Part shown: one piece after another, positions 1 to 64,000 of the stretch | How positions within the stretch are numbered: position 1 is the stretch's first letter | Layout: each line of letters opens with the position of its first letter | The notes under the pieces: generated by a model | Seen by the model: the letters and a program-made list of their open reading frames with translations, nothing else | Database searches by the model: none | Told to the model about the DNA's origin: nothing | Program-made: the position numbers and the translations under genes | NCBI GenBank assembly: GCA_903843285.1 | Contig: CAIMPC010000063.1 | Span: 4,627-68,626 of the forward strand | Length of the DNA: 64,000 nucleotides | Direction: 5' to 3' | DNA from: Candidatus Omnitrophota bacterium | GTDB taxonomy: Bacteria > Omnitrophota > Gorgyraeia > 2-01-FULL-45-10

Positions 1-1820
1 TCCTTAAACTGCATCTCGTAAAGCCTCTTATATAAGCCGCTTTTTTCGATCAATACGTCATGAGAGCCCTTTTCGACGATCCGGCCCCCGTCCATAACAT
101 ATATAACCGTTGCGTGCTTTATAGTGCTAAGCCTATGCGCCACAACAAATACCGTTCTCCCTGCCATCATCCTGTCAATAGCCTCCTGAACCAGCATCTC
201 AGATTCGGTATCCAGCTGTGAAGTCGCTTCGTCCAGTATCAATATAGGAGGGTCTTTGAATACGGCCCTGGCTATAGCCAGCCTCTGCTTTTCACCGCCT
301 GATAGCCTGAATCCCCTTTCACCTACTATCGTGTCGTATCCCTGTGGCATTTTCATAATAAAATTGTGGGCGTTGGCTATCTTAGCGGCCTTGATAACGT
401 CTTCCATATTAATACTGCCTGATCCATAAGATATATTGGCAGAAACGGTATCATTAAATAATATTGTCTCCTGCGTCACAATGCCTATCTGCTGCATGAG
501 CGATTTTATTTTGCAATCACGCACATCTGTGCCGTCTATCAATATAGACCCGCCTGTAACATCATAAAAACGGGGTAATAAATTTAATATCGTCGTCTTG
601 CCGACACCGCTTGGGCCCACAAAGGCCGCGACGCTTCCTACCGGAACATCAAAGCTTACGCCTTTCAGAACATTCTTATCTTCGTATTTGAAGTATACGT
701 CCTTAAATTCTACGCCTTTACTAATCTTTGGCAGTTCTACGGCGCCGGGCTTGTCGGAGACTGAGGGTTTCGTATCCAAAACCTCAAATATCCTGTCCGC
801 GGCCGCCATCGCCTGCTGATTTATACTGTAAACGTTCGTAAGGCGCTTTATAGGCCTCATCAAGGAAAGCATCGCCGCCAGAAATGTCACAAAAGCGCCG
901 GCAGAGAGCGCGCCGGAGACTATCTTATTACCCGCCAGCCACATTATTACAGCTATACAAAATATTCCCGCAAACTCGGTTATAGGACTGACGACTGTCA
1001 TCCTCTTAACGGACTTCATGGCAAGCTTATAGAAGTTCTGGTTTTGATTCTCGAACTTCTTCGCCTCATAATCCTCCATCGAGAAGGCCTTAACCACCCT
1101 GACGCCTGAAATAGTTTCATGCAGAGTGGTGGTGATATCGGCTATCCTCTCCTGGGACTGCCTGGAGATGGATTTTAAGCGCTTTCCGATCTTCACGACG
1201 GGGTAGATTACAAGGAGAAATAGCAATAAACTTATGCCTATCAGCGACCATGGGATCGCAAAATAGAATTTTATGACCAGGAGCATGACCGTGTAGATGA
1301 TAAGCTGAATGGGCTGATAAAATAGATCCGTTAGTCCCGTAGAAATCGAGTCCCGGATGACAGCCGAGTCATTGGTTATACGCGACATCAGCTTACCCGT
1401 GGCGTTTTTGGAATAAAAATCCATCGAGAGCGTCAGCATCTTTTTATATATTATGTTCTTAACGTCCCTTATTACCCGCTGGGAGACATCGTTCATTAGA
1501 TACGATTGACAGAAGTCGAAGAAACTCTTAAGGAGCCACAGAATAACTACTACTACTGTCATACTGCTTAGCAATTGTGCAGGCGACATAGAGTTGGCTT
1601 TATCTATAATAAACTGTAAAAACCCGGGCACAGGAATGCTCCCCGGGATGGTTATCTTTTTACCCGATATGACGTTGTCCACGAGCGGAATTATCATACC
1701 TATAGATACGCCGCTTAATGCGGACGTAGCCACCATGCAGACCCCTGCCGATACTAGCACCCATATGTGCGGGAGCACAAATTTTATTAACCTTCGATAA
1801 TTTCCGATTTTATGGCTCAT
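1..1820 (-). CDS. ABC transporter ATP-binding/permease, MsbA-like exporter (3' end runs off the window start)
   Basis: Reverse translation from the ATG at 1820 gives MSHKIGNYRRLIKF..., a six-helix permease region, then Walker A GPSGVGKTT, ABC signature LSGGEKQRLAIARA and Walker B ILILDEAT. There is no stop before position 1, so it is missing from the ORF track. Confidence 0.85.
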   Translation of the reverse strand, partial: MSHKIGNYRRLIKFVLPHIWVLVSAGVCMVATSALSGVSIGMIIPLVDNVISGKKITIPGSIPVPGFLQFIIDKANSMSPAQLLSSMTVVVVILWLLKSFFDFCQSYLMNDVSQRVIRDVKNIIYKKMLTLSMDFYSKNATGKLMSRITNDSAVIRDSISTGLTDLFYQPIQLIIYTVMLLVIKFYFAIPWSLIGISLLLFLLVIYPVVKIGKRLKSISRQSQERIADITTTLHETISGVRVVKAFSMEDYEAKKFENQNQNFYKLAMKSVKRMTVVSPITEFAGIFCIAVIMWLAGNKIVSGALSAGAFVTFLAAMLSLMRPIKRLTNVYSINQQAMAAADRIFEVLDTKPSVSDKPGAVELPKISKGVEFKDVYFKYEDKNVLKGVSFDVPVGSVAAFVGPSGVGKTTILNLLPRFYDVTGGSILIDGTDVRDCKIKSLMQQIGIVTQETILFNDTVSANISYGSGSINMEDVIKAAKIANAHNFIMKMPQGYDTIVGERGFRLSGGEKQRLAIARAVFKDPPILILDEATSQLDTESEMLVQEAIDRMMAGRTVFVVAHRLSTIKHATVIYVMDGGRIVEKGSHDVLIEKSGLYKRLYEMQFK

Positions 1821-1868
1821 TTTTGGTGTATGTTATCACGTCGAGGGCTTATTGTCGAGGGAAATCGC

Positions 1869-1897
1869 TTGATACATGTTAATACGCATGCTATAAT
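1869..1897 (+). promoter_or_regulatory. sigma70-like promoter TTGATA-N17-TATAAT for the oxidoreductase/lpxB transcript, divergent from msbA
   Basis: TTGATA at 1869-1874 and TATAAT at 1892-1897 are separated by a 17-nt spacer. A GAAAGG Shine-Dalgarno at 1936-1941 sits 10 nt before the ATG at 1951. Confidence 0.45.
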
Positions 1898-1950
1898 CCC
1901 GTTCTATGGTCTTCTTCGCTACTGAAGTTAGACCTGAAAGGCGTGCTATA

Positions 1951-2877
1951 ATGGAAAAGATACGTGTCGGTGTCGTTGGGGTCGGGCATCTGGGCTCCAT
2001 ACATACTAAAATGTACTCCAGGTTAAATAATGTAAAGTTGGTGGGCGTCTGTGACTGCAACCTTGAACGCTCCCTGGAGATCGGAAAGCGCTTTAAGGTC
2101 GCCAGCTACTCGGATTATGAAGAATTATTCGATAAGATCGATGCCGCCAGCATAGTCGTACCTACAAGCCTGCACTACAATGTCGCAAAGGACTTTCTCC
2201 GGCACGGTATACACGTTTTAATAGAAAAGCCTATAACTAAGACGCTTACAGAGGCCGATGAACTTATAGAGATAGCGGAAAAAAATAAACTGATCCTGCA
2301 GGTCGGACATATCGAACGTTTCAACTCAGCGGTGCTTGCGCTCGAACCCTATATTAATCGGCCTAAATTCATCGAGTGCCAGAGGCTCGGCCCTTTTCAC
2401 TCCAGGGTCCAGGATGTGGGCGTAGTCTTAGATCTTATGATCCACGATATCGATATTGTGCTGGGCCTTATACAGCAAGACGTAGTCAATATCGAAGCCG
2501 TTGGGCTTTCCACAATATCTAATTACGAAGATGTGGCGAACGTCCGCCTTACATTTAAGGATGGAACCATAGCCGACATCACCGCAAGCCGGGTCACAAA
2601 AGATGTCGTCAGAAAGATGCGTATATTTCAGGAAGAGTCCTACCTCTCGCTTGACTACGTCACGCAGAGCGCAATGCTCTTCGAAAAGACGGGTGATAAG
2701 ATTATTCAGAATAAGATACCGGTCCGTAAGAAGAATCCTCTTAAGAAGGAGCTTAAATCCTTCATAGACCGGGTCCAGACCGGAAAGCGCCCGATAGTTT
2801 CCGGCATTGAAGGTAGACGAGCCCTTGCTGTCGCTCTCGAGATAATAAAAAAGATCTCCCCTGCTAAACACCAGTAG
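1951..2877 (+). CDS. Gfo/Idh/MocA-family NAD(P)-dependent oxidoreductase
   Basis: The ORF track starts at 1906, but the ATG at 1951 (MEKIRVGVVGVGHLGSIHT...) has a Shine-Dalgarno and is the likely start. It has an N-terminal Rossmann GxGxxG and an EKP motif (VLIEKP). It sits immediately upstream of lpxB. Confidence 0.8.
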   Translation: MEKIRVGVVGVGHLGSIHTKMYSRLNNVKLVGVCDCNLERSLEIGKRFKVASYSDYEELFDKIDAASIVVPTSLHYNVAKDFLRHGIHVLIEKPITKTLTEADELIEIAEKNKLILQVGHIERFNSAVLALEPYINRPKFIECQRLGPFHSRVQDVGVVLDLMIHDIDIVLGLIQQDVVNIEAVGLSTISNYEDVANVRLTFKDGTIADITASRVTKDVVRKMRIFQEESYLSLDYVTQSAMLFEKTGDKIIQNKIPVRKKNPLKKELKSFIDRVQTGKRPIVSGIEGRRALAVALEIIKKISPAKHQ

Positions 2878-2910
2878 CGCAAAATTAATTCATGAGCAAA
2901 TAAAACTTTT

Positions 2911-4047
2911 ATGTCGAAAAAAATACTCATAATCTCAGGCGAACCCTCCGGAGACCTCCACGCCTCCAATCTTGTGCGCAACCTTAAGTCTCTCGATCCC
3001 ACACTGCAATTTTACGGAGTCGGAGGAGAGCTTTCGAAGGCCGCAGGCGTAGAGATCATATTCGACATAACGAAACTCGCGCTTATAGGCCTGGTTGAGG
3101 TCCTAAAAAATATTTTTGTCGTAAAGGATGCTCGCGATGCCATAATCTCGCGAATAGGCCGGGAGCGGCCGGATATGGCGATTCTCGTCGACTACCCCGG
3201 ATTTAATCTAAGAATGGCGCAAAGCCTATCCGGGAAGGGTATCCCGGTAATCTACTATATAAGCCCACAGGTCTGGGCTTGGGGCCGGGATAGGGTCAAG
3301 ATAATTAAGAAGTGCGTAAAGAAGATGGTGGTCTTCTTTAGGTTCGAGAAAGAATTTTATAAGGCCTTCGGGATAGACGCTGAATTCGTGGGGCATCCTC
3401 TCGTGGACGTGGTAAAGGTCACCTCGTCTAAAGAAGAGACATTTAAAAAATATTCACTTTCAAAGGATAAGAAGACGATTGCCATATTGCCCGGGTCGAG
3501 GGAATCTGAGATAATCACTCTTCTGCCGGAAATAGCTAAGGCGTCCGCTATCGTAAGCGAGAAGATCGGGGGCGTACAATTTATTATATCGAAGCGTCCT
3601 GATCGCCCGATATCGATGTACGATGCGGGGCTTAAAGGCGCTTCTTTCGATTACAAACTTATTGAGGGAGATACCCATAACATAGTAGCCGCCTCGGATT
3701 TCGCTGTAGTCGCCTCAGGGACGGCCACTCTCGAGACCGGAATGCTCGGAACGCCTCTCATAGTAGTATATAAGACGGCGTTTCTGACCAGTGTAATCTA
3801 CCATATGGTTAAGGATATACATTTTTTAGGACTGGTAAATGTGGTGGCCGGAAAAGAGGTGGCTCCGGAATTATTGCAGTACGAGATGACGGCGAAGAAC
3901 ATATCCGATAAGATCATCGAAGCGCTATCAGATCCCTCAAAGCTCGCCCACACACGCAAAGAGCTCGCCGGCATACTCCCATCTCTGGGCCCCGGCGGAG
4001 CCAGCATGCGCGCCGCCCAGGCAATTCTGCCATTACTTAAATCATAG
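2911..4047 (+). CDS. lpxB: lipid-A-disaccharide synthase
   Basis: 378 aa with an LpxB-type N-terminus, MSKKILIISGEPSGDLHASNLVRNLK. Confidence 0.85.
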   Translation: MSKKILIISGEPSGDLHASNLVRNLKSLDPTLQFYGVGGELSKAAGVEIIFDITKLALIGLVEVLKNIFVVKDARDAIISRIGRERPDMAILVDYPGFNLRMAQSLSGKGIPVIYYISPQVWAWGRDRVKIIKKCVKKMVVFFRFEKEFYKAFGIDAEFVGHPLVDVVKVTSSKEETFKKYSLSKDKKTIAILPGSRESEIITLLPEIAKASAIVSEKIGGVQFIISKRPDRPISMYDAGLKGASFDYKLIEGDTHNIVAASDFAVVASGTATLETGMLGTPLIVVYKTAFLTSVIYHMVKDIHFLGLVNVVAGKEVAPELLQYEMTAKNISDKIIEALSDPSKLAHTRKELAGILPSLGPGGASMRAAQAILPLLKS

Positions 4048-4050
4048 CCT

Positions 4051-4069
4051 TGCACCAGGTGCATTTTCC
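4051..4069 (+). terminator. weak hairpin plus T-run after lpxB, in the convergent gap with bioA
   Basis: TGCACC-A-GGTGCA followed by TTTTCC, directly after the lpxB TAG at 4045-4047. The stem is short and the loop tiny, so support is weak. Confidence 0.2.
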
Positions 4070-4124
4070 AGAGCAGACAATTTAATCCACTCGCAGTAAA
4101 TTGTACCCGGTACAAAATCGCTTA

Positions 4125-5465
4125 CTAAATCGTAATCTTCCCGATCACTTCGCGCGTCGCATCCAATACATATTCCAGCTCGCGCTTTTTAATTGAGAGC
4201 GGTGGAAATAGGTATATGATGTCACCGAGCGGCCGCAATATTATTGACTTTTTCAAGCCCGCCTTATATATCTCCAGGCCAAGTCTGAGTTTAGGATCAA
4301 ATCTCTCCTTAGTCTTCTTATTCTTTACGAGCTCTATAGCGCATATCATGCCTATGTGGCGCACATCGCCTACTATCGGCAACTGTCGAATGCCCTCCAG
4401 ATAAGTGCAAAGCATTGGTATAAGGCCCTTCACATGGCCGAGCGTATCCTCTTCCCGAAATACCTCAAGGCTTGCCAGCGCGGCAGCGCACGAAATGGGA
4501 TTAGCTGTGAATGTATGTCCATGATAGAAGGTCCTGGCCTTATCGTAGTCAGCGTAGAACGCGTCATATATTTTATCGGTAGTTAATGTCACTCCGAGCG
4601 GCAGATAGCCTGAAGTTATCCCTTTAGAAAGACACATAAAGTCAGGGGCGATATTTACATGATCACATGCGAACATCTTCCCCGTCCTGCCAAAGCCCGT
4701 AGCGACCTCATCGATTATAAGGTGGACGTTATATTTTTTTGCAAGCATAGCGATTTTGGACAGGTACTCCTTGGGATAAATTATCATCCCTCCGGCGGCC
4801 ATAACTAAAGGCTCTGCTATAATAGCCGAGATTTGCGATGAATTTTTCTTCAATATAACTTCGAGCGCTTTTACGCATTCAAAGGCGCATAGATCTTTAC
4901 TCTTGCCCATCGGACAGCGGTAACAATATGGCGCGGGGGCTTTGAATGATTTGAATAGCAGGCTGTCGAATATGCTATTGAACATACCCACGCCGCTCAC
5001 CGACATTGCGCCTATAGTATCTCCGTGATAACCACGGTCCAGCGATACAAATCTCTTTTTGTGTTTCTTGCCGATATTATTCCAATATTGGAACGATAAT
5101 TTTAGCGCAGTCTCTACCGCCGTTGAGCCGTTATCTGAGAAGAAGACCTTCTTTAATCCACGCGGCGAAATTTTTACCAGGCGTTCCGCCAGAAGTATCG
5201 CTTTTTCATGAGTAAAACCGGCAAATAGGACATGCTCTAATTTATCGAGCTGTCCCTTTATGGCATTCTTTATCCGTGGATGATTGTGGCCGTGGACATT
5301 GCACCACCAGCTGGAGATAGTATCATAGTAGAAATTTCCCTTATCATCGTAAAGCTTAATGCCTTTCGCCTTCTCGATTAAGATGGGAGGCATCTTCCGA
5401 CAATCCTTCATCTGGGTGTAAGGATGCCAGATATTCTTAAGGTCTCTTCTTATCCAGTCGGTCAT
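4125..5465 (-). CDS. bioA: adenosylmethionine-8-amino-7-oxononanoate aminotransferase (class III PLP aminotransferase)
   Basis: 446 aa. The N-terminus IWHPYTQM...SSWWCNVHGHNHPRI...FFSDNGSTAVETALK matches BioA, and it is the last gene of the bio array. Confidence 0.85.
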   Translation of the reverse strand: MTDWIRRDLKNIWHPYTQMKDCRKMPPILIEKAKGIKLYDDKGNFYYDTISSWWCNVHGHNHPRIKNAIKGQLDKLEHVLFAGFTHEKAILLAERLVKISPRGLKKVFFSDNGSTAVETALKLSFQYWNNIGKKHKKRFVSLDRGYHGDTIGAMSVSGVGMFNSIFDSLLFKSFKAPAPYCYRCPMGKSKDLCAFECVKALEVILKKNSSQISAIIAEPLVMAAGGMIIYPKEYLSKIAMLAKKYNVHLIIDEVATGFGRTGKMFACDHVNIAPDFMCLSKGITSGYLPLGVTLTTDKIYDAFYADYDKARTFYHGHTFTANPISCAAALASLEVFREEDTLGHVKGLIPMLCTYLEGIRQLPIVGDVRHIGMICAIELVKNKKTKERFDPKLRLGLEIYKAGLKKSIILRPLGDIIYLFPPLSIKKRELEYVLDATREVIGKITI

Positions 5466-5517
5466 CTTTTCTTCCCAAGCCTTTTATATAGTAACAACCC
5501 AGTGCTATAAGGGTTTC

Positions 5518-5656
5518 GACGAGGCTTGTCATTGCGAGGCGCGCCGGAGTTTTAGTGGCGGGCGAAGCAATCCCCTTGCCTGGAGGCTTCACACTCCAAA
5601 AGCAAGATTGCTTCGTCGCCCGACGTTAAAACAATAGCTTCTCGCAACGACGAGTC
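5518..5656. repeat. nested imperfect inverted-repeat element (~140 bp) between bioD and bioA
   Basis: The inner arms 5549-5572 (GTTTTAGTGGCGGGCGAAGCAATC) and 5606-5632 are near-reverse-complementary. The outer arms 5518-5538 and 5641-5656 also pair. The element is GC-rich, lies in a 233-bp non-coding gap inside the bio operon, and has no ORF. Confidence 0.5.
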
Positions 5657-5698
5657 TGTTATAGAGCTGAACTGTTACTTTATATTAGCCCTTACAAA

Positions 5699-6403
5699 TT
5701 AATGGGTCCTGTCTTCGGTCGCCTTCTCTACATTTCTGCCTATCGAGCGAAATTGTTGATACAAAATTTCCTTATTTCGCGACGACGAAATAGTCCCCAG
5801 CATAGCCATACCAGCTATGCTCCCAACTATCCTTGGGTTGTCTTTAAGAATCATTTCGTCCTGCTCACTGCAATTATTATTAAAGATAACGCCGGCTATT
5901 TTCATGCCTCGCGCCTTAAGGGCTTCTATACTTAATAACGTGCTGTTAATTGCCCCCAGCCTATTGCCGGCTACGAGCAGTACGGGCAGGCGCATTCGTC
6001 TCACCACGTCTATGATGAGCTTTCCGCCTCCAATAGGAACCAATAGCCCTCCACTTCCTTCGATAATTATGAAGTCGAAGTCTTTCGACAGTGTGGTCAA
6101 AGATTTCTTTATCTTCGCTTCGCTTATACGTCTTTTCTCGAGCCGCGCAGCCAAGTGTGGAGATGAAGCATGCTTAAATTCATATGGCATCATCAATGGC
6201 AAATATTTAGAGTAATCGGCCCTATCTCTTCCCATAAAATTAAGATGGGTATCGATATCGTTTTTCATTTCCACGGAGCCGGTCTGTATCCACTTCTGAG
6301 TCACGACCCGATAGCCTTTCTCAAGCAGATACCGCCCCAAAAGTCCGGTTATCACCGTCTTACCTACGCCTGTACCTGTGCCCGCTACAAATACAGCTTT
6401 CAC
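5699..6403 (-). CDS. bioD: dethiobiotin synthetase
   Basis: 234 aa with the P-loop AGTGTGVGKT near the N-terminus. Confidence 0.85.
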   Translation of the reverse strand: MKAVFVAGTGTGVGKTVITGLLGRYLLEKGYRVVTQKWIQTGSVEMKNDIDTHLNFMGRDRADYSKYLPLMMPYEFKHASSPHLAARLEKRRISEAKIKKSLTTLSKDFDFIIIEGSGGLLVPIGGGKLIIDVVRRMRLPVLLVAGNRLGAINSTLLSIEALKARGMKIAGVIFNNNCSEQDEMILKDNPRIVGSIAGMAMLGTISSSRNKEILYQQFRSIGRNVEKATEDRTH

Positions 6404-7164
6404 CCTCGGGCTCCGCAGTAGAATATCTGGTAGGTTGCCCTGATGCTGTCATATTTTGTTAAATAGGCCTCTTCTATCTTACCGAATAGGCCGCGCTTAC
6501 CCGCTGCCAAATTTTCCACTCCTTCTCCCCTTGTGCCGGTATACTTTATATTATCCAGAAGCTGTTTCAGCGAGCCATACTCTTCGGTAATGAATCTCTC
6601 TTCGGTAAAAAATTCCCGAAAACAACTCTTCATGATCTTCGATAAATTTTCTTCGCCCAAAAAGTTCTCTGCACTTATAGATGCGCTGCCGCCAAGCACT
6701 TCTTTCAGTGACTGACCAAGCTCACAAAACGTTAAAGGTCCGAAGACGGAAAATACCATACTGCCACCCGATGTCAGGGCCTGCCTATATTTCCGGACGG
6801 ATGCCTCCAGGTCACTCAGCCATTGAAATGTCGCGTTGGATGTAATGAGATCGAACCCGTCCGAGAAGCTTATTTTTTCCGCGTCGGCCACGATAAATTC
6901 GATCCCGTTATTTCCGCATTTACTCCGGGCGGCATCCACCATGTCATGTGATATATCGAGCGCTGTTATGTTAGCGCCCTTATACTTTTTGCGAAGAAGG
7001 AGAGTGTAATTGCCGGTGCCGCAGCCGATATCCAGAATTTGGCTATATTCTTTCCCGCCCAGCTTATCTATAAGCTCCCTTGCCGCCAAGGATTGAACAT
7101 GCGCATATTTATCATATAGGTGTGAATGCCTCGAAAAGTTCCTCGTGATCACAGATAATGTCAT
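6400..7164 (-). CDS. bioC: malonyl-ACP O-methyltransferase (SAM-dependent)
   Basis: 254 aa with SAM motif ILDIGCGTGNYT, in the bio operon, overlapping bioD by 4 nt. Confidence 0.7.
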   Translation of the reverse strand: MTLSVITRNFSRHSHLYDKYAHVQSLAARELIDKLGGKEYSQILDIGCGTGNYTLLLRKKYKGANITALDISHDMVDAARSKCGNNGIEFIVADAEKISFSDGFDLITSNATFQWLSDLEASVRKYRQALTSGGSMVFSVFGPLTFCELGQSLKEVLGGSASISAENFLGEENLSKIMKSCFREFFTEERFITEEYGSLKQLLDNIKYTGTRGEGVENLAAGKRGLFGKIEEAYLTKYDSIRATYQIFYCGARG

Positions 7165-7847
7165 ACGAGCACCTCTTTAAAGGCGGGCGAAAGGAACGGC
7201 ATGTGGCCGGCGTCATCGATCGTAATAAGTTCGGCCTCCGGGATTTGACTCACCAGCTCTTTGACTTCCCCAATCGGCGCGATTAAATCTTTCGCACCGT
7301 GGATAAACTTAACCTTTAAGCCATTCAATGGCCGTGGCTCTATACTGTGTTCCGATAGATAATCCAACCCCTCGATAAGCCGCTCCAAATCCATGCACTC
7401 AAGGTAAATCTTCATAAGATCCTCTTTAAAAAGGCTGAAAGATTCCTTATCTTCCTCGGAAAAACAGTTACCATAAAATTTACGGAGAAACCCGCGTCTA
7501 TTCTTCTCCAGAAGCAATTTTATATTATCGTTATTTGTTTTTGAGTAACTCCGTCTTGCGCTGACGAGAAATCCATCATCTATCAGACCCCGATGTTTTG
7601 ATAGAAACTCCCAGATTATGAAGGCGCCCATAGACCAGCCAAGCGCCGATACCTTCTTCAGGCCATTATCATTTAAAACATCGGGAAGATCATCCGCCAG
7701 TTTGAAAGAAGAAAAATCGACAGGAAGGAGATAGTTGTATCCTATGTTTAGCCTATCGAATATTCTGTAATCACAAGCCCATCCGGACACCAAAAGCATT
7801 GTCTTTCGAAAACCTCTGTCCACAAACCTAAATTTTGACATGGGCAA
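7161..7847 (-). CDS. alpha/beta-hydrolase, candidate pimeloyl-ACP methyl ester esterase (BioH/BioG-like)
   Basis: 228 aa with nucleophile elbow GWSMG and a C-terminal DAGH. It sits between bioF and bioC. Confidence 0.55.
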   Translation of the reverse strand: MPMSKFRFVDRGFRKTMLLVSGWACDYRIFDRLNIGYNYLLPVDFSSFKLADDLPDVLNDNGLKKVSALGWSMGAFIIWEFLSKHRGLIDDGFLVSARRSYSKTNNDNIKLLLEKNRRGFLRKFYGNCFSEEDKESFSLFKEDLMKIYLECMDLERLIEGLDYLSEHSIEPRPLNGLKVKFIHGAKDLIAPIGEVKELVSQIPEAELITIDDAGHMPFLSPAFKEVLV

Positions 7848-8979
7848 TATCTTTCAGCAGTGCACAGAGGATCTCTTCGGTATGATAAGAAGTTATTGAG
7901 AATCTAAGGCGCGCCTCTTTCTGCGGAACCGTAGGCGGCCGTATCGGCAATACCCAATAGCCTTTCTCCTGAACGGCTTTTGCAAATCTCATAGCCCTAT
8001 CATTCTCTCCTGCTATAACAGGCACTATCTGAGACGATCCCCTAACCTCAAAACCCATCGCTACTAATCTATCGCGGAAAAATTTGGCCTTACTAATCAG
8101 CGATCTCCTTCTATGCGGCTCCTCCTTAACGACCTCCAGGCTCGCTAAATTTCCCGCGATTACCGCCGGCGGCAAGCTCGTCGAATATATGAAGCTTCTG
8201 CACGTATTAATCAGGTAGTCGATCACATCTTTAGATGAGGCTAAATACGCGCCAAAACTACCGAGGGCTTTACTGAAAGTTCCCATTATCAGATCCACTC
8301 TGTCGGACAACCCTTCCTCCTCTACGACACCGGCCCCATTAATCCCAAATATTCCCGTGGCATGCGCCTCGTCCACCATTATCCGGCAATCATATTTCTC
8401 TTTTAACTCGACAAGCCTCTCTATGGGCGCCCTGTCCCCGTCCATACTGAATATTGTCTCTGTTATTATAAGCGCTCTCTTAAATCTATTTCGATGGCGC
8501 TTAAGAAGCGTCTCGAGACTGTCGGGGTCATTATGAAGAAATCGAAATACTTTAGCGGCGCTTAGAAACATACCGTCTATTATGCTTGCATGATTGAGCT
8601 TGTCGGAGAATATCGCATCACCTTCACCGTATAGAGCGCTCAGTATCCCTATATTTGCCTGATATCCGGAATTGAATACGAGCGCCGCCTCCTTATTCTT
8701 AAATCGGGCCACCTCTTCTTCGAGGCGGTGGTGAATATCAAAGCTGCCGCTTAAAAGGCGGGATGCCGAGGAGCCTATGCCGAACTCATCTATTGCAGCC
8801 TTAGCGGCATTTATTAATTTGGGATGTCCGGAGAGTCCGAGATAGTCGTTCGATGAAAAATCTATATACTCACTGCCGCCCATGGTAATCTTGCCGTTTC
8901 CCCTGGAAGTTATGGGCCTAAGGCCCCTGAGAAGTCCTTCCGCGGATCTCTTATCCAGAAAGGCTCTTATTTCATCCAC
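7828..8979 (-). CDS. bioF: 8-amino-7-oxononanoate synthase
   Basis: 383 aa class II aminotransferase fold with a PLP lysine region GTFSKALGSFG. Confidence 0.85.
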   Translation of the reverse strand: MDEIRAFLDKRSAEGLLRGLRPITSRGNGKITMGGSEYIDFSSNDYLGLSGHPKLINAAKAAIDEFGIGSSASRLLSGSFDIHHRLEEEVARFKNKEAALVFNSGYQANIGILSALYGEGDAIFSDKLNHASIIDGMFLSAAKVFRFLHNDPDSLETLLKRHRNRFKRALIITETIFSMDGDRAPIERLVELKEKYDCRIMVDEAHATGIFGINGAGVVEEEGLSDRVDLIMGTFSKALGSFGAYLASSKDVIDYLINTCRSFIYSTSLPPAVIAGNLASLEVVKEEPHRRRSLISKAKFFRDRLVAMGFEVRGSSQIVPVIAGENDRAMRFAKAVQEKGYWVLPIRPPTVPQKEARLRFSITSYHTEEILCALLKDIAHVKI

Positions 8980-9887
8980 GCTCTTTTTATCTCCTCGACA
9001 AAGATCCGGTCATCCTCCGGGGGTCTGCCCGCTGTGGTCAGGTATCCGCCGATGAGCATGCCATTGGCGCCCGCCATAAAGGCCATGGCCTGGAAATCCT
9101 TCAATATTGTTTCTCTGCCGGCGGCGACCTTCACCACCTTATCCTTCATAATTATCCTGAATAATGCTATCGTTCTTATGACATCTGATGAAGAGATCGC
9201 CTTCATACCCTGAAGAGCCGTACCTTTTACAGGTACGAGCACATTAATAGGCACAGAGTCCACATCCAACTCTTTCAGGGTTAGGGCCATGTCGATCCTG
9301 TCGTCCCACGTCTCTCCTATACCTATTATTCCTCCGCTACAGACCTGGAGCCCTGCGTTCTTTGCAGCTTTTATCGTATTTACCCTGTCCCGGAAAGAAT
9401 GTGTCGTGACTATCTTCTTAAAATGATTTGTGGAGGTCTCGATATTATGATGATATCTGGATAACCCGGAGCGCTTTAATAATGTGAGGTCCTGCTCATC
9501 GAGCTCTCCTAAAGAAGCACACACGTAGATGCCAATATCATCTTTAATCTTCTGTACGGCTTCCGCTATCGTCCTAAGGTCTTCTCTGGTAAGGGCGTTG
9601 CCGCTCGTCACGATCCCGAATTTGCACGCACCCATTGCCTTAGCGCTCCTGGCTGCATCAACCATCTCGCGTTTACTCTTAAGCGGATATATGGACACCC
9701 CTGTATCGTGGCATGAAGCTTGAGCGCAGAACTTGCAATCTTCTCGGCATAGGCCGGATTTCGCATTCATTATGTTACACAGATCGAACGTATCGCCCAT
9801 CGATTCTCTTCTTACGCGATCGGCTTTAGAAATAAGCTCTGTTAGCGGTAATTCCAATAACGCTTTAGCGCTGAGTCTATCCATCAT
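8967..9887 (-). CDS. bioB: biotin synthase (radical SAM)
   Basis: 306 aa with CREDCKFCAQ (CxxxCxxC). A GGAGGA Shine-Dalgarno precedes the ATG at 9887. Confidence 0.9.
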   Translation of the reverse strand: MMDRLSAKALLELPLTELISKADRVRRESMGDTFDLCNIMNAKSGLCREDCKFCAQASCHDTGVSIYPLKSKREMVDAARSAKAMGACKFGIVTSGNALTREDLRTIAEAVQKIKDDIGIYVCASLGELDEQDLTLLKRSGLSRYHHNIETSTNHFKKIVTTHSFRDRVNTIKAAKNAGLQVCSGGIIGIGETWDDRIDMALTLKELDVDSVPINVLVPVKGTALQGMKAISSSDVIRTIALFRIIMKDKVVKVAAGRETILKDFQAMAFMAGANGMLIGGYLTTAGRPPEDDRIFVEEIKRAWMK

Positions 9888-9914
9888 CTCCTCCGGTAAT
9901 TTATGATTTTACAT

Positions 9915-9968
9915 AATATACCGTATGACTGTGATGGCGTCAACCTGTAAAATATTATTGGTTTACAA
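9915..9968 (-). promoter_or_regulatory. bio operon promoter TTGACG-N17-TATATT with an overlapping BirA-operator-like inverted repeat
   Basis: Read on the minus strand: TTGTAAACC (fwd 9960-9968), 13 nt, AGGTTGACG (fwd 9938-9946), 17 nt, TATATT (fwd 9915-9920). The left half-site is a perfect match to the canonical bioO half TTGTAAACC; the right half is degenerate. Confidence 0.4.
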
Positions 9969-9974
9969 TGGAGA

Positions 9975-10820
9975 TCAAATCGCTTCCCGATAGGACGATT
10001 TGAGAAGTTTGCTGATTACGCCCGGTGACCCCGCGCCGATCTTCTTTCTATCGACCCTGGTAACCGGCAAGACCTCGGCAAGCGTATTGGTAAGAAATAT
10101 TTCGTCTGCTTTAATAAGCTCTTTATACGTTAGGCGCTTCTCTGCCACCTTAAAACCCAGTTTCCTTCCATTCTTTATAATAATTGCGCGCGTGATTCCG
10201 GGAAGCGCGCCGGATACTATTGATGGCGTTATTAAAGATTTTCCTATGACTATGAATATATTGCTTGTAGGCGATTCCGCAACATACCCTTTTGTATTGA
10301 GTATTATAGCCTCATCGGCGCCGGAGTCTTTAGCTTCAAATCGTGCCATGATGTAGTTTAAAAAATTCAGGCTCTTTGCGCCCGAAAGTGGTGAAAGATC
10401 GTTCTGCCTAATTTTTACGGTATGGCAGCTAATACCCTTATCGGCCATCCACCGGGGATAGCCTTCGAATTTTTTCGCTATTATAACCATGTTGGGTTTC
10501 AGCACGTCCTTATGCTCAATTCCAAATCTGCCCTCCCCCCTTGTTATAGTAAGCCGAATATAGGCGTCCTTAAGCGCATTGACGGCTATGAGCTTATATA
10601 TCTCCTTCTTTAAATATTTGAGCGAATATGGCATCTTGATTGCGATCGTCTTCGCAGAATGCTCCAGACGGCGTAAGTGGTCGTCGATCTTAAATACGGT
10701 GCCGTTATAACAGCGCATGGTCTCAAAGAGACCGTCACCATACATGAATCCTCTGTCAAATACAGAAACAGTTGCCCGGTTTATATCTACCAGCTTGCCA
10801 TTAATCCAGACTTTTTTCAT
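9975..10820 (-). CDS. pabC: class IV aminotransferase, likely aminodeoxychorismate lyase
   Basis: 281 aa fold-type IV PLP enzyme with an RGxGRFG-like motif (TRGEGRFG), directly downstream of pabB. Confidence 0.6.
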   Translation of the reverse strand: MKKVWINGKLVDINRATVSVFDRGFMYGDGLFETMRCYNGTVFKIDDHLRRLEHSAKTIAIKMPYSLKYLKKEIYKLIAVNALKDAYIRLTITRGEGRFGIEHKDVLKPNMVIIAKKFEGYPRWMADKGISCHTVKIRQNDLSPLSGAKSLNFLNYIMARFEAKDSGADEAIILNTKGYVAESPTSNIFIVIGKSLITPSIVSGALPGITRAIIIKNGRKLGFKVAEKRLTYKELIKADEIFLTNTLAEVLPVTRVDRKKIGAGSPGVISKLLKSSYREAI

Positions 10821-10861
10821 TTATCTCCCCCGTGAAAAATGGGACAGCCCCTATTTTCCAT

Positions 10862-12382
10862 CTATACGCTGATATTGAGCGCTTGCATTAGCCCGGCCGC
10901 CTTATGCAGAGTCTCCTCATATTCTTTCTCAGGATCCGAATCGGCCACTATACCGCCCCCCACCTGAAAATACGCCACTTTATTCTTAATAATAAATGTC
11001 CTGATAGCTATCGATGTATCCATATTTCCATCGAAGCCTATATATCCGATCGCGCCCGTATAAACAGACCTCTTCATCTTCTCGAGCTCATCTATTATCT
11101 CCATAGAGCGTATCTTAGGAGCCCCCGTTATTGACCCGCCCGGAAATGTCGCAAGCAGGCAATCTATCGGATCGACCATTTTTCTAAGTCTGCCGGCTAC
11201 TGTAGATACGAGATGGAAAACATTAGAGTATTTTTCTGTGATAACGGACTCTGTAGGATATATGGAACCATATTCGCATATCCTTCCCAGGTCATTACGT
11301 TCCAGATCCACTATCATTATGTGTTCGGCCATGTCCTTATCGCTCTTTTCGAGCTCGAGCTTAAGCGCTCTATCATGCGCCGAGTCCTTCCCTCTGGGCC
11401 TGGTTCCCTTCACAGGACGCGTCTCGATACGATCTCCCCTCTTCAGTAAAAATCTTTCGGGCGACGAGCTAAGTATCGCCGTATCGCCAAAATTCAGATA
11501 CGAGGCAAATGGCGCAGGGCTGCAGCTCCTCAGCCTGAGATACAGATCGAATGGATCGGCGCAAAATTTCGTCTGGAATCTCTGTGAAATGTTGACCTGG
11601 TATATATCGCCGCTTTTAATATATTCCTTCGCCTTTTTAACTACCGAAGCATAAGAGCGTTTTGAAAAGTTTGATTTTAAGCATCCTGAAGACTGACGCA
11701 AAATATTAGGCCCGTCATTCTGAAGCCCTGGAAGGGCTGAAGAATCTGTGTTCTTTATCCCCCTCCTGCCCACCTGCAAGAGTTTCGACGGTAGACAGGC
11801 AAGTTTCTCTTCGGGATAACGCGTCTCGAGAAACGCCTTCAGGTTCACCTCGGAATGACGCACGCATTTATCTTTCAAATTAATACTCGAGATATAATAG
11901 CGCCGCTTGAGATTATCATAAATTATCGCCGAATCGTAAAATCCCAGCACACAATCCCAGGTATTGAGGTCATCTTTAGAATTATCCGGCAGGTCTTCGA
12001 TGAAGTCCTTCATGTCGTAGGCGAAATATCCGACGGCCCCGCAGGTGAACGGGACCTGTCCCGGTCCCCCGGTAATCTCGTACTTCTTAAGTAGGTTTTT
12101 TATTACGGGAAATGGATTTCCCTTCAGGCTCCGGGCTCTGCCATCACGGTATTTCAATTCTATCGACTCACCTTTTGACCTGAATACGAGGAATGGGTCA
12201 CATCCGATGATCGAAAATCGGCCAAGCTTTTTGGCGTCACAGGCGCTATCCAGAAAAAAACTATACGGGCGGGACTTAATCGATCTGAATACGTCGACCG
12301 GATCCAGCCGGCAATCGATCGATTCTGTGACAGCTTTTAGTCCACTGCGCGGCATATCAGATAAGCGCTTCAGAGACGACAT
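10862..12382 (-). CDS. pabB: aminodeoxychorismate/anthranilate synthase component I
   Basis: 506 aa chorismate-binding C-terminal domain (FPGGSITGAPK, GGIVADSDPE). The true start may be the internal Met near 12355. Confidence 0.75.
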   Translation of the reverse strand: MSSLKRLSDMPRSGLKAVTESIDCRLDPVDVFRSIKSRPYSFFLDSACDAKKLGRFSIIGCDPFLVFRSKGESIELKYRDGRARSLKGNPFPVIKNLLKKYEITGGPGQVPFTCGAVGYFAYDMKDFIEDLPDNSKDDLNTWDCVLGFYDSAIIYDNLKRRYYISSINLKDKCVRHSEVNLKAFLETRYPEEKLACLPSKLLQVGRRGIKNTDSSALPGLQNDGPNILRQSSGCLKSNFSKRSYASVVKKAKEYIKSGDIYQVNISQRFQTKFCADPFDLYLRLRSCSPAPFASYLNFGDTAILSSSPERFLLKRGDRIETRPVKGTRPRGKDSAHDRALKLELEKSDKDMAEHIMIVDLERNDLGRICEYGSIYPTESVITEKYSNVFHLVSTVAGRLRKMVDPIDCLLATFPGGSITGAPKIRSMEIIDELEKMKRSVYTGAIGYIGFDGNMDTSIAIRTFIIKNKVAYFQVGGGIVADSDPEKEYEETLHKAAGLMQALNISV

Positions 12383-12851
12383 CTGTCAGTATTTCAAGGC
12401 CCCTCAGGACCGCTTCGCTTAATGGCGCGCCTAAAGACGTATCTTTAGGCTGAACGGAGATCACAAATATATTCATATCTTCCTTGCCCATCTTAAGCAG
12501 ATCTATAAATAGTTTCGGAGACGGGCTATGCGTGGAAAAGCTGACATTCGCAATGTCATCAACGCCGATTATTTTGGCCTGACCGGGATTCAGGCCCACA
12601 TTCGCCGCATCAACTAGGATCAGCGTATCACAACCGCTCTTCAACATCGGAAATATATAATTTTCCGGAGCTGTGCCGCAGTCGAATAGCGGAATGTTTA
12701 CTTTGCGGGCGCGCAATAGCTCAATGAATTTGGGGCCCAGGCCATCGTCGCCGCGCATTATATTACCTATACCGGCTACCGCAGCCTTGCCGATGATCCT
12801 GTTCTCGAGGGAGGTTTTAAGCCCGGAGATTTGAACGTCAAAATCGCTCAA
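12357..12851 (-). CDS. hydrogenase maturation endopeptidase (HycI/HybD family)
   Basis: 164 aa with GIGNIMRGDDGLGP and an FSTH motif. It is the last gene of the hydrogenase operon. Confidence 0.75.
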   Translation of the reverse strand: MSDFDVQISGLKTSLENRIIGKAAVAGIGNIMRGDDGLGPKFIELLRARKVNIPLFDCGTAPENYIFPMLKSGCDTLILVDAANVGLNPGQAKIIGVDDIANVSFSTHSPSPKLFIDLLKMGKEDMNIFVISVQPKDTSLGAPLSEAVLRGLEILTDVVSEALI

Positions 12852-13458
12852 TTGTAGTTTTTCTTCTGCATTTTGAGCAGAGTATCTTTATCCTGTCCGA
12901 TCGCAAAATAGAGTCTTTTGCCGTCTGTAGAACATCGTCGGCGAATCCCATCGATTTAAGGGATGAGGCAAATAGTGTAGGGTTAGAAAATGCCAAGGAT
13001 CCCAACTTCCTGGATATCCAGGCCAGGTGAGCCTTTGCGGTAATCACATCTCCGCATATCTCGCATAACGCAAGCTCTTTCTCGTCCGTAGATGAGATCA
13101 TTGACTCGCGGTCGAATCCGGCAAGGTCAAACTCGGTGGTATGTCTGATGCCGGGCGGACTATCTTCTCTGGTAGTGCAAAGTGCGCTGCACTGGCCGCA
13201 GTAATGACACTCGTCCAGATGCAGTATCATCTTCCTGGTCGAGCTATCTTTATTAACCACATCGCGGAACTCTATAGCCCTGGCAGGGCATACCATTGCA
13301 CAGGCAGTACATGCTATACACCCTTCGTTGGAATACTCCGGTTTTCCGCGGAACCTCTTGGCGGGATGGTGGTTTTTACGCGGAAAGTCCGATGTATACG
13401 GACCTTTTATGAGCGCCGTCAGCGCTTCCTTCAGTTCTCTCAGTTTAGGATATTTCAT
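12838..13458 (-). CDS. 2x[4Fe-4S] ferredoxin subunit, NuoI/MbhN/HycF-like
   Basis: Contains CIACTACAMVCP and CHYCGQCSALC, plus extra C-terminal CxxC pairs. Confidence 0.65.
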   Translation of the reverse strand: MKYPKLRELKEALTALIKGPYTSDFPRKNHHPAKRFRGKPEYSNEGCIACTACAMVCPARAIEFRDVVNKDSSTRKMILHLDECHYCGQCSALCTTREDSPPGIRHTTEFDLAGFDRESMISSTDEKELALCEICGDVITAKAHLAWISRKLGSLAFSNPTLFASSLKSMGFADDVLQTAKDSILRSDRIKILCSKCRRKTTIERF

Positions 13459-13470
13459 TTAGAGATTGCC

Positions 13471-14073
13471 TCAAAAAAGTTTTACTATCCCCGATGCATG
13501 CCTGGCCAGATTGCCTGTAAAATCCAGCATATCGAAGTACATGTTTGCCGCTATGGGCGTGCATACGCCATTCACAAGTCGTCCGGTATGCTCTTCCCTG
13601 TAACGCTGGACGAGGGACCTTACGCGCAATCCGTTATCGATTATTCGCGCCTTGAGTTCCTCGCTCTTTCCTTTTAAGAATAGGCGCATCATATCCACCG
13701 ATTTCGCCATAATCCCGTACGTCTCATTAAACTGCACCACGCCCATATCGCTGAATAGAAGATGCTCCGCATTCTTAATCTCTATCCTCTCGACCAGATT
13801 GGCGGCTTCATCGCCCATCCTCTCCAGAGTCTCTATAACCTGCTCCCATATAATAAGATCCCTCTTTTCCTGCGCCGTCTTGGCGGTCTTTGCTATGTCA
13901 AAGACCTTCTGAGTAAGCGTCCGCTCCATATCATTAAGCTGCCTCTCGAGGGCCATCGCTCCGGCCAGGTATTCGGCCTTATGCTCCATAAATCCTTTTT
14001 CGACAAGCTCAAGCATCTCATACGTTCTATCGGCCATTACGATGGCCTCCTCCCTCACAGCGTCTATGCTCAT
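13471..14073 (-). CDS. PhoU-domain protein embedded in the hydrogenase operon
   Basis: 200 aa with two helical repeats carrying ERMGDEAANLVE and DFTGNLARHASGIV, of the PhoU/DUF47 type. Confidence 0.5.
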   Translation of the reverse strand: MSIDAVREEAIVMADRTYEMLELVEKGFMEHKAEYLAGAMALERQLNDMERTLTQKVFDIAKTAKTAQEKRDLIIWEQVIETLERMGDEAANLVERIEIKNAEHLLFSDMGVVQFNETYGIMAKSVDMMRLFLKGKSEELKARIIDNGLRVRSLVQRYREEHTGRLVNGVCTPIAANMYFDMLDFTGNLARHASGIVKLF

Positions 14074-14097
14074 AGAGCCGTAGTCCTTTCTATTATT

Positions 14098-14433
14098 TCA
14101 CTTTATTTTATCCATATCTTCGCTATAATCGTCGACTACCGTTCCCGCCCATGGTTTTACACCTGAGCGATAAGCGGCCCTGGCAAGCGCATGAGCCGAG
14201 ACCGGAGCGGTAAGAACTATGAATATCAGGCAGAGCAGCGCCTTAATACTGGTCGCGCCAAACCCCTTATAGCATACCAATCCTAATATGATACCGCATG
14301 TGCCCAGCGTTATACACTTGGCCGATGCCTGGAGACGCGTGTAGACGTCCGGAAACCGTATAAGCCCGAGGCATCCGAAAAAGTCGAACGCAAGCCCTAT
14401 AACTATCAGTACGGAACCTATAGCTTCATTCAT
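14098..14433 (-). CDS. mrpG: Na+/H+ antiporter subunit G (MrpG/MnhG)
   Basis: 111 aa, three TM helices, MnhG-like N-terminus. Confidence 0.7.
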   Translation of the reverse strand: MNEAIGSVLIVIGLAFDFFGCLGLIRFPDVYTRLQASAKCITLGTCGIILGLVCYKGFGATSIKALLCLIFIVLTAPVSAHALARAAYRSGVKPWAGTVVDDYSEDMDKIK

Positions 14434-14785
14434 CGAAATCTTTTCCTTCCAAATATTTAGAGAGCGCCATTATGCCTATGAAACTCTGCAGGGCCCAGGC
14501 TATTCCTATATCTATATACCAATCTCTTCCGGTCGGGATGCTCAATATGGCGCAAAATCCGACTATAAGTATGCCGAGCATATCTATTGCCACTATCCGG
14601 TCGGGCGCGGTCGGTCCGCGCATGATCCTAAATAGGCACATGAACGCCGAAAGTATCAGCCATAGAAATGCCCTACCCAAAAATTCCGACTGCCACCTGA
14701 TTATAGAGCTAATCGGGCAGAAGAGTATAATAATCGCGATGGCGACTATTGTGATCAGTCCTGCTATATAACGGGTCTTCTTCAT
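14426..14785 (-). CDS. mrpF: Na+/H+ antiporter subunit F (MrpF/MnhF)
   Basis: 119 aa membrane protein with RIMRGPTAPDRIVAID, characteristic of MrpF. Confidence 0.7.
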   Translation of the reverse strand: MKKTRYIAGLITIVAIAIIILFCPISSIIRWQSEFLGRAFLWLILSAFMCLFRIMRGPTAPDRIVAIDMLGILIVGFCAILSIPTGRDWYIDIGIAWALQSFIGIMALSKYLEGKDFDE

Positions 14786-14789
14786 AATG

Positions 14790-15296
14790 TTATTCGAATA
14801 TCCTGCTTAGAATATGCTCAAATTTATCCACGACGGCAAGCTTCCTATCATCATCTTTGATGTATAATTTATGGACATATAAAACTCCATTGACCTTGTC
14901 TATGTCTATAGTCGTCATGCCGGGTGTCAACGTAATGGAGCTTGCCAGAAATGTAAGACCTATATCCGATTTTAAACTAACCCTGATCCTTATAGTGCCC
15001 GGCCTTATAAGAAGATCCGGATGTATAACCCTATAGGCAACGTCTATGTTCGCCTTAAGGCATTCCCATAAAAAGACGAAAACGTAGCACACAAACCACA
15101 TCGCACGCCCTAAATACCCCAAAAGACTTATGTTCTTTCGTCCGGACAGATCTTTCGGGCCCATTACACCTGTAGTCATAAACATGACAAACAGCGCTAC
15201 CAATATTCCGGAAATGACATCTTTTATCTCTATCGGCCATGACAACAGTATCCATACGGAAAACCATATCATGAACATCATAGTATTAAATATCAT
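14790..15296 (-). CDS. mrpE: Na+/H+ antiporter subunit E (MrpE/MnhE)
   Basis: 168 aa, two N-terminal TM helices, TLTPGMTT motif. Confidence 0.6.
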   Translation of the reverse strand: MIFNTMMFMIWFSVWILLSWPIEIKDVISGILVALFVMFMTTGVMGPKDLSGRKNISLLGYLGRAMWFVCYVFVFLWECLKANIDVAYRVIHPDLLIRPGTIRIRVSLKSDIGLTFLASSITLTPGMTTIDIDKVNGVLYVHKLYIKDDDRKLAVVDKFEHILSRIFE

Positions 15297-16789
15297 CTGA
15301 TAGCTCCGAATACTATATTCGCGTAGGACGTCCCGTTCATAAGCACGGCTACAGCGCCGTCTATGAATATCTTCCTTATACCCGGCATGAGTATAAACGG
15401 TGCGATAACCACAACGACCGCAAGAGATACCATGGCTGTATTAATCGCGATACATGCTTTTTTCATTACGATGGAAGCATCTGTTCCGACATCGAAAAGG
15501 ACGCATGTCATCGGTTTAAAATAGTAAGCCAGGGTCATAACCCCTACCAACGCGGCGATCAATGCAAGTATGGGATGCCCGGACTGCACGCATGCAAAAA
15601 TTATTATAAGCTTCGCCCAAAATCCACCCATCGGCGGAACACCGCATATCGACAGCGCGCTGAATAAAGCGGGATATCCCGTAGCCGGTGCCCTCCGGAT
15701 AACTCCGGATATTTTATCTATCTGTCTGGTGCCCATGAGACGTTCTATGGATCCCGACGTCAAAAATAGGAGCGACTTACTGATGCTATGGTTAAATATA
15801 TGGACGAGCGCCCCTAAAAAAGCCAGCGGGGTGGCCACGCCAAGCGCCAGAACCACATATCCGATCTGACTGACTGTAGAATATGCAAAGAGTCTCTTTA
15901 TGTCCGTTTGTCCGAAAGCCAATACCGCCCCTATTATCATCGATAACACTCCCAGAGCGATCAGTATCTGGCAAATCTGGACACTTGCGCCGAAGATGCT
16001 AAAAAATATTCTGGCTATTGCATATATACCGAGGGCCTTTATCAATACTCCGGAAAGCATGGCCGAGACTGGCGCAGGCGCAGATGAATGCGCATAGGCA
16101 AGCCATGCATGGAATGGCGCAAGCGCCGCTTTAAGGCCAAACCCCATCAGAAATAGGACGCTGACCAACTGCAATACCCTGGTCGCTCCCGAGGCGGCTA
16201 TCGCGCGCGCGATGCCGGCCATATTGAGCGTCGATGTATGTGCATAGAGAAATGCTATGCCTAAAAGTATGAAGCACGAAGCTACTGAGCCCATAATCGC
16301 ATATTTGAATGACGCTTCGAGCTCGTCCGCCTCGGTACCGAACGCCACGAGAAAATAAGCGGATATCGCCGCTATCTCCATAAAAACGTATAGATTAAAA
16401 ATATCGGAGGCGACGAGCACTCCGTTTATGCCCGCAAGCATTAAAAAGAATAACGCGTAGAACTTCCATTTATCCGTATACTTCTTCATATAGCCCGAGG
16501 AGTAAATCGCGACAAATAACGCCACTAAATTTACCGTGACGAGCATAAATACCGATAATCCATCTACGACGAGCGCAAGGCCCTCCGGAGGTAAAAAACC
16601 TGTTGTCCTATACAGCAAAAGATGGTTAGGGGCGGCATTCACTGACATAAGCGTGAATAGAGCTATTATGAAGAGCGATAGCGTAGTAAAAATTGCAAAT
16701 AAATCCTGGAGGCGCTCATCAGCTTTAGCTATAAGCACTGTTACGAACGCATTCCCCAGCGGCAATATCAGGAAAAAGGGTATCATCAT
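15293..16789 (-). CDS. mrpD: proton-translocating antiporter-like subunit (MrpD / NuoM-N family)
   Basis: 498 aa polytopic protein of the complex I antiporter-like family. Confidence 0.8.
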   Translation of the reverse strand: MMIPFFLILPLGNAFVTVLIAKADERLQDLFAIFTTLSLFIIALFTLMSVNAAPNHLLLYRTTGFLPPEGLALVVDGLSVFMLVTVNLVALFVAIYSSGYMKKYTDKWKFYALFFLMLAGINGVLVASDIFNLYVFMEIAAISAYFLVAFGTEADELEASFKYAIMGSVASCFILLGIAFLYAHTSTLNMAGIARAIAASGATRVLQLVSVLFLMGFGLKAALAPFHAWLAYAHSSAPAPVSAMLSGVLIKALGIYAIARIFFSIFGASVQICQILIALGVLSMIIGAVLAFGQTDIKRLFAYSTVSQIGYVVLALGVATPLAFLGALVHIFNHSISKSLLFLTSGSIERLMGTRQIDKISGVIRRAPATGYPALFSALSICGVPPMGGFWAKLIIIFACVQSGHPILALIAALVGVMTLAYYFKPMTCVLFDVGTDASIVMKKACIAINTAMVSLAVVVVIAPFILMPGIRKIFIDGAVAVLMNGTSYANIVFGAIR

Positions 16790-17127
16790 TATTCTTTAAG
16801 CCTATTTATTTTTGTAATATCGAACGTGCCGTATCTTTCATATATCCTTATTGCCAACGCCACCAACATAAGCATTACGGCCAGGCCTATTACTATGGCG
16901 GTAAGCGCAACCGCCTGCGGCAATGGATCTACGATATTTGTAATTGCTTGGTCGCGCGCAAGTATTGGCGAACGTCCCTGGGCGCGGTAGCCTATCAGAA
17001 TAAAGAACAGATTTACGGCATATTCCATTATGCCTATACCTATAATTATCTTTATGATATTCCTCTTTCTGACCGCGCAAAATAGCCCGATCGAGAATAG
17101 CACCAGACATAAAAAGTATGTGATCAT
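16789..17127 (-). CDS. mrpC: MrpC / NuoK-like subunit
   Basis: 112 aa, three TM helices, NuoK/4L-like. Confidence 0.75.
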   Translation of the reverse strand: MITYFLCLVLFSIGLFCAVRKRNIIKIIIGIGIMEYAVNLFFILIGYRAQGRSPILARDQAITNIVDPLPQAVALTAIVIGLAVMLMLVALAIRIYERYGTFDITKINRLKE

Positions 17128-17138
17128 AATCTAAACCT

Positions 17139-17543
17139 CTATTCGGAGCGTTTATCCGATTTTGGCACCAGTACGAGCGCAATAAATATTACAAAAAGCC
17201 CCACGCTCACTATGATCATCTCCGAGAGCGGCAGGATAAATTCGTTTCCGAAAATAGCCTTCGGATAGCCTTTAAAAATACCATACAGAAAGAGAATGGC
17301 CGCAGTGGCCATAAATAGGCGAAGAGTGCGGGCGCTTAGTAATTTTAAGGAGGCTTCCTTGCCGAATGCCAGCATTACATGGACGAGCGCCAGAGCCACT
17401 ATAACGCCGCCGGCAAATCCGCCGCCCGGAGCATCATGACCGTTAAACGTTATGTAGATGCCATAGAGAAGAATAAATCCGAGCGTGAGCTTTGTCACCG
17501 TCTTAACTATAAACGTCATACCCTTCTCGCTCTGGTGGTTCAT
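17139..17543 (-). CDS. mrpB: MrpB/MnhB subunit
   Basis: 134 aa with GHDAPGGGFAGG, the MnhB signature. Confidence 0.65.
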   Translation of the reverse strand: MNHQSEKGMTFIVKTVTKLTLGFILLYGIYITFNGHDAPGGGFAGGVIVALALVHVMLAFGKEASLKLLSARTLRLFMATAAILFLYGIFKGYPKAIFGNEFILPLSEMIIVSVGLFVIFIALVLVPKSDKRSE

Positions 17544-18070
17544 TATTCAGCGCCATCCCTTCGCCATGCCCTGCGCGCGATAGCAAGCACTCCTATTACG
17601 ACAGCGAATAACACCGAGGCCTCCCCGAGCGTATCGACAGCGCGATACCTGAGCATTATAGATTCCACTATATTGAGGTTCGCCGCCTTACCCTGGACGT
17701 GGCTCAGATATTCCTGCGACGTCTTGATGGCCGGATTCCCAAATGTGTGTATGTTAGCAAATGACAGATATGCAAATACTAAAAATAAGATCAGGAATAT
17801 AATCGTAGATATAGTATTGAAGGCCCACCTACCGGAAGTGCTGAACGGCAGGTCCTTCCTTATAGTAGCGCGTATAAGTATGATAAGGCTCAGTATCTCC
17901 ACGACGAGCTGCATTATAGCCAGATCCGGCGCCTTCATTACAAGAAACGCCATCGACAGCCCTATGCCCACAGCGCCTATCCCGATGACGCTCGACAGCA
18001 GATCTTTTACCTGAACGGCTATTAATGCCGCAGCGATCATGAATACTAATAAAATATTTATCTCTATCAT
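17543..18070 (-). CDS. MnhB-domain protein (MrpA C-terminal domain-like, MbhD/E type)
   Basis: 175 aa with NIVESIMLRYRAVDTLGE, the MnhB-domain motif. Confidence 0.55.
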   Translation of the reverse strand: MIEINILLVFMIAAALIAVQVKDLLSSVIGIGAVGIGLSMAFLVMKAPDLAIMQLVVEILSLIILIRATIRKDLPFSTSGRWAFNTISTIIFLILFLVFAYLSFANIHTFGNPAIKTSQEYLSHVQGKAANLNIVESIMLRYRAVDTLGEASVLFAVVIGVLAIARRAWRRDGAE

Positions 18071-18077
18071 CTATCCA

Positions 18078-19883
18078 TCACCTTAATGATAAGAACAGTA
18101 ACATAGCTATCATCCCGAGAAAACACCATACCAGATACGTCGGTAGCACTCCGTTATGCAGACGCTTAAGCGGCCGGGCTAAGACCTTAATGGCCCGTGC
18201 CGAGAGATAGTAAATATCCAGCCATCCCGACTGAGCCTGCTTACATATTCTGTTTATAGGTTTAATATCGGTGATCGTATCGTAAAACTCCATGCCGGAG
18301 ACGCGAGGTAAACTCTCCGGGTCCGCACCTCCTACAAAATTATCCACAACGCGAAAACTGCCGGGTCTAAACAGCCAGTACATAAGAGCCCCTATAGCTA
18401 TACCTACCAGTATAAGCAGTGCCGCAAGCGTTGAGCCCCATGTCCCTATATAAGTTAAGCTATTACCTATTGAAGGTAGTATCAATATCGGGATCGGGAT
18501 CTTAAAAGCGAAGACGCCGAATATGACGCAGATCGCGGCCAGGATCAGCATGGGCATATACATAAGAGGGCCCACCTCTTTCACTTCGCTCATGCCCTCC
18601 GAACGCCGGCCTAAAAAAACTGCGTGTAATAGTTTCATAAAGCACGCTATGGTTAGCGCGCCGCCGAACATTGCGGCCGAAAGCCATATGACCCATAATT
18701 TACCACCCTGATCTGCCGATTCTATAATGCCCTGATATATCATCCACTTTGATACGAAGCCATTAAATGGCGGAATACCGCAGATGGAGAGCGATGCTAT
18801 AAGACAAGCCGCAAATGTGATCGGCATGGCCCCGGCAAGCCCGCCCAGCCTATCGAGGTCCGAGGTTCCGGCCTTCTTCTCCACCGCCGTACTGGTCAAA
18901 AATAAGCATGCTTTATAGATGACGTGATTCAACATATGAAATAGCCCGCCTGCGATACCTATGACTGTCCCGCTGGCTATTCCTATTATCATATAACCGA
19001 CCTGCGATATAGATGTGTAAGCGAGCAGTTTCTTATAGTTGCGCTGGGCCAGGGCCAAGACTACAGCGAATATTATAGTGGCCGCTCCTGCGATAAGCAG
19101 GATAGTATTCGATATCTTCGTCATTTTAAATAGATCTAAAGAGACGCGCGCAAGCAGATAAATTCCCAGCAGTTTGTCCAGTGAAGTCGGCAGATAAGCG
19201 AGGAAGGAGCCCGATGTCGTCTCGGCTACATCGGGAAACCATGAGTGAAAAGGCATAGCCCCTGCTTTAGCGAAACTTGCCGAGGCGATCGAAAAATACG
19301 CCACATATGTCATGATACCGGCAATAGGAATTTGAATCTTATCCATAGATAGAGTGCCTGTAATAGCCGATACCAGCGCTATGCCGAACAACATTAAGAC
19401 ATCGGTACCGCCTATTATTATAAGAGCTTTACTGCTGGCTTTCGCCGAACATACCGTTTGGTCCAGATTAATAAACAGATATAGCATCAACGCCAGAAAA
19501 CCCCAGAAGATGAGCATAATGATAAGATTATTCGCAAATAGCGCCCCGAGTGAAGCGCCCAACGTAATTAGCATATATCCGAAATATCTTCCAAATGCCT
19601 TATCCGTGGAACCGAAAGAAAATATCGTTATCAGAAATGTAAATAAGGTCATCGCCATACCTATAAAAGAGGAAAGATTATCGGCGCGAAAAATAATCTG
19701 ATCCATATACTTCCAGACCAAAGGTTTTTCGATAAAAATGAATATGCCGCCGGCTAAGCATGCGGCTGATATGATGCCGGCAATAGATTTGGTGATGCCT
19801 TTTAACCTATCCGGCAATGGAAGGCATATTATACCGGATACGATCGGCCCGATGATCAGAAGTAATATTGGATTTGAAATCAT
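18078..19883 (-). CDS. mrpA: MrpA / NuoL-like antiporter subunit
   Basis: 601 aa, about 16 TM helices, NuoL/MrpA family. Confidence 0.8.
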   Translation of the reverse strand: MISNPILLLIIGPIVSGIICLPLPDRLKGITKSIAGIISAACLAGGIFIFIEKPLVWKYMDQIIFRADNLSSFIGMAMTLFTFLITIFSFGSTDKAFGRYFGYMLITLGASLGALFANNLIIMLIFWGFLALMLYLFINLDQTVCSAKASSKALIIIGGTDVLMLFGIALVSAITGTLSMDKIQIPIAGIMTYVAYFSIASASFAKAGAMPFHSWFPDVAETTSGSFLAYLPTSLDKLLGIYLLARVSLDLFKMTKISNTILLIAGAATIIFAVVLALAQRNYKKLLAYTSISQVGYMIIGIASGTVIGIAGGLFHMLNHVIYKACLFLTSTAVEKKAGTSDLDRLGGLAGAMPITFAACLIASLSICGIPPFNGFVSKWMIYQGIIESADQGGKLWVIWLSAAMFGGALTIACFMKLLHAVFLGRRSEGMSEVKEVGPLMYMPMLILAAICVIFGVFAFKIPIPILILPSIGNSLTYIGTWGSTLAALLILVGIAIGALMYWLFRPGSFRVVDNFVGGADPESLPRVSGMEFYDTITDIKPINRICKQAQSGWLDIYYLSARAIKVLARPLKRLHNGVLPTYLVWCFLGMIAMLLFLSLR

Positions 19884-19890
19884 CTGTTCC

Positions 19891-21081
19891 CTACTTTACA
19901 CCCATCTTCTCTCTTATCCTGCGCGTCTTCTCCTGCGAAAGCCTGATAAGATCCTCTGCCTTAAATAGTTCCTTATCGTTGGTATCCACCACTATCGCCC
20001 TCTCGGTACAGCAATAGCAAGGATCTATTGCGGCCATTATTATGGTCGCATCGGACACGGTTTCGCCCACAACGGTCTCTCTGAATGTCGGAAAGTTCAT
20101 GTAGGTCGGGGCGCGTATCTTATGGCGGACCGGTGAATTTGAGCCATCGCATTTTACATAATGGAAACATTCGCCCCGCGGCGCCTCTATCACTCCTATG
20201 CCCTCACCCGGAGGTATATCCTTAGGCTTCGCATCTATAGGCCCCTCCGCCATCTGGTCCAGGCACTGTCTGACGATACTTGCGGATTCAAACATCTCAA
20301 GCACCCTCACCACGGTCTTGGCGAAGACATCGCCTTCTTTCTGCGTAATTACATTCCACTTAACCTTCCTGTAGACACCATATGGATGATCGCGCCTTGC
20401 GTCTATATCTACTCCTGAGGCCCTTGCCACCGGTCCAAGCGCCGAATATTCTATAGCGGCCTCTTTAGTCAATATTCCTACGCCTTTCAGGCGCGCATGC
20501 AGTACTGGATCGTCGAGAATAGCGCCTTTAAGCATATCGAGTTGCTTTAAAAACTCGTCCAACCTGCTTAAGATGTAGGCGACGTGCTCTTTTTCTATAT
20601 CGCGCCTGACTCCGCCTACTTTATGCATAGCATAGTTCTGACGATTACCTGTGATGGTCTCCATTATGTCGCAAATCGGCTCTCTGTACTTCCATCCCCA
20701 CATGAAAACGGTATTGTAGCCAATGAAGTGGCCTGCCAGTCCGAGCCATAACATATGCGAATGTATCCTCTCGAGCTCCTGCGTAATGGTCCTTATATAC
20801 AGCGCCCTCTCGGGAACCTCAATACCGCATATATCCTCTATCGCCTCGACGCATGCTATAGGGTGGCTCGAAGAACATATCCCGCATATCCTCTCCACGA
20901 TAAAAAGCGACTGGTCAAAGCTCTTAGACTCGGATATTTTTTCGATTCCCCTATGGTTATAGCCAATCCTGACATCGACATCCACGACCTTCTCTCCCTC
21001 TACTATCAGCTTCCAAAACTCAGGCTCCTCCTGCAGAGGGTGATATGGCCCTATAGGTATAATTGATTTCTTATCGCTCAT
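19891..21081 (-). CDS. group 4 [NiFe]-hydrogenase large (catalytic) subunit, NuoD/EchE/MbhL-like
   Basis: 396 aa. It carries IPIGPYHPLQEEP...GYNHRGIEK, the L1 motif RICGICSSSH, EAPRGE, and the C-terminal DPCYCCTER (DPCxxCxxR) followed by a ~35-aa extension. Confidence 0.85.
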   Translation of the reverse strand: MSDKKSIIPIGPYHPLQEEPEFWKLIVEGEKVVDVDVRIGYNHRGIEKISESKSFDQSLFIVERICGICSSSHPIACVEAIEDICGIEVPERALYIRTITQELERIHSHMLWLGLAGHFIGYNTVFMWGWKYREPICDIMETITGNRQNYAMHKVGGVRRDIEKEHVAYILSRLDEFLKQLDMLKGAILDDPVLHARLKGVGILTKEAAIEYSALGPVARASGVDIDARRDHPYGVYRKVKWNVITQKEGDVFAKTVVRVLEMFESASIVRQCLDQMAEGPIDAKPKDIPPGEGIGVIEAPRGECFHYVKCDGSNSPVRHKIRAPTYMNFPTFRETVVGETVSDATIIMAAIDPCYCCTERAIVVDTNDKELFKAEDLIRLSQEKTRRIREKMGVK

Positions 21082-21545
21082 TCTTTCCTCGAATCTCTCT
21101 TAGGCACAATGAAACTTTTTCTCATGGGATAGACATCCTGAGGCCAGTCATCCGGCAGGAGGAGCCGTCTCATATCTTGATTGCCTTCAAAGTTCACTCC
21201 AAAGAGCTCGTGTATCTCCCTCTCTATCCACCATGCCGCCTTCATGACATGAGTAACGGTATCTATAGACGGGTTATCTTTATCGTTCAGCATCGTCCTC
21301 ACCGATACTATTAATCCGGACGGATCGTATGCGAAATGATACAGTATCTCTATCTTATCGAAGTCATCTACGGCGCTCGCTATATTAAACCTGAGGCCCA
21401 AGTCTTTAAACATATATCTGACGACCTCCACTATATCTCTGGGATAGATCTCCACATATGCTCTCCTGGACGATTTCTTCTCAACCTTAAGAACCTTATC
21501 ACCGAATCGGTCATTGATCTTTTTTAATACTTCATCCATCATCAT
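21078..21545 (-). CDS. NuoC-like (30 kDa) subunit
   Basis: 155 aa complex I 30-kDa family protein, overlapping the large subunit by 4 nt. Confidence 0.8.
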   Translation of the reverse strand: MMMDEVLKKINDRFGDKVLKVEKKSSRRAYVEIYPRDIVEVVRYMFKDLGLRFNIASAVDDFDKIEILYHFAYDPSGLIVSVRTMLNDKDNPSIDTVTHVMKAAWWIEREIHELFGVNFEGNQDMRRLLLPDDWPQDVYPMRKSFIVPKRDSRKE

Positions 21546-21979
21546 GATCTGATATCCTTCCCGGCCCTTACTTTACCGACCAGTTTTACCAGGGCCGCAA
21601 TAGTGGCCTCGGGCTTAGGCGGGCATCCCGGTATATATGCATCCACCGGTATTATCTCGTCCAGCGGGGCAAGCGTATTATAACTGTCTTTAAATAACCC
21701 GCGCGAGCATCCACATGCCCCATACACCACGACAAAACCCGGTTTCGGCATAGTCTCGTACAGTTTCTTTATTATCGGCACCGCCAACCTGTTGCAGGAT
21801 CCGGTGCATAGCATAATATCCGCATGTTTAATGCTTCCCACCAACACCAGGCCGAAACGCTCCAGATCGAAGCGCGGGGTAAGGGCATCGAGTATTTCTA
21901 TATCGCAGTTGTTACAGCTACCGCTCGATACGTGAAATATGTTTATCGATCTTGTCAGTACGAATTCTCTTAATCCCAT
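21542..21979 (-). CDS. [NiFe]-hydrogenase small subunit, NuoB-like (20 kDa)
   Basis: 145 aa with CNNCDIE...C...GCPP, the cysteines for the proximal [4Fe-4S] cluster. Confidence 0.85.
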   Translation of the reverse strand: MGLREFVLTRSINIFHVSSGSCNNCDIEILDALTPRFDLERFGLVLVGSIKHADIMLCTGSCNRLAVPIIKKLYETMPKPGFVVVYGACGCSRGLFKDSYNTLAPLDEIIPVDAYIPGCPPKPEATIAALVKLVGKVRAGKDIRS

Positions 21980-21980
21980 T

Positions 21981-22919
21981 CTATCTTCCCAAGTATGCTA
22001 AGGCTAATGACAATAACGCCAAGACTGTCACAACTCCCCAGAAGAACTTCATCGCCTGGTCGATACGTACGCGCGGATTTGTATTTTTTACCACTATCAT
22101 TAATATCAGGATCAATAGGTACTCTATCATGGCCTTTACGAGGCCATCAAGGCTTAATTTAATTCCTCCGAAGTACAGGGTTATTAAAAAGACGGGTATT
22201 ACGAATAAGAGCACGGCCCTGGCCAATTTAAATATCGCAAGCGCCTTCCCTGAATATTCAATATACGCCCCCGCCATTATCTCAGTCTCAGCCTCCGGCA
22301 TATCGAACGGCACAAAGCCAAGCTTCGCCTGAATACATATCAACATAACGAAGAAAGATATGCCTCCCGATGGGTTCATGAATATATCGCCATGTGATCT
22401 TTGGTACATTATGATATCGCCCAACCTTATCGCGCACCCACACTTCATTATCACAACTATAAGCGCAAGTATGAACGGCAGTTCGTATGACAGCATGAGC
22501 TTCATCTCTCTCGAAGAGCCAAGCGATGCCAGAGAGTTTGCGGATGCAAAGCCCCCGAGTATCAGAGCGACCGCCGGGATCAGCAGAAGATAGACGACCA
22601 CGATAACATCGCCGATGAAACCGGTGCGCGGAGAACCATTAATAAGAAAGAGTATCGTAGACACAAGGGTTGCGCTCGTAAGAGCTAATACCGGCATCCC
22701 CAGGAACATGGCCCCGGAGACACCGCTGGGTATGAGCGTCTCTTTGTATAAGGCCAGTTTGATCAGGTCTAAAAAGTTCTGATACCATGGCGGCCCGACT
22801 CTCCATTGAAGCCTGGCCGTGACCTTCCTGTCGATCCATCCGACTAAAAGCCCCATCGATCCGGAGAATAAAAGCCCCGGAAATATTAGGAATGCAAATA
22901 TGTATAATAGCGCCGTCAT
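21981..22919 (-). CDS. NuoH/HycD/MbhM-like membrane subunit
   Basis: 312 aa polytopic membrane protein of the complex I subunit 1 family. Confidence 0.8.
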   Translation of the reverse strand: MTALLYIFAFLIFPGLLFSGSMGLLVGWIDRKVTARLQWRVGPPWYQNFLDLIKLALYKETLIPSGVSGAMFLGMPVLALTSATLVSTILFLINGSPRTGFIGDVIVVVYLLLIPAVALILGGFASANSLASLGSSREMKLMLSYELPFILALIVVIMKCGCAIRLGDIIMYQRSHGDIFMNPSGGISFFVMLICIQAKLGFVPFDMPEAETEIMAGAYIEYSGKALAIFKLARAVLLFVIPVFLITLYFGGIKLSLDGLVKAMIEYLLILILMIVVKNTNPRVRIDQAMKFFWGVVTVLALLSLALAYLGR

Positions 22920-22937
22920 GTTATGCTTACTTTCTAT

Positions 22938-23441
22938 CTATCTCTTTTTTGGAAGCTCCAATATCCTGTCCCATTTGTATTTGGTCTTTATTAGAAGATA
23001 CTCCGATGCCCTAAATATACCCTCGTCTTTATTTTCATCGAATTCCCCAAATTTTATGCCCCCATGACTGCAGAACCCTAAACATACAGGGGTCTCTTCC
23101 CCCTTAATTCTTCCCAGACAATAGTCGCAGCATGCCGTCACAAGCGGTATCGTTTCAGGATATATCACGCCGAACGGGCACGCCCTCGAACATGATTTGC
23201 AGGAGGTACAGCGCATCGTGTATCGCTTTAGCGCATTATTCTCTTTAATGAGCTCCAGGGCCTCCCATGGGCATGAGGCGACACATGGCGCGTCATCGCA
23301 CCTTCGGCACACTACGGCGAAATGCGCAAATTCGCGCAGACTGGTTATGCCGTTGTTGTTCGGATGTTGTATATAACTGCATAACATCCCGCACTCTTCG
23401 CAGGCCGAACAGACATCGAGGTCTATAAGTAATCTTTTCAT
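22938..23441 (-). CDS. polyferredoxin, CooF/HycB-like electron-transfer subunit
   Basis: 167 aa with four Cys clusters (CSACEEC, CRRCDDAPCVASCP, CTSCKSCSRACP and CCDYC...C...C). Confidence 0.7.
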   Translation of the reverse strand: MKRLLIDLDVCSACEECGMLCSYIQHPNNNGITSLREFAHFAVVCRRCDDAPCVASCPWEALELIKENNALKRYTMRCTSCKSCSRACPFGVIYPETIPLVTACCDYCLGRIKGEETPVCLGFCSHGGIKFGEFDENKDEGIFRASEYLLIKTKYKWDRILELPKKR

Positions 23442-23445
23442 GTCA

Positions 23446-24276
23446 TCAGTCCCAAATATTGGGCAAATCTTTTATCTTATCGTAAGGGAATACCGGGCCA
23501 TCTTTACAGGCATAATAGGGCCCTATCCTGCAATGACCGCATTTACCGATCCCGCACGACATATTCTTCTCCATCGAGAGATATATCTGATCTTCTTTAA
23601 AACCCAGGTCCATAAGTTTAAATGTTGCAAACTTCATCATAATAGGAGGCCCGCACACTATCGAGACAGCATTATTTACGTCGAGTCCTTCCGTCTTCAA
23701 TATCGTGGTGACCAGCCCTACGTGTCCGCTCCATGAAGCATCTCCCACGTCGCACGATACTAAAACATCTACATGATCGGCCCGGTCCTTCCAGGTACCT
23801 ATCTCATCCTTATAGACTATATCGCCGCTAGAGCGCGCGCCATATCTAAGTATTATCTTCTTATAATCGTTCACTTCGTTAAAGAGCGCGTATAGCAATG
23901 CCCTGAGAGGGGCAAGTCCGACGCCTCCGCCGACTATAAAAACTTCTTTGCCTTTAAATAGATCGAGCGGATATTTTGTTCCATACGGTCCGCGCAGACC
24001 CACGGTATCTCCCGGCTTCAGCTGGTGAATGAGCTTAGTAACGCGTCCTGCGCTCATTATGGTGAAATCGAGCGTACCTTTATGGTCATGGTTAGACGAA
24101 GGAGTGAACGGCGCTTCACCCACGCCCGGCAGGGTCACATCCATGAACTGACCGGCCCTGAAAGAGATATCCTCGCTGGGTTTCAGCGTAAATGTCTTTA
24201 TGTTGGAGGTCTCTTCGGCTACCTTCAGGACTTCCGCGTTAATAAAAGCATATGGATTTTTTTTACAATTAATCAT
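23446..24276 (-). CDS. FAD/NAD(P)-binding oxidoreductase with C-terminal [2Fe-2S] (HydG / AsrB / PyrK-like)
   Basis: 276 aa ferredoxin-reductase fold with the C-terminal cluster CGIGKCGHCRIG...C. It overlaps the upstream gene by 8 nt. Confidence 0.75.
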   Translation of the reverse strand: MINCKKNPYAFINAEVLKVAEETSNIKTFTLKPSEDISFRAGQFMDVTLPGVGEAPFTPSSNHDHKGTLDFTIMSAGRVTKLIHQLKPGDTVGLRGPYGTKYPLDLFKGKEVFIVGGGVGLAPLRALLYALFNEVNDYKKIILRYGARSSGDIVYKDEIGTWKDRADHVDVLVSCDVGDASWSGHVGLVTTILKTEGLDVNNAVSIVCGPPIMMKFATFKLMDLGFKEDQIYLSMEKNMSCGIGKCGHCRIGPYYACKDGPVFPYDKIKDLPNIWD

Positions 24277-25318
24277 GCGGTGGCTTATTCCATCTTTCCA
24301 GTACCAGGCCCTTCAATACTTCCCTTATGTCTATATCTCCGGGGCATGCTTCAATGCACCTACCACAGCCGGTGCAGGCGAAATAGTTGAGCACCGCGGG
24401 AAAGAATTCAAACTTCTTATCGAACCTGTTGCGAAGCCGCTCATAAAGATGTTTTCGAGGGTTGTGGTTTCCGGCGACCCTGGCGAAAGTGTTATATAAG
24501 CAGGCGTCCCATGCCCTGAAGCGTTTTACCCCGGAGGCATCTTTCTCATCGAACAATAAGAAACAGTGGCATGTGGGACAAGCCAGGTTGCACGCCCCGC
24601 ACTCCACGCAGGTCGACGCCATAGCAGTCCAGAATTCGGTCCGGTCGTAATTCTTTTTAACCATGCCCTTAATCTTGGTAGTATTCGGAGTCTCTCTTTT
24701 ACTGATAAAACCTTCTATCTGTTTCGTAACCCTATCGCGAAGCGACTGCCTCACATCGATCGAATGGATCGGCACAAGCTTAAAGAATGTTCTGAAGTCA
24801 TCCACTATCTTTTGCCCTTTTGGGCTTCCCACCTCGACCAAGAAATAATTATCTACCGATGCTATAGATAAATCGAAAAACTTTCTGGGATACGGAGCAC
24901 CTTCCATCGCCATACAGAAACAAGTCTCCTTGGCATAAGTGCAATCTGCGGCAATTATCGTCGTATTCTTTCTGCTCTGGACATAAAAAGGATCCTCGAC
25001 ATCGCCATCCTGAAATACAAAGTCCTGCAGGACAAGGCTCGATAGATCGCAGCCTTTTACTCCGGCCACAATGAGCGGACGCCTGTCTGTCGGATCGGTT
25101 CCGATCATCCTCTCTCTAACCGGGCTTATGAACGATTTAAACGGTTGGCTCTGTCTGATACCACCCAGTTCTATGCTATCTTCTTTGGCAGAGTTAAAAT
25201 CATCGAAAAATAATTTATCACCATTCAAATAAGGCACAACCACTCTACTGCTTATAGCGAGTCTGCCGAATAAGTCGAATAAGTCTTTCTTTGATATGAT
25301 ATAAGTATTATTTTGCAT
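24269..25318 (-). CDS. 4Fe-4S dicluster protein, HydB / AsrA-like (hydrogenase beta-type subunit)
   Basis: 349 aa with CVECGACNLACPTCHCF and a second Cys cluster CTGCGRCIEACP. It is the first gene after the internal promoter. Confidence 0.7.
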   Translation of the reverse strand: MQNNTYIISKKDLFDLFGRLAISSRVVVPYLNGDKLFFDDFNSAKEDSIELGGIRQSQPFKSFISPVRERMIGTDPTDRRPLIVAGVKGCDLSSLVLQDFVFQDGDVEDPFYVQSRKNTTIIAADCTYAKETCFCMAMEGAPYPRKFFDLSIASVDNYFLVEVGSPKGQKIVDDFRTFFKLVPIHSIDVRQSLRDRVTKQIEGFISKRETPNTTKIKGMVKKNYDRTEFWTAMASTCVECGACNLACPTCHCFLLFDEKDASGVKRFRAWDACLYNTFARVAGNHNPRKHLYERLRNRFDKKFEFFPAVLNYFACTGCGRCIEACPGDIDIREVLKGLVLERWNKPPHD

Positions 25319-25343
25319 ATGTAAGTTATATGGTGGAGGCTAC

Positions 25344-25373
25344 ATTTTAACTCTCGGATGGGACTTCAGTCAA
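25344..25373 (-). promoter_or_regulatory. candidate internal promoter TTGACT-N18-TAAAAT in front of the hydrogenase structural genes
   Basis: On the minus strand, TTGACT (fwd 25368-25373) and TAAAAT (fwd 25344-25349), in the 55-bp gap between hypE and the hydB-like gene. Confidence 0.3.
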
Positions 25374-26408
25374 CTAACAAATCCTGGGAAGCTGATCGCC
25401 TGAAAGCATACCCAGTATCCGCTTGCCGCCAGAAACGGTTTCCAGAATAACTCTTCCGGGGTTATCCTCAGTTACTCTACCGATAGTTCTACTGCCGCGG
25501 CCAACCTTTTCGGAACGCATCGCTTTCAAAATGTCCTTCTCAGCCCCTTTCGCGGCTATTATAATAACCCTGCCCTCGCAGGCGAGATACAACGGATCGA
25601 GGCCGAGAAGCTCACAGGCCTGCCTCACGCCCTCTCGCGCAGGCACTACCGCCTCATCCACTACGATACCGAATTTTGCCGGCGAGGCTATCTCATTAAG
25701 TGTTGTCGCAACGCCGCCTCTGGTGGGGTCGCGCATAAAACGGACCTCTTTCGAGGAGCGCAGCACCTTGCGAATCATTCCGTAGAGAGGCGCGGAATCG
25801 CTCTTCACTAAAGTATCGAATGCTATTCCCTCCCGCTTCGAAATAACACTGATCGCATGGTCACCTATAGGTCCGCTGACGATCACGCAATCACCCGCCA
25901 TTAAATTATTTACCGAGAGATCATCATAATAGACCTCTCCTATCCCGCTTGTGTTAATAAATATCTTGTCACATGCCCCCCGCTCGACAACTTTGGTATC
26001 GCCTGTGACTATTTGAACCTCTGCTGTGGAGGCGGCCCTCGCCATCGAATCTACTATCCGATCCAGCACGCTTCTATCCAGGCCTTCCTCTATGACTGCG
26101 CCGACGGATATGTAAAGAGGCCTGGCGCCGCATACAGACAGATCGTTAACTGTCCCATAAAGTGCAAGGCTTCCGATGTCACCACCGGGAAAAAATATAG
26201 GCTTCACCACATATGAGTCCGTGGTAAACGCTATCTTTTTATCTCCGATCTTTATGATTGCGGAATCCTTCTTTTGATTCAATATGGGATTTGAAAATCG
26301 TTTTAGAAATACGGAATCGATCAGCTTATGCATCTGGCTTCCGCCGCTTCCGTCCGCCATGGTTATATTAGTCATTTTAAATATTTCCGTATTTGTAATA
26401 AGCCGCAC
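25374..26408 (-). CDS. hypE: hydrogenase maturation factor HypE
   Basis: 344 aa AIR-synthase-like protein ending in PRIC. Confidence 0.9.
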   Translation of the reverse strand: MRLITNTEIFKMTNITMADGSGGSQMHKLIDSVFLKRFSNPILNQKKDSAIIKIGDKKIAFTTDSYVVKPIFFPGGDIGSLALYGTVNDLSVCGARPLYISVGAVIEEGLDRSVLDRIVDSMARAASTAEVQIVTGDTKVVERGACDKIFINTSGIGEVYYDDLSVNNLMAGDCVIVSGPIGDHAISVISKREGIAFDTLVKSDSAPLYGMIRKVLRSSKEVRFMRDPTRGGVATTLNEIASPAKFGIVVDEAVVPAREGVRQACELLGLDPLYLACEGRVIIIAAKGAEKDILKAMRSEKVGRGSRTIGRVTEDNPGRVILETVSGGKRILGMLSGDQLPRIC

Positions 26409-27459
26409 ACGTTCCTTCGCCCGAGACCATGCACGAACCGACCGGACGCTCCGGGGTGCACCTATTGCCGAATAATTTGCACTCGTCGGGTCTTTTCATG
26501 CCCCTAAGAACCATTCCGCAAATGCACGCTTTATTCTCTAGGGCAGGGGCCAATTTAACTTTAAATCTCAATGCGGCGTCGAAGTCCGAAAATTCTCTTC
26601 TTATCCTCAGTCCGCTTCGGGCTATTCTTCCGATACCTCTCCATTCGGCAGGACTTTCTTCAAAAACCCTATTCACGATCTTTCGCGCCAGCGGGTTCCC
26701 TTTTGAATCGATAACTCTTCTATACTGCACTTCTACCCTGGGCGAAGATTGCCTCAATAGCATGAGTATCGACTGCAATATATCGATAGGTTCAAACCCG
26801 GCCACAACAGCTCCGATTCCATACTTTTTGGAAATAAATCCGTACGGCTTCGTGCCTATTATTGCGCTTACATGCCCCGGCAGAAGAAACCCATCGATAA
26901 GATTATCGCCGGATGAGGCTATAGATTCAAGCGCCGCAGGCATTGTCTTATGCGCAGATAAAACGGAGTAGTTGGCTATACCCTCTCTCTTTGCTTCGAG
27001 TATCGATGCCGCCACGGTGGGGACTGTCGTCTCAAAACCGACCCCGAGAAAAACCACCTGCTTATCCGGGTTTCTTCCGGCAATATCTATGGCATCGTCC
27101 GTCGAGTAAACTATCTTTATTTCTCTGCCGCTGGCCCTCTCTTTTTCAAGGCTCGAGCGCGATCCGGGCACACGCATCATATCCCCAAATGTCGCAATAA
27201 TAACGTTGGGCAGTTTCGCTATCGCGATGGCGCGATCCAGATAACCATTCGGAGTAACGCACACAGGGCATCCCGGACCGGAGAGCAATTTTATATTTGC
27301 GGGCAATAGACTGCGCAAACCGAACTTAAAGATCGCCATCGTATGCGTCCCGCACACTTCCATGTACCTGTATTCAAAACGCTCATCCACTGACCTACGT
27401 ATCTGTTCGGCCAGCTTTTTGGTAAGGGTGAGGCTTCTGAATTCGTCTATGTATTTCAT
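26377..27459 (-). CDS. hypD: hydrogenase maturation factor HypD
   Basis: 360 aa with GPGCPVCVTP and CGTHTMAI motifs. Confidence 0.9.
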   Translation of the reverse strand: MKYIDEFRSLTLTKKLAEQIRRSVDERFEYRYMEVCGTHTMAIFKFGLRSLLPANIKLLSGPGCPVCVTPNGYLDRAIAIAKLPNVIIATFGDMMRVPGSRSSLEKERASGREIKIVYSTDDAIDIAGRNPDKQVVFLGVGFETTVPTVAASILEAKREGIANYSVLSAHKTMPAALESIASSGDNLIDGFLLPGHVSAIIGTKPYGFISKKYGIGAVVAGFEPIDILQSILMLLRQSSPRVEVQYRRVIDSKGNPLARKIVNRVFEESPAEWRGIGRIARSGLRIRREFSDFDAALRFKVKLAPALENKACICGMVLRGMKRPDECKLFGNRCTPERPVGSCMVSGEGTCAAYYKYGNI

Positions 27460-29126
27460 TTCTTTTCTAAGGTCATAGGATTGAACCTATTCTTTGCAAA
27501 TATATACCAGGCCGCGCATGATACAAATCCTTTCGAAGAGTCTACCCACTCATAACCGCCCGTCTTGTTAACGGTGTAAGGTAACGCCCTGGTTCTCCTG
27601 GAGGATATATTCCTATCGAACAATAATTTATCCATCTGATTTGCATAAAAGTATCCGCGCCCGGAATCACCATAAGCCATATATGCGCACGCCATGTGAC
27701 CGTTACCGTCCACCCAGATATTATTTACCTCTATATCCGGGCCATGAAAAAAACCCACAACCTTTTCATCCAGAATATCCAATGTCTTTCTGTACCTTAA
27801 GTCATACTCCGGTATATTAAGTAGATCTTTATATTCTTCACCCATCGCCAGCACTCGCCATGAATAGTTATCTAATGCCAGGGCCGGGCCCTTAACATTC
27901 GCATCTATCCACCCCTTAATCTTCGCGGCATATTCGTCTTCTTTGCATAGCCTCATCGCCGCATAGCAGTCAATATTAGCCTCCGGATGCCCATAGCCTT
28001 CGTGAAGCTTCTCATCGTTGTTACGCCAGCCATGCTGTATGTAGCCGCCGGGCTTATCGTCTTTATAATAGAAGGTTAAAAGATCTCTTATAAGCTTTAT
28101 TATCGTGTCATACCTGTCGGACTTATACTCTTTCTGGTAGTATTTATAGGCTATTAAAAGCCAGGCCATGTCTCCTATCCATCTGTCTGTACCCGCCGGA
28201 GCGTGATAAGCCTTTACCGGACCGGTATCATTCAATAACACCGATTGATAGAAACCGCGCGGCGAGCCTTTATAAAAGAAGTTCTGCAATGTCGGATCGT
28301 CATTGTTTACCCGTGTGGCATTCGCATAAAAATCCAATATTCGCTCTGCCCTTTCTCGCTCGCCTTTCAGAATGAATGCTATCGCTACGATACTGTTATT
28401 AAACGTCTGGGCAATATTATCTTCCATTGAGGATACGAGGGCCTTATCGCCTGATGATGTATCCTGCATGGCTTTCAGATATTCCAGCACCAGCGGGTCT
28501 TCCGCTATAAGCTCGGCGTCGCGCCTGGGCCTGAAACCATTACCCGGCAATTCCCTGTCCGGGTCCAGGACCGCTCCGCCCATACCGAAGCTCGCCTCGT
28601 CACCCGGTGTGCCGGGGCCGATCTCATCTATCATTACACTACCGCTTCCTCTGCCTGATATCGCAATCTCAAAGGTCACTATCTGATCTAATTTATCATC
28701 GCCGCCCCACCAATGGTCCGCATTATAAGAATATATGACGACTTTGGTCCATTCAGTGTACCTTTTAAGAGGAACCTTCTTTCCGAAGATAGAGCCGTCG
28801 ACGTCTATGAACTTCATTTCTATATCGCCGGCCCCGCCTGCTTTTATATAAAATTCTATCGGATCATTCTCGGTTATCCTGCCGGCCACAACTTTGGCGA
28901 GCGAAACCCATCCGGAATTTTCCTTAAGCATGTAATTTATCTCTAATGCCTGCGCCTGCCTGCCATCAAACGGTTTCACCGTAACCCAGCAACCATCGGC
29001 GGCATTGGTCGACCACTGGGACACATCGTTCCACAGCTCGGCAGATTCGCCGGCTATTGAAACGAACGACAAAATGGCCGTCAGACAGAAGATCGTTATT
29101 ATGCCTATTGATATTTTCACGCGCAT
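27456..29126 (-). CDS. secreted hypothetical protein; N-terminal CBM-like beta domain plus alpha/alpha-toroid-like domain
   Basis: 556 aa with a signal peptide (MRVKISIGIITIFCLTAILSFVSIAG). Its stop overlaps the hypD start by 4 nt (ATGA). The function call is weak. Confidence 0.45.
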   Translation of the reverse strand: MRVKISIGIITIFCLTAILSFVSIAGESAELWNDVSQWSTNAADGCWVTVKPFDGRQAQALEINYMLKENSGWVSLAKVVAGRITENDPIEFYIKAGGAGDIEMKFIDVDGSIFGKKVPLKRYTEWTKVVIYSYNADHWWGGDDKLDQIVTFEIAISGRGSGSVMIDEIGPGTPGDEASFGMGGAVLDPDRELPGNGFRPRRDAELIAEDPLVLEYLKAMQDTSSGDKALVSSMEDNIAQTFNNSIVAIAFILKGERERAERILDFYANATRVNNDDPTLQNFFYKGSPRGFYQSVLLNDTGPVKAYHAPAGTDRWIGDMAWLLIAYKYYQKEYKSDRYDTIIKLIRDLLTFYYKDDKPGGYIQHGWRNNDEKLHEGYGHPEANIDCYAAMRLCKEDEYAAKIKGWIDANVKGPALALDNYSWRVLAMGEEYKDLLNIPEYDLRYRKTLDILDEKVVGFFHGPDIEVNNIWVDGNGHMACAYMAYGDSGRGYFYANQMDKLLFDRNISSRRTRALPYTVNKTGGYEWVDSSKGFVSCAAWYIFAKNRFNPMTLEKK

Positions 29127-29131
29127 CCTAT

Positions 29132-29338
29132 CTATATATCCTTCGCCAGTTCGATGGTTTTTTTTGCTTCATCGGGTTTAATCTTAGCTATCGCGAAACC
29201 GGCATGCAAAAGAATATAGTCTCCCAATTTTACATTTTTAAGCAGCGTAAAATTCACTTTACGCTTAAGGCCCATCGACTCCACCACACCATTATTCCCG
29301 TCGATCTCAATAACCTTCATAGGTATAGCTAAGCACAT
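29132..29338 (-). CDS. hypC: hydrogenase maturation factor HypC
   Basis: 68 aa starting MCLAIPMKV. Confidence 0.85.
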   Translation of the reverse strand: MCLAIPMKVIEIDGNNGVVESMGLKRKVNFTLLKNVKLGDYILLHAGFAIAKIKPDEAKKTIELAKDI

Positions 29339-30456
29339 ATTTTCCTCGCCTCGGCGATAGCGACCTGCCCTATCGGTATCCCGTAATCGTTTGTATTGAC
29401 CGCGGATTGCGTATAAGCATCAAACCCATTCTTATTTAATAACGATAGCGCCTTCTTCTTAAGGTACATATTTTGGAAGACGCCGCCGCTTAATGCAACC
29501 TTATCTATATGAACTTTTTTGCGTAGGCGTATTGCAACATCGGTAATCACCCCGGCCATGGTATTATGAAACTTTGCCGATATAATATTACTACGCAGCC
29601 CTTTATCCATATCCGAAAGGATCCCCTTGATCGTCATAGACATATCGATTAAATACATCTCGTCCTCATACATGATATCAAATTTATAACATCCATTGCA
29701 CAATTCATCAGCTATCTTCTCAAGCTCTATCGGAAGCTCTGCTTCATAAGCCGCAAAGGCCTTAGCTAATACGATACTGGCTACGGCATCAAATAACCTG
29801 CCTGCGCTGGAGGTGAGCGGTGAGTTCATCCTCTCGTCGATCATCTTCCTTAATAACTTAAATCGTTTAACGCTAATCGTCTTCATGCAATATAGATCTG
29901 AATATGCTAGTTTTACGCCAAATGCCTTATAGAGATAGCTTACAGCCATCCGCCAGGGTTCGATCACTGCCGCATCACCCCCCGGCATGGGCACATAGCT
30001 AAAATGGGCAACTCTGGAGAAACTCTGTGCCCGGCCGATAAAAAACTCGCCGCCCCATATACAGCCATCAGGCCCATATCCTGTGCCATCAAATGCTATA
30101 CCTACCACTTCGGTCTTAATGCAATGTTCCGTGATCGCGCTGGCGATGTGTGCCTCATGGTGTTGCACATCGCAAATTTTTGCCCCCAACTCGGATGCAT
30201 GATCTCGGGCGAAACTACTGGAAAAATATGCCGGGTGAAGATCGCACACTACGATGGATGGTTTTATATTGAGCTTACTCTCGTGCGATTTTATAGCCGC
30301 CTCATATGCATTAAGATTATCAGGGTCATATAGTTCACCGAAACCATCGACCAGATATGCCCTGTCTGCCTTGGCGAGTGCGAATGCGCCCTTCATATCC
30401 GCCCCGCACGCCAGTATCGGAACCTTAACCTTAAACGGAAGTTCTACAATCTTCAT
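29329..30456 (-). CDS. hypF: HypF carbamoyltransferase, C-terminal Kae1/YgjD-like domain only (truncated HypF)
   Basis: 375 aa with ILACGADMKGAFALA, VCDLHPAY, VQHHEAHIAS, GIAFDGTGYGPDGCIWGGEF and ALSGGVFQN. It has no acylphosphatase, Zn-finger or YrdC domain, and only 110 bp of non-coding DNA lies upstream. Confidence 0.75.
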   Translation of the reverse strand: MKIVELPFKVKVPILACGADMKGAFALAKADRAYLVDGFGELYDPDNLNAYEAAIKSHESKLNIKPSIVVCDLHPAYFSSSFARDHASELGAKICDVQHHEAHIASAITEHCIKTEVVGIAFDGTGYGPDGCIWGGEFFIGRAQSFSRVAHFSYVPMPGGDAAVIEPWRMAVSYLYKAFGVKLAYSDLYCMKTISVKRFKLLRKMIDERMNSPLTSSAGRLFDAVASIVLAKAFAAYEAELPIELEKIADELCNGCYKFDIMYEDEMYLIDMSMTIKGILSDMDKGLRSNIISAKFHNTMAGVITDVAIRLRKKVHIDKVALSGGVFQNMYLKKKALSLLNKNGFDAYTQSAVNTNDYGIPIGQVAIAEARKICA

Positions 30457-30479
30457 TTCGCTCCGAGATTGTTCACTAT

Positions 30480-30530
30480 ATTATACCGCGCGGGGTTTGT
30501 AACCTGGCATATCTAACCCAGGTTAGATAT
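30480..30530 (-). promoter_or_regulatory. promoter -10 TATAAT plus upstream palindrome ATATCTAACC-CA-GGTTAGATAT in front of hypF
   Basis: A minus-strand TATAAT lies at fwd 30480-30485, about 24 nt before the start. A 22-bp near-perfect palindrome lies at 30509-30530, about 23 nt upstream of the -10. Nearly the same palindrome recurs at 59921-59941. Confidence 0.35.
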
Positions 30531-30566
30531 ATAGACAGGCATCCGCCTGCTTGTGGAGCTAAAAAC

Positions 30567-31370
30567 CTACACCACCACTATTGATATACCCTTTTGGTCG
30601 GCGAAGGATACAATCGTATCCCTGTCTATAAGGAGAGTCTTCTCTGCTTCTAAAGCGAGCGCTGTTCCCCCTGCTCTTGCTAAGGCCTCTACCGTATCGA
30701 GACCCACCAAAGGGATATCGAACCTCATATCCTGGTTGGGCCTAGCCATCTTGACAAGGACAAATCCTTTCTTCGACAGGTTACCCGCCCTGGCGATGGC
30801 TTCATCCGTCCCCTCGACCGCCTCGAGAGCAATTACGGTCTTGTTTTTAACAATAACGGTCTGGCCTATATCGAACCTGGCCAACTCTCTGGCAACAGTC
30901 TTAGCATAATCGATATCTTCCGACTCTTCTTTGTCCGGCTCCCTCTTCGTGATAATGCCTTTGGCGGGCATCAATTCCTTCAAATACGGGGTCGGATCGA
31001 TGATCTCTATCCCGAACTTCGCCAGAAATTCCGACACCTTATTAAGCATCGAGTAATCTTTATTGTCCCCGAGCTTGGTCAGCAGGGATTTTGTCTTCTC
31101 ATCGAATTTCCCGTCATCCTTAAAGAAAAGGTCTTTCTTTATTTTACCCAGAAGAACCACCTTATTTATTCTATTAGAAAGAACTGCAAATATCATCTTC
31201 TGTAAGGCTCCGAATTCGAACCAGATGAATTTATCAACATGATTTTCTAAATCGGTTGCGGTCATTCCATTAATGCCTATACCAACCACTTTATCACCAA
31301 GTCGTCTTGCGTTGTCCGCGAATATTATCGGGAGCCTTCCGGCGCCCGCCACCAAACCTATATTAGCCAT
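30567..31370 (-). CDS. lpxI: UDP-2,3-diacylglucosamine hydrolase LpxI (DUF1009)
   Basis: 267 aa with GLVAGAGRLP, DIGQTV, EAVEGTDEAIAR and DIPLVG, matching the LpxI pattern. Confidence 0.7.
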   Translation of the reverse strand: MANIGLVAGAGRLPIIFADNARRLGDKVVGIGINGMTATDLENHVDKFIWFEFGALQKMIFAVLSNRINKVVLLGKIKKDLFFKDDGKFDEKTKSLLTKLGDNKDYSMLNKVSEFLAKFGIEIIDPTPYLKELMPAKGIITKREPDKEESEDIDYAKTVARELARFDIGQTVIVKNKTVIALEAVEGTDEAIARAGNLSKKGFVLVKMARPNQDMRFDIPLVGLDTVEALARAGGTALALEAEKTLLIDRDTIVSFADQKGISIVVV

Positions 31371-31376
31371 ATATTC

Positions 31377-31874
31377 CTATTTTGCAGCATCTGGGGTAAC
31401 AAACGCAAACATCATCTCCGCCTCAGCCACAAGCTCACCGTCGACCGTGGCAATAGCGGCGCACCGCATGATACCCATCTTGGTCTTAATTATATCTACT
31501 TCCATTCTTATCGTATCTCCGGGCACAACCGGCTTGCGAAATTTCGCTTTACTGATAGATAGGAAATAGGCAAGTTTTCCGATATTCTCTTTAATATTGA
31601 GGGCTCCTACGCCCCCGGTCTGCGCCATTGCCTCCACTATCAGAACGCCGGGCATTATAGGCTGTCCCGGAAAATGTCCCTGGAAAAACAGCTCATTCAT
31701 AGTAACATTCTTAATACCCACAACTCTCTTATCGGAGACCTCTAAAATTCTGTCCACCAGCAGAAAAGGATATCTATGGGGAAGTATCTTCTGTATCATA
31801 TTAATATCTAATACCTTACCAGTTATTTCTTGAGCCTCATTTCCCATGATAGTCTCCTTTTTGTCCTCCGGCAA
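31377..31874 (-). CDS. fabZ: 3-hydroxyacyl-ACP dehydratase
   Basis: Contains [12 protein letters not shown] and [20 protein letters not shown]. The likely start is an internal Met; the N-terminal extension is doubtful. Confidence 0.9.
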
Positions 31875-31883
31875 TGCTCAGGA

Positions 31884-32777
31884 TTAAAAGCCCTGAGCCG
31901 GTCGGAGGGCTTTTTGAGCCTTTAATCTGTTCACCAGTTCCATATTTAGTTTATGCCCGCTCTTAATGGCGACCACATGCCCTTTTATAAATTCACCTGC
32001 CAGATACAGGTCGCCGATAAGATCAAGCACCTTATGCCTCACAGGTTCATCCGAAAACCTGAGCGTATTATTGATCGGGCCTTTCGGGCCCATCACCAAA
32101 GTATTTTCATAATTTGCGCCCTTACCCAAACCCATCTTTAATAGCTCCATGGCCTCGCGTTCAGAGCAAAAGGTTCTAGCGGGAGCTATCTCTCGTTCAA
32201 AAATATCTTCATCTACGATAGCGCTGAAAAACTGAGTGCCTATTCCCGGGTATGCCAAAGTGTAAGAGACTTTAAAATTGTCATCGGGAAATACGGCCAG
32301 CATTGCTTCCCCCGCTTTACACCAGACCGGATTATTAATCTCACGGATCTTCCTGGGTGAATCCTGTTCAACTATTCCGGAACACTTAATCGCATCCAGA
32401 AATTCCTTCGCGCTACCATCGGATCCGGGCAACTCAATATTATCAATCTCTATGGTGACATTATCTATCCCGGCTCCGGATAACGCTGCCAATAGATGCT
32501 CTGTCGTCTGGATCTGCAAAGGTCCAAAACCCAGAGTAGTCCTCCGTTCTGCCCGCTCGGACTCCGAGAGCCGATCCATCGATTGTAAATTCAGCGCAGG
32601 CTTTCCGGGCAAATCTACCCTGATAAAATTTACCCCGCTATCCGCAGGAGAACTCTTAATCGTAAGCTTTACCCTATTTCCTGTTTGGATACCTATGCCG
32701 TCAATGGTAATGATATTTTTTATTGTTCTCTGCTTTACCATCCTTAAAAGCTCCATCCTGCTTAAATATTTGTACAC
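31884..32777 (-). CDS. lpxC: UDP-3-O-acyl-N-acetylglucosamine deacetylase
   Basis: The ORF starts with GTG at 32777. The LpxC-type N-terminus MVKQRTIKNII begins at the ATG at 32741, which is the likely true start. Confidence 0.9.
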   Translation of the reverse strand: MYKYLSRMELLRMVKQRTIKNIITIDGIGIQTGNRVKLTIKSSPADSGVNFIRVDLPGKPALNLQSMDRLSESERAERRTTLGFGPLQIQTTEHLLAALSGAGIDNVTIEIDNIELPGSDGSAKEFLDAIKCSGIVEQDSPRKIREINNPVWCKAGEAMLAVFPDDNFKVSYTLAYPGIGTQFFSAIVDEDIFEREIAPARTFCSEREAMELLKMGLGKGANYENTLVMGPKGPINNTLRFSDEPVRHKVLDLIGDLYLAGEFIKGHVVAIKSGHKLNMELVNRLKAQKALRPAQGF

Positions 32778-32788
32778 TGCCGGCTAAT

Positions 32789-32822
32789 AGCAAAGCCTGC
32801 TTTTTAACGAGCAGGCTTTGCT
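32789..32822 (-). terminator. perfect 13-bp stem hairpin between skp and lpxC (attenuator/terminator-like)
   Basis: AGCAAAGCCTGCT, an 8-nt loop, then AGCAGGCTTTGCT. There is no clear U-run on the minus strand, so it may be a partial terminator or RNA-stability element. Confidence 0.3.
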
Positions 32823-32840
32823 ATTTATACCTGATATCAA

Positions 32841-33344
32841 CTACTTATTGAGTCTGGACAAGACCTCGTTAGTCAGGTCGTACTCTGTGCCGCCATAGAG
32901 AAGCATACGAGAATTCATTATGAAGTCGTAGCCATTTGACTTAGAATAGTCTGCCACAACTTTCTCTATATCCTTCAATATTAGGGCGAGCATATCGTTC
33001 CGCTCTTTCACAAGCTCATCCCTGGTCTTCTTATCAAAATCTTGCAGTATCTTTATCTTATTGTCTATAACCACCTGCTTCTCTGCTTTTGCCTTCTCCG
33101 ACAACAGGGCCTGCTCGTCTTTAAGTTTCCTTAGCTCCTCGATCATATTTGCGCGTTCGGTCTCTTTGGCCTTTCCCTTGGACTCTAAATTCTTTTCGGA
33201 ATCCTTGGTCTTCTTGTATTCGTCAAACACCTTCGCCAAATCCACATAACCTATCTTATACTCCTTTGCGGACGCTTGCGCGATACCGGAAAACATTCCG
33301 CAAACAAATATGACGGCCACTACTAATACTGCAAACTTCTTCAT
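32841..33344 (-). CDS. skp: periplasmic chaperone Skp (OmpH)
   Basis: 167 aa, signal peptide, coiled-coil K/E-rich body, downstream of bamA. An AAGGAGG Shine-Dalgarno is present. Confidence 0.8.
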   Translation of the reverse strand: MKKFAVLVVAVIFVCGMFSGIAQASAKEYKIGYVDLAKVFDEYKKTKDSEKNLESKGKAKETERANMIEELRKLKDEQALLSEKAKAEKQVVIDNKIKILQDFDKKTRDELVKERNDMLALILKDIEKVVADYSKSNGYDFIMNSRMLLYGGTEYDLTNEVLSRLNK

Positions 33345-33410
33345 CTTGCTCCTCCTTTTAATTAAACCCTTCGACTTTAATCAGGGTTAATACCGAGCCT
33401 TGTCGAAGTA

Positions 33411-35723
33411 TTAAAAACCCCTGCTCATGCTAAAATAAAACTGTCCTTCTTTTTTATCATCATAATTCGCTACTATAGGAATGCCATAGTCCAGCTTAAC
33501 CGGCCCGATTGGCGTCTTGACCCTTAATCCGATTCCGGCGCCGGATTTATAGCCCCCGCCCCATAGAAAATCGTTGGCTTTAGCCCATACATTACCCATA
33601 TCGCAGAAGACCGCACCTTTTACTATCTTCTCATATACGGGGAATGTCACTTCCGCGTTGAATATTGCAATAGCATCCCCACCTATAGGCTGATCTGATC
33701 CTGGATCTCTCGGCCCTACCACCCTCTCCTTATAGCCGCGTATCGTATTGGCTCCACCGGCAAAGAATCTCTCATATATTGGCACATCGACCGTGCCGCT
33801 ATATGCGCCGGCGGCACCGCCGCGAGCCTTGAGCTCTAATACAACCATCTCAAAGAACGAGCAGTAATAAGCCATCGTTCCGGTGCCTTTTATAAAATCC
33901 TTATCTCCGAAGAATATGCCGCCCGCATCCTCTATAGAGCCATTTACAATGAAGCCTTTGGTAGGCACATAGACGTTATCGCGCGTATCATACGTGACAT
34001 CTAGGGTAAGACTGGATACGACGTTAGATCCAACCTCTTCGCTAAGAGCCTGTGAAGCGCCATCTGCCAGATTAGATATCTTAATATCCTCTAATCTGTA
34101 TGTTAACAGCCCTTTTATGTCATCAGTGAATTCTTTTCCGAGCCTCAGGTCGCCTCCCAATCTTGTCTCATCATACGCCCATCCTATATCGTTCTGTCTT
34201 GCATGAGCCGCCCTATAGGCATCGAACCCAAACGAATACGGAGTACCAAATATCCATGGGTCAGTCCAGCTTATATTATAATCACTGCGAACCATGCCAA
34301 GCTCTGCCTTTATGCTAAGGTTCTGTCCACCACCAATGAATGTTGGGAAGTTCATTATATCGAAGTTTCTCTGTGTGATCTCAACGAATCCAACCAGCTG
34401 ATCGACCGAGCTATAACCGCCGCCGAACGAGAACTCACCCGTCTTTGTCTCTTTTACATTTACTACGAGATTCTGTACATCCGGATTATCCGTAGGCTCT
34501 GTGTCGAAAGAAACGTTTTCGAAGTATCCGAGGTTATAGAGGCGCTCCTTGGATCGCTTAATTCTATCTCCGCTAAACCTCTCGCCCGGATAGACCCTAA
34601 GCTCTCTTCTTATTACCAGCTCCCTGGTCTTCATATTTCCGCGTATATCAACCTTACCGACAAATACTGGCTCCTTGCCATCCATATTATAGATAACGTC
34701 GATTGTTCCGGCAGCTTGATTCAGGCTTCTATCCACGTCGACTATAGCGTTCATATAGCCTCTATTATAATAGAGCTGCTTAATTTCGGAAGCATCTTGC
34801 CTGATAGCTCTATTGGAGAACGGCTTGCCGGTCTTCATCGTGATCTTTGAACGTATGTCTTTCTCCGGAAGAACCAGATTACCTTTAAGCAATATTTCTC
34901 CAACCTTGTACAACATATTCTCTTTTATATTTATAACTACCTTCAGCGTCTGGCCATCCGTGCTATATTGCAGGTCTGGAACAACCTCGGCATCCAGGTA
35001 GCCTATGTCATCATATAAGGACTTGATTCTCTCCACATCCTCCTGAAGAACATCATCTTTATATACGCCGGGATTAAAAAGCCAGGCCGGTTTGGTCGAC
35101 AGAACCTTCTTTATATCATTCGTCTTTATGGCCTTATTCCCGCTTATGTTTATCGCCGAAACCTTAACTTTAGTCTTCTCATCGACCAATACGGTTACGC
35201 GGGCCTTACCAGTCTCTTTGTCGATATTTATCTCATACTTCACTTCTGTGAAAGGATACCCCTTCTTCGAATAAAAATCCTTTATCTCTGCGACATCCTG
35301 AGCGAGTAAAGCCAGATTTAACATCTCATTAGGCTTGGTCTTCATCATAGATTTCAATTTAGACGCATTAAATGCGGAATTACCCTTGAAATCTATATCC
35401 TCGACCACGGACTTTTCTTCTACCAGGAATACAACGGCAACGCCGCCGACTTCGTCTCTGACATCCACTGATACATCCGTAAAATAGTCGGTGGCATAGA
35501 GACGCTTTAGATCCTCATTAACTATCTCCTGGTTAAACGGATCCCCGGCTTTAGTCTTAACCTTGGCCAGAATACTCTCACTGCTTATGGCCTTGTTCTT
35601 TTCTATCTTCACGGCCGTTATAATCTTTGCTTCCGAGATTTGAGCGTTGATAGGACACGATGAACCAGAAAATAATATTCCTATCACGATCAGGCCAAGT
35701 GCCAGCAGCCTATTTAATTTCAT
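33411..35723 (-). CDS. bamA: outer membrane protein assembly factor BamA
   Basis: 770 aa with a signal peptide, POTRA repeats and a C-terminal beta-barrel ending in an aromatic residue. Confidence 0.9.
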   Translation of the reverse strand: MKLNRLLALGLIVIGILFSGSSCPINAQISEAKIITAVKIEKNKAISSESILAKVKTKAGDPFNQEIVNEDLKRLYATDYFTDVSVDVRDEVGGVAVVFLVEEKSVVEDIDFKGNSAFNASKLKSMMKTKPNEMLNLALLAQDVAEIKDFYSKKGYPFTEVKYEINIDKETGKARVTVLVDEKTKVKVSAINISGNKAIKTNDIKKVLSTKPAWLFNPGVYKDDVLQEDVERIKSLYDDIGYLDAEVVPDLQYSTDGQTLKVVINIKENMLYKVGEILLKGNLVLPEKDIRSKITMKTGKPFSNRAIRQDASEIKQLYYNRGYMNAIVDVDRSLNQAAGTIDVIYNMDGKEPVFVGKVDIRGNMKTRELVIRRELRVYPGERFSGDRIKRSKERLYNLGYFENVSFDTEPTDNPDVQNLVVNVKETKTGEFSFGGGYSSVDQLVGFVEITQRNFDIMNFPTFIGGGQNLSIKAELGMVRSDYNISWTDPWIFGTPYSFGFDAYRAAHARQNDIGWAYDETRLGGDLRLGKEFTDDIKGLLTYRLEDIKISNLADGASQALSEEVGSNVVSSLTLDVTYDTRDNVYVPTKGFIVNGSIEDAGGIFFGDKDFIKGTGTMAYYCSFFEMVVLELKARGGAAGAYSGTVDVPIYERFFAGGANTIRGYKERVVGPRDPGSDQPIGGDAIAIFNAEVTFPVYEKIVKGAVFCDMGNVWAKANDFLWGGGYKSGAGIGLRVKTPIGPVKLDYGIPIVANYDDKKEGQFYFSMSRGF

Positions 35724-37090
35724 ACTCTCTCCATTTCTACTTCGGCAAATTCTTCACCCCTGGATGTCAAATTCTCAAATCTCATATATTCACCGAGGAA
35801 AGCAAGGCTGAAAGACCCTGTAGGACCATTTCTCTGTTTGGCGATGATAATCTCTGCAAGCCCTCTGTTCTCTTCGGTTGGATTATAATAATATTCCCTC
35901 AATAATAGAATTACAAGATCCGCGTCCTGCTCAATAGCTCCGGATTCTCTAAGATCCGAGAGTTGGGGCCTATGGTCCTGGCGCTGTTCGACAGCGCGCG
36001 ACAACTGACTTATTGCTATGAGTGGGGTATTCAACTCTCTAGCCAAAGCCTTTAATGACCTGGATATCTCGGATATCTCCTGCTGTCTGGAATCTGCTCT
36101 GGCATGGCTCTGCATCAGCTGTAAATAGTCAAGCACTATGAGCTTTATATCAAATTGCGCCTTGAGACGTCTTGCCTTGGCACGTAACTCCAATACCGAT
36201 ATGCCGGGCGTATCATCTATGTATATGGGCGCCTCCGACAGCTTCCCGGCCGCACTGACAAGTTTAGGCCAATCAGCCTGCGAAAGAAAACCGGTCCTCA
36301 CTTTGTGGGCGTCGACCCTGGCATGCGAACATAGCATTCTTTGCACGAGCTGCTCCTTCGACATTTCAAGACTGAAGAACGCGACCGGCACTCTATCCAC
36401 AACGGCGGCATGCTCGGCTATGCATGTGGCAAGCGCACTCTTACCCATGGATGGACGCGCCGCTACTACTATAAGGTCGGATGCCTGAAATCCCGCCGTT
36501 TTTATATCGAGCTCTCTAAAACCGGTGGATATCCCCGTTACGTTTTCCTTGCGCTGATACAAATTGTCAATGGTCTCTATAGAGTTTTTTATTATATCGC
36601 GAATAGGAATGAATTTCCTGTCAACTTTACTGGACGATACTTCGAATATCATTTGCTCGGCCTTATCTACCAGGCTGTCAACGTCTTTGGAAGTATCGTA
36701 GCATTCGGTAACTATATGTGTAGCGGTGTTGATAAGCTTACGCAGGACCATCTTCTCTTTTATGATCTTAGCGTAATGTATGAAATTTGCTGAGGTAGGA
36801 ACGCTCGAGGCAAGATTTGAAACGTAATCAGGTCCGCCCGCGTCCTCCAGAGAATTTGTTTTCTTCAGTTCCTCTATTACGGTTACAAGGTCGACCCCTC
36901 TATTCTCATCGAAGAGTTTTACAACGGCGGAATATATTCTACGGTTTGCATCCTTATAGAAGCAACTCTCGCTCAGCATTTCTATGGCGAGCGGGATCAC
37001 TTCCTTATCAAGGAGCATAGCACCCAACACCGCCATCTCAGCATCTATATTCTGAGGCGGGATCTTTTCGATCATCTCTTGATTACGCAT
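35720..37090 (-). CDS. dnaB: replicative DNA helicase DnaB
   Basis: 456 aa with Walker A GARPSMGKSALA and the DnaB C-terminal RecA fold. Confidence 0.9.
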   Translation of the reverse strand: MRNQEMIEKIPPQNIDAEMAVLGAMLLDKEVIPLAIEMLSESCFYKDANRRIYSAVVKLFDENRGVDLVTVIEELKKTNSLEDAGGPDYVSNLASSVPTSANFIHYAKIIKEKMVLRKLINTATHIVTECYDTSKDVDSLVDKAEQMIFEVSSSKVDRKFIPIRDIIKNSIETIDNLYQRKENVTGISTGFRELDIKTAGFQASDLIVVAARPSMGKSALATCIAEHAAVVDRVPVAFFSLEMSKEQLVQRMLCSHARVDAHKVRTGFLSQADWPKLVSAAGKLSEAPIYIDDTPGISVLELRAKARRLKAQFDIKLIVLDYLQLMQSHARADSRQQEISEISRSLKALARELNTPLIAISQLSRAVEQRQDHRPQLSDLRESGAIEQDADLVILLLREYYYNPTEENRGLAEIIIAKQRNGPTGSFSLAFLGEYMRFENLTSRGEEFAEVEMERV

Positions 37091-37096
37091 CTTACC

Positions 37097-37540
37097 CTAT
37101 TTCTTTACTATCCAAACCCTTAGCGTTGCTTTTACCATAGGATGAACCTTAACGGCAACCTGATAGACACCCAGCTTCTTTATCTGCTCTTCTATGATTA
37201 TATTCTTCTTGTCTATATCTATGCCTTCGTCCTTAAGTCTCTCTGAAATTAACTCATTGGTGACGGAGCCGAATAGCTTATCCTCTTCGCCTGCCTCTGC
37301 GGATACAGTGAGGGATAAATTGGCGAGTCTATTGGCAATAGCTCTAGCCGCCTCAACTTTACGTTCATCTTCCGCCGCTGACTTCTTCTTTTGGGCATCC
37401 AAAAGTTTCATATTACCCTGGGTAGCGAGTCTGGCCTTATTGTTAGGGAGCAGGAAATTTCTACCATACCCATCTTTCACCGTAACGACGTCTCCGACAT
37501 GACCCAATTTATCAACATCTTTAGTAAGGATTATTTTCAT
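37097..37540 (-). CDS. rplI: 50S ribosomal protein L9
   Basis: The ORF track extends to 37624, but the L9 N-terminus MKIILTKDVDKLGHVGDVV starts at the ATG at 37540, which has a GGAG Shine-Dalgarno. Confidence 0.85.
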   Translation of the reverse strand: MKIILTKDVDKLGHVGDVVTVKDGYGRNFLLPNNKARLATQGNMKLLDAQKKKSAAEDERKVEAARAIANRLANLSLTVSAEAGEEDKLFGSVTNELISERLKDEGIDIDKKNIIIEEQIKKLGVYQVAVKVHPMVKATLRVWIVKK

Positions 37541-37544
37541 AGGG

Positions 37545-37820
37545 CTACTCCGCGACAAATGGCAATAAAGCCAATTCGCGCGCTTTCTTAATCGCTTTAG
37601 ATAACTGCCTCTGGTGCCTGGCACAGCTACCCGATATCCTGGATGGCACTATCTTGCCTTTCTCCGTCAGGAATCTCTGGAACTTTTGATAATCCAAATA
37701 ATCTATATTTTCCACTTTGTCGCCGCAGAACCTGCATGGCCTCTTTTTATAGACTTTCTTTTTAAGACCATCTTTCTTAAGAGGTTTCTTTCTTTCCGGC
37801 TTATTGAAAGGTTTAAACAT
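37545..37820 (-). CDS. rpsR: 30S ribosomal protein S18
   Basis: Contains [38 protein letters not shown]. Confidence 0.9.
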
Positions 37821-37844
37821 TCATATCTCCTATGTTATCAGTAG

Positions 37845-38324
37845 TTAAAACGGCGCATCTTCATCTGCCTGGCTGGCCGGACGCTGAATGCTTTCCACTG
37901 GAGGCACAGCTATGTCCTCGTTAAGATCTATAGTGCCCACCTCTTCGGCTCCGGAATGTCCCGGCTTACCCGAAGCCACTGCGCCTTGTTTCGCGCCTGC
38001 CCTCAGAAACTGTATATTATCAGCTATCACTTCGACCGTATTACGCTTTTGGCCATCCTGGGTCTGCCAATCTCTTGACTGAAGACGCCCTTCCACGAAT
38101 GCCGGGCTGCCTTTAGAAAGATATTCCCCGCAAAGCTCGGCCCTCTTGCCCCATACCACTATGCGAATGAACGAGGCCTGTTCCTTCTTCTCGCCCGTCT
38201 GGGTCGTATAATAGCGATTTACACCTAAAGTAAACGTCGCCACAGCTGAACCGCTCGGAATATATCGCAGCTCGGGGTCTCTGGTAAGATTCCCTATTAA
38301 CATTACCTTGTTAAGGTTTGCCAT
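37845..38324 (-). CDS. ssb: single-stranded DNA-binding protein
   Basis: N-terminus MANLNKVMLIGNLTRDPELRY, an OB fold, and an acidic C-terminal tip DEDAPF. Confidence 0.9.
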   Translation of the reverse strand: MANLNKVMLIGNLTRDPELRYIPSGSAVATFTLGVNRYYTTQTGEKKEQASFIRIVVWGKRAELCGEYLSKGSPAFVEGRLQSRDWQTQDGQKRNTVEVIADNIQFLRAGAKQGAVASGKPGHSGAEEVGTIDLNEDIAVPPVESIQRPASQADEDAPF

Positions 38325-38395
38325 TTATCCTCCTTCGCTCGCAATCTGCCTCTCAAAATAATTCACATCTTTCTATGATGAGGCTTCGGAGAAAT

Positions 38396-38677
38396 CTATC
38401 TCCTAGTGACCATCAATCTCGTTATATCGGCATTCAGTTTGCACGCAGCTTTCATCTTAGCTATAGCATCGGACGGTGCCTCAAAATCCAGCTTGTAATA
38501 ATAGGCTTCCTTAAATTTATTAACAGGGTAAGCCAGAAGTCTCTTTCCCCACGGATCTTCCTTCTTCACGGTTCCGCCGTTCTTGCCCACGAGATCACCG
38601 AGCGCCTTATATACACCTTTCAGGTCCTCTTCCTTTATGTCCGGCCTTATTATAAATATCCCTTCATACTTATTCAT
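38396..38677 (-). CDS. rpsF: 30S ribosomal protein S6
   Basis: MNKYEGIFIIRPD begins at the ATG at 38677, which has an AAGGAGA Shine-Dalgarno. The ORF-track extension to 38746 is doubtful. Confidence 0.85.
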   Translation of the reverse strand: MNKYEGIFIIRPDIKEEDLKGVYKALGDLVGKNGGTVKKEDPWGKRLLAYPVNKFKEAYYYKLDFEAPSDAIAKMKAACKLNADITRLMVTRR

Positions 38678-38760
38678 TGACTTGTTTCTCCTTACGATTC
38701 TTGAGTAATTTTCAACTAGACTACCATAACAATTATCAACTATCAACTATAAACTATACG

Positions 38761-39339
38761 CTAAGAAGTCCCCGCTTTCTGCTTATTATACTTATTCATA
38801 GCCATGTTCATGCCATCGGTAATCATGGCCACTACCGCTTCCTCGGATAATGCTATAACATGGGAAACATTGCGCAAAAGCCTTCTCTTAAAAGGACTAA
38901 GCACATAACCCGTTATATCACCCTTATGGACTTCGGTGGCAATCCCGACTTTAAGGCGGGCAAAATCGTCTCTCTTAAGGATGTGCTCTATAGACTGGAG
39001 GCCCTTATGGCCGCCGGGTGAGCCTTGCTTCTTAAGTTTGATCTTACCAAGCTCGAGATTTACATCATCACATACGACTAAGAGATCCTCGACCTCGCAT
39101 GAATGGGTACTAATCAATTCACCTACAGCATGCCCCGAAAGGTTCATGAAAGTCTGGGGAAGGATAAGCGTAACCTCCTCGCCCCCGATTTTACCATGGC
39201 CTGTCAAAGAGAAGTGGCGCCTATCCTTTATCTTTATTTTGTAGTCTTTGGCTAATTTCTCGACTATGGCTAAGCCTATGTTATGCTTAGTTCCCTTATG
39301 TTCAGCCCCTGGATTGCCAAGGCCGATTATAAATTTCAT
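38761..39339 (-). CDS. pth: peptidyl-tRNA hydrolase
   Basis: MKFIIGLGNPGAEHKGTKHNIG begins at the ATG at 39339, which abuts the rplY stop. Confidence 0.85.
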   Translation of the reverse strand: MKFIIGLGNPGAEHKGTKHNIGLAIVEKLAKDYKIKIKDRRHFSLTGHGKIGGEEVTLILPQTFMNLSGHAVGELISTHSCEVEDLLVVCDDVNLELGKIKLKKQGSPGGHKGLQSIEHILKRDDFARLKVGIATEVHKGDITGYVLSPFKRRLLRNVSHVIALSEEAVVAMITDGMNMAMNKYNKQKAGTS

Positions 39340-39340
39340 A

Positions 39341-40060
39341 CTACTCTTTCTTAGCCTCTTTTGCAGGCTCTTTAGAAGCTTCCGATGGAGTAGCGGCTCC
39401 GGCACCAGACTCTTCATCTTCCTTCTTCTTCCTAATCAGCTCGGGCTCCGCAGCACCTTCAAGGGCTACCTCTTCCTTCGGGACTTCTACCTTAGGCGCC
39501 TTAACTATCATTACTATAAGCTCCGGATCACCCAAAAGCTTAACACCTTCCGGCGCAGCGATATCCTTTACGTGCAGTGCCTCTCCAAGCTTTAGATTCG
39601 ACACATCTACGACGATCTTCTCGGGTATATCCGTGGGCAAACACTCGACCTGAATTTCCCACATGATATGTTCCAGGATTCCGTTGTCAACCTTAACGCC
39701 GACAGGTTCGCCTTTGGAAGATATAGGCACGCTTACCTTAAGTGTATCTGTAAGCGATATTTCATTGAAATCGACATGCAGAATACCATCCCTTATCGGC
39801 TCTCTCTGTATCTCTTTGATAAGGACCGTCTTATCCTTAATAGCCTTATCTCCGTCCGATATTTTGAGCGTTATAAGAACGTTCTCGCCCGCCTTCGTAT
39901 GCAAAGCATCAGCAAGTCCGCCAATGGGAACCTGTATATTCATAGCGCCTTCGCCGCCTTTATAGACATTTGCCGGAACTATCCCTTTTGCCCTCAGATC
40001 CTTAGCTACCGTCTTACCTGTTCCGGTACGGACGACGGCTTTCAATATTACTTTTTCCAT
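39341..40060 (-). CDS. rplY: 50S ribosomal protein L25 (Ctc form)
   Basis: 239 aa with an L25 N-terminal domain and a C-terminal K/E/A-rich tail. Confidence 0.85.
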   Translation of the reverse strand: MEKVILKAVVRTGTGKTVAKDLRAKGIVPANVYKGGEGAMNIQVPIGGLADALHTKAGENVLITLKISDGDKAIKDKTVLIKEIQREPIRDGILHVDFNEISLTDTLKVSVPISSKGEPVGVKVDNGILEHIMWEIQVECLPTDIPEKIVVDVSNLKLGEALHVKDIAAPEGVKLLGDPELIVMIVKAPKVEVPKEEVALEGAAEPELIRKKKEDEESGAGAATPSEASKEPAKEAKKE

Positions 40061-40080
40061 ATCACTTCCACTCTCCTTGT

Positions 40081-41022
40081 CTAATCGAACAACACACTGA
40101 TGGATTTTTCATTATGGATCCTCATTATGGCCTCCCCGAGTAGAGGCGCAACCGAGAGGACCTTTATCCGCGGAATCATCTTATCCTTCGGAATCGGTAT
40201 CGTATCTGTTACCACGAGTTCTTTTATCTCGGAATCTTTTAATCTTTCAAGCGCAGGTCCGCATAACACAGGGTGCGTGATACTAGCGTATACCTCAAGC
40301 GCTCCGGCTTTCTTAAGAGCAGCCACCGCCTCGACCAGACTACCGGCTGTGGCAACCATATCGTCGATAATGACGACGTTCTTACCTTCAACATCGCCCA
40401 TTATGTGCATCGCCTCTGCCTGTTTATCATTGATGCGTCTTTTGTCAACTATAGCGAGATCGCACTTCATCTTCTTGGCATACGCGCGGGCAGTCTTTAT
40501 GCCGCCGACATCGGGAGATACTATCACCATATTCTTGTCGAGCTCGAGCTCTTTTATATAATCGGCGAATATCGTGAACGCATAAAGATGGTCGAGCGGT
40601 ATATCAAAAAAGCCCTGTATCTGTCCTGCGTGTAAGTCTATCGTAAGCACCCTATCCGCACCGGCTACCGTCAAAACATTGGCAACGAGCTTTGCAGTTA
40701 TAGGAACTCTGGGTTGATCTTTTCTATCCTGGCGCGCATAACCGAAATATGGCAGAACCGCCGTGATTCTTTGAGCGGAAGCCCTCTTCAGCGCATCGAT
40801 CATTATCAACAGCTCCATCAGATTATCGTTCGAGGGACACGATGTAGACTGTATCACAAATACATCATGGCCCCTGACATTCTCATTTATCTTGGCACGG
40901 ATCTCTCCGTCGGAAAATTTATCGACTGATGCATCCGCAAGCTCAACTTTCAAGTATTTACATATCTTTAACGCAAGCTCTTTATTGGCATTACCGCTGA
41001 ATATCAATAAGCCGTTCTTCAT
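40081..41022 (-). CDS. prs: ribose-phosphate pyrophosphokinase
   Basis: 313 aa with the PRPP-binding motif and the Prs N-terminus. Confidence 0.9.
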   Translation of the reverse strand: MKNGLLIFSGNANKELALKICKYLKVELADASVDKFSDGEIRAKINENVRGHDVFVIQSTSCPSNDNLMELLIMIDALKRASAQRITAVLPYFGYARQDRKDQPRVPITAKLVANVLTVAGADRVLTIDLHAGQIQGFFDIPLDHLYAFTIFADYIKELELDKNMVIVSPDVGGIKTARAYAKKMKCDLAIVDKRRINDKQAEAMHIMGDVEGKNVVIIDDMVATAGSLVEAVAALKKAGALEVYASITHPVLCGPALERLKDSEIKELVVTDTIPIPKDKMIPRIKVLSVAPLLGEAIMRIHNEKSISVLFD

Positions 41023-42293
41023 TTTACGCTCCTTCTCTCTTTCCCCACCCTCTTCTCTAAGATCCTCGCCGGCACACCTACAACTGTCTTCCCGTCCGGA
41101 ACGTCATGCCCCTTAAGTATTACACAACCGGCGCCCACAGTAGAATTTTTTCCAACTACAAGCGGAGCTATCAAAACTGATCCGACACCGATAAAAGCAT
41201 TGTCCCCTATTAAAGTCTTGTTTTTATTCTTACCGTCGTAATTTGCCGTTATTGTTCCGGCACCGATATTTACACGCTTGCCGAGAGTGGCGTCCCCAAG
41301 ATAAGTGTGATGTTTTACTCTGCAACCGTCGCCTATATCCGTTCTGACGAGCTCCACAAAATTACCTATTATAACGCCGGCTCCCACCCTGACGGTGGAT
41401 GTCAACCTGGCGAATGGTCCGATATGGCAGTCGCGCCCTATCTTTACGTCCGGCCCGATAAATGTATTCGGATGAATTATCGTATCCTGACCAATCACTG
41501 CATCCGGATAGATGGTCGTTGTTGCCAGATCCTCTATGGTCACGCCGCTCAACATCACCTCTTCCAATATTCTATTCTTCAAAACCGCCGTAGCCTCTGC
41601 CAGATCCTTACGGGAGTTTATGCCTATCATCTCATTAACATCCTCGACCTCTATCGAGCCGATCGCTTTACCCGCTTTAGATAATATTTCAACCGTATCC
41701 GTAAGGAAAAATTCCTTCTTCTGGCTATCCGGCAGGACCTGGCTGAGCGATGCGAACAGATCTTTAGCGCTGAAACAGTAAGTCCCGACGTTTACTTCGT
41801 CTATAACCTCTTCGTAAAGCTTTGCATGAATATCTTCAACTATCTTGACGATGTTGCCCGATGAGCTTCTGACTATCCTCCCATATCCTGCCGGATTTTT
41901 AAGCTTAGCCGTAGTCAGCGTAAGGCTCGCACCTGACTTCTCATGCTTGAGGATAAGCTCTTCTATGGTCTTACTGTTAACCAGAGGAGTATCGCCGCAG
42001 ATTATGATCACAGCTCCGTCAAATCCGGACAGTAGCTTCTTAGCCGTAGAAACCGCATCTCCGGAGCCAAGCAGTTTCTTCTGAATAACAATCTTTGTGC
42101 CTACCACCTTGCGGAGATCTTCGCTGCCATACCCGGCGACAGTTATGATATCGGTAACACCGGCGGACTTAAGCGAGTCGAGCACGTAAGATATTATCGG
42201 CTTGCCGAATATATTATGCAATACTTTCGGGGTATCCGACTTCATCCTCGTCCCGCGCCCTGCGGCAAGAACTATGGCTTTTATATCTTTCAA
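41019..42293 (-). CDS. glmU: bifunctional UDP-GlcNAc pyrophosphorylase / GlcN-1-P acetyltransferase
   Basis: AIVLAAGRGTRM at the N-terminus and a left-handed beta-helix hexapeptide C-terminus. The start codon appears to be TTG at 42293. Confidence 0.85.
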   Translation of the reverse strand: MKDIKAIVLAAGRGTRMKSDTPKVLHNIFGKPIISYVLDSLKSAGVTDIITVAGYGSEDLRKVVGTKIVIQKKLLGSGDAVSTAKKLLSGFDGAVIIICGDTPLVNSKTIEELILKHEKSGASLTLTTAKLKNPAGYGRIVRSSSGNIVKIVEDIHAKLYEEVIDEVNVGTYCFSAKDLFASLSQVLPDSQKKEFFLTDTVEILSKAGKAIGSIEVEDVNEMIGINSRKDLAEATAVLKNRILEEVMLSGVTIEDLATTTIYPDAVIGQDTIIHPNTFIGPDVKIGRDCHIGPFARLTSTVRVGAGVIIGNFVELVRTDIGDGCRVKHHTYLGDATLGKRVNIGAGTITANYDGKNKNKTLIGDNAFIGVGSVLIAPLVVGKNSTVGAGCVILKGHDVPDGKTVVGVPARILEKRVGKERRSVK

Positions 42294-42324
42294 TGCCTAC
42301 TCCACTGTTATTGATAAGCGAGTC

Positions 42325-42570
42325 CTGCCGCGCATAGCGCTTTTCCTCGCTAATCGCTCGGCGCTTACGAGCTTCGAATCCCTGACTCCGCCGCCTGAGA
42401 TAACTGGCTGCCCAGCTAGGATTCGGCTACTTCTGTTCGCGGAGCTCACCTGCGTAGCCAGCTCGTTCGCTGCCGCGCATAGCGCTTTTCCTCGCTAATC
42501 GCTCGGCGCTTACGAGCTTCGAATCCCTGACTCCGCCGCCTGAGATAACTGGCTGCCCAGCTAGGATTCG
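42325..42570. repeat. perfect tandem direct repeat, 2 x 101 bp with a 145-bp period; the second copy ends inside tRNA-Gln
   Basis: Positions 42325-42425 and 42470-42570 are identical. The last 21 nt of copy B are the 3' end of the tRNA. Copy A carries the same 21 nt as an orphan tRNA 3' fragment, and 44 bp of unique spacer separates the copies. Confidence 0.8.
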
Positions 42571-42623
42571 AACCTAGACAATCAGATCCAAAATCTGATG
42601 TGCTACCATTACACCACCGGGCA
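42550..42623 (-). tRNA. tRNA-Gln (anticodon UUG), CCA encoded
   Basis: The minus-strand sequence TGCCCGGTGGTGTAATGGTAGCACATCAGATTTTGGATCTGATTGTCTAGGTTCGAATCCTAGCTGGGCAGCCA folds as a cloverleaf. The acceptor stem is 7 bp, the anticodon loop is TTTTGGA and the T-loop is TTCGAAT. Confidence 0.85.
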
Positions 42624-42680
42624 ATTTAGTTCTTAGTTCCTAGTTGATATTTCTTAGTGTACGGTAATTACATGCACCGA

Positions 42681-43166
42681 CTAAAGTTCGATATCCTCGT
42701 CGTCCATCATCACATGAGGCTTTGGAGCCTGGGTGCGCAACGGTACATGAGGTGCCGGCTGATGCGAGAGAGCGGGAGAAGGAGACTTCTTCTCTTTATC
42801 GTATGCCTCGAGCACCTTCTTCTGTATATAATCTCTGCACTCCGCAGTTATCGGGTGCGCTATATCCTTATGTTCGGACTCCCTGACTGAGCCATCAGCA
42901 CCCGATGCCGGCGCCTTATGTTCGCTCGGAGGCAGAGAAGATCCGCAATTATTGCAATATTTGCTCCTTGCCGCATTTCTGAAATTGCACTTCGGACACG
43001 GATCTTTCACTTTTCTCGAAGGCATAGCGACAAATAGTCCCTTTGTGCCCTCTATGACTTTTACGTTTCTCACGACAAACATGTTGTCGAGCGTAATCGT
43101 CGCATAAGCCTTCAGCTTCTTGTCCTGCCCCTCTTTCATAAAAATCTTTACTTCCGTGATATCCAT
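42681..43166 (-). CDS. spoVG: SpoVG-family protein with an inserted zinc ribbon and an acidic C-terminal tail
   Basis: The protein starts at the ATG at 43166 with MDITEVKIFMKEG...ATITLDNMFVVRNVKVIEG..GLFVAMPSRK. A CPKC...CNNC ribbon follows, and KDIAHPIT resumes the SpoVG fold. The ORF-track upstream extension is doubtful. Confidence 0.7.
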   Translation of the reverse strand: MDITEVKIFMKEGQDKKLKAYATITLDNMFVVRNVKVIEGTKGLFVAMPSRKVKDPCPKCNFRNAARSKYCNNCGSSLPPSEHKAPASGADGSVRESEHKDIAHPITAECRDYIQKKVLEAYDKEKKSPSPALSHQPAPHVPLRTQAPKPHVMMDDEDIEL

Positions 43167-43206
43167 TGCATGCTCCTCAAATTTGAGAAATACTTTTACC
43201 TCTAAA

Positions 43207-44115
43207 TCACGCTTTAGTTTCAACCAAAAACACCTGCCAACTGGCTCTGACCCGCTCCGGCACGCTGGCGAATAGCCTTTTCTTGGCCTCCATCGCCTCC
43301 CTTCTATTTCTGCACAGACAAAATACGCTTGGTCCGCTGCCTGAAACCATAGCTCCACCATCCGGTGACGAGCCCAAACATCTTATTATCTTTCCAATAA
43401 CCGGTCTTTTTGCTACTACGACAGACTCCAGGTCATTATGAGACAAATTTTTGATCTTATCCCAATTCTTAGAGAGTGGTATCTTATCATCGCCCCGAAT
43501 CTTTGTCAAGCTCTTCAAATCTTTCATATTTGACCGGGAATTGGTCAATTTTGAGGTATCCAGAACCCGATAAACATCCTTTGTAGCTACTTTAAAACCA
43601 GGATATACAAGGAGATGGTGCGCTCTTCCGCTAATATTGAGCTTTTTCAGCCTATCGCCTATGCCTCTTCCTATAGCAAATGGCGTATCATAAACAAAGA
43701 ATGGCACATCCGCGCCCAATTTCGCCCCCAGGCGCATAAGTCTATCCTTAGACGCGTTAAGATTGAACAGCTTATTAATGCCTACCAATACCGCCGCCGC
43801 ATCGGAACTGCCTCCGCCCAATCCCGCCGCAATGGGTATACGCTTTTTAATATGAATTTTAACGCCTTCATCTATCTTATAGGCGTTTAGAATAAGATCG
43901 GCCGCTTTATAAGCTATATTATCCTCAGGCCTTGACGTAACATCTTTATCGCAAGAAACGACTATGCCTTTTGGAATCCTGGATATCTTTATTCGATCAG
44001 AAAGGGATATGCGCTCGAAAATGGTAAAGATATTATGGTAAGAATCTTTGCGTTTATTGAGGATCCTTAAGACCAGGTTAACCTTAGCCGGCGCTGTCAG
44101 TTCAATAGTTGTCAT
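43207..44115 (-). CDS. ispE: 4-diphosphocytidyl-2-C-methyl-D-erythritol kinase
   Basis: The start is the ATG at 44115 (MTTIELTAPAKVNL); GHMP kinase motif PIAAGLGGGSSDAAA. Confidence 0.85.
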   Translation of the reverse strand: MTTIELTAPAKVNLVLRILNKRKDSYHNIFTIFERISLSDRIKISRIPKGIVVSCDKDVTSRPEDNIAYKAADLILNAYKIDEGVKIHIKKRIPIAAGLGGGSSDAAAVLVGINKLFNLNASKDRLMRLGAKLGADVPFFVYDTPFAIGRGIGDRLKKLNISGRAHHLLVYPGFKVATKDVYRVLDTSKLTNSRSNMKDLKSLTKIRGDDKIPLSKNWDKIKNLSHNDLESVVVAKRPVIGKIIRCLGSSPDGGAMVSGSGPSVFCLCRNRREAMEAKKRLFASVPERVRASWQVFLVETKA

Positions 44116-44145
44116 ATCGCCCGAAAATTTTACCTTACATAAGAT

Positions 44146-44205
44146 GGCGGGCACTTGGTGGCCCACCTGAAGCGACTGTCGGAAGGTGGCCACCAAGCAG
44201 CCGCC
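44146..44205 (-). other. long GC-rich imperfect hairpin between the transketolase C-half and ispE
   Basis: GGCGGGCACTTGGTGGCC pairs with GGTGGCCACCAAGCAGCCGCC, with a nested CCACC/GGTGG stem. It is a candidate attenuator or RNA-processing structure. Confidence 0.25.
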
Positions 44206-44226
44206 TGGCCGCTGGGGCCGAAAAAT

Positions 44227-45183
44227 CTATTTGCCCTTCATCGCAATGGCTTCTTTCGCCGCGATCATTATATTCTTCGGAGTGAGTCCGAAATACTCGA
44301 AAAGTTTATCGGGATCTCCTGATACACCGAATCTGTCCTGTATGCCAACCATCTTTATGGGCACCGGCCGTACCTGCGCAACTACCTCGGCAACAGCCGA
44401 ACCCATCCCCCCGAGCACCGTATGTTCCTCCACAGTAACTATCGCGCCTGTCTCGTACGCGGCGCTTATGATTGCATCCCTGTCTATCGGCTTCGGCGTA
44501 TGAAGATTAATGAGTCTCGCGCTGATGCCTTCTTTCCCTAACTCATCACATGCCAGCATCGCCTCGTAAACCATCTGGCCACAGGCTATGATAGTCACGT
44601 CCTTGCCCGCTCTCAGAATATTTGCTTTACCAATCTTAAAAGTATCCTCTTCGCGTGTAATCACCGGAATGGAAGCCCTGCCGAACCTCAGATATACCGG
44701 CCCTCGTACATTCGCGGCCTCTACGGTAGCCCTCTGTGCTTCCAACGCGTCGCAAGGTACCACAACTGTCATATTAGGCAATATTCTCATCAGCGCAATC
44801 TCCTCGAGCGCCTGGTGCGTGGCACCGTCGGGCCCTACGGATATCCCGGCGTGTGTTCCCACTATCTTTACATTCAGCTTCATGTAAGCTATGGAAATTC
44901 TTATCTGGTCCCAGGCCCTGCCGGATGCAAATACACCGAAAGTGCAGGCGAAAGGAATTTTTCCGGTAAGCGCAAGGCCGGCGGCGGTACACAGCATATC
45001 CTGTTCGGCCACTCCCATACCAAAGAAACGCTCGGGATAGTCTTTCTGAAACCACGCGGCCCTGGTCGACTCGGTAAGATCCGCCGAGAGCACAACGACG
45101 TCTTTATTCTCTTTGCCCAATTTCAAAAGCCCTCGTCCAAACCCATCCCTGGTTGGAGCCATCTTCATCTTTTGGTCAGTCAT
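44227..45183 (-). CDS. transketolase, C-terminal (pyrimidine-binding) subunit
   Basis: 318 aa with a pyrimidine-binding domain and a transketolase C-terminal domain. Confidence 0.9.
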   Translation of the reverse strand: MTDQKMKMAPTRDGFGRGLLKLGKENKDVVVLSADLTESTRAAWFQKDYPERFFGMGVAEQDMLCTAAGLALTGKIPFACTFGVFASGRAWDQIRISIAYMKLNVKIVGTHAGISVGPDGATHQALEEIALMRILPNMTVVVPCDALEAQRATVEAANVRGPVYLRFGRASIPVITREEDTFKIGKANILRAGKDVTIIACGQMVYEAMLACDELGKEGISARLINLHTPKPIDRDAIISAAYETGAIVTVEEHTVLGGMGSAVAEVVAQVRPVPIKMVGIQDRFGVSGDPDKLFEYFGLTPKNIMIAAKEAIAMKGK

Positions 45184-45185
45184 TT

Positions 45186-46166
45186 TTAATTAACTATCTC
45201 CTCGAATTTAATTTTATTCATTCTGAGTTTTTCCAGGTCATCTTTGGATACCTTGGCGCTGTTTCCATTTGCCTGGTTAACGACCTCTACATAATCGAAA
45301 GCTTTAAAGCTATACCCATGCACTACATCAGACGCAACTTTCAAAACCTCTTTAATGAGAGCGTCGTAAGGTCGCGAGGAATTGGACTCGTCGTATGATC
45401 GTCTATCCGCCAAAACCTCTATCTTAAAATATTGGCCGAGCGATCCGGAATAGTAAATGCCCTTAACCGACTTTAATAAGAATGCCTCCGTCAGGGTTTT
45501 ATCTTCTCTTAGCTCCATCTTTATGCGTCCGGCGATCTGTTCCGCCAGAAATTCCGGAAGAGTTATATCTTTTATATAAAATCTTCCGCTCCAGTATCCA
45601 ATGTCACCCAGACCCGTCGGCTCGGACCGAAAGAAGTCGTTCATTACCTGGTCCTGCCACTTCGGATCGAGATTCATCTTCTGGAATATCTCTGTTATCG
45701 AGCGCTCCTTTTGAGACTGAGGATTAAGCCTCATATCCACTATCATCCTCTTGCCGAATTCCCCTCTCGATATATCGCCAAGGAATACCCTCTTCACATC
45801 ATCGACATATTTAATAATGATAACCTGGATCTCCGGGATCCTAACGTCGTGTGCTATTATGCAATAAAAATCATAATCAGCGTCGGTAGATAAAACCACG
45901 CGCGTAACACTCATTATAACGTCGTTCAATTTTTCTGTGGCAGAAAGAGTGAGCGCAAATGTAAAATCCATCAGGTTTTCGAGGGGTATATATATCGCCG
46001 CCGTCTTGCCCGCAGTCCTGACTTTTACATCAACCTTATACTCATTCTTACAGAGCCTTATTATAGACTCTTTCAGCTTCTCTTTCGGGTAGGTAGGAGA
46101 GCATCCTGCCGATGACATGGCAAGGCCTGCTATCATGAACCACAGAGCGACAGTTCTGAGCCTCAT
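45186..46166 (-). CDS. lipoprotein of unknown function
   Basis: 326 aa with a signal peptide and lipobox (MSSAGC). Its start overlaps the ftsH-like stop by 4 nt. Confidence 0.5.
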   Translation of the reverse strand: MRLRTVALWFMIAGLAMSSAGCSPTYPKEKLKESIIRLCKNEYKVDVKVRTAGKTAAIYIPLENLMDFTFALTLSATEKLNDVIMSVTRVVLSTDADYDFYCIIAHDVRIPEIQVIIIKYVDDVKRVFLGDISRGEFGKRMIVDMRLNPQSQKERSITEIFQKMNLDPKWQDQVMNDFFRSEPTGLGDIGYWSGRFYIKDITLPEFLAEQIAGRIKMELREDKTLTEAFLLKSVKGIYYSGSLGQYFKIEVLADRRSYDESNSSRPYDALIKEVLKVASDVVHGYSFKAFDYVEVVNQANGNSAKVSKDDLEKLRMNKIKFEEIVN

Positions 46167-47878
46167 GATCCTTTCGACATGCCGAATTTGCCATACTCTT
46201 TAAAGATCGCGTCTATCTCATCGTAGTCGAGCTCCTCTTTCTCCAGAAGCTCCCTTGCAAACCTATCGAGAATCTCGCGCTCTTTGGTGAGTAGCTCCTC
46301 AACCTCTTTCAGGCACTGCTGAATGATCTTACTCGTCTCCTCATTCAATTCTTCTTTAACCTTCTCAGAGATTTGCCCCTCAGGGATTACGGAATAATCT
46401 CCAAGGAAACTCTTATCCGCCATACCGTAGCGCCATACCATATTGTGAGCTATGGACATGGCCTGTTTGAAGTCCATCGCCACGCCGCTCGAGGTTGTGT
46501 CAAACTTAATCTTCTCAGAGACGTACCCTGCCAGGTCCGCTTTAATATCGGCCAGCAGCCTATTCTTATCATGCGTGAATACCTCTTCCCTCGGCTGATG
46601 GTGTACCACTCCCAGGGTTCCCCTTCTCGGTATTATGGATGCCTTAAATACATCATCCGTCGGATGAAGTATGTAGAGCACTACGAGATGCCCGGCTTCG
46701 TGATAAGCGGTCTTCTCGCGTTCGCGCGGAGTAACATTAAGTTTATGCTTCAAACCCAGATCAACCCTTTCCATCGCTTCCGATATATCGTCGAGCGTTA
46801 TGATATCTCGCTTCTCGCGAGTGGCGATGAGCGCGGCTTCTCTAATGATATTCTCAATATCTGCGGGTGATTTATATACGGCCTTTCTCGCCAAGCGCGC
46901 CACATCTATCTTTGGATCGTGCTCTATCTTCCCCAGGTAGTATTCAAAAAGTTTTTCCCTGTCATCCAGTGATGGAAGATCTATATACAGCTTCCTATCG
47001 AATCGGCCGGGGCGTAAAAGCGCTTTATCGAGATTATCCTCCGGCGAGTTCGTCGCTCCGATCACTATAATATTCTGCTCCGACTTCAACTCTCCAGATT
47101 TATCTTCCCTCTCCTGCAACCCATCCATCTCAGCCAGTAACTGGTTCTGGGTAGAGTTTGTCTCTTCGGTGCCTCCGAATGCAGAGAATACCCTCTTCCT
47201 GGCAATAGCATCCAACTCGTCTATAAATATAATGCATCCGCCATTGCCGTAAGCAAGCTGGCGGGCTTTTTTAAACAGTTCCCTGACCCTGGATGCGCCA
47301 ACTCCCACGAAGACCTCGACGAACTCGCTTCCGGACATCGCCAGGAACGGCAGGCCTGTCTCGGTCGCAACAGCCTTTGCCAAATATGTCTTACCGCATC
47401 CCGGGGGCCCTAACATAAGGATTCCGCGTAATATCTTTCCGCCGATCTTCTTCACGCGGGTCCTGTCCTTAATCAGTTCTACTACCTCTCTGGCCTCCGC
47501 TTTAACGTTCTCCATTCCTATCACGTCGGACCATTTAACATTGACCTCTTCACCTTTAATGCTGGACTTCTTGCCGCTCTTCGAGAATCCCCTACCCAGA
47601 ACGGTCGAATAAAAATAGACAAATATGGCCGCATTAACTCCGACCAATAGTATCTGCATCGGCAGCTGCGCCAGCGTAAGCTTCATATAAAATGATTCGA
47701 GCGACATCATCCCCCAGATGGCTAATCTTACAAGCGCATATACGACTAAGATTATCGCGTAATTTGTCCAATTAAACTTAAAGTACATCCTGAACTTGCG
47801 CGAGAAGATAAGTCCAAGCCCCAGAACTGTTATCATCGCCAGATACAATACGAGCTCTATAATTAAAAACATGTTCAT
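46163..47878 (-). CDS. ftsH: FtsH-like AAA+ ATPase / M41 zinc metalloprotease
   Basis: 571 aa with Walker A GPPGCGKT, the second region of homology (SRH), and HEAGHLVV (HExxH). The N-terminus has three TM helices and no periplasmic domain. Confidence 0.8.
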   Translation of the reverse strand: MNMFLIIELVLYLAMITVLGLGLIFSRKFRMYFKFNWTNYAIILVVYALVRLAIWGMMSLESFYMKLTLAQLPMQILLVGVNAAIFVYFYSTVLGRGFSKSGKKSSIKGEEVNVKWSDVIGMENVKAEAREVVELIKDRTRVKKIGGKILRGILMLGPPGCGKTYLAKAVATETGLPFLAMSGSEFVEVFVGVGASRVRELFKKARQLAYGNGGCIIFIDELDAIARKRVFSAFGGTEETNSTQNQLLAEMDGLQEREDKSGELKSEQNIIVIGATNSPEDNLDKALLRPGRFDRKLYIDLPSLDDREKLFEYYLGKIEHDPKIDVARLARKAVYKSPADIENIIREAALIATREKRDIITLDDISEAMERVDLGLKHKLNVTPREREKTAYHEAGHLVVLYILHPTDDVFKASIIPRRGTLGVVHHQPREEVFTHDKNRLLADIKADLAGYVSEKIKFDTTSSGVAMDFKQAMSIAHNMVWRYGMADKSFLGDYSVIPEGQISEKVKEELNEETSKIIQQCLKEVEELLTKEREILDRFARELLEKEELDYDEIDAIFKEYGKFGMSKGS

Positions 47879-47903
47879 AGCTTACCTCCAGAGTGATGTC
47901 GGC

Positions 47904-48740
47904 CTACTTTATAGTATTTAATGCCTCGTCCAATTCCCTGATAGCTTCCTCGTACTCTTCTTTCTTCGGTGAAACGCCATGCCACTCAGCCTTGTTCTCT
48001 ATAAAAGATACTCCTTTTCCCTTCACGGTGTGGGCTATTATCATGGTGGGTTTACCTTTAACCTTCTCCGCCTGATCAAAAGCATCTATAAGGCCTGCTA
48101 TATCGTGGCCATTGACCTCGATGGCATTCCACCCAAACTCCTGCCACTTATGTTTATGAATTCCGGGATCCTTCACCTCACAGCAAAAGCCATCTATTTG
48201 AAGTTTATTACAGTCTATTATCCCGCAAACGGTATCGAGCTTGTAATGAGCGGCCGTCATAGCTGCCTCCCATACCTGACCCTCATTAGTCTCTCCGTCT
48301 CCCATCAGGCAATACACCCTGGATACGATCTTATCCATGCGAAGACCAAGCGCAATCCCGTTAGCTATGGACAGTCCCTGCCCCAGGGAACCACTGGATA
48401 TCTCGACACCAGCCAGGCCTATCTGCGGGTGCCCCTGTAATTGGCTGCCCAGTTTCCGTAGGGTCCATAAAAGATCTTTAGAAAAATATCCTTTGTGAGC
48501 CAACACCGCATAGAGCGCAGGACACCCGTGCCCTTTTGAAAGGAGAAACCTGTCTCGCTCATTCCATAATGGATTTGACGGATCGTTCTTAAGTTTATGA
48601 TAATACAGCGCCACCAGTATATCGACCGAGGAGAGGCTCCCTCCCGTATGGCCGGATCCGGCAATCATAAGCATCTTCAACACATCTTTTCTTATCTCTA
48701 TCGCCTTCTTATCGAGCTCCAATATATTCAGCCGTTCCAT
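47904..48740 (-). CDS. transketolase, N-terminal (TPP-binding) subunit
   Basis: 278 aa with GSGHTGGSLS and a TPP-binding motif. Confidence 0.9.
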   Translation of the reverse strand: MERLNILELDKKAIEIRKDVLKMLMIAGSGHTGGSLSSVDILVALYYHKLKNDPSNPLWNERDRFLLSKGHGCPALYAVLAHKGYFSKDLLWTLRKLGSQLQGHPQIGLAGVEISSGSLGQGLSIANGIALGLRMDKIVSRVYCLMGDGETNEGQVWEAAMTAAHYKLDTVCGIIDCNKLQIDGFCCEVKDPGIHKHKWQEFGWNAIEVNGHDIAGLIDAFDQAEKVKGKPTMIIAHTVKGKGVSFIENKAEWHGVSPKKEEYEEAIRELDEALNTIK

Positions 48741-48749
48741 TTTTCTATA

Positions 48750-49967
48750 TCATCTCTCTTTTAGTTTTTGCCGAACTTTATCCTGCTTAGGATCAAACTC
48801 TAACGACTTATTCCATTCTTCTACTGCCTTATCGTGAAGGCCTTTCTTATAATAAATATCTCCCATATGGTCCCTGACCGTAGGATCGTCCGGATAATTC
48901 TTCAATGCCTTCAGGATCTGCACAGACGCCTCTTCGGTCATTCCCTTCTTAAATAGCGCCCACCCCAGCGAATCCATAAATGCCCCATTATCCGGATCCA
49001 GTTCCACGGCTTTCTTCGTCAAATCTACGGCCTCATCCAACCTGACACCGTCTTCGGCGAACATGTAACCCAGATAATTATATGCGTCGGCAAATTTCGG
49101 GTCAATCCTTATCGCATCCCTAAAATATTTTTCCGACTGCACTTTTTCTTTCATCTCTCCGTAAAGCACGCCAAGGTAAAAATATGTCCTTGCATAATTA
49201 GGGTCTATCTCGAGAGCCTTCTTAAAATTGGTTACCGCCTTTTCTATATCTTTATTCATTTCGTACATGACTCCGAGTCCAATGTACGCTTCGAGATATT
49301 CAGGACTTAACTGCGTCGCTCGGTTTAATGCCTCTATACCTTTATCTATCTTCCCAAGCCGCGTATATATAATGCCGAGATTAAAGTATAGCAGGTCGGA
49401 TTCCGGATTTTTTTCTATCAGCTTCTCATAAATTACAGCCGCCTCCGACATCTTCTCCTGGACCACATATATATCTGCCAAAGAACTGAGCGCCCATATA
49501 GAATCGGGGTCTAGATGAATGGCTTCCTGATACTCTTTTCGAGCATCCTCAAATTTGTTTTGTGAGGTATAGATAAGCGCCGCTACGAACATCGGTTTAG
49601 GATCCGAAGGATCGAGCCTCTTGGCAGTGGCCACTTCACCTAATGCCCTCTCCGGTTTCTTCAGCAAAAGATAATCCAATGCAAGTCGTGTGTGAATATA
49701 GCTGACATTGGGCTCTAATATGCAGGAAGCCTCGAACTCCTTAACAGCCTGTGAGGCCTTAAGGTCATTATCGTAAATAACGCCCATCGCGTAATGGGAC
49801 AGCGAAACCGCGAGATCCGTCGAATGGTGCTCACCTAAAACCCTTGAGCCCTGAGAGAAAGAACGATATCTGGAATATGCATCTACCGCTGCGTCCGAGC
49901 TTGTAACCATACATACCAGGACGGCGAATACCATAACCGGATAATTTAAAACTTTTCCAAAAGACAA
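48750..49967 (-). CDS. secreted TPR-repeat protein
   Basis: 405 aa with a signal peptide and about ten tetratricopeptide repeats. Confidence 0.7.
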   Translation of the reverse strand: MSFGKVLNYPVMVFAVLVCMVTSSDAAVDAYSRYRSFSQGSRVLGEHHSTDLAVSLSHYAMGVIYDNDLKASQAVKEFEASCILEPNVSYIHTRLALDYLLLKKPERALGEVATAKRLDPSDPKPMFVAALIYTSQNKFEDARKEYQEAIHLDPDSIWALSSLADIYVVQEKMSEAAVIYEKLIEKNPESDLLYFNLGIIYTRLGKIDKGIEALNRATQLSPEYLEAYIGLGVMYEMNKDIEKAVTNFKKALEIDPNYARTYFYLGVLYGEMKEKVQSEKYFRDAIRIDPKFADAYNYLGYMFAEDGVRLDEAVDLTKKAVELDPDNGAFMDSLGWALFKKGMTEEASVQILKALKNYPDDPTVRDHMGDIYYKKGLHDKAVEEWNKSLEFDPKQDKVRQKLKER

Positions 49968-49992
49968 TATTTATGCTTTCATTCGGTAATTG

Positions 49993-50025
49993 GGTCCACC
50001 CGATTATTATATCAGGTGGACCCCA
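49993..50025. terminator. hairpin GGGTCCACC-N15-GGTGGACCC, with a T-run on the plus strand only
   Basis: It lies between the TPR gene start and the small basic ORF stop, and could be bidirectional or an RNA-stability element. Confidence 0.25.
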
Positions 50026-50034
50026 TATTACCTT

Positions 50035-50124
50035 TATTTCTTTTTATGGCGATCTCTTCTCATTCTCTTTTTTCTCTTATGCTTCGCCATTTTCGCTCTT
50101 TTGCGTTTTTTACCGCATGGCATT
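50035..50124 (-). CDS. 29-aa highly basic peptide, candidate bS22-like small ribosomal protein
   Basis: MPCGKKRKRAKMAKHKRKKRMRRDRHKKK. A strong GGAGGTG Shine-Dalgarno sits 7 nt upstream. It lies 24 bp downstream of hisG and is too short for the ORF track. Confidence 0.4.
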
Positions 50125-50148
50125 AGCGATCACCTCCTAACGGTGGAT

Positions 50149-51033
50149 TTAGTAAATCACCTTATTGAGCGGGTATTCTATAATGCCTTCAGCGCCGGCT
50201 CTCTTCAGGCTCGGTATTAAATGCTTAACCACTTTTTCGTCAATGATAGTTTCTACATCGACCCAGTTTGGATCGGTGAGATTCGATATCGTAGGCTTCT
50301 TCAGTGCGGGAAGAAGCTTGAGAACATCTTTAAGATCCTTTTTTGCAACGTTCATCTTAAGCCCCACTTTTTCTTCGGCAAGTATGGCGCCTTTCAGAAG
50401 CAGCGCAAGGTTCTCGATCTTATTTCTCTTCCATGGGTTGGCCCAGCTCTTACGATTAGCTATGAGCTGAGTGGTGGACTCACAGACAGTAAAGACTTCC
50501 CTGAGTTTATTAGCCCTAAGAGACGACCCTGTTTCGGTGACTTCCACTATGGCATCGACCCCGACTATCGCCTTTACTTCAGTAGCTCCCCAGCTGAACT
50601 CCACACGCGCCTTCACTTTATGTTTCTTAAGATACCTCTTCGTCACATTCACAAGCTCGGTAGCTATGGACTTTCCGTTCAAATCCTTAACGCTTTTTAT
50701 CTTCGAGGCCTCGGTAACAGCCAGCACCCACCTGACGGGACGCATCGATTGCTTCGCATATATAAGCTCTGCGACTCTGACAACGTCCGAGTTATTTTCG
50801 AGGATCCAGTCATTGCCCGTGATGCCAACATCAAGTATCCCGTCCTCTACATACCTGGCCATCTCCTGCGCCCTAAAGAGCACGCACTCTATCTCATTAT
50901 CATCTATCGATGGAAAATACGACCTATCGTTAATATTCACATAAAAACCCGCTTTGCGGAACATCTTCACCGTAGATTCCTGAAGGCTTCCTTTAGGCAG
51001 GCCCAGCTTAATCTTATTCTTGATTTGATCCAT
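50149..51033 (-). CDS. hisG: ATP phosphoribosyltransferase, long form
   Basis: 294 aa with the HisG catalytic and C-terminal regulatory domains. Confidence 0.9.
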
Positions 51034-51084
51034 ATAATAGCCCTTTAGTCTCTTTCTTTTATACCACCCAACAAGTGATGCTTA

Positions 51085-51113
51085 ATTCTACATAATATGG
51101 ATATGAAAGTCAA
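51085..51113 (-). promoter_or_regulatory. hisG promoter TTGACT-N17-TAGAAT
   Basis: Read on the minus strand: the -35 lies at fwd 51108-51113 and the -10 at fwd 51085-51090, about 50 nt upstream of the hisG start. Confidence 0.4.
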
Positions 51114-51137
51114 GGTTGCCCCAGTCTCTTTTTATTC

Positions 51138-51166
51138 TTGAAGAAAACCTGTAAATAAAATATAAT
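51138..51166 (+). promoter_or_regulatory. promoter TTGAAG-N17-TATAAT for the ppiD-like gene
   Basis: TTGAAG at 51138-51143 and TATAAT at 51161-51166. An AAGGAG Shine-Dalgarno at 51203-51208 precedes the ATG at 51214. Confidence 0.5.
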
Positions 51167-51213
51167 CATTCACTGTGTAAAAATTAAGCGTCACTTTTAT
51201 CAAGGAGACACAA

Positions 51214-52422
51214 ATGTTAAAGATATTAAGGCATAAAAACGTATCCAGGGTAGTGCTGTGGGGAATACTATTACTTATCCTTCCCGCATTTATTTTATGG
51301 GGTACAGGCGCTGGTGGAAAATCTAAGCAGAGTGGTCCGGCATTCGTCGGCCTGATTGATAATAAGAAGATCTCTTTTAGCGACTTTGCGGAAAGCCTTA
51401 CTGCTATCAGGTGCCAGATAATATTGAACTACTTTAATCAACCAAGGGTCTTGAATACACTGCTCGGCTCGAAGGCTTTTCTCGGAAAGCTTGCATGGGA
51501 CAGGCTTTTAATGGCCGAGAAGGCTCACAAAGCAAATATTAAGGTCTCAAATAAAGAGATTGTCGCTTTTATAAAGAGCCATCCGATATTCTCAAGAAAT
51601 GGGTCTTTCGATGACAGGTTATACTCTTACATACTTAGGAATAGCCTGGGACTTGAACTAAGGGCTTTCGAGGAGATCGTCAGGAGCAATCTCGAGATCC
51701 AGGGGTTTAATAATAAGATGACGCAGGATATTAAGGCATCCGACAAAGAGATCCTCGAGGCCTACGGCAGGGACAATAATAAGTTTAAGATATCTTATTT
51801 GGCTTTCCCTGCCAGCAAATACGTCGATAGGGCCAAGATAGATGACGGCCAGGTACGCGATTACTTCGAAGAGCATAAGAACGAATTCACCTCTTCTGTT
51901 AAAACAGATGGAAAAGATAAGACCGGAGCTGAAACCGCTCCGACATTTGACGACATGAAGGATAAGATAAAATCATTTTTAGCGGAGGCCCAGGTCAAAT
52001 ATATCGCAATAAAATACGCTAACGATCAATATGGAAAACTGAGAGAGCTTATGGCAAAAGATGGTTTAAGTTTTGCTAAGGCTGCGGCAAGGCTCGGCCT
52101 GAAGCCCGAAGAATCGGCGTTCCTCTCGAGAAACGAATATATTGAAGGCCTCGGAGAGGCCGATAAGGTGGTGGATGAGGGTTCTAAATTAAAGCCGGGC
52201 GAGGTCTCTAAAGTGATTGAGACCGGAAATGGCGCCGTAATATTCATCGTATCGGATACACAGAAGTTCGATAAAGAGAAGTTCAATAAAGAGATAGACG
52301 ACTATTCTAAGAAAGTGCTGGAAATGAAAAAATCTTATTATCTTGAAAATTGGCTGAAAGGCCTCGAGCGCGCCAATACGATCAATATCGATTTTAAGGA
52401 TTACGAGAAGTACTACCGTTAG
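51214..52422 (+). CDS. periplasmic chaperone, PpiD/SurA-N-domain-like
   Basis: 402 aa with an N-terminal TM anchor and a SurA_N-like domain. No clear parvulin catalytic motif was seen. Confidence 0.6.
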   Translation: MLKILRHKNVSRVVLWGILLLILPAFILWGTGAGGKSKQSGPAFVGLIDNKKISFSDFAESLTAIRCQIILNYFNQPRVLNTLLGSKAFLGKLAWDRLLMAEKAHKANIKVSNKEIVAFIKSHPIFSRNGSFDDRLYSYILRNSLGLELRAFEEIVRSNLEIQGFNNKMTQDIKASDKEILEAYGRDNNKFKISYLAFPASKYVDRAKIDDGQVRDYFEEHKNEFTSSVKTDGKDKTGAETAPTFDDMKDKIKSFLAEAQVKYIAIKYANDQYGKLRELMAKDGLSFAKAAARLGLKPEESAFLSRNEYIEGLGEADKVVDEGSKLKPGEVSKVIETGNGAVIFIVSDTQKFDKEKFNKEIDDYSKKVLEMKKSYYLENWLKGLERANTINIDFKDYEKYYR

Positions 52423-53270
52423 ACATTGCCCAAATATACGTACTTAAGGCTATTCAGGGCTACACGACGCACGCGCTCTAATGTTTCCATCGGTGTGGGC
52501 GGTAGATTCATCTTATAGCAGGGAAAATATCTGGATATGTGAAGTGGCGTAGCGGCCCCCACATTATTCTTTATCCACTCGACCTCCTTCATCATCTCCT
52601 CTTCTGAATCATTAAGGCCCGGGACGATTAATGTGGTGAGCTCGACATGGCAGCTGCGGCTTGAGCGCTTAATGACCTCGAGGACCTTATTCAATCTCCC
52701 GCCGCATATCTTCATATAGAACTCATCACTAAATGCCTTAAGATCTATATTCATCGCCCCTATGTATGGGAGGATATCCTCGAGCGGCTTAATATTGACA
52801 TAGCCATTTGTGACCAATACATTTTCAAGGCCGCTCTTTTTAGCAAGCTTCGCTGTATCGAATACAAATTCATGCCATATGAAAGGCTCATTATAGGTGT
52901 AGGCGATACCGAATGAGCCGCATTCCTTTGCGCTGGCGATCATCTCTTCTGATGTCACATCTCTGGTGGGCGCATTAAGGTTCTGGGCGATGGACCAATT
53001 CTGACAGAAATCGCAATGGAAATTACAGCCTTTAGTGCCTATTGAATATATATGTTCCCCGGGATGGTAATGATAAAGCGGTTTCTTCTCTACCGGATCA
53101 AGTGCTGCGGATGTTATTTTTCCGTATATCTCAGAATACAGGATGCCGCTTTTATTTAAACGCGCACGGCAAGCGCCCCTGGCGCCGTCGCTTATAACGC
53201 ACTCGGTAGGACAAAGACGACAGTGGACCTTACTACCTTCGAGCTTCTCGTAATACCTGGCCTCTATCAA
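52419..53270 (-). CDS. radical SAM enzyme, AmmeMemoRadiSam-system type
   Basis: 283 aa with CRLCPTECV, DPVEKKPLYHYHPG and the radical SAM motif CNFHCDFCQNW. Confidence 0.65.
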   Translation of the reverse strand: MIEARYYEKLEGSKVHCRLCPTECVISDGARGACRARLNKSGILYSEIYGKITSAALDPVEKKPLYHYHPGEHIYSIGTKGCNFHCDFCQNWSIAQNLNAPTRDVTSEEMIASAKECGSFGIAYTYNEPFIWHEFVFDTAKLAKKSGLENVLVTNGYVNIKPLEDILPYIGAMNIDLKAFSDEFYMKICGGRLNKVLEVIKRSSRSCHVELTTLIVPGLNDSEEEMMKEVEWIKNNVGAATPLHISRYFPCYKMNLPPTPMETLERVRRVALNSLKYVYLGNV

Positions 53271-53282
53271 GAAAGCTTCCTC

Positions 53283-53732
53283 CTATTTGAGGAACTTCTT
53301 AAGCTCCTTCATGAACTGACCGACGTCCCTGAACTGTCTGTATACGGATGCAAATCTTACATATGCTATCTCGTCTAACTCATGCAATTTATGCATTACG
53401 AGCTCCCCGATCTCCCGCGAGGCTACCTCGCGGTCGTGTTTGCGCTCTATATACTTCTCGATATCGTCGACGAGTTTCTCGATACGCTTCATGCTCACCG
53501 GACGTTTCTCACACGCGACGAGAATGCCTTTTACAAGCTTCTCGCGCTCGAAGCCCTCGCGCCTGCCATCTTTTTTTATTACCCTTAGCGGCACACGCTC
53601 CACATACTCGTATGTAGTGAAACGTTTTTTGCATTTCAGGCATTCACGCCTGCGCCGCACGTTCGAACCGTTTTTAGATGAGCGGGATTCGATAACACCA
53701 TCGCTTCTATTGCCGCAATATGGGCATCTCAT
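53283..53732 (-). CDS. nrdR: transcriptional repressor NrdR
   Basis: MRCPYCGNRSDGVIESR zinc ribbon plus an ATP-cone. Confidence 0.9.
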   Translation of the reverse strand: MRCPYCGNRSDGVIESRSSKNGSNVRRRRECLKCKKRFTTYEYVERVPLRVIKKDGRREGFEREKLVKGILVACEKRPVSMKRIEKLVDDIEKYIERKHDREVASREIGELVMHKLHELDEIAYVRFASVYRQFRDVGQFMKELKKFLK

Positions 53733-53739
53733 AGTCTAT

Positions 53740-54219
53740 TTATTTCTTCGCCATTCTTACTTTTATCTTCGCCTCACGCAGGAGATCCTTCGACATCTTG
53801 TCGGGGTAATCCCCCTGAATAACAATCTCTTTAATGCCCGCGTTAATGATCATCTTTGCGCATATGACACACGGCTGGGTGGTAGAATAAAGACTGGCGT
53901 CCTTTACGCTGGTTCCGTGAAGCGCAGCCTGTAGAAATGCATTCTGTTCGGCGTGAAGCCCCCGACATAGCTCGTGGCGCTCCCCCGATGGCACGCTCAT
54001 CTTCTCACGTATACATCCGACCTCACTACAGTGGCGAATCTTTGAAGGCACGCCATTATAACCCGTGGCGAGTATCCTCTTATCTCTAACGAGCACAGCG
54101 CCCACGCGCCTCCTTAAACACGTGCTTCTCCGGGAGACGAGGCAGGCGATCTCGAGAAAATACTCATCCCATGTCGGCCTCTTAGTAAGCGGCTTTGAGT
54201 CGTCGATGATCTTCTTCAT
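53740..54219 (-). CDS. dCMP deaminase (ComEB family)
   Basis: HAEQNA and PCVICAKMI zinc motifs. Confidence 0.85.
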
Positions 54220-55478
54220 TATTTCTCCAGATTCTTAACAAGATTCTTATATAATGGGAATTTCTTAACAAGCGCTCTTACATCTTTAAGGACATCTACA
54301 ATGACTTTCTCGTCGTTGGGGCCGGATAACACTTTATCTATAAGACCGGCTATTATCATCATCTCCGCGCCCTTCATGCCCCGCGTGGTTATGGCAGGCG
54401 TGCCTATACGCACTCCGCTGGCGACAAACGGTGACCGGGAATCATAGGGTATGAGATTTTTATTAACGGTTATATTGGCCTTGTCGAGCACCGATGCGGC
54501 ATCTTTACCGGTGATATTTTTACTCGTAAGGTCGACCAGAAATAGATGCGTATCTGTTCCGCCGGCTACGATCCTGTAGCCCGAACTGGCCATCTCCGTC
54601 GATAGCACCTTCGAATTTTCAAGTATCTGTTTCTGATAAATCTTAAATTCCGGGTCTAACGCCTCTTTGAAACATATGGCCTTACCGGCTATCACGTGCA
54701 TAAGCGGCCCACCCTGTATTCCGGGAAATACCTCCGAGTCGATCTTCTTCGCAAACTCTTTTCTGCACATTATCATACCGCCGCGGGGACCGCGCAGGGT
54801 CTTGTGCGTGGTAGTGGTGACGAACTCGGCATAATTAATGGGGTTTTGGTGTAATCCCGCAGCCACGAGCCCCGCTATATGTGCTATGTCGACAAATAGA
54901 AACGCGCCTACCGAATCGGCTATCTGGCGGAAGGTCTTAAAATCGAGCGTCCTGGGATACGCTGAGGCTCCGGCAAGTATCATCTTAGGCTTATGCTTTT
55001 TGGCAAGCGCGGCGACTTCATCATAGTCGATCATCTCGGTCTTACGGTTAACGCCGTATGGAACAATATTATAAAACTTTCCGGAAAAGTTGTGGGGATG
55101 ACCGTGCGACAGATGTCCGCCGCATGCCAGGTCCATTGATAAAACCGTATCACCCGGTTTCAACATCGCGAAATATATGGCCATGTTGGCCTGGGTTCCG
55201 GAATGTGGCTGTACATTGACATGCTCAGCGCCGAATATTTTTTTAGCACGCTCTATGGCGAGCTCTTCCACTACATCCACATTATGACAGCCATTGTACC
55301 ACCTGGCGTGCGGGTATCCCTCCGCATACTTATTAGTGAGAACGGACCCTTGAGCCGCAAGAACCGCTTCGCTGACAAAGTTCTCGCTCGCTATAAGCTC
55401 CAGGTTTTCATTCTCGCGCCTGGTCTCATTCAGAATAGCTTCATATATCTCGGGATCCTTCTTCTTTAAACCGTCCAT
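54219..55478 (-). CDS. glyA: serine hydroxymethyltransferase
   Basis: 419 aa. The PLP lysine region [14 protein letters not shown] is present. Confidence 0.9.
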
Positions 55479-55479
55479 T

Positions 55480-55932
55480 TTAATGCCCCTTTATTTTTGT
55501 TTCTATATCTTTTATCTGGTTAACACGCCTGATATGGCGCTCCTCAGTATGTTTCGCATTAAGCCATGCCTTCAATATATCTTTCGCTTTATATATATCC
55601 ATGTAGTTCGCCGCAAGCACCAACACATTCACATCGTTATGTTCTTTGGCCGATTTTGCCATCTCGATATCGTAACATGCGCCCGCGCGCACCCCGTGAA
55701 CCTTATTCGCCATCACGACCATGCCTATCCCGGTCTTACATATAAGAATCCCGCAATCGCACCTATTTTCGCTCACCGCCTTGGCCACCTCAAAACCTAT
55801 AAGAGGATAATCGCATGACGCCTTCGATTTAGTGCCGAGATCGAGAATGCCGTGGCCTTCTTCGTTAATAAATTTTGTCAGGCCTTCTTTTAATTCATAT
55901 CCGCCGTGGTCGCTTCCTATTGCAATCTTCAC
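55480..55932 (-). CDS. rpiB: ribose-5-phosphate isomerase B
   Basis: Starts [15 protein letters not shown]. Confidence 0.85.
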
Positions 55933-55966
55933 TTAATATGCCTTTCGATTTAAATTTGATGACATT

Positions 55967-56431
55967 CTATAGGTCTGCAATAAATCTATCTATCTCTGCC
56001 TTTATCTCATCCCGGACCAGCCTGTACTCCTCCACAGGCATCCCCATCGGATCCCGCACGCTAAAGCCCTTCGGATTAAATGCCGATGAGGACTTATACT
56101 CCTTCAGTAAAAATGTCTTACTCTTTGCTTCCGGAACAAGCTTGAATATCTCATCCTTATGCATCGACTCCATCGTTAATACGAGATTCGCCTTCCTGAT
56201 CATATCGGGTGTAATATTCTTAGTCCTGAAATCCGCTACATCGATCCCTGCTTCTTTCATAACCTTTATCGTATTATCCGAAGGCTGAAGGCCGTTCAAC
56301 GCCCTCACGCCCGCCGAACGGACATTAATGTCATCTTTGCCGAGTTCATATAGCCTTTCCCGCGCAATGGCCTCGGCCATCACTGACCGGCATGAGTTGC
56401 CTGTGCATACAAAAAGCAGAGATTTTATCAT
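55967..56431 (-). CDS. low-molecular-weight protein-tyrosine phosphatase / ArsC-family
   Basis: CTGNSCRS P-loop (Cx5R). Confidence 0.7.
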   Translation of the reverse strand: MIKSLLFVCTGNSCRSVMAEAIARERLYELGKDDINVRSAGVRALNGLQPSDNTIKVMKEAGIDVADFRTKNITPDMIRKANLVLTMESMHKDEIFKLVPEAKSKTFLLKEYKSSSAFNPKGFSVRDPMGMPVEEYRLVRDEIKAEIDRFIADL

Positions 56432-57051
56432 TTGGAATTAATCACCTTTAATAATGTTTTTTCGCTTACCGCGCCCACCCTGAGCACTATCGGAACTTTC
56501 CCCGTGAGATCTAAAACGGTCGATTCTATTCCGACTTTAGTTCGTCCTGCATCCAAAACCAGATCAATCTTGCCATCCAGATCTTTCAATACATCTGCCG
56601 CTTGCGTAGGCGGTTTTTTGCCGCTGATATTAGCGCTCGGCGCTATGACCGGCACGCCGGAGGCCGCTATAAGTTTTAGCGCGACCGCATTTGCCGGCAT
56701 CCTGAATCCTATCTTACTACCTGCCTTCGATGTCAATATTATTGTCAACGGTCCGGGCCAGAACTTTTTGATGATCCGGTTTGTCGGTCCATTCACACGG
56801 CAACCCAGCTTCTTTACCTGTTTCAGATCAGCTACGTGGACCGTAAAATGCTTGTCAAGAGGACGGTTCTTAACCCTGTTAAGCCTTTCGACTGCCCCTT
56901 TGTCCAGTAAATTGGCCGCCAGGCCATACACGGTCTCCGTCGGAAAAGCCACTATTCCGCCGTTTCTGATAATTGCGGCGGCATAAGCTATAACTTCCTT
57001 GTCAGGCCTATCCGGGTCGATCCTTATTTTCAACGTGCTGGTCTTTTGCAT
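56428..57051 (-). CDS. tsaC: L-threonylcarbamoyladenylate synthase (YrdC/Sua5)
   Basis: GGIVAFPTETVYGLAAN. Confidence 0.8.
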   Translation of the reverse strand: MQKTSTLKIRIDPDRPDKEVIAYAAAIIRNGGIVAFPTETVYGLAANLLDKGAVERLNRVKNRPLDKHFTVHVADLKQVKKLGCRVNGPTNRIIKKFWPGPLTIILTSKAGSKIGFRMPANAVALKLIAASGVPVIAPSANISGKKPPTQAADVLKDLDGKIDLVLDAGRTKVGIESTVLDLTGKVPIVLRVGAVSEKTLLKVINSK

Positions 57052-57548
57052 TAAATCTTTAGGGCCGAATTCTTCTTTCGCACACCTTCGGCCAACGAAC
57101 TCTTAAGCGCATCCAGAGCCCTCTCAAGGCGTTTATCGCCTAAGCTCAATATCTGCATCGCCAATATCGCGGCATTGTGAGCTCCGATCTTACCGATAGT
57201 AACAGTAGCTACGGGTATGCCTGATGGCATCTGAACTATTGAGAATAGCGAGTCGATACCCTTTAATTCTTTCGTCTCCATAGGGACGCCTATGACCGGT
57301 AAAGTCGTGAGACTCGCCACGACACCCGCCAGGTGTGCTGCGCCGCCGGCGCCGGCGACTATGACTTTAAACCCGTTTTTACGAGCGCTTTTTGCAAATT
57401 TCGATGTATCCTCAGGCGAGCGGTGCGCAGATAATATCTTAACGGTATATGCGATATTGTTATCATCAAATACTTTTACAGCCGGGCTCATCGAGGCAAG
57501 GTCTGAATCGCTTCCCATTATTATGGCTACTACGGGTCTTGTTTTCAT
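57051..57548 (-). CDS. purE: N5-carboxyaminoimidazole ribonucleotide mutase
   Basis: 165 aa with IMGSDSD near the N-terminus. Confidence 0.9.
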   Translation of the reverse strand: MKTRPVVAIIMGSDSDLASMSPAVKVFDDNNIAYTVKILSAHRSPEDTSKFAKSARKNGFKVIVAGAGGAAHLAGVVASLTTLPVIGVPMETKELKGIDSLFSIVQMPSGIPVATVTIGKIGAHNAAILAMQILSLGDKRLERALDALKSSLAEGVRKKNSALKI

Positions 57549-57574
57549 AGTATTCTCCTTACGCTAAAATGCAT

Positions 57575-58864
57575 TTATCTTTTGATTGCCCTGTATGCAA
57601 TATCGGTGCGATAATGCATACGATCAAAATGTATTGCCCTCACCGCTTCGTAACAACGATCTATCGCCAACTTAAAATCGGCGCCAAGGGCAGTTATATT
57701 TAGGACACGCCCACCATTGGAAAGAAACAGATTATGCCTGTCTGTAGCTCGCCTGCCTAATTTCGTCCCTGCGTGAAAAATAATAACATCGTCCATCTTA
57801 GAAGCCTCGTTCAGACCTCTTATCTCCATGCCCTTATGAAAATTATTGGGATATCCACCTGAAGCCGCCACCACAGATACGCAAGGCCTGGCGTCCCATT
57901 CCACGTCATAGTTTTTCAAATTGCCATCTACGGCACGTTCCATTATATCGACCAGATCCGATTTGAGCCTGGGCATTATCGCCTGAGTCTCGGGATCACC
58001 GAAGCGGACATTGAATTCAAGCACATAAGGTCCTTTGTCGGTGATCATTATGCCGGCGTATAGCGCACCCTTATAAGGTGTACCTTCGACAGCGAGAGCT
58101 CTTATCACAGGATAAATGGACGTATCGAGTATTTTTTTTAGCAAATCTTCTGTCACTACGGGAGCCGGAGAATACGCGCCCATTCCTCCCGTGTTCGGAC
58201 CTTTATCTCCATCGAATATTCTCTTATGGTCCTGGCTTGACTCCAACGTGACTATATTATTTCCATCCGATATAACGATAACGGATACTTCTTCTCCGAT
58301 CAAACAATCCTCTATTATCACCTTATCGCCGGATGAGCCAAATGCTCTGTCGACCATTATCTTCTGAAGCGCCGCCTTAGCATCGCTCATAGACTTACAG
58401 ACCACAACCCCTTTACCCGAGGCCAGACCATCGGCTTTTATTACGATGGGCGACTTCTTCCCTTCGAGATATTTTAACGCATCCTCGTATCCGGTAAATA
58501 CTTTAAAGTCGGCGGTGGGAACTCCGAGTTTCTTCATGAGCTCCTTGGAAAATACTTTGCTTCCTTCCAGCTGAGCGAGGGCTTTCGTAGGACCGAATAT
58601 TTTAAGGCCTGCTTTCTGAAAGGCATCAACTATGCCGCAGGTGAGCGGCAGCTCGGGACCTACTATCGTCAGGCCCACTTTATTAGCCTTCGCGAAATTC
58701 AATAACCCGTCAATATCATCAACTTTAATATTTACGATCTCGGCGATATCGGACATCCCGTCATTGCCGGGGGCAACATACAGTTTTCCACACTTCGAGC
58801 TCTGGGCTATCTTCCACGCCAGGGCATGCTCCCTGCCACCGGCTCCTACTAAAAGGATATTCAC
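57575..58864 (-). CDS. purD: phosphoribosylamine--glycine ligase
   Basis: 429 aa with an ATP-grasp fold. Confidence 0.9.
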   Translation of the reverse strand: MNILLVGAGGREHALAWKIAQSSKCGKLYVAPGNDGMSDIAEIVNIKVDDIDGLLNFAKANKVGLTIVGPELPLTCGIVDAFQKAGLKIFGPTKALAQLEGSKVFSKELMKKLGVPTADFKVFTGYEDALKYLEGKKSPIVIKADGLASGKGVVVCKSMSDAKAALQKIMVDRAFGSSGDKVIIEDCLIGEEVSVIVISDGNNIVTLESSQDHKRIFDGDKGPNTGGMGAYSPAPVVTEDLLKKILDTSIYPVIRALAVEGTPYKGALYAGIMITDKGPYVLEFNVRFGDPETQAIMPRLKSDLVDIMERAVDGNLKNYDVEWDARPCVSVVAASGGYPNNFHKGMEIRGLNEASKMDDVIIFHAGTKLGRRATDRHNLFLSNGGRVLNITALGADFKLAIDRCYEAVRAIHFDRMHYRTDIAYRAIKR

Positions 58865-58890
58865 CTACGTCATGCCCCCAACAATAAAAA

Positions 58891-59889
58891 TCATATCATC
58901 TCCACGCATCCGTTACCCTTAAGAACCCTTCCTATCACATGAGACTTTAGTCCGGTAGCACTCAGTGTCGACTGTGCCTTATCTACGGAATTACGGCCTA
59001 CAACGACTACCATGCCAATGCCCATGTTTAGCGCCCTGTACATCTCCCTGTCTTCTATATTGCCCTTCTTCTTAATAAACTCGAATATCCACGGCGGGCT
59101 CCAGGAATCTTTCGATATTTCAATAGCCATCCCTTTCGGAATTATCCTCGGTATCTTATCGTAGAATGCACCCCCGGTAATATTAGCTATACCTTTTATC
59201 TTCACCTTTTTAGTCAAATTTAGGACATGCTTTGCGTAAAGGCGCGTGGGCTTCAATAATTCCTTGGAATACAATTTGAGTTCTCTTGCGCTCAACGCTT
59301 TACGGACGAGTGAATAACCGTTCGAATGTAAACCGCTCGATTCGAGCCCCAGGACGACATCGCCTGCAATGGTTCCCGCGCCATCTATCACATTCTTCTT
59401 ATCCACAATACCTACGCCGAAACCGGCCAGATCATATTCACCTTCGCCATACATTCCGGGCATCTCCGCGGTCTCACCGCCTACGAGCGCATATCCGGCC
59501 TCTTTACACGCGACAGATATGCCTTTCACCACATCTCTCAACACGCTCGATCGGATCTTCCCGGTCGCTATATAATCTAGAAAGAATAACCCCTCGGCAC
59601 CCGAGCAGAGTATGTCGTTCACGCTCATTGCGACCAGATCTATACCCACGGTATCGTGTTTATCGGCAAGAAACGCTATCTTAAGTTTAGTTCCAACGCC
59701 ATCGGTCGAAGAGACCAGAAGAGGATCCTTAAACCGTCTGAATCCGGGCCTGAATAGCGCGCCAAAACTCCCAACGTCGCTGATGACACCCTTAATCTTC
59801 GTCGAAGCCGCGAAACGCTTATAGTCAGTGACGAGCTTATTCGCCTTGTCTATATCTACACCTGATGATTTATATGTAATTTTTTCCAC
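58891..59889 (-). CDS. purM: phosphoribosylformylglycinamidine cyclo-ligase
   Basis: 332 aa AIR synthetase fold. The likely start is GTG at 59889, with a GAGGAG Shine-Dalgarno. Confidence 0.9.
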   Translation of the reverse strand: MEKITYKSSGVDIDKANKLVTDYKRFAASTKIKGVISDVGSFGALFRPGFRRFKDPLLVSSTDGVGTKLKIAFLADKHDTVGIDLVAMSVNDILCSGAEGLFFLDYIATGKIRSSVLRDVVKGISVACKEAGYALVGGETAEMPGMYGEGEYDLAGFGVGIVDKKNVIDGAGTIAGDVVLGLESSGLHSNGYSLVRKALSARELKLYSKELLKPTRLYAKHVLNLTKKVKIKGIANITGGAFYDKIPRIIPKGMAIEISKDSWSPPWIFEFIKKKGNIEDREMYRALNMGIGMVVVVGRNSVDKAQSTLSATGLKSHVIGRVLKGNGCVEMI

Positions 59890-59920
59890 AATCCTATGCT
59901 CCTCATAGACCTAATCTGCC

Positions 59921-59941
59921 ATTTCTAACCAGGTTAGATAT
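59921..59941 (-). promoter_or_regulatory. palindrome ATTTCTAACC-A-GGTTAGATAT overlapping the purC stop, 31 nt upstream of purM
   Basis: Near-identical to the palindrome at 30509-30530. The shared 25-mer is GCCAT(A/T)TCTAACC(C)AGGTTAGATAT. Confidence 0.3.
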
Positions 59942-60644
59942 CCATTATCCGGCGAAGGACTTCCTGGTACGCCTCTTCTACATTGCCCATATCCCGCCTG
60001 AAACGATCCTTATCGAGCTTCTCCTTCGTCGTCTTGTCCCAGAGCCTGCATGTGTCGGGAGAGATCTCGTCGGCCAGTATGATCTGGCCCTTAAATCGGC
60101 CGAACTCGAGCTTAAAGTCGACGAGTATAATGCCCTTAGAATCGAAGAACTTCTTCAGCTCTTCATTAACCTTAAGTGAATATTTATCGATCGTCTCAAG
60201 CTCTTTATCCGTGGCTATACCAAGCGCCTTTACGTGATACTCGTTAATAAGCGGGTCGTGGAGCTTGTCTTCTTTATAATGGTACTCCAGAACCGGCTCC
60301 TTTAAGACAATCCCTTCTTCCAGTCCGAGAAGTTTCGCCATTCCCCCGGCGACTATGTTCCTCACAGTCATCTCGATCGGCACTATCTCGACTTTTTTTA
60401 CCAGCATGTCTCGATCGTTAAGCCTTTTAACAAAGTGCGTCGGTACGCCTTTTTTTGCGAGTAGCTCAAATATCTTCTCGGAGAGCTTATTATTTATTAT
60501 GCCTTTATTCAGGACGGTACCACGCTTCGTGGCATCGAATGCCGTGGCGTCGTCTTTAAATTCCTGTATAACGAGGTCCGGATTATCGGTAGAAAATAAT
60601 TTCTTGGCCTTGCCTTCATATATCTGTTTAATCTTTTCCATCAC
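59934..60644 (-). CDS. purC: SAICAR synthetase
   Basis: 236 aa with a PurC N-terminus. Confidence 0.9.
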
Positions 60645-60674
60645 TCCCCCGTATCTCTATCTGCTTTTAACGCC

Positions 60675-61967
60675 CTAAATACCGACCTTCCTGAATATAG
60701 CATCCACATTCTTAGTGTGATATTTGAAATCGAATATCTCTTCTATTTCATCTTCCGCTAATAGCGACTGCATGGATTCATCTCTGACGAGCGCATCTTT
60801 AAATGTCATATTATCACGTTTTGCCGCAAATGCGATCGCTTGCACTTTATCATATGCCTCGTTGCGAGAAAGGCCTTTGTCGATAAGCGCGAGTAATAGC
60901 TTCCCCGAAAACACGATACCGCCCGATCTATTAATGTTCTCCATCATCCGATCTTCGTTCACGACGAGGTGCGCCACTATATCTATGAATTTATTCAGCA
61001 TATAATCCAGCGCTATCGTCGAATCCGGAAGCACTACCCTCTCAGCCGAGGAATGTGAAATGTCACGTTCATGCCATAGGACCATGTTCTCTAGGCCAAC
61101 CGTAGAATTTGCGCGCAGAATCCTGGCTAAGCCCGCAATACGCTCGCACATGACAGGATTCTTCTTGTGGGGCATGGCGCTCGAACCCTTCTGGCCCTTA
61201 GAGAAAAATTCTTCCACCTCGCCTATCTCGGTGTGCTGTAGATTTCTGAACTCTGTCGCGAACTTCTCGAGCGACGTAGCCGTGATCGCCATCGCAGCTA
61301 AAAACTCCGCATGCCGATCGCGCTGAAGTATCTGTGTCGATATGCGTGCGGCCCTCAGACCGAGCTTCTTACAGACGTATGCCTCGACGGACGGCTCGAT
61401 ATTGGCGTATGTCCCGACAGCGCCCGAGATCTTACCGACGCTGACTATCTCACGCGCCTTTTTAAGCCTTTCAAGGTTGCGCCCCATCTCATCGTAGTAA
61501 AGCGCCATCTTAAGACCGAATGTCATAGGCTCCGCATGTACTGAGTGTGTGCGCCCTATCATAATCGTCTTCTTATACCTTGTAGCTTTTCCACGCAGAA
61601 TACGCATCAGCTTCTCAACGTCATCTATTAATATGTCGCACGCCTCCTGCATCTGGGCAGATAGGGCCGTATCCAGCACATCGCTCGAGGTGAGGCCCAT
61701 GTGTATATATTTGGCATCCTCCCCTACGTATTCGGAGACACACTTAATGAAGGCTATCACGTCATGATTAGTTACAGCCTCAATCTCTTTTATTCTGTCT
61801 ACATTAAACTTAGCCCTCTTCCGGATCTCGGACAAAGACGCTTTGGGAATACGCCCGAGCTTTGCCAGAGCTTCGCAAGCATGTATCTCAACGTCGAGCA
61901 TCTTCCGGAATCGGTTCTCCTCGCCCCATATCGCAGTCATTCTGGGTAGTGAATATCTCTGTATCAT
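60675..61967 (-). CDS. purB: adenylosuccinate lyase
   Basis: 430 aa with the fumarate-lyase signature SSAMPHKKNP. Confidence 0.9.
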   Translation of the reverse strand: MIQRYSLPRMTAIWGEENRFRKMLDVEIHACEALAKLGRIPKASLSEIRKRAKFNVDRIKEIEAVTNHDVIAFIKCVSEYVGEDAKYIHMGLTSSDVLDTALSAQMQEACDILIDDVEKLMRILRGKATRYKKTIMIGRTHSVHAEPMTFGLKMALYYDEMGRNLERLKKAREIVSVGKISGAVGTYANIEPSVEAYVCKKLGLRAARISTQILQRDRHAEFLAAMAITATSLEKFATEFRNLQHTEIGEVEEFFSKGQKGSSAMPHKKNPVMCERIAGLARILRANSTVGLENMVLWHERDISHSSAERVVLPDSTIALDYMLNKFIDIVAHLVVNEDRMMENINRSGGIVFSGKLLLALIDKGLSRNEAYDKVQAIAFAAKRDNMTFKDALVRDESMQSLLAEDEIEEIFDFKYHTKNVDAIFRKVGI

Positions 61968-61994
61968 ATACTCCTCTTTTTTATTCGGAACAAT

Positions 61995-62023
61995 ATCTTA
62001 TTATATATGGATGAGGGTGTCAA
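61995..62023 (-). promoter_or_regulatory. purB promoter TTGACA-N17-TAAGAT
   Basis: A perfect -35 lies at fwd 62018-62023 and the -10 at fwd 61995-62000. An AAGAGGAG Shine-Dalgarno sits 8 nt before the purB ATG. Confidence 0.45.
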
Positions 62024-62202
62024 TTAAAGAAAAATGAGATGTTGGGAATGGAGAAGGTTCAAGCCTAACTTGCGGCTATGCGCAAAACAACAAAATATTA
62101 AAATGTTTTCGGTCGTGAACAGAAAGTTCGCAGGGGTCGCGTCTTCACACTTCACGCTTCTTAATCAGTTATGTGCAAAATAAATTGACTCTGACCCCTT
62201 TT

Positions 62203-63000
62203 TTACCCAGTTTTTGCTTTCCTGCTTTTCATTAACAGCATGAGGATCGTGGCCAGGCATATGATCAGCAGGGCGGTAAGGACATATATCTCTATTTTTG
62301 CCGAGCGCCTTCTTGTTTTCCATACCTGCGCCTTACCCTGAACCTTCTCTGCAGGGACGGGCGTCGTAATTGCTTCCATCCCGGCTTCTTTTAACGGCCG
62401 CGCTCGGAACCCTAAAGCTATTGCTTTATTTATGTCTGATAGAGTCTTAACATAATCCTTCTTTGAAAAATATGCTATAGCGCGCGCACTGTAGGCCAAT
62501 GGAAACTCCGGCCTTATCTCTATGACTTTGTCATAATCACTCAGGGCTTGTTTTATATCATTTTTTTTGAAGTAGGCCAACCCGCGGCCATACAATGCAT
62601 CCACGGCGTTAGGATTGATCTCCAGAACCTTATTATAATCAGCTATGGCCGCGTCGAATGAACCCATCTTGTAAAAGGCAAGTCCGCGGTTATAGTAGGC
62701 GTCTGCGGAACCGGAAGTAAACGCTATTACTTTATCAAAATCAGAAACGGACTCTTTTAGCCTGCCCTGTTTATAGTAGATGAGGGCGCGATCATAGTAG
62801 GCGCTGGTGGAAGCGGGAGCCAGCGTTATGACTTTACCGAATTCCGCTATCGCTTTATCGTTATCTCCCTGCTGCCCGTACTCCAAGCCCTTTTTCAGGG
62901 AATCTTCCGCGACGCTACCGGAATAAGCGTGGTAGTAAAGAATAAATACCATTATTACGGCCAATGCGCTGATTCGGGCCACTTTATTTTGCCATTTCAT
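62203..63000 (-). CDS. TPR-repeat membrane-anchored protein
   Basis: 265 aa with an N-terminal TM, about five TPR repeats and a C-terminal TM. Confidence 0.65.
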   Translation of the reverse strand: MKWQNKVARISALAVIMVFILYYHAYSGSVAEDSLKKGLEYGQQGDNDKAIAEFGKVITLAPASTSAYYDRALIYYKQGRLKESVSDFDKVIAFTSGSADAYYNRGLAFYKMGSFDAAIADYNKVLEINPNAVDALYGRGLAYFKKNDIKQALSDYDKVIEIRPEFPLAYSARAIAYFSKKDYVKTLSDINKAIALGFRARPLKEAGMEAITTPVPAEKVQGKAQVWKTRRRSAKIEIYVLTALLIICLATILMLLMKSRKAKTG

Positions 63001-64000
63001 TGCGTCCTCTTTTCATTATCCTCACCGCCCAAACAATCCTCCCCTACCATAATTGCACTATTATTTCTATTGTTGCTATGCTCAGAAGCGCCTAATAACC
63101 TTTGCGCTGTCCGCCTAAAGAAATTATTGAGAGTAGAAGAGTCGAACCGCATAAATATCCCGATGACGATATCTATGGGAGAAAGAAATATGATGAGAAG
63201 ATACATCAATAAATGACGACTGCGTCCGATCTTTTTCCAGTATAAGGCTGATAGGCGTGACTTCCCGGCCATTTTATTGTATCTAACCTGAAAATGTTTC
63301 GAGAGACGCTTAAAATCCATATCGTGATCGGCCAGCAGAAACCTTTTATCTGAGATCTCGGAAAAGACATTCTTATTATAGATATCGTATTCCGACATGG
63401 TGAATTTCGGTGTCACATATTTTTCATATATTCTCGTCCCCAAAAGCGGGACGGTGAGCATCACACTAATCATAGTAGGCCGTATCTCATCCAATAGTTG
63501 TTCCGTAAGCATGATATCCTTTTCTCTCTCATGGGGCAGGTTGAGCATTATGTTAGCAAATGTCCTTATGCCGCTTCTCTTACAAAGATCAAATGCCCTT
63601 TTAATCTGCTCCACCGTTATCCCTTTCCCGATCCCATCGAGCATCGCCTGAGATCCCGATTCTACGCCAAAGTCGAGCTGCAAAAGGCCTGATTTACGCA
63701 TCAGCTGTAAGAGAGACTGGTCGTTAACCAGATTAACTCGCGTTTCTGCGCCCCACACCAGATTTAATCCTGTATGTACAAGCTTTTCACAGAATTCGGT
63801 CACTCTCTCCCTTGACAATAGAAAGCAATCATCCTGTATGTAAAATCCGTCTATCCCGTGTTCGCGCGCCAGATACTTCAGCTCTTCGATCACCATATTC
63901 ACATCGCGATACCTGACCCTGGGCACGTTTCCGCTATTCTGCTGCAGGTAATTGGAGGCGCAGAACTCGCAGTTGTATGGACAACCTCTCGAAGTAAATA
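62997..64000 (-). CDS. B12-binding-domain radical SAM protein (5' end beyond window end)
   Basis: The reading frame continues upstream of the listed start through CPYNCEFC (CxxxCxxC) at 63960-63990. The gene is partial. Confidence 0.7.
   Translation of the reverse strand, partial: FTSRGCPYNCEFCASNYLQQNSGNVPRVRYRDVNMVIEELKYLAREHGIDGFYIQDDCFLLSRERVTEFCEKLVHTGLNLVWGAETRVNLVNDQSLLQLMRKSGLLQLDFGVESGSQAMLDGIGKGITVEQIKRAFDLCKRSGIRTFANIMLNLPHEREKDIMLTEQLLDEIRPTMISVMLTVPLLGTRIYEKYVTPKFTMSEYDIYNKNVFSEISDKRFLLADHDMDFKRLSKHFQVRYNKMAGKSRLSALYWKKIGRSRHLLMYLLIIFLSPIDIVIGIFMRFDSSTLNNFFRRTAQRLLGASEHSNNRNNSAIMVGEDCLGGEDNEKRTQ

Follow-up and report, generated by a model that had tools for sequence, protein, structure and literature searches.

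A hun operon from Omnitrophota encodes a predicted Mrp-linked group 4 [NiFe]-hydrogenase with a sulfhydrogenase-type flavoprotein module and a possible NAD(P)H input

Introduction

Glass et al. 2021 (bioRxiv 10.1101/536078; Environ Microbiol) gave the 16-gene hunA-P operon its name and reported it from Atribacteria, Firmicutes, Omnitrophica, Elusimicrobia and Kosmotoga. Comparable clusters were pointed out in 2019, 2020 and 2026, including that of Saganbacteria RX5A in 2019 (PMC6349859), and an oxidoreductase co-transcribed with the hydrogenase was described in Atribacteria (PMC6469976). The published proposal for the electron donor is reduced ferredoxin (Glass et al. 2021), yet the idea of an NAD(P)H-linked Hun has already been aired: NADH has been suggested as donor, and an NADPH link was proposed in 2026 for related clusters (PMC13582414). 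In some Omnitrophota MAGs, the sole hydrogenase found is Mrp-linked and of group 4g, the class assigned to HunG.

The Fdh-Mfh-Mnh and CODH-Mch-Mnh enzymes of Thermococcus onnurineus use an iron-sulfur wire to a group 4 core and also carry a full Mrp module. The same kind of wire, made of HycB/CooF-like and HycF-like subunits, joins the peripheral dehydrogenase to the group 4 core in Escherichia coli formate hydrogenlyase (PDB 7Z0S). Here we compare these systems with a locus in a 64-kb stretch of Omnitrophota DNA (the window), which has this wire but a flavoprotein/iron-sulfur pair as its peripheral module, where formate hydrogenlyase and the Thermococcus enzymes have a molybdopterin formate dehydrogenase or CODH. 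An earlier, sequence-only reading of the DNA had implied that the cluster was rare or novel; it is instead the published, widespread Hun supercomplex, and the locus adds one more member to an already described complex, together with an unexplained PhoU-fold accessory gene.

Results

Operon layout and identity

Eighteen tightly packed ORFs, all on the minus strand, occupy positions 12357-25318 of the window, with intergenic distances of -14 to +24 nt and no credible internal terminator found between the genes. Domain calls with Pfam and NCBIfam profiles agree with the gene string described in the sequence-only reading, from a HydB/AsrA-like protein through a Mrp set to PhoU-like, NuoI-like and HycI proteins. 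The predicted products form a group 4 [NiFe] core (HunD-G and HunP), a complete Mrp module (HunH-O) that contains two antiporter-like subunits, and a peripheral module (HunABC).

This region is almost certainly a real, intact hun operon (hunA-P plus the PhoU-fold gene and hycI) encoding a Hun supercomplex. Domain content and order match hunA-P gene for gene, with the same order in related loci, and the Hun of Glass et al. 2021 likewise combines these 16 genes with AsrAB-like HunAB lacking AsrC, CGIC and CYCC motifs and a complete Mrp set. The diagnostic CGIC (L1) and CYCC (L2) are both present in the HunG of the window, the latter invariant in 81 of 81 sequences, and HunAB resemble AsrAB in NCBIfam, as in the published description. 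Beyond the published Hun, the window locus has hunO and hunP separated by the PhoU-fold gene, ends in hycI and is joined to a hypFCDE string. The same architecture occurs in MAG L032 (68% identity), which comes from ODP 1244 like the reference HunG (RXG63129), and in the Atribacterota MAG L044 (66%).

The maturation genes lie upstream on the same strand (25374..30456, Pfam), namely a short-form hypF, hypC (29132-29338, its ORF starting MCLAIP), an unknown secreted 556-aa ORF, hypD and hypE. A promoter-like site (TTGACT-18-TAAAAT, 25344..25373, minus strand) with 10 of 12 matches falls in the 55-nt hypE-hunA spacer; such sites occur in the region at chance density (38 observed against 35 ± 6 expected).

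For comparison we surveyed 80 related loci; a genome scan gave at least 600 matches, and 597 of the matches listed were confirmed. The examined loci span about 10 named phyla. The presence of hunA and hunB was scored in the 60 of the 80 loci whose upstream DNA reaches 4.4 kb or more, and cysteine and motif conservation was scored on sets of orthologues for HunA (n = 62), HunB (n = 67) and HunE (n = 76) and on 81 HunG sequences.

The group 4 hydrogenase core

The large subunit gene hunG (19891..21081) matches Complex1_49kDa (3.6e-71) and NiFeSe_Hases (1.2e-18). Its translation holds RICGICSSSH at L1 and DPCYCCTER at L2, the latter in 81 of 81 sequences, followed by exactly 35 residues to the C-terminus, in line with the motifs and the tail of about 35 residues read earlier. 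Compared with solved structures, its best relatives are Pyrococcus furiosus MbhL (312 bits, 5e-92) and HycE (286 bits, 4e-84), whereas group 3 large subunits reach at most 85 bits (5e-23 or weaker). On motifs and relatives HunG is thus a group 4 large subunit of a predicted Mrp-linked enzyme, as had been suggested from the sequence. A group 3b sulfhydrogenase identity was rejected, with ShyA at 57 bits against a cut-off of 700 and HydA at 41 against 880.

Other group 4 characters are likewise present, namely a NuoB-like one-cluster small subunit and NuoH-like and antiporter-like membrane subunits. The core comprises hunD, a NuoH/MbhM-like membrane subunit (21981..22919, NADHdh 1.7e-63), hunE, the NuoB-like small subunit with a single 4Fe-4S cluster (21542..21979, Oxidored_q6 1e-25), and hunF, a NuoC-like subunit (21078..21545, Complex1_30kDa 1.8e-28). 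C22, C25, C89 and C119 of HunE are invariant in 76 of 76 orthologues. The NuoI/HycF-like 2x[4Fe-4S] subunit is encoded by hunP (12838..13458, Fer4_7), which matches the NCBIfam formate hydrogenlyase Fe-S subunit (4e-24) and HycF (7z0s_F, 1.8e-12), carries four invariant cysteines beyond its 2x[4Fe-4S] set and is homologous to MbhN, the ferredoxin-docking subunit of Mbh. The string ends with a hycI-like maturation endopeptidase gene (12357..12851, HycI 1.5e-14), and the 35-residue HunG tail together with this in-operon hycI fits the group 4 trait of predicted endopeptidase cleavage.

The closest solved core is that of P. furiosus Mbh (PDB 6CFW, group 4d), which shares a Mrp-related arm and NuoB/C/D/H/I-type subunits, with 312 bits to MbhL and 250 bits to MbhH. 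Unlike the window locus, Mbh has one antiporter-like subunit and lacks HunABC, ferredoxin being used directly at MbhN.

The Mrp module and a PhoU-fold gene

A complete Mrp set had been read from the sequence and is recovered by Pfam. The two antiporter-like subunits are hunH (18078..19883, 601 aa, MrpA/NuoL-like, Proton_antipo_M 4e-54), which matches MbhH, MbsH' and MrpA, and the MrpD-like hunL (15293..16789, Proton_antipo_M 8e-64; MbhH 250 bits, MrpD 235 bits). Between them lie hunI (17543..18070), an MbhD+MbhE fusion (PF13244 and PF20501) equivalent to the MrpA C-terminus, the MnhB/MrpB-like hunJ (17139..17543, PF04039 1e-17) and the MrpC/NuoK-like hunK (16789..17127, Oxidored_q2 5e-25). These are followed by hunM (MrpE, 14790..15296, MNHE 3e-36), hunN (MrpF, 14426..14785, MrpF_PhaF 5e-17) and hunO (MrpG, 14098..14433, PhaG_MnhG_YufB 9e-26).

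The PhoU-fold accessory gene (13471..14073, PhoU 1.3e-8) is outside the 16 published Hun subunits. The AF2 model of its product has a pLDDT of 94.5 and matches PhoU structures in Foldseek with TM scores of 0.85-0.89. The gene is present in 18 of the 80 loci, always within the operon and at three different positions.

The peripheral module HunABC

The first gene, hunA (24269..25318), encodes a 349-aa HydB/AsrA-like iron-sulfur protein (Fer4_22 7e-30) with ShyB, HydB and AsrA as its best NCBIfam matches. It aligns over its full length with the beta subunit of P. furiosus sulfhydrogenase I (9nez_B, 4e-33), and all 15 of its cysteines are invariant in 62 of 62 orthologues. The 276-aa product of hunB (23446..24276) is a HydG/AsrB-like FAD/NAD(P)-binding [2Fe-2S] flavoprotein (FAD_binding_6, NAD_binding_1, DHODB_Fe-S_bind) and matches the gamma subunit over its full length (9nez_C, 5e-57). 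Its GGGxGxAP, CGPP and 4-Cys motifs (FAD, NAD(P) and 2Fe-2S) are invariant in 67 of 67 orthologues, and its flavin is of the NfnA/PyrK type. With cluster cysteines and flavin/nucleotide motifs kept, HunA and HunB are, as judged from these alignments, true homologues of sulfhydrogenase I beta and gamma (PDB 9NEZ, group 3b), although they score far below equivalog cut-offs (143 against 690 bits and 200 against 650 bits) and, unlike in the 9NEZ system, their predicted partner is a membrane-bound group 4 hydrogenase.

HydB/HydG-type subunits belong to group 3b, while group 3d has a HoxEFU-type diaphorase; the earlier assignment of such pairs to groups 3b and 3d therefore stands for 3b and falls for 3d.

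HunC (22938..23441, Fer4_11 1e-11) is a CooF/HycB-like ferredoxin whose 16 conserved cysteines make up four 4Fe-4S sites, and it matches HycB (7z0s_B, 7.7e-10). In E. coli formate hydrogenlyase, HycB and HycF form the electrical link between FdhF and the hydrogenase; HunC and HunP are similar to this pair, and gene order suggests that HunAB dock onto HunC.

Linkage of HunAB to the hydrogenase

Both hunA and hunB lie directly upstream in 60 of 60 loci with enough upstream DNA (median gaps of -8, +3 and -4 nt), which answers the earlier concern that relatives might lack the beta/gamma genes. HunA and HunB co-diverge with HunG no less tightly than NuoB: the correlation of their pairwise-identity matrices with that of HunG is r = 0.82 for HunB and r = 0.85 for HunA, against r = 0.80 for NuoB (Mantel p = 0.001).

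These data bear on a role for HunAB as a sulfur, polysulfide or other acceptor reductase outlet, with the complex oxidising H2 or ferredoxin, or as a separate soluble enzyme encoded nearby. Bird et al. raise sulfur reduction as a possibility, and HunAB homologues come from sulfhydrogenase and anaerobic sulfite reductase. We consider such a role very improbable: hunA and hunB overlap by 8 nt, gaps of only 4 and 18 nt lead on to hunD, linkage holds in 60 of 60 loci with enough upstream DNA, and HunAB diverge in step with HunG to the same degree as core subunits do. Moreover, the annotated ORFs of the 64 kb include no AsrC/NIR_SIR (siroheme), Fdh or CODH and no further catalytic partner, and in genome L057 a group 3b operon distinct from hun, with beta/gamma subunits of its own, lies next to it. 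HunAB thus sit within the hydrogenase string, as first read, and probably do not form a sulfite/polysulfide reductase unit of their own. An AsrABC sulfite reductase identity was also rejected by score (AsrA 114 against 323 bits, AsrB 224 against 289 bits).

In 17 of 57 loci the gene immediately upstream of hunA is rex, which encodes the NADH/NAD+ sensor, and four more loci have it downstream of the operon; neither rex nor a Rex operator was found in the window. As Rex also controls ferredoxin-linked fermentative genes, this linkage is suggestive and no more.

Discussion

Taken as a whole, the locus is probably best explained as a hun operon for an NAD(P)H-fed Hun supercomplex. For the redox partner itself, we lean towards NAD(P)H (NADH or NADPH) over the ferredoxin of Glass et al., because HunB orthologues keep the FAD, NAD(P) and 2Fe-2S motifs without exception. 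This invariance, in a survey reaching across phyla, argues for selection on nucleotide binding.

In the published proposal (Glass et al. 2021), reduced ferredoxin feeds HunABC, which hand the electrons on to the Ni-Fe site, and exergonic H2 evolution pumps H+ or Na+ as in Mbh. Outward pumping then has straightforward energetics, group 4g is entered in HydDB as putatively ferredoxin-coupled, and the nearest solved relative of the Hun core is the ferredoxin-dependent MbhL. However, an intact, invariant FNR-type FAD/NAD(P) domain would be superfluous in a plain ferredoxin acceptor, and the nearest characterised HunB homologue, sulfhydrogenase I gamma, oxidises NADPH. In Asr, too, NADH binding is ascribed to AsrB, and Mbh takes ferredoxin at MbhN with no added module. 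We therefore regard ferredoxin as the donor to HunABC as rather unlikely. To our knowledge, pyridine nucleotides are not used by any group 4 hydrogenase characterised so far.

Dual or confurcating input, in which HunB takes NAD(P)H and ferredoxin enters through HunP or HunC, would resemble the three-way branched model of 2026, built with AF3 for group 4b clusters that combine sulfhydrogenase I beta/gamma with degenerate Fdh-like subunits (PMC13582414). Those clusters and that of Saganbacteria RX5A (PMC6349859) share with Hun a Mrp-linked group 4 hydrogenase and asrA/asrB-like and cooF-like genes, and the homology of HunP to MbhN would suit a ferredoxin branch. They carry a molybdopterin Fdh-like subunit, however, whereas neither the window nor any of the 60 surveyed operons has an in-operon molybdopterin subunit; such a gene lies near the operon only in L032 and L036, upstream and in a separate unit. 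Identity with these clusters was rejected on the same ground. The NfnA/PyrK-type flavin of HunB is not the bifurcating flavin of Nfn, and the locus encodes no bifurcating module of the HdrA, NuoF or NfnB kind. Dual input thus appears improbable.

In the favoured, NAD(P)H-fed Hun, HunB would bind NAD(P)H at its FNR-type FAD site, and electrons would pass from the HunB [2Fe-2S] cluster through the HunA [4Fe-4S] clusters to the four clusters of HunC (the HycB equivalent), then over the two HunP clusters (HycF equivalent) and the single HunE cluster to the Ni-Fe site of HunG. This layout would follow the formate hydrogenlyase and Thermococcus Fdh/CODH-Mbh-Mrp plan, with the dehydrogenase swapped for a sulfhydrogenase-type beta/gamma diaphorase. 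Like MbhN, HunP may also serve as a docking site for ferredoxin, and electrons would then have a second way in.

Under standard conditions, H2 formation from NAD(P)H is uphill by about 18 kJ/mol, so in a fermenter the membrane arm would most likely let the Na+/H+ gradient drive H2 release. Ion pumping by Hun would be expected only at very low H2 or in the direction from H2 to NAD(P)+. Respiratory complex I shares homologous NuoB, C, D, H, I, K and L/M/N modules and the proposed NAD(P)H input, but Hun has a Ni-Fe site for the quinone pocket and HunABC for NuoEFG. We tentatively suggest that Hun could be a reversible Na+/H+-translocating NAD(P)H:H+ oxidoreductase, an H2-evolving counterpart of complex I.

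By the genome-scan matches, hun-type operons abound among uncultured anaerobes, and the choice between NAD(P)H and ferredoxin input decides redox balance and energy conservation in hosts living at the thermodynamic limit. The invariant nucleotide-binding flavoprotein and the frequent Rex linkage sharpen this donor question. If true, an NAD(P)H-linked Hun would let fermenters spend the ion gradient on disposing of NAD(P)H as H2, or could instead conserve energy from H2-dependent NAD(P)+ reduction.

Operon content and hydrogenase class

Eighteen co-directional ORFs on the minus strand fill positions 12357-25318, with adjacent genes overlapping by up to 14 nt or separated by gaps of up to 24 nt, and no convincing terminator was found inside the gene string. 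Searches against Pfam and NCBIfam returned the same gene assignments as the sequence-only reading. These comprise a HydB/AsrA-like Fer4_22 protein (hunA), a HydG/AsrB-like FAD/NAD/[2Fe-2S] protein (hunB), a CooF-type ferredoxin (hunC), NuoH, NuoB and NuoC (hunD-F), a large subunit with Complex1_49kDa and NiFeSe_Hases N-terminus matches (hunG), eight Mrp-type proteins (hunH-O; MrpA-like, MbhD/E fusion, MnhB, MrpC, MrpD, MrpE, MrpF and MrpG), a PhoU-domain protein, a NuoI-like ferredoxin (hunP) and HycI. The 3′ part of the operon shown in the public copy of the contig, from MrpC to HycI, was identical in the output of an independent gene caller. The promoter proposed earlier at 25373-25344 exists as a promoter-like site, but such sites occur at chance density in the region.

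The large subunit HunG carries the motifs RICGICSSSH and DPCYCCTER, the latter followed by 35 residues. Of its solved relatives, MbhL of P. furiosus scored highest (312 bits), followed by HycE of E. coli (286 bits), versus at most 85 bits for group 3 enzymes, the solved group 4 references in the PDB being of groups 4a, 4d and Mbs only. Placement of the large subunit in group 4, and not group 3, as first proposed, is borne out by these scores. The small subunit has four invariant cysteines, corresponding to one cluster, and two antiporter-like subunits match MbhH, MbsH' and MrpA/MrpD. By sequence, this is thus a group 4 hydrogenase linked to an Mrp module.

Correspondence with the Hun complex

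Glass et al. (2021, bioRxiv 10.1101/536078) described hun as an operon of 16 genes. Its products are an electron-input module, HunABC, in which the AsrAB-like HunAB are followed by HunC; HunD-G, equivalent to NuoH/B/C/D; the Mrp/Mnh-type proteins HunH-O; and HunP, the final Fe-S subunit belonging to the hydrogenase module. In the same study HunG was assigned to group 4g by HydDB, with hallmark CGIC/CYCC motifs, and hun carriers included Atribacteria, Firmicutes, Omnitrophica, Elusimicrobia, Bacteroidetes and isolates of Kosmotoga, K. olearia being a cultured carrier. The operon in the window agrees with this gene for gene, CYCC motif included, and is almost certainly the hun operon of Glass et al. 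2021.

Several other reports bear on such clusters. Bird et al. is among the papers that deal with this architecture or a sister one. A cluster from Saganbacteria, which combines asrA, asrB and cooF with a gene for a molybdopterin protein, has its nearest relatives in Omnitrophica (Matheus Carnevali et al. 2019, PMC6349859), and a 'Mbh-Mrp-oxidoreductase type' has been named (Meheust et al. 2020). Mrp-linked group 4g enzymes are on record for Omnitrophota (Williams et al. 2021), and group 4b clusters have been tied to homologues of the beta and gamma subunits of P. furiosus sulfhydrogenase I (SHI) and to NADPH (2026 paper, PMC13582414). Our literature search yielded no biochemical work on Hun or Kosmotoga beyond Glass et al. 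The sequence-only reading had thus observed the region correctly and offered a reasonable mechanism, but the complex is already known, named and widespread, in this phylum too, and its novelty is low.

Conservation of the flavoprotein pair in related loci

Scanning GTDB with one genome for each species gave at least 597 confirmed relatives, of which the best 80 were examined by calling ORFs and matching these to the window proteins. Large-subunit identity in these best 80 was 64–86%, and, judged by their record titles, they included 38 Omnitrophota and 17 Planctomycetota-labelled MAGs, with others from Clostridia, Elusimicrobiota, Hydrogenedentota, Fermentibacteria/Aegiribacteria, Nitrospirota, Atribacterota, Spirochaetes and Deltaproteobacteria. 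The nearest large subunits (80–92% identity) belong to Candidatus Omnitrophota MAGs, and DPCYCCTER was present in 81/81 large subunits.

Frequent absence of the beta/gamma-type genes from relatives would have counted against the original interpretation; instead, wherever at least 4.4 kb of sequence was available ahead of the large subunit (60 loci), hunA and hunB lay directly upstream, without exception. Median spacing in related loci was −8 nt for A/B, +3 nt for B/C and −4 nt for C/D. When matrices of pairwise identity were compared, HunG correlated with HunB at r = 0.82 and with HunA at r = 0.85, as strongly as with the core small subunit (r = 0.80), with Mantel p = 0.001. Linkage, tight spacing and matrix correlation together argue that HunAB is a stable, co-inherited member of the operon, not an occasional neighbour. 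That the pair serves sulfur reduction or a separate role is very unlikely; the 64-kb window has neither a siroheme sulfite reductase nor a formate dehydrogenase, a CODH or a second hydrogenase.

HunA aligns over its full length with SHI beta (4e-33), each of its 15 cysteines pairing with an SHI beta cysteine and all being invariant in 62 orthologues. HunB aligns likewise with SHI gamma (5e-57), and its EAPFTPSS flavin motif, GGGxGxAP, CGPP and four [2Fe-2S] cysteines are invariant in 67/67 orthologues. In one Planctomycetales MAG (L057:410-4958) a group 3b-like operon with HydB-, HydG-, large-subunit- and protease-like genes lies directly upstream of hun, placing two beta/gamma-type gene sets side by side. 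Its beta is 26% identical to HunA and its gamma 37% to HunB, hence HunAB are evidently paralogues distinct from the group 3b subunits.

HunC has 16 conserved cysteines and resembles HycB, and HunP resembles HycF. Beyond its two 4Fe-4S motifs, HunP (12838-13458, minus strand) has a CxxC ... CxxC arrangement (C132, C135, C194, C197), invariant in 57-58 of 58 orthologues, the first pair aligning with a C..C of E. coli HycF. These four cysteines may form an additional metal site.

PhoU-fold gene, inserts and flanking genes

The product of 13471-14073 (minus strand) is confidently predicted to adopt a PhoU fold (AF2 pLDDT 94.5; TM 0.85-0.89 to PhoU structures) and is absent from the 16 published Hun subunits. 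Its gene occurs in 18/80 loci (L001, L002, L006, L015, L026, L029, L034, L037, L047, L061-L065, L068, L069, L077 and L080), inside the operon every time and at three insertion points (after hunG, hunO or hunD), which suggests a functional tie to hun. Some sources label the homologues 'phosphate:Na+ symporter'.

The large ORFs that precede hunA in relatives, considered as a possible Fdh-like subunit, actually encode a UvrD helicase, a permease and an SLT transglycosylase. L036 was the only relative in which a molybdopterin oxidoreductase was found (689 aa; within L036:358-5502, upstream of hun), and the BLAST survey showed the same 689-aa ORF arrangement in L032, a Clostridia MAG from ODP site 1244. 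This gene was rejected as part of hun because it sits in a separate upstream unit, which also holds a rex gene and a second, divergent HydB-like gene (28–29% identity) and may be a separate formate-dehydrogenase-like unit. A 3.8-kb insert separates hunB from hunC in a Nitrospirota MAG (L034:3155-6968), with ORFs of 153, 668 and 310 aa, the latter two without a Pfam match.

Upstream of the window operon, on the same strand, are a short-form hypF, hypC, a 556-aa ORF for a putatively secreted protein, hypD and hypE, the last ending 55 nt from the first operon gene. HypF (29329-30456, minus strand; 375 aa) consists only of Kae1-like C-terminal domains, without acylphosphatase, zinc-finger and YrdC parts. 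As 15 of the 20 related loci whose hypF is linked to hun also encode a short form (348-376 aa), the short length is characteristic of the lineage and not the result of truncation. The 556-aa ORF (27456-29126, minus strand), between hypC and hypD and overlapping the hypD start by 4 nt, starts with a signal/TM segment and matches no Pfam family at E ≤ 1e-5. Since none of the 80 related loci yielded a homologue by BLAST, this ORF seems to have been inserted among the hyp genes in a lineage-specific manner. Genes for a chorismate-binding enzyme and a class IV aminotransferase follow the operon downstream, and the other genes of the 64-kb window have housekeeping roles (lipid A synthesis, BamA, DnaB, FtsH, purine and histidine synthesis).

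Electron donor and proposed mechanism

Ligands are present for every cofactor of a chain in which electrons would pass from FAD through [2Fe-2S], the HunA clusters, 4×[4Fe-4S], 2×[4Fe-4S] and [4Fe-4S] to Ni-Fe, a layout proposed by analogy with formate hydrogenlyase. In Asr, AsrB is the NADH-binding subunit. We somewhat favour NAD(P)H as the redox partner of Hun on this ground, and because the nucleotide-binding flavoprotein is invariant across phyla, the nearest characterised homologue of HunB oxidises NADPH, and a gene for the NADH sensor Rex abuts the operon in 21/57 loci. In 17 of the 57 loci the Rex gene directly precedes hunA (for example L009:4225-4893, Put_DNA-bind_N and CoA_binding), and in four more it lies just downstream of the operon. 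The window itself has no rex gene, and no Rex operator (TTGTGAA-N4/N6-TTCACAA, up to three mismatches) was found upstream of hunA, with chance-level matches elsewhere. Ferredoxin as the donor, the model of Glass et al., seems rather unlikely, and dual input is less probable still. For NAD(P)H, the HunB segment YGARSSGD fits the NADH-specific NqrF (YGARSLRE) and the NADPH-preferring SHI gamma (NTARYGKD) equally, hence sequence does not distinguish the two nucleotides.

Under standard conditions, H2 production from NAD(P)H is endergonic. Most plausibly, therefore, the Mrp arm of Hun would spend an ion gradient on H2 release, or pump ions when the enzyme runs in the direction of H2 uptake.

Follow-up and report, generated by a model that had tools for sequence, protein, structure and literature searches.

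Can a HypF protein reduced to its last module serve the maturation of a hydrogenase, and which enzyme would then provide it with carbamoyl-adenylate? The question is raised by a gene found in DNA from a Candidatus Omnitrophota bacterium, in a stretch of 64,000 nucleotides (64 kb) called here the window. The gene, referred to as short hypF (29329..30456, minus strand), starts with an ATG and encodes a stand-alone Kae1-like carbamoyltransferase domain of 375 aa. In a first-pass annotation the ORF had been matched to the Kae1-like domain only, and both Pfam searches and alignments to known HypFs bear this out. HypF_C is matched at residues 11-110 (profile positions 3-99 of 99), and HypF_C_2 at residues 119-364 (positions 1-241 of 241). 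Pfam detected in short HypF neither an Acylphosphatase domain (PF00708, E<=0.01) nor a Sua5_yciO_yrdC domain (PF01300), and none of the zf-HYPF motifs (PF07503), of which canonical HypF has two. Positions 382-739 of 741 of the NCBIfam equivalog model TIGR00143 are covered at 246.7 bits, and the curated cut-off of 466.1 is not reached. The protein aligns with residues 394-746 of the 761-aa HypF of C. subterraneus (3vth; 35% identity), and with residues 383-743, approximately, of E. coli HypF. Residue 5 corresponds to E. coli residue 383, and the alignment to full-length HypF, which had been proposed as a check, sets the start of the protein at the YrdC/Kae1 boundary, around E. coli residue 380. 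The start is located three residues before the segment LP...ILACGA, which in full-length HypF comes after RGY(V/A)P, where the YrdC domain ends. The ORF encodes the complete Kae1-like half of HypF and no other part of it.

The AF2 model of short HypF (pLDDT 94.5, pTM 0.92) was compared by Foldseek to known structures. HypF 3vth/3vti is matched with a TM of 0.93 and an rmsd of 1.5 A, and TsaD/Kae1 proteins, the next-best structural matches, with a TM of about 0.55. Residues H99, H103, D123 and D357, corresponding to E. coli H475, H479, D502 and D727, form the HxxxH / D / D metal site, and are unchanged in all the best 120 homologues (120/120). Neither Carbam_trans_N (PF02543) nor the YrdC-like Carbam_trans_C was matched by Pfam, and short HypF falls outside the NodU/CmcH/TobZ group. 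A precomputed PF02543 match, flagged as 'faint', accompanies the homologue P0006. Clade-specific substitutions in the short HypF alignment are G38/F39 and L241/P242.

Short hypF is followed by hypC (29132..29338, minus strand; 68 aa, starting with MCLAIP; Pfam HupF_HypC 1-64 of 65, TIGR00074), hypD (26377..27459, minus strand; Pfam HypD 3-351 of 351, E 2e-147) and hypE (25374..26408, minus strand; TIGR02124, 429 bits vs a cut-off of 252). The Pfam and NCBIfam matches confirm that the three genes are present, as had been noted earlier. The product of hypE ends with ...LPRIC; HypE's C-terminal cysteine is the residue carbamoylated by HypF. hypC overlaps the 3' end of short hypF by 10 nt, and the same overlap is found in locus L028. 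A 556-aa ORF featuring a hydrophobic N-terminus (27456..29126, minus strand) is located between hypC and hypD, and has no family match in Pfam, NCBIfam or PDB sequences. Orthologues 69-70% identical occupy the equivalent place in L005, L028 and L029; the ORF is missing from L002-L004, L006, L007, L026 and L033. Upstream, the locus is bounded by lpxI (30567..31370, minus strand; Pfam LpxI_N and LpxI_C), separated from short hypF by a spacer of 110 bp, the size given in the first-pass annotation. lpxI is the upstream neighbour of short hypF also in L026 and L028, and the order bamA-skp-lpxC-fabZ-lpxI-hypF-hypC-hypD-hypE-hydrogenase is kept on two contigs of 206 kb and 321 kb.

A TATAAT element resembling a -10 box was read from the sequence 23 nt before the ATG (30480..30485, minus strand), and a GGAG (30461-30464) is found between the two. 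TGnTATAAT (TTGATATAAT in L002) is similarly located shortly 5' of the ATG in the relatives L001, L002 and L004-L007; a promoter scan at short hypF, taken alone, did not rise above chance. Short hypF is the first gene of a unit hypF(short)-hypC-(orf556)-hypD-hypE with its own predicted -10 element. Between the lpxI stop and this element there is a 22-bp palindrome, ATATCTAACC-tg-GGTTAGATAT (30509..30530), a possible candidate operator.

The hyp unit adjoins a cluster encoding a group-4 membrane-bound [NiFe]-hydrogenase (12838..25318, minus strand), identified by Pfam, which features Mrp-type subunits and a Fer4_22 / FAD-NAD / Fer4_11 module. The same cluster is found in L026, L028 and L033, and a group 4g Mbh-Mrp hydrogenase has been described in Omnitrophota (PMC8542988). 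The large subunit (19891-21081) has the motifs RICGICSSSH and DPCYCCTER and a C-terminal extension, and a HycI-type hydrogenase maturation endopeptidase is encoded at the end of the cluster (12357..12851, minus strand; Pfam HycI). Such a large subunit, encoded downstream of the hyp unit, needs the Fe(CN)2CO cofactor.

hypA and hypB had been reported as absent within about 20 kb. The absence holds for the whole 64-kb window, as assessed by tblastn with five HypA and three HypB queries (E<=1), and neither protein was detected by Pfam in the remaining unassigned ORFs. The same queries recovered hypA and hypB in other phyla. The weight given to the absence is too great, as 7 of 21 control loci with a full-length hypF (10-kb flanks) also lack both genes: hypA and hypB are commonly missing beside hypF. 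When the HypA of locus L034 was used as a query just 30 matches were found; those with a name are from Elusimicrobiota, Endomicrobiales and one Actinomycetota, and L034 is for this reason probably not from Omnitrophota.

The best 120 homologues of short HypF are 259-403 aa long (median 376), are 50-64% identical to it and feature the same two domains; the named members are Omnitrophota. About 40 of the top 150 homologue representatives (50% clustering) are complete short forms. Alignment columns invariant over 26 sequences number 37, though these share just 36-64% identity with short HypF. A metagenome scan with the short HypF alignment relied on generic motifs and recovered mostly full-length HypFs; it was used as a baseline, and not to enlarge the set of Omnitrophota loci. 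At the level of sequence, these comparisons show the short form to be a conserved form of HypF across a deep, anaerobic lineage. Every Omnitrophota-type locus examined has short hypF within a hypF-hypC-hypD-hypE unit adjoining the hydrogenase. The conservation of the short form beside the hydrogenase, in the hyp operon, argues for short HypF having a function of its own.

It might be objected that a full-length hypF located elsewhere in the genome does the work or supplies carbamoyl-AMP, the short copy being auxiliary. C. necator has indeed HypF1 plus a full-length HypF2, the view is here limited to 64 kb of the genome and, in related contigs, to 10 kb on either side, and a 721-aa HypF of full architecture, P0314, is labelled 'Candidatus Omnitrophica'. 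P0314, however, comes from a contig of 2.3 kb, where binning is unreliable. When the N-half of P0184 was used as a query for N-half or full-length HypFs of Omnitrophota, only P0314 (partial) was retrieved, and nothing else was assignable. The nearest named full-length relatives are from other phyla, Sumerlaeota and Elusimicrobiota, and the best 120 homologues are all short. K04656 (hypF), be it short or full-length, is listed just once in an Omnitrophota MAG 92.7% complete (PMC10066038 source data). Across the Omnitrophota-type loci examined, it is always the short gene that lies by the hydrogenase in the hyp unit. An auxiliary role beside a full-length copy is on these grounds unlikely.

If short HypF works as such, it would represent the final module of HypF functioning by itself, a Kae1-like carbamoyltransferase domain of the ASKHA fold. 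The conversion of carbamoyl phosphate to carbamate, and of carbamate and ATP to carbamoyl-AMP, would be beyond its reach; as these first two HypF half-reactions are impossible for short HypF, another enzyme would have to perform them. Carbamoyl-AMP would be handed over to short HypF much as free TsaC passes threonylcarbamoyl-AMP to TsaD, and HypE would then dehydrate the carbamoyl group to thiocyanate, the source of the CN ligands. The first-pass annotation had placed a stand-alone tsaC/yrdC gene at 56428-57051, and the gene is there (minus strand; L-threonylcarbamoyladenylate synthase; Pfam Sua5_yciO_yrdC; TIGR00057, 205 bits, cut-off 123). It is the sole gene of the YrdC fold (PF01300) in the window, 26 kb from short hypF; it has purine and glycine genes as neighbours, with no linkage to hyp genes. 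The similarity of its product to the YrdC domain of E. coli HypF is weak (E 3e-4). Judging from the family match, the TsaC of the window is an orthodox t6A enzyme. This housekeeping protein would be the only YrdC-fold supplier within the window, and is a candidate source of the adenylate in trans.

A Kae1-only enzyme may alternatively take carbamoyl phosphate directly, with or without ATP, or use some other donor, and dispense with an adenylate supplier. The ASKHA nucleotide-binding fold and the intact metal site are compatible with this, as is the finding that the short form has been kept over a deep divergence with no linked partner gene; carB has moreover been found in one Omnitrophota MAG. 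Against such a route, HypF, TobZ-type carbamoyltransferases and the TsaC/TsaD system all form the adenylate on a YrdC-fold module. We know of no precedent for a Kae1-fold carbamoyltransferase working without an adenylate made by YrdC. The use of a YrdC-fold module is documented, for part of these systems, in PMC9633730. Direct use of carbamoyl phosphate is accordingly quite improbable, and supply of carbamoyl-adenylate in trans seems the most reasonable mechanism for short HypF.

The first-pass annotation had also considered a degenerate hypF, and the loss of half of canonical HypF, along with the TIGR00143 score below the equivalog cut-off, might suggest a remnant or pseudogene of a former full-length gene. 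This is scarcely credible, and the notion is refuted by an intact ORF, full profile coverage of both domains, the invariant columns and catalytic residues reported above, a confident AF2 model, the spread of the short form over a deep clade, and the conservation of start site, -10 element and hypC overlap. Even less can be said for a frameshift or misjoin cutting a full-length hypF: public data do hold such cases (L031, L035 and L036, with adjoining N- and C-halves), but a frameshift joining short hypF to an upstream frame is excluded here because just 110 bp separate it from the end of lpxI and a HypF N-half is encoded in none of the frames of the window, and this short gene recurs with an identical start in many independent assemblies. 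Seven Omnitrophota-type loci from independent assemblies have the frame closed 3-45 codons 5' of the start. Over the 228 kb made up of the window and 14 Omnitrophota-type loci, tblastn (E<=1) gave no match to a HypF N-half; searches of this kind easily recovered the adjoining N-halves in true frameshift artefacts. Short hypF is an intact gene, neither a pseudogene nor an artefact.

A 'split HypF' was also considered as a natural precedent, and rejected. The N-halves P0342 and P0325 and the 'short' P0245 all adjoin the missing half; their contigs look like products of long reads, and the splits were judged to be frameshift artefacts. Further nearby genes (PdxJ, LytB, FolD) are similarly broken in L035 and L036.

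Short hypF therefore probably encodes an intact, functional, stand-alone Kae1-like HypF module, sharing the architecture of HypF1 of C. necator, and this module would work on an adenylate made by another enzyme. For short HypF we infer catalysis, HypE as its target and delivery of the adenylate in trans. More tentatively, and with odds rather against it, Kae1-only proteins may be the sole HypF in a large part of Omnitrophota, HypB, and possibly also HypA, being missing. Maturation of an anaerobic [NiFe]-hydrogenase would in that case proceed with fewer Hyp proteins, and the carbamoyl-AMP for the CN ligands would come from outside the Hyp system, from a moonlighting TsaC or an unrecognised enzyme, to reach short HypF in trans with no tunnel to pass through. 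Literature searches retrieved nothing on Omnitrophota and HypF, or on HypF without the acylphosphatase domain, and no biochemical activity of any Kae1-only HypF. HypF1 of C. necator, the only truncated form studied, has so far been treated as an oddity; the short HypFs of Omnitrophota offer a natural system in which to trace the enzyme producing the carbamoyl-AMP from which the cyanide ligands derive. Since short HypFs score under the NCBIfam cut-off, and several homologues are annotated as 'hypothetical protein', pipelines demanding a full HypF match could miss the capacity for hydrogenase maturation in genomes that have the short form.

Canonical HypFs (E. coli b2712, 750 aa; C. subterraneus 3vth/3vti; T. 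kodakarensis 4g9i) have a C-terminal domain homologous to short HypF over its full length. They share with it the metal ligands and the same hypC, hypD and hypE partners, with a HypE ending in PRIC. Unlike short HypF, they feature an acylphosphatase domain, both Zn-finger motifs and a YrdC-like adenylating domain. HypF has been described as a three-site enzyme, in which an internal tunnel shields the labile carbamate and carbamoyl-AMP en route to HypE (PMC12134894); short HypF, lacking the acylphosphatase, Zn-finger and YrdC parts, is therefore devoid of this tunnel.

The TsaC/TsaD pair is a natural precedent for the hand-over of an adenylate in trans. In this pair a YrdC-fold enzyme makes threonylcarbamoyl-AMP, and a separate, metal-dependent Kae1-fold enzyme carries out the transfer; this is documented in part in PMC7913687. 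The acceptor of TsaD is A37 of tRNA, whereas that of short HypF would be a protein cysteine. Short HypF is not itself a TsaD, as it scores 31.2 bits against TIGR03723 (cut-off 296.1); the score against TIGR00329 is 22.7 bits (cut-off 207.8).

The Kae1-only architecture of HypF is already known from HypF1 of Cupriavidus necator (Ralstonia eutropha) H16, a precedent reportedly dating to 1998. HypF1 (WP_011153939.1, 394 aa), encoded by the megaplasmid pHG1, consists, as short HypF, of the Kae1-like domain only. Residues 1 and 5 of the two proteins coincide in the alignment, TIGR00143 is matched by HypF1 at positions 383-740 with 247.9 bits (382-739 with 246.7 for short HypF), and the metal-binding residues H100, H104, D124 and D361 of HypF1 align with those of short HypF. 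The order hypF-hypC-hypD-hypE and the 10-nt overlap of hypF and hypC are also common to C. necator hypF1 and the window. The two proteins share, however, only 28% identity. In a neighbour-joining tree (200 bootstraps), HypF1 pairs with HypF2, the full-length paralogue from the same organism (50% identity, 98% bootstrap), and the sequences from E. coli and C. necator are split from all others with 95.5% support. A single truncation event common to HypF1 and short HypF was rejected, as HypF1 groups with HypF2. As judged from the tree, the Kae1-only form arose separately in C. necator and in the lineage of the window. Monophyly of all short HypFs was not retained either: just one inner, all-short clade of eight representatives is moderately supported (0.79), and the bootstraps leave deeper nodes without resolution.

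The genetic context differs as well. C. necator hypF1 directly follows hypA1-hypB1, whereas short hypF has no hypA or hypB nearby; and HypF1 is found beside the full-length HypF2 (807 aa), also encoded by pHG1, whereas the window shows no full-length copy. C. necator hypF1 did not complement an E. coli hypF mutant, in which production of HypF1 was not clear (PMC5350229), and in E. coli grown anaerobically HypF1 appeared inactive, even inhibitory (PMC9100943). It has been suggested that HypF1 is active under aerobic conditions only (PMC5350229, PMC9100943). HypF1 works for the O2-tolerant uptake hydrogenases of an aerobic organism, whereas short HypF adjoins a group-4 hydrogenase in Omnitrophota of the anaerobe type. 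The source of carbamoyl-AMP is a question common to the two proteins, and supply of carbamoyl-adenylate in trans, favoured here for short HypF, has been proposed for HypF1 as well (PMC9100943).

The ORF at 29329-30456 on the minus strand encodes, as stated in the first-pass annotation, a HypF reduced to the Kae1-like domain. A Pfam search of the 375-aa protein detected HypF_C (residues 11-110) and HypF_C_2 (residues 119-364), each over the full profile, and no further domain. The protein matches positions 382-739 of 741 of the NCBIfam hypF model TIGR00143 with 246.7 bits, below the curated cut-off of 466.1 bits; several Omnitrophota short HypFs are named 'hypothetical protein' in NCBI records, which fits scores under this cut-off. 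Full-length HypF joins an acylphosphatase, Zn-finger and YrdC part (N-half) to the Kae1-like domain, and alignment with the 761-aa HypF of 3vth, over its residues 394-746, places the start at the YrdC/Kae1 junction. Only 3 residues precede the 'LP...ILACGA' segment. In full-length HypF this segment comes after the RGY(V/A)P that closes the YrdC domain, so the truncation coincides exactly with the boundary between the two domains. The AlphaFold2 model from an alignment of 26 sequences (pLDDT 94.5, pTM 0.92) fits solved HypF (3vth, 3vti) with TM 0.93 and rmsd 1.5 A, against about 0.55 for TsaD/Kae1. The metal ligands H99, H103, D123 and D357 correspond to E. coli H475, H479, D502 and D727. They are invariant in 120/120 best homologues, and 37 alignment columns show no variation among 26 sequences that are 36-64% identical to the protein. 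The best 120 homologues in a 5.8-billion-protein collection are 259-403 aa long (median 376), 50-64% identical, and feature two Kae1-type domains only; those named are Candidatus Omnitrophota/Omnitrophica.

The suggestion that hypF is degenerate did not hold: conserved columns, invariant ligands and the confident model rule out a pseudogene. A frameshift detaching the ORF from an upstream reading frame is similarly dismissed, as lpxI fills the upstream DNA and N-half coding sequences are absent from every frame of the window; in 7 genome loci, the reading frame is already closed 3-45 codons ahead of the start. Genuine artefacts differ. Adjacent N- and C-halves were found on long-read-style contigs (L031, 8857-11116; L035, 6001-8386; L036, 6001-8404), and in L035 and L036 further nearby genes (PdxJ, LytB, FolD) are split too. 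Public 'stand-alone' HypF N-halves and some 'short HypFs' of such contigs, as in these three loci, are frameshift artefacts, adjacent halves of one gene, and swell the apparent count of split or short HypFs.

A TATAAT (30480-30485) is located 23 nt 5' of the short hypF ATG, and a GGAG precedes the start codon. A perfect 10+10 palindrome, ATATCTAACC tg GGTTAGATAT (30509-30530), lies between the lpxI stop and the TATAAT. TGnTATAAT-type motifs close upstream of the hypF ATG in six relatives (L001, L002, L004-L007) suggest a very short, or no, leader in these. Together with the TATAAT of the window they suggest that short hypF heads its own transcription unit, although a generic promoter scan did not exceed chance.

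Along the minus strand, from 33.3 kb to 12.4 kb, skp, lpxC, fabZ, lpxI (30567-31370), the 110-bp spacer already reported and short hypF are followed by hypC (29132-29338; 68 aa, N-terminus MCLAIP), which overlaps the hypF stop by 10 nt. hypD (26377-27459) and hypE (25374-26408, C-terminus ...LPRIC) are likewise present as annotated, and the cluster of a group-4 membrane-bound [NiFe]-hydrogenase, Mrp-type subunits included, lies downstream, with a HycI-type endopeptidase at 12357-12851. The large subunit (19891-21081) has a C-terminal extension and keeps both nickel-iron ligand motifs, RICGICSSSH and DPCYCCTER, and therefore needs the full cofactor-assembly pathway. Group 4g Mbh-Mrp hydrogenases have already been described in Omnitrophota (PMC8542988).

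Other genes of the region deserve mention. A 556-aa ORF (27456-29126, minus strand) between hypC and hypD, with a hydrophobic, signal-peptide-like N-terminus, matches nothing in Pfam, NCBIfam or the sequences of the PDB. Counterparts 69-70% identical occupy the same position in L005 (11360-13000), L028 (11339-13003) and L029 (1443-3107), and other Omnitrophota hyp operons lack it; it is an odd passenger of the maturation operon. Directly 5' of the NuoH/B/C/D-like hydrogenase genes, a Fer4_22 protein (349 aa), an FAD/NAD-binding protein (276 aa, DHODB-type Fe-S domain) and a Fer4_11 protein (167 aa) are encoded at 22938-25318 (minus strand), an arrangement kept in L026 (14963-17499), L028 (18705-21067) and L033 (14703-17037). 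The trio resembles sulfhydrogenase beta/gamma or AsrAB-type modules, which points tentatively to a membrane-bound hydrogenase linked to NAD(P)H. In the same three loci hypE is followed by an AbpE_bact-family gene and a NIL + 4Fe-4S ferredoxin gene (L026, 13658-14795; L028, 15090-16783; L033, 13436-14577), contiguous in L026 and L033 and about 560 bp apart in L028; the window lacks both, and hydrogenase genes directly follow hypE. Inside the hydrogenase/Mrp cluster, a 200-aa PhoU-domain protein (13471-14073, minus strand) is flanked by an MnhG-like subunit and a 2x[4Fe-4S] protein. A SpoVG homologue (42681-43361, minus strand) needs 124 residues to cover the 82-position profile; the surplus holds a zinc-ribbon match (residues 122-144), which makes the protein a SpoVG carrying a zinc-ribbon insertion.

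The order rpsF-ssb-rpsR-rplI-dnaB-bamA-skp-lpxC-fabZ-lpxI-(glnA)-hypF(short)-hypC-(orf554)-hypD-hypE-hydrogenase is found again on Omnitrophota contigs of 206 kb and 321 kb, and a homologue just 42% identical (P0146, in L033) is found in the same hyp-hydrogenase cluster. Complete short forms, with a start codon and 5-25 residues ahead of the ILACGAxxK motif, make up about 40 of the top 150 hits among 1.84 billion representatives clustered at 50%. Their starts pile up sharply at the domain boundary, where random fragmentation would spread them evenly. Among about 67 evaluable HypF loci of a generic sample, the N-terminal half is encoded in 65 and 2 are short; thus short HypF is rare overall, yet the rule in this lineage. 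Outside the Omnitrophota clade, a Clostridia-labelled MAG hosts HoxH-HycI-HypA-HypB-short HypF-HypC-HypD-HypE. In L047, short hypF-hypC-hypD-hypE is followed by hypA. One MAG labelled 'uncultured Planctomycetia' (CAYSSS01 contigs 59 and 87; L002 and L003) harbours two distinct short hypF-hypC-hypD-hypE sets, with each HypF 55% identical to the window protein; either the duplication is genuine, or the bin is mixed or wrongly labelled.

hypA and hypB, correctly described as missing nearby, gave no tblastn match at E<=1 in the window. With 5 HypA, 3 HypB and 2 HypF N-half queries, types that did hit targets in other phyla, none was found in the 228 kb formed by the window and 14 related loci, the sole exception being a weak YrdC-type match to tsaC. 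Pfam detected no HypA, CobW/HypB or Mrp/MinD-type ATPase among unassigned window ORFs. The absence has little weight by itself, because both genes are missing within 10-kb flanks in 7/21 full-length hypF loci of a metagenome scan. In the Seymour et al. 2023 source data, covering three genomes as KO counts that give no hypF length, a Velamenicoccia MAG (GenomeID 231, 92.7% complete) scores one each of hypA, hypC, hypD, hypE and hypF, carB, one tsaC and a protease, and no hypB (PMC10066038).

HypC, HypD and HypE are encoded together with an entire Kae1-like carbamoyltransferase domain, its metal site intact, beside a hydrogenase needing CN ligands. The short HypF can neither hydrolyse carbamoyl phosphate nor form the adenylate, so that both steps must take place elsewhere. 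A full-length HypF encoded elsewhere in the genome could supply them; one partial full-architecture HypF is labelled Omnitrophica, on a contig of just 2.3 kb. Alternatively, the short HypF could use carbamoyl phosphate directly. The stand-alone tsaC/yrdC of the first-pass annotation (56428-57051) passes the NCBIfam TsaC equivalog model. It is the only YrdC-fold gene in the window, yet is set among pur, glyA and rpiB genes and looks like an ordinary housekeeping copy; as an adenylate source it is therefore possible, but unsupported. In the t6A pathway the acyl-adenylate of a free YrdC-fold enzyme passes to a Kae1-fold enzyme that is likewise free, showing that hand-over is possible. The interest of the short HypF lies in the origin of carbamoyl-AMP, and in whether the lineage truly dispenses with the N-terminal half and HypB.

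Cupriavidus necator H16 HypF1 (394 aa, pHG1) shares the architecture, the start and the NCBIfam match pattern (383-740, 247.9 bits). Its locus features the same hypF-hypC-hypD-hypE order and 10-nt hypC overlap; identity to the window protein is just 28%. Wolf et al. reportedly found in 1998 that hypF1 and hypF2, encoding the full-length paralogue, are interchangeable in C. necator. HypF1 has been called 'an unusually truncated version'; complementation of an E. coli hypF mutant by hypF1 failed, though HypF1 synthesis was not clearly shown (PMC5350229). Having 'only one of three domains', it likely needs carbamoyl adenylate, suggested to be sufficient under aerobic conditions only (PMC9100943). 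No paper linking Omnitrophota with HypF was found in the searched literature; the closest named full-length relatives are from Sumerlaeota and Elusimicrobiota. Neighbour joining on the Kae1 domain (200 bootstraps) makes HypF1 the sister of HypF2 (98% bootstrap, 50% identity), and the window protein falls in an all-short clade, the inner part of which has 0.79 support, deeper nodes being unresolved. Truncation of HypF to the Kae1-like domain therefore took place at least twice. The short HypF of the window is not degenerate: it belongs to the truncated HypF1 type already described, was derived independently and is lineage-wide.

Follow-up and report, generated by a model that had tools for sequence, protein, structure and literature searches.

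Two near-identical palindromes in an Omnitrophota genome as probable singlet repeats of a REP/REPIN-RAYT system

The window, i.e. the whole stretch of DNA that was analysed (64,000 nucleotides of a Candidatus Omnitrophota bacterium), contains two near-identical palindromes, one in the spacer between lpxI and a gene encoding the C-terminal (Kae1-like) domain of HypF, the other at the junction of purC and purM. All four flanking genes are located on the minus strand, in the orders lpxI>hypF and purC>purM. The first palindrome, ATATCTAACCCAGGTTAGATAT (30509-30530), lies 40 nt past the stop codon of lpxI (30567..31370; Pfam LpxI_N and LpxI_C) and, counted from its 13-14-nt core, 56 nt ahead of the ATG of the HypF domain gene (29329..30456; Pfam HypF_C and HypF_C_2). 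The second, ATTTCTAACCAGGTTAGATAT (59921-59941), includes the stop codon of purC (ATC TAA), its plus-strand TTA at 59934-59936 being the TAA of the minus strand; purC (59934..60644) encodes SAICAR synthetase (Pfam match 2.9e-88). The core of this palindrome lies 35 nt ahead of the GTG of purM (58891..59889; AIR synthase), the ribosome-binding site of which, GAGGAG, is found 19 nt past the palindrome. The inner palindromes are TCTAACCCAGGTTAGA at 30512-30527 and TCTAACCAGGTTAGA at 59924-59938. An initial annotation of this DNA had noticed both palindromes and the overlap of the second one with the purC stop codon, and our analysis agrees with it on these points; the 27-mer that it quoted for the first site is also present, although it starts at 30506 rather than at 30507, and the distances that it stated are roughly correct, the -10-like box being about 23 nt and the ribosome-binding site about 19 nt away. 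The hyp cluster of the window (27456-30456, minus strand) contains HypF only as its C-terminal Kae1-like half (375 aa), followed by hypC (68 aa), a 556-aa ORF without a Pfam match, and hypD; the same arrangement occurs in the loci L168 and L170.

The pattern TCTAACC-N0-3-GGTTAGA has two matches in the 64-kb window against 0.00 expected, and none of 100 dinucleotide-preserving shuffles contained two matches. A third copy was not found in the window even with up to three mismatches allowed, as the initial annotation had also stated. The likeness of the two sites is, on the other hand, not limited to the 22 bp annotated originally. On the plus strand the palindromes are preceded by GTAACCTGGCATAT (site 1) and CTAATCTGCCATTT (site 2), and an extra arm, YTAAYCTGRCA, is situated 4 nt to the left of each of them. 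Since the shared sequence extends past the palindrome, the repeated unit is about 31-34 nt long (30499-30532 and 59911-59941, both on the plus strand). In copy 1, a spacer connects the arm GTAACCTGGCA (30499-30509) with the palindrome, and the whole corresponds to the family consensus yTAACCTGrCAaAT-CTAACCAGGTTAG-AT except for one extra central C; this copy is identical in five metagenome contigs of the same population (L001-L005), contigs identical to that of the window being present in several metagenomes. Copy 2 is partly decayed, its arm, CTAATCTGCC, having two substitutions relative to the consensus. Both copies are oriented alike, with the arm on the plus strand. As to the strand itself, GC skew is negative in all 2-kb bins of the window (1-64000) except 2001-4000, and the minus strand carries the genes that were examined near the two sites (about 27-36 kb and 57-63 kb), which suggests that the minus strand is the leading one.

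According to the initial annotation, the 1-2-nt centre of the palindrome made a hairpin implausible; folding predictions contradict this for site 1. As RNA, site 1 forms a stem of 10 bp closed by the tetraloop CUGG (-8.9 kcal/mol, z -2.8), while in single-stranded DNA its arm pairs with the distal half of the palindrome (TAACCTGG/CCAGGTTA; -6.0 kcal/mol, z -3.5). In other words, the arm is complementary to a part of the palindrome, and the single strand therefore folds into a hairpin of 8-9 bp. This arm-palindrome hairpin is the minimum-energy fold of single-stranded DNA for site 1 and the reference copies (-6.0 to -6.6 kcal/mol, z -2.5 to -4.1), the copies flanking the transposase gene described below having z of -2.5 and -4.1. 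Site 2, with its two arm substitutions, folds weakly: as RNA no better than its shuffles (-3.8 kcal/mol, z -0.3), as DNA with -2.6 kcal/mol and z -1.6. Two inverted units make up a REPIN-like doublet with a stem of 13-17 bp; a doublet folded as single-stranded DNA gave a 17-bp stem (-17.2 kcal/mol, z -8.5), and doublets folded as RNA had z of -5.4 and -6.1.

Beyond the window, more than 80 metagenome contigs and about 20 MAG loci of Omnitrophota share the repeat unit. A 17-mer scan of species-representative genomes (one genome per species) with the pattern ATATCTAACC-N1-2-GGTTAGA revealed 43 loci, about 20 of them in Omnitrophota or in PVC-labelled TPA MAGs, often with several matches per genome; a few matches in other phyla are due to chance or unrelated. 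In JGI metagenomes, ATCTAACCWGGTTAGAT was present in at least 116 stretches, their contigs having 37-58% G+C. The 102 loci of the Omnitrophota type contain 168 exact 13-mer cores, CTAACCNGGTTAG, grouped into 68 singlets, 45 doublets, two triplets and one quadruplet. The spacing within doublets has its peak at 34-35 bp, with a minor class of 25 bp, and of 52 pairs of adjacent copies, 46 have complementary centre bases (43 A…T and 3 T…A), which makes the doublet a true inverted repeat. In singlets, the arm yTAACCTGrCA is four bases away from the palindrome and, when it is set on the left, the centre base is A in nearly all of the singlets listed; with this base, the arm TAACCTGG and the CCAGGTTA of the palindrome are exactly complementary. 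The unit can thus be described as about 30 nt consisting of the arm TAACCTGG, 5-6 spacer bases and CTAACC-A-GGTTAG. Its density varies from up to eight palindromes per 20 kb (L173) through two per 64 kb in the window to none in the 20-kb loci of some relatives. A chance likeness of two short palindromes, which might be thought of given that there are just two copies in 64 kb, is of negligible probability in view of both the shuffles and the more than 100 other loci in which the unit recurs together with its arm.

A search with the E. coli RayT (from NC_000913.3) against the ORFs of the collected loci led to an ORF at 2470-3048 (minus strand) of locus L084, which has a Pfam Y1_Tnp match of 2e-19. 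Four members of the family of this ORF score 82.1, 91.0, 91.4 and 79.6 bits with the NCBIfam model NF047646 (REP_Tyr_transpos, REP-associated tyrosine transposase; cut-off 80), and only about 30 bits with the IS200 model (cut-off 55). The best and only convincing PDB match is 4ER8, i.e. TnpA-REP. The Omnitrophota protein is about 22% identical to the E. coli RayT, and H66 and H68 (HUH), Y126 and N130 are invariant in the alignment that includes the latter, the tyrosine being part of Y-x-x-x-N-P-V. The family has 83 members at E<=1e-10, all the named ones from Omnitrophota. In five independent loci (L084, L173, L174/175, L176-178 and L179-181), with RAYT identities of 60-100%, the gene order is spoVG-UPF0102-comM-RAYT, comM here being a comM-like Mg-chelatase gene, and in all five the repeat is found within about 40 nt of both ends of the RAYT gene. 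Doublets flank the gene in L084 and L173; in L174 a doublet lies upstream of it and a consensus singlet, TTAACCTGGCAAATCTAACCAGGTTAGAAT, downstream, and L179 has such a singlet on either side. At the most divergent of the RAYTs examined (60% identity; L176-178), the flanking repeat is a variant, TCAACCWGGTTGA, in which all half-sites have changed together; the repeat and the transposase appear to co-vary. This variant forms triple arrays, ATCAACCTGGTTAAATCAACCAGGTTGATTTAACCAGGTTGAA, flanking the RAYT gene (e.g. L176 9900-10000 and 10600-10680). In most family members the 3' REP is translated as the C-terminus of the RAYT (…NLANLTRLE*). Neither a Y1_Tnp ORF nor comM was found within the 64-kb window, and the family member that shares source databases with the window came from other samples. 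A second, more distant Y1_Tnp ORF (Pfam 2.2e-9) is present in an Omnitrophota MAG (L009, 2933-3430, minus strand); it does not belong to the RAYT family described here, and the inverted repeat on its flanks is another one, CTCAGATCTAGATCC, without the TAACCWGG motif.

As to the genomic context of the copies, 31 clusters of the element are located between co-directional genes, 5 between convergent and 4 between divergent ones, and 8 inside ORFs, these classes resting on simple, crude ORF-based gene calls. The neighbours are unrelated housekeeping genes, such as trmD-rplS, prmC-aroA, rho-rpmE and pheS-pheT, in addition to lpxI-hypF and purC-purM of the window, and several of the upstream ORFs have their stop codon within the element. 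The prevalence of co-directional spacers, in which the copies lie from a few to about 35 nt ahead of the next start, together with the good RNA folding of site 1 and of the doublets and the ability of E. coli REPs to stabilise upstream mRNA, could point to an intercistronic RNA hairpin selected for mRNA stability, processing or translational tuning. However, singlets are oriented to transcription in sense and antisense equally (6 and 6), some copies are situated between convergent or divergent genes, site 2 folds as RNA no better than shuffled sequences, and the element is present at orthologous sites only sporadically (see below). Besides, no Rfam family other than a tRNA was found at gathering score in the window, with nothing at E<=1 around site 1, and neither window locus has a terminator-like site, the stems being A+T-rich with no T-run after them. 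We therefore consider a selected RNA element to be very unlikely.

Several other types of site were considered and rejected. An intrinsic (Rho-independent) terminator does not fit, as there is no G+C-rich stem-loop with a T-run at either site. Integron attC sites have the loose R''/R' consensus RYYYAAC/GTTRRRY; the core of the repeat fits it, but the doublets lack the attC architecture and are found within housekeeping operons. A DNA uptake sequence or a site of the parS/NBS/matS type is disfavoured by the low density, the mostly intergenic position of the copies, the co-variation of arm and hairpin, and the copies flanking the RAYT gene.

Further evidence on the window copies comes from the orthologous junctions of the closest relatives found, the best named PurC and LpxI relatives all being proteins of Candidatus Omnitrophota/Omnitrophica MAGs. 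The order purB-purC-purM-purD is conserved in them, and in L049 (95% PurC identity) as well as in L050 and L051 (88%) the purC-purM spacer is 12-26 nt long and contains no palindrome. PurC ends with …RRVME*, the commonest form, in 71 of the 120 homologs listed and with …RRIIE* in the closest relative; in the window it ends with …RRIMDI*, its last codons and TAA being provided by the element. The order lpxI-hypF is conserved as well. The corresponding spacer of L170 is 40 nt long and has no palindrome, that of L169 is an unrelated G+C-rich sequence, and that of L168 (10804-10910) contains a different perfect palindrome, GTAGTAGCCCAGGCTTAAGCCTGGGCTACTA, beginning with GTAG. The latter could represent a second REP-like family, with this spacer as a possible hotspot of insertions of this kind. 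The absence of the repeat from both orthologous junctions marks the window copies as lineage-specific additions and not as conserved regulatory sites. Among the relatives compared, there was no exact pair of filled and empty sites with clean boundaries, because the spacer has diverged in the closest relative lacking the element.

Downstream of copy 1, the minus strand contains a promoter-like stretch (30475..30503) composed of GTTACA (30503-30498), a 17-nt spacer and TATAGT (30480-30475). Its first hexamer belongs to the REP arm, and one such site was found against 0.3 expected; in addition, a CGC-TATAAT box near the hypF start is kept in L168 and L170, the window having its TATAAT at 30485-30480, overlapping TATAGT. 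Copy 1 could thus have been exapted and now contribute a -35 element to an internal promoter of hypF, a reading compatible with its origin as a REP. However, the stretch is a match to a consensus only, one that may not suit Omnitrophota promoters, and both relatives keep the -10-like box without any REP, the REP consequently being not required; we regard such exaptation as unlikely. The flank offered little else in terms of promoters: a GG-N10-GC match, as in a sigma-54 reading, was absent by eye, and the scan for sigma-70 gave no site besides this weak sigma-70-like one, which uses the REP arm.

The initial annotation had offered two readings of the palindromes, a short repeat element and an operator at which a dimeric transcription factor, binding the duplex, would co-regulate the hyp and pur operons, and had noted that membership in a dispersed repetitive element would refute the latter. 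The copies do lie in unrelated housekeeping spacers of Omnitrophota, as a dispersed family that flanks the RAYT gene in five relatives, and it is the reading as a repeat that is borne out. What makes an operator conceivable is a perfect or near-perfect palindromic core just upstream of a -10-like box and of a ribosome-binding site, and also the occurrence of nearly the same palindrome, in an operator-like position, before MarR-like genes of Lachnospiraceae and Oscillospiraceae. In four MAG loci of these families (L007 ~3600-3700, L018 ~5850-5950, L024 ~5560-5660 and L025 ~7220-7320), TTGACA-N17-TATAAT is followed by CTAACCSGGTTAGATAT, a ribosome-binding site and a MarR-like gene of 146-157 aa. 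The near-identical core, TCTAACCSGGTTAGATAT, which lies over the transcription start region, looks like the operator of an autoregulator; it is, however, present there in one copy, by the regulator gene and behind canonical -35 and -10 hexamers, with no arm, doublets or dispersal, and we take its likeness to the Omnitrophota repeat as coincidental. As for regulators of the Omnitrophota repeat itself, all-versus-all BLAST of the ORFs surrounding the elements showed no recurrent transposase or regulator, the RAYT having emerged only in the search with the E. coli RayT; of the co-occurring regulator that the initial annotation proposed to look for, the only candidates are Rrf2-family ORFs. Five loci with the element contain such an ORF, and in two of these, L037 (1435-1889) and L117 (999-1335), it is immediately next to a REP doublet, which could be counted in favour of an operator; in L117 the doublet is followed by a promoter-like TTGACA…TATAGT stretch with a palindrome of its own. 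Yet the site is missing at purC-purM in L049, L050 and L051 and at lpxI-hypF in L168, L169 and L170, its copies are found in operons of unrelated function (rplS, aroA, rpmE, pheT, hypF, purM) and, in five clusters, between convergent genes, and no regulator other than the Rrf2-like ORFs recurs beside them. The co-variation of the centre base with the arm fits a hairpin and not a duplex site for a dimer, and the copies flank a RAYT gene. All this makes an operator shared by the hyp and pur operons extremely unlikely.

We conclude that both sites of the window are very probably singlet REPs, and that the REP/REPIN-RAYT system to which they belong is one of Candidatus Omnitrophota. In relatives, the repeat family is dispersed, occurs sporadically at orthologous positions and flanks the RAYT gene. 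By analogy with TnpA-REP of E. coli and the REPINs of Pseudomonas, a Y1/HUH RAYT, itself flanked by repeats and presumably single-copy and vertically inherited, would recognise the hairpin in single-stranded DNA and would spread or excise copies of the repeat, which would end up in short intergenic spacers. The comparison with relatives shows that the window copies reached their spacers, lpxI-hypF and purC-purM, within this lineage, the second copy having replaced the last codon or codons of purC and its stop. The purC-purM spacer is lengthened by this copy, while copy 1 would add to the lpxI-hypF spacer a moderately stable hairpin and a -35-like hexamer. Any effects of the two copies on expression would be side effects, and co-regulation would be expected from neither.

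A complete in-frame singlet REP was also observed in an endonuclease-III-like (HhH) gene, where it codes for …LNLANLTRLD… (L031 5885-5915, L058 3382-3412, L107 534-564 and L088 ~345-375). The homolog from L035 has ITLSGLGSLD at this patch, with about 60% nucleotide identity over it and the length unchanged. Some of these proteins (L058 2828-3847, L107 164-961 and L035 5297-6142) have, in addition, an insertion of about 17-25 residues (e.g. DLTPRRGQSQCKRPCSGSSRDCQAR), absent from that of L031 (5569-6261), which may be another element inserted in frame.

REP conservation in Proteobacteria is at the level of a genus or a family, and the Omnitrophota core is conserved more broadly. Taken together, the nearly unchanged core of 13-17 nt in contigs from 37% to 58% G+C, the RAYT fixed after comM, the NLANLTRLE terminus encoded by its own 3' REP, and the REP in frame in the endonuclease-III-like gene raise the possibility, which we advance tentatively and with less than even confidence, that the REP-RAYT partnership is ancient and extends over a large part of the phylum Omnitrophota. 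If so, the tie between the host and the repeat would be deeper and tighter than that described for Enterobacteria and Pseudomonas, and a host function of the repeat or of the RAYT would be suggested. The retention of an exact 13-17-mer over this range of G+C content could also reflect a binding site of a host protein.

Assignment of the two palindromes to a repeat family removes the inference of a regulator common to hydrogenase maturation and purine synthesis, and explains the odd C-terminus of PurC and the enlarged spacers. More generally, it documents in an uncultured phylum a REP/REPIN-RAYT system with a conserved core, a syntenic RAYT, a co-varying variant and translated repeats; a full-text literature search for the core sequence or for Omnitrophota palindromes gave no such description. 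The system provides a lineage outside Proteobacteria for work on long-lived REPIN populations, and annotators of Omnitrophota MAGs should not take the motif for a regulatory site.

Several known systems resemble the one described here in part. Rickettsia palindromic elements (RPE), of 100-150 bp, can sit in frame in genes and are not known to have a dedicated transposase. Like them, the Omnitrophota REP is read as protein, namely in the C-terminus of PurC, in the C-terminus of the RAYT and in the internal LANLTRLD of the endonuclease-III-like gene; in contrast to them, its unit is only about 30 nt long and is linked to a RAYT. With IS200/IS605 elements the Omnitrophota system shares the Y1_Tnp fold family and subterminal hairpins at both gene ends in direct orientation (L179), but its transposase gene occupies one conserved chromosomal position, the dispersed copies are hairpins alone, and the IS200 equivalog model remains, as noted above, far below its cut-off.

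In the features of the repeat and the transposase there is a likeness to the REP/BIME and RayT system of E. coli (TnpA-REP, YafM; 4ER8). Both have short hairpin-forming extragenic units, present as singlets and inverted pairs between the genes of operons, and a Y1/HUH transposase gene flanked by its own repeats, the HUH motif and the catalytic tyrosine being conserved and the REP_Tyr_transpos cut-off reached or nearly reached in Omnitrophota. The density in the Omnitrophota window is, by comparison, low. E. coli REPs also carry a conserved 5' GTAG, while the Omnitrophota repeat is unrelated in sequence: it is based on TAACCWGG, A+T-rich, composed of three half-sites and has no obvious 5' GTAG.

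As for the REPIN-RAYT systems of Pseudomonas (Bertels and Rainey, 2011, PMC3116915; Bertels et al., 2017, PMC5581495), their RAYTs are single-copy, repeat-flanked and vertically inherited (PMC5581495). The Omnitrophota system differs from them by a doublet spacer of only about 21 nt, by the translation of the 3' REP as the C-terminus of the RAYT, and by its occurrence in a different, uncultured phylum. The likeness consists in inverted doublets that form long hairpins and exist beside singlets, in the synteny of comM and RAYT retained in Omnitrophota down to 60% identity, and in a repeat variant that tracks the divergence of the RAYT.

Follow-up and report, generated by a model that had tools for sequence, protein, structure and literature searches.

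The window analysed here, the whole stretch of 64,000 nt of Candidatus Omnitrophota DNA, carries on its minus strand the genes ispE, spoVG, tRNA-Gln, glmU, prs, rplY, pth, rpsF and ssb, in this order. The relatives of its GlmU lie in Candidatus Omnitrophota, the best species representative sharing 77% identity, and as a rule a tRNA-Gln(UUG) gene immediately precedes glmU in this phylum, where the two are usually 11–140 nt apart. Between ~19 kb and 64 kb of the window, all Pfam-annotated genes have housekeeping functions, which upholds the original prediction that no integrase lies nearby; none of the Pfam-annotated genes within ~20 kb of the element described below encodes an integrase, recombinase, transposase or reverse transcriptase. 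An exact-protein look-up with the ORF at 10862–12382 gave no match.

Some neighbouring features deserve mention in their own right. SpoVG (42681–43166, minus strand) has a C-terminal extension that comprises a zinc-ribbon-like CPKCNFRNAARSKYCNNCG motif and an acidic tail rich in Pro and Ala, and its start differs between gene callers (161 or 180 amino acids in length). A hydrogenase maturation cluster (HypF C-terminal fragment, HypC, HypD and a HypE-like protein; ~19000–31000 of the window) adjoins a NiFe-hydrogenase/complex-I-like module, with a 556-amino-acid ORF without a Pfam match between them. In several Omnitrophota a conserved motif of the form (T)CCTGAG-hairpin-CGAAGGAC(C) lies in the spacer from tRNA-Gln to glmU, and a long hairpin often stands before it (L059, 6379–6465; L057, 5361–5447; L128, after 6467; L183, after 3042; L026, 359–494). 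This motif, which may be a glmU leader RNA, is absent from the window's own tRNA-Gln to glmU spacer.

Table 1. Features of the tRNA-Gln to glmU region, in coordinates of the window.
Feature	Position	Strand	Basis
tRNA-Gln(UUG), intact, CCA encoded	42550..42623	-	ARAGORN; Rfam RF00005, 66.8 bits
21-nt repeat, copy 1: tRNA from C56 (T-loop) to CCA, CGAATCCTAGCTGGGCAGCCA	42550..42570	-	Sequence, repeat search
Element copy 1, complete, 124 nt: variable leader and conserved structured core	42426..42549	-	Covariance model R1, 138.9 bits; alignment A2
Internal motif GGGATTCG, 5' strand of helix P0	42520..42527	-	Complementary to first 8 nt of the 21-nt repeat
21-nt repeat, copy 2: orphan tRNA 3' end, first 8 nt being the P0 3' strand	42405..42425	-	
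Element copy 2, truncated: first 80 nt only, identical to copy 1	42325..42404	-	R1, 33 bits
Proximal 101-nt copy: tRNA 3' end and first 80 nt of the full element	42470..42570		Repeat search
Distal 101-nt copy: orphan 21-mer and truncated element	42325..42425		Repeat search
glmU (TTG start), context only, outside the element	41019..42293	-	

A repeat search of the window returned exactly two copies of a 101-nt direct repeat, 100% identical, starting 145 nt apart and separated by a 44-nt spacer (42426–42469), in agreement with the coordinates originally proposed (Table 1). A chance origin of a perfect repeat of this length is impossible. Read in the tRNA sense, the locus consists of the 5' part of the tRNA, segment A (21 + 80 nt), segment B (44 nt, unique within the window), A again, 31 nt and the TTG start of glmU. 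The proximal copy of A indeed holds the last 21 nt of the tRNA and the distal copy an orphan version of the same 21-mer, as had been predicted, but the string quoted for this orphan as being in the tRNA sense, TGGCTGCCCAGCTAGGATTCG, is that of the plus strand; in the tRNA sense it reads CGAATCCTAGCTGGGCAGCCA. No second tRNA or pseudo-tRNA was detected within the repeat by ARAGORN or Rfam, and a scan of the locus for promoters and terminators gave nothing above shuffled expectation.

The repeating unit is ~145 nt long and comprises a non-coding, protein-free element of 124 nt without any ORF, followed by the tRNA-Gln 3' end in a 21-nt copy. The element runs from a leader side to a ...GAAGTAGC side, and what appeared as a 44-nt spacer is its last 44 nt. 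The window thus contains one full unit followed by a second unit cut off after 80 nt, i.e. ~1.65 tandem copies, and the identity extends over 101 nt (21 + 80 nt) because the starts of both units coincide. The truncated copy has neither the 3' strand of helix P1, nor helix P3, nor the terminal repeat.

Allelic forms of the locus

Using exact-protein look-ups with GlmU and SpoVG, we recovered the same species from several lake-metagenome assemblies. The A-B-A form, with a spoVG–glmU gap of 387 nt, is present in at least four of them, namely the window's source contig, L002, L006 (a 69-kb JGI contig) and L008 (a MEGAHIT k141 contig, i.e. with k above the repeat length). A form with a single A and a gap of 242 nt is present in L001, L003 and one ERZ1426681 contig. 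The 44-nt B is missing from L001 and L003, the single-copy alleles examined at the DNA level, and their flanks are nearly those of the window (L003 is 100% identical over 3.5 kb; L001 has four SNPs).

That the arrangement could be an assembly artefact had been raised in the original prediction. The perfect identity of the repeats would fit an artefact, as would their length of 101 nt, which is near common k-mer and read lengths, and the breaking of Logan k=31 contigs at the repeat edge; these contigs end 30 nt into A, which is expected for a graph branch at the repeat boundary. However, the single-copy allele lacks the 44-nt segment altogether, different pipelines gave the identical arrangement in four assemblies, including one at k=141, and homologous arrangements occur in unrelated MAGs and metagenomes. 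Since B is absent from the single-copy allele, A-B-A is no duplication of pre-existing sequence, and the same observation disposes of a plain slippage duplication without any element. Taken as one explanation, artefact or plain duplication is extremely improbable, and we rejected it on the strength of the B-less allele and the k141 assembly. The two forms are better regarded as a population polymorphism, with an artefact being unlikely, even if collapse by the assembler might in principle account for the single-copy contigs.

The other option put forward earlier, a recent local duplication, holds in part: it contributes to the 101-nt identity, even though a duplication without an element does not explain the locus. 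As even the fast-evolving leader is identical in the two copies, one unit was copied recently from the other within the genome, in either direction, and unit 2 is not an independent arrival. In the simplest history, a single unit would have given a tandem dimer, comparable to that of L168 (see below), either through re-insertion or through unequal exchange at the 21-nt repeats, and the distal copy would then have been truncated. Recombination or slippage between the 101-nt repeats would in turn yield the single-copy allele, in which only the broken 80-nt copy is left. More generally, short perfect repeats beside tRNA genes in MAGs should be neither dismissed as assembly noise nor automatically annotated as island scars.

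Homologous units in other Omnitrophota

Homologous units with perfect 21-nt repeats were found in ~15 other Omnitrophota lineages. Two distant species representatives carry a perfect orphan that repeats the final 21 nt of the host's own tRNA-Gln, 159 nt (L015) and 199 nt (L057) downstream, and a scan for orphan tRNA-Gln 3' ends revealed 11 metagenome loci (L107, L114, L115, L117, L123, L128, L143, L168, L183, L184 and L197) with an insert of 99–178 nt between the tRNA and a perfect orphan, along with a further case at a contig edge (L120). The metagenome inserts show homology to the combined 80 nt and B of the window. The boundary of the 21-nt repeat, between TT and CGA...CCA, is identical in L015, L057 and the 11 metagenome loci, and the orphan matches the resident tRNA perfectly in every lineage. 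Overall, the element is present or scarred in ~10 of the 66 Omnitrophota species representatives that have a tRNA-Gln, with a patchy distribution.

The comparison of the tRNA-Gln locus among relatives that had been suggested at the outset revealed both occupied and empty sites with precise boundaries. L059 has the tRNA and trailer of L057 without the insert, the trailer found after the tRNA in L022 stands after the orphan in L012 and L015, and the window can be set against L001 and L003 in the same way. The empty sites of L059 and L022 identify the inserts as insertions. Presence and absence alone give no polarity, because a precise loss between 21-nt repeats is easy.

Tandem arrays are not confined to the window. 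L168 contains two identical units, L114 a full and a truncated unit, and L123 a full unit and, behind it, a diverged one whose repeat has decayed, the copy farther from the tRNA being in L114 and L123 the truncated or diverged one; the relative L011 retains a truncated copy only. In L143 and L184 the element lies behind a tRNA-Gln(CUG) within a Gln-Leu-Glu tRNA cluster, a locus separate from the UUG gene, so that it is the tRNA-Gln 3' end, not glmU, with which the element is associated. Each of the two element subtypes is found at both tRNA-Gln loci (core identity of 92% between L143 and L128 and of 81% between L184 and L015). Across elements the leader is divergent and the core conserved, the core of the window being 88% identical to that of L107 and, by eye over 63 shared nt, 94% identical to that of L011. 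Core identity correlates only weakly with the identity of the host GlmU (r=0.47). Searches with the covariance model R1 over the 64-kb window and 1.28 Mb of Omnitrophota loci gave matches solely beside tRNA-Gln.

Several further observations concern the tRNA-Gln 3' flank. Decayed or minimal orphans of the tRNA-Gln 3' end without an element occur in L027 (9912–9932; four mismatches, 17 nt past the tRNA), L043 (~3200–3225), L039 (~9780–9805) and L141 (minus strand, 55–99; a 13-nt insert and then a perfect orphan), and are probably scars of earlier insertions. Small cassettes lie immediately 3' of tRNA-Gln in several lineages, with a nucleotidyltransferase-like ORF (MIFYEEIFREFQ...) and a GIY-YIG-like ORF (L019, 1473–1973; L052, 6140–6637; L143, past the orphan; L016, 9314–9838; L056, just downstream and ending at 6332), the site in L019 also holding a partial tRNA-3'-like GCCCAGGGCAACCA. 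The tRNA-Gln 3' flank is a general insertion hot spot. In L170 (39–964), a truncated GT4 (glycosyltransferase-4) ORF of 68% GC is fused to Omnitrophota-like sequence of 40% GC, exactly between ...GGCCGTCTCCGACGGCCGGATGGC and CGAATCCTAGCTGGGCAGCCA; the same 33-mer closes the second element copy in L123. L170 is probably a chimeric contig, the alternative being a real foreign island at the same junction.

L082 (112–300) represents a variant element, in which a hairpin resembling an intrinsic terminator lies between the tRNA and the element. Past this hairpin lies a 25-nt, nearly perfect copy of the tRNA 3' end in antisense (TTGGGCTGCCCGGCTAGGATTCGAA), then a divergent core and a distal repeat reduced to CGAATCC. 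L082 suggests that in all elements the internal motif originated as a copy, in inverted orientation, of the tRNA 3' end.

Conserved fold of the element

An alignment of 11 element cores (A2) yielded a junction of helices P0, P1, P1a, P2 and P3 with inner stems, P1 including a tandem G.A. In A2, 96.3% of cells pair, versus 21–36% in slid-partner controls, and 13 pairs show compensatory changes on both sides; none of 500 shuffles reached the observed values. RNAalifold independently gave the same helices and added P1a. In P0, the internal motif pairs with the first 8 nt of the orphan (GGGATTCG/CGAATCCT); this stem equals the duplex of the tRNA T-loop and T-stem and covaries with it, following the T-loop of the host (CGAAT/GGATTCG; CGAGT/GGACTCG or GGGCTCG; CGAGC/GGGTTCG). 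Pair 12-115 of P0 is UA in 10 sequences and CG in one (L057, L115 and L037 were judged by eye). A conserved fold with compensatory changes, as expected of structured ncRNAs in general, is therefore present. The covariance model R1 recognized the full copy in the window at 42405–42533 with 138.9 bits (E=2.7e-32) and the truncated copy at 42294–42388 with 33 bits.

Three conserved tandem G.A/A.G motifs are located on the tRNA-sense strand, and it is therefore this strand that folds, as RNA or ssDNA. The folded strand, whether an RNA co-transcribed with the tRNA or ssDNA, would be what selection or the recombination machinery sees. A strand call from G.U pairs alone was discarded as too weak (7 G.U versus 4 A.C), and an extended helix joining the leader with a 13-nt acceptor/CCA tail was also rejected, as it was no better than with shuffled leaders in 12 elements.

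We looked for known relatives of the element in several collections. Against Rfam 15, 5 kb around the locus (E<=1) matched the tRNA alone, and 161 nt searched at E<=10 gave nothing meaningful and no ribozyme, on which basis a known ribozyme, riboswitch or other RNA family was rejected. Phage and plasmid collections (blastn) gave zero matches, as did three scans of viral contigs, and no integrase-like ORF was detected in the larger tRNA-Gln to glmU gaps. A full-length parent sharing the ends of the element was found neither in viral contigs, phages and plasmids nor among 110 metagenome matches and the larger tRNA-Gln flanks, and the literature searched contained no published description of such a tRNA-Gln element. 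A miniature, non-coding and structured insertion targeted to a tRNA is thus unmatched by Rfam, by phage or plasmid sequence, or by the literature found.

These results bear on the suggestion that the repeats are the scar of an element, i.e. that a large island or prophage was almost wholly deleted and left attL and attR 44 bp apart. Such a scar would account for a direct repeat of the tRNA 3' end that begins in the T-loop, and decay products of the type of cis-mobilizable elements (CIMEs) are known. Nevertheless, the 44 nt and the 80 nt after the tRNA together form a complete, conserved and structured 124-nt element with the same boundaries in many Omnitrophota; random deletions would not leave the same ~105-nt core in more than 12 lineages, the covarying helices bridge what would be the left and right ends of the island, and the collections listed above yielded no full-length relative. 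We consider a large-island remnant very improbable and set it aside in view of the conserved fold and the absence of any parent element from those searches.

The element might instead be the gene of a resident functional ncRNA, a structured trailer co-transcribed with tRNA-Gln whose 3' end would be set by the tRNA 3' copy, with slippage or homologous recombination involving the tRNA-derived repeats as the source of duplications, losses and transfer between loci. The strong covariation points in this direction, as do the invariance of the unpaired nucleotides and tandem G.A motifs of the tRNA-sense strand, the conservation of the core beside a divergent leader, the weak tracking of host phylogeny (r=0.47) and the lack of a linked recombinase; the perfect match between orphan and tRNA in each lineage could be explained by selection for pairing with the tRNA 5' half. 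Less easily reconciled with a resident gene are the patchy distribution, the empty sites in very close relatives (L057 versus L059), an allele with the broken copy alone in the window's own species, the terminator-like hairpin that separates tRNA and element in L082, and the occurrence of both subtypes at both tRNA-Gln loci. From the sequences compared, a resident ncRNA is possible but rather doubtful; were it true, it would represent a new structured RNA class tied to tRNA-Gln.

Possible mode of insertion and comparison with known systems

We are somewhat inclined to regard the unit as a member of a miniature, tRNA-Gln-specific, non-autonomous family of insertion elements of Candidatus Omnitrophota, or else as the mobile gene of an ncRNA; this reading is not mutually exclusive with a resident ncRNA. 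Fixed boundaries, residence at two unlinked tRNA-Gln loci (UUG and CUG), closely related empty sites, tandem arrays with decayed distal copies and a fold that incorporates the tRNA-derived repeat all argue for mobility, as does the start of the repeat in the T-loop, a recognized integrase sublocation. Against this stand the absence of a recombinase, transposase or reverse transcriptase gene within ~20 kb, the failure to find a larger parent element with these ends, and the size of a 145-bp circle, which is very small for classical integrase chemistry. Moreover, the host tracking (r=0.47) and the conserved core fit vertical residence under purifying selection equally well, presence and absence lack polarity, and the single-copy contigs could be collapses.

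Islands and prophages classically land at tRNA genes, normally with their own integrase, whereas the entity landing at tRNA-Gln here is a structured non-coding nucleic acid of ~125 nt, recurrent in a poorly known phylum. If mobile, it would be among the smallest site-specific insertion elements, which poses the question of which enzyme or RNA-processing step moves it. A unit would enter by Campbell-type recombination inside the 21-nt tRNA segment (the T-loop attachment class); this step would either depend on a recombinase supplied in trans from another locus or rest on the tRNA-derived homology itself, and the newest copy would insert beside the tRNA. Spread might alternatively proceed by homologous exchange, with the tRNA 5' part and the orphan serving as flanking homology. 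We also entertain, as an unlikely model, a protein-free self-folding element that homes to the tRNA-Gln T-loop, P0 presenting a copy of the target to a host recombinase or the element passing through an RNA intermediate released by tRNA processing. With the tRNA gene as its landing pad, such a homing element would be comparable, within bacteria, to integron cassettes, CTX-type single-strand integration or SINEs. In a related and likewise unlikely model, the orphan 3' end would serve tRNA-Gln as a substitute for its own 3' half or would guide RNase P.

Elements that are co-transcribed with a structural-RNA target are exemplified by R2 in 28S rDNA and by tRNA-derived SINEs. The resemblance, an analogy only, lies in the insertion in the same orientation into a highly expressed structural-RNA gene, by virtue of which the tRNA-Gln element could be transcribed with the tRNA and freed by host tRNA processing. 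Unlike R2 and SINEs, it has no reverse transcriptase partner, poly(A) or ribozyme signature, and no ribozyme of Rfam matched it.

With MITEs the element shares its small size, its non-coding, structured and non-autonomous nature and its polymorphism between close relatives. It differs in having a single target, tRNA-Gln, in place of many dispersed copies (R1 matches in the 64-kb window and 1.28 Mb of Omnitrophota DNA all lie by tRNA-Gln), and a flanking repeat of 21 nt in place of a 2–10-bp duplication. Clear terminal inverted repeats are lacking, as is a related transposase, the sole inverted repeat being the 8–11-nt P0.

Integron attC sites and the attP(+) of CTX phage exist only as folded single strands and are recombined by IntI or by the host XerCD (PMC5027507, PMC4792948). 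Like these, the tRNA-Gln element is short and non-coding and is defined by the fold of a single strand, its P0 inverted repeat would rebuild the target duplex as a stem, units are seemingly added at the proximal site to give arrays, and the unit needs no recombinase of its own. On the other hand, A2 contains neither R/L boxes (GTTRRRY) nor dif-like XerCD half-sites, the sequence is highly conserved besides the structure, the repeat measures 21 nt versus 7, and no IntI is encoded nearby.

The last comparison is with integrase-mediated insertions and CIMEs. The T-loop is one recognized sublocation class of tyrosine-integrase attachment sites, a repeat from T-loop to CCA being a hallmark, and decayed elements accreting at tRNA genes are documented (CIME-type decay products). 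The original prediction took the orphan 3' end as the mark of integrase-mediated insertion; insertion at a tRNA gene stands, and the start in the T-loop fits the integrase sublocation, but the integrase is absent from the element, the neighbours of its att-like site being spoVG and glmU. The tRNA-Gln element also differs from CIMEs in measuring 99–178 nt and encoding nothing, in possessing a conserved covarying fold that is no random remnant, and in closing this fold with a helix that uses the att-like repeat itself; no parent ICE, IME, phage or integrase was found in our searches. Although no integrase, carried or ancestral, came to light in these searches, the element is in its working closest to integrase-type insertions and CIMEs, with which it shares the direct repeat of the tRNA 3' part from T-loop to CCA next to an intact tRNA (at least 13 loci), occupied and empty alleles with precise boundaries in close relatives, and tandem arrays in which the older, decayed copies lie farther from the tRNA.
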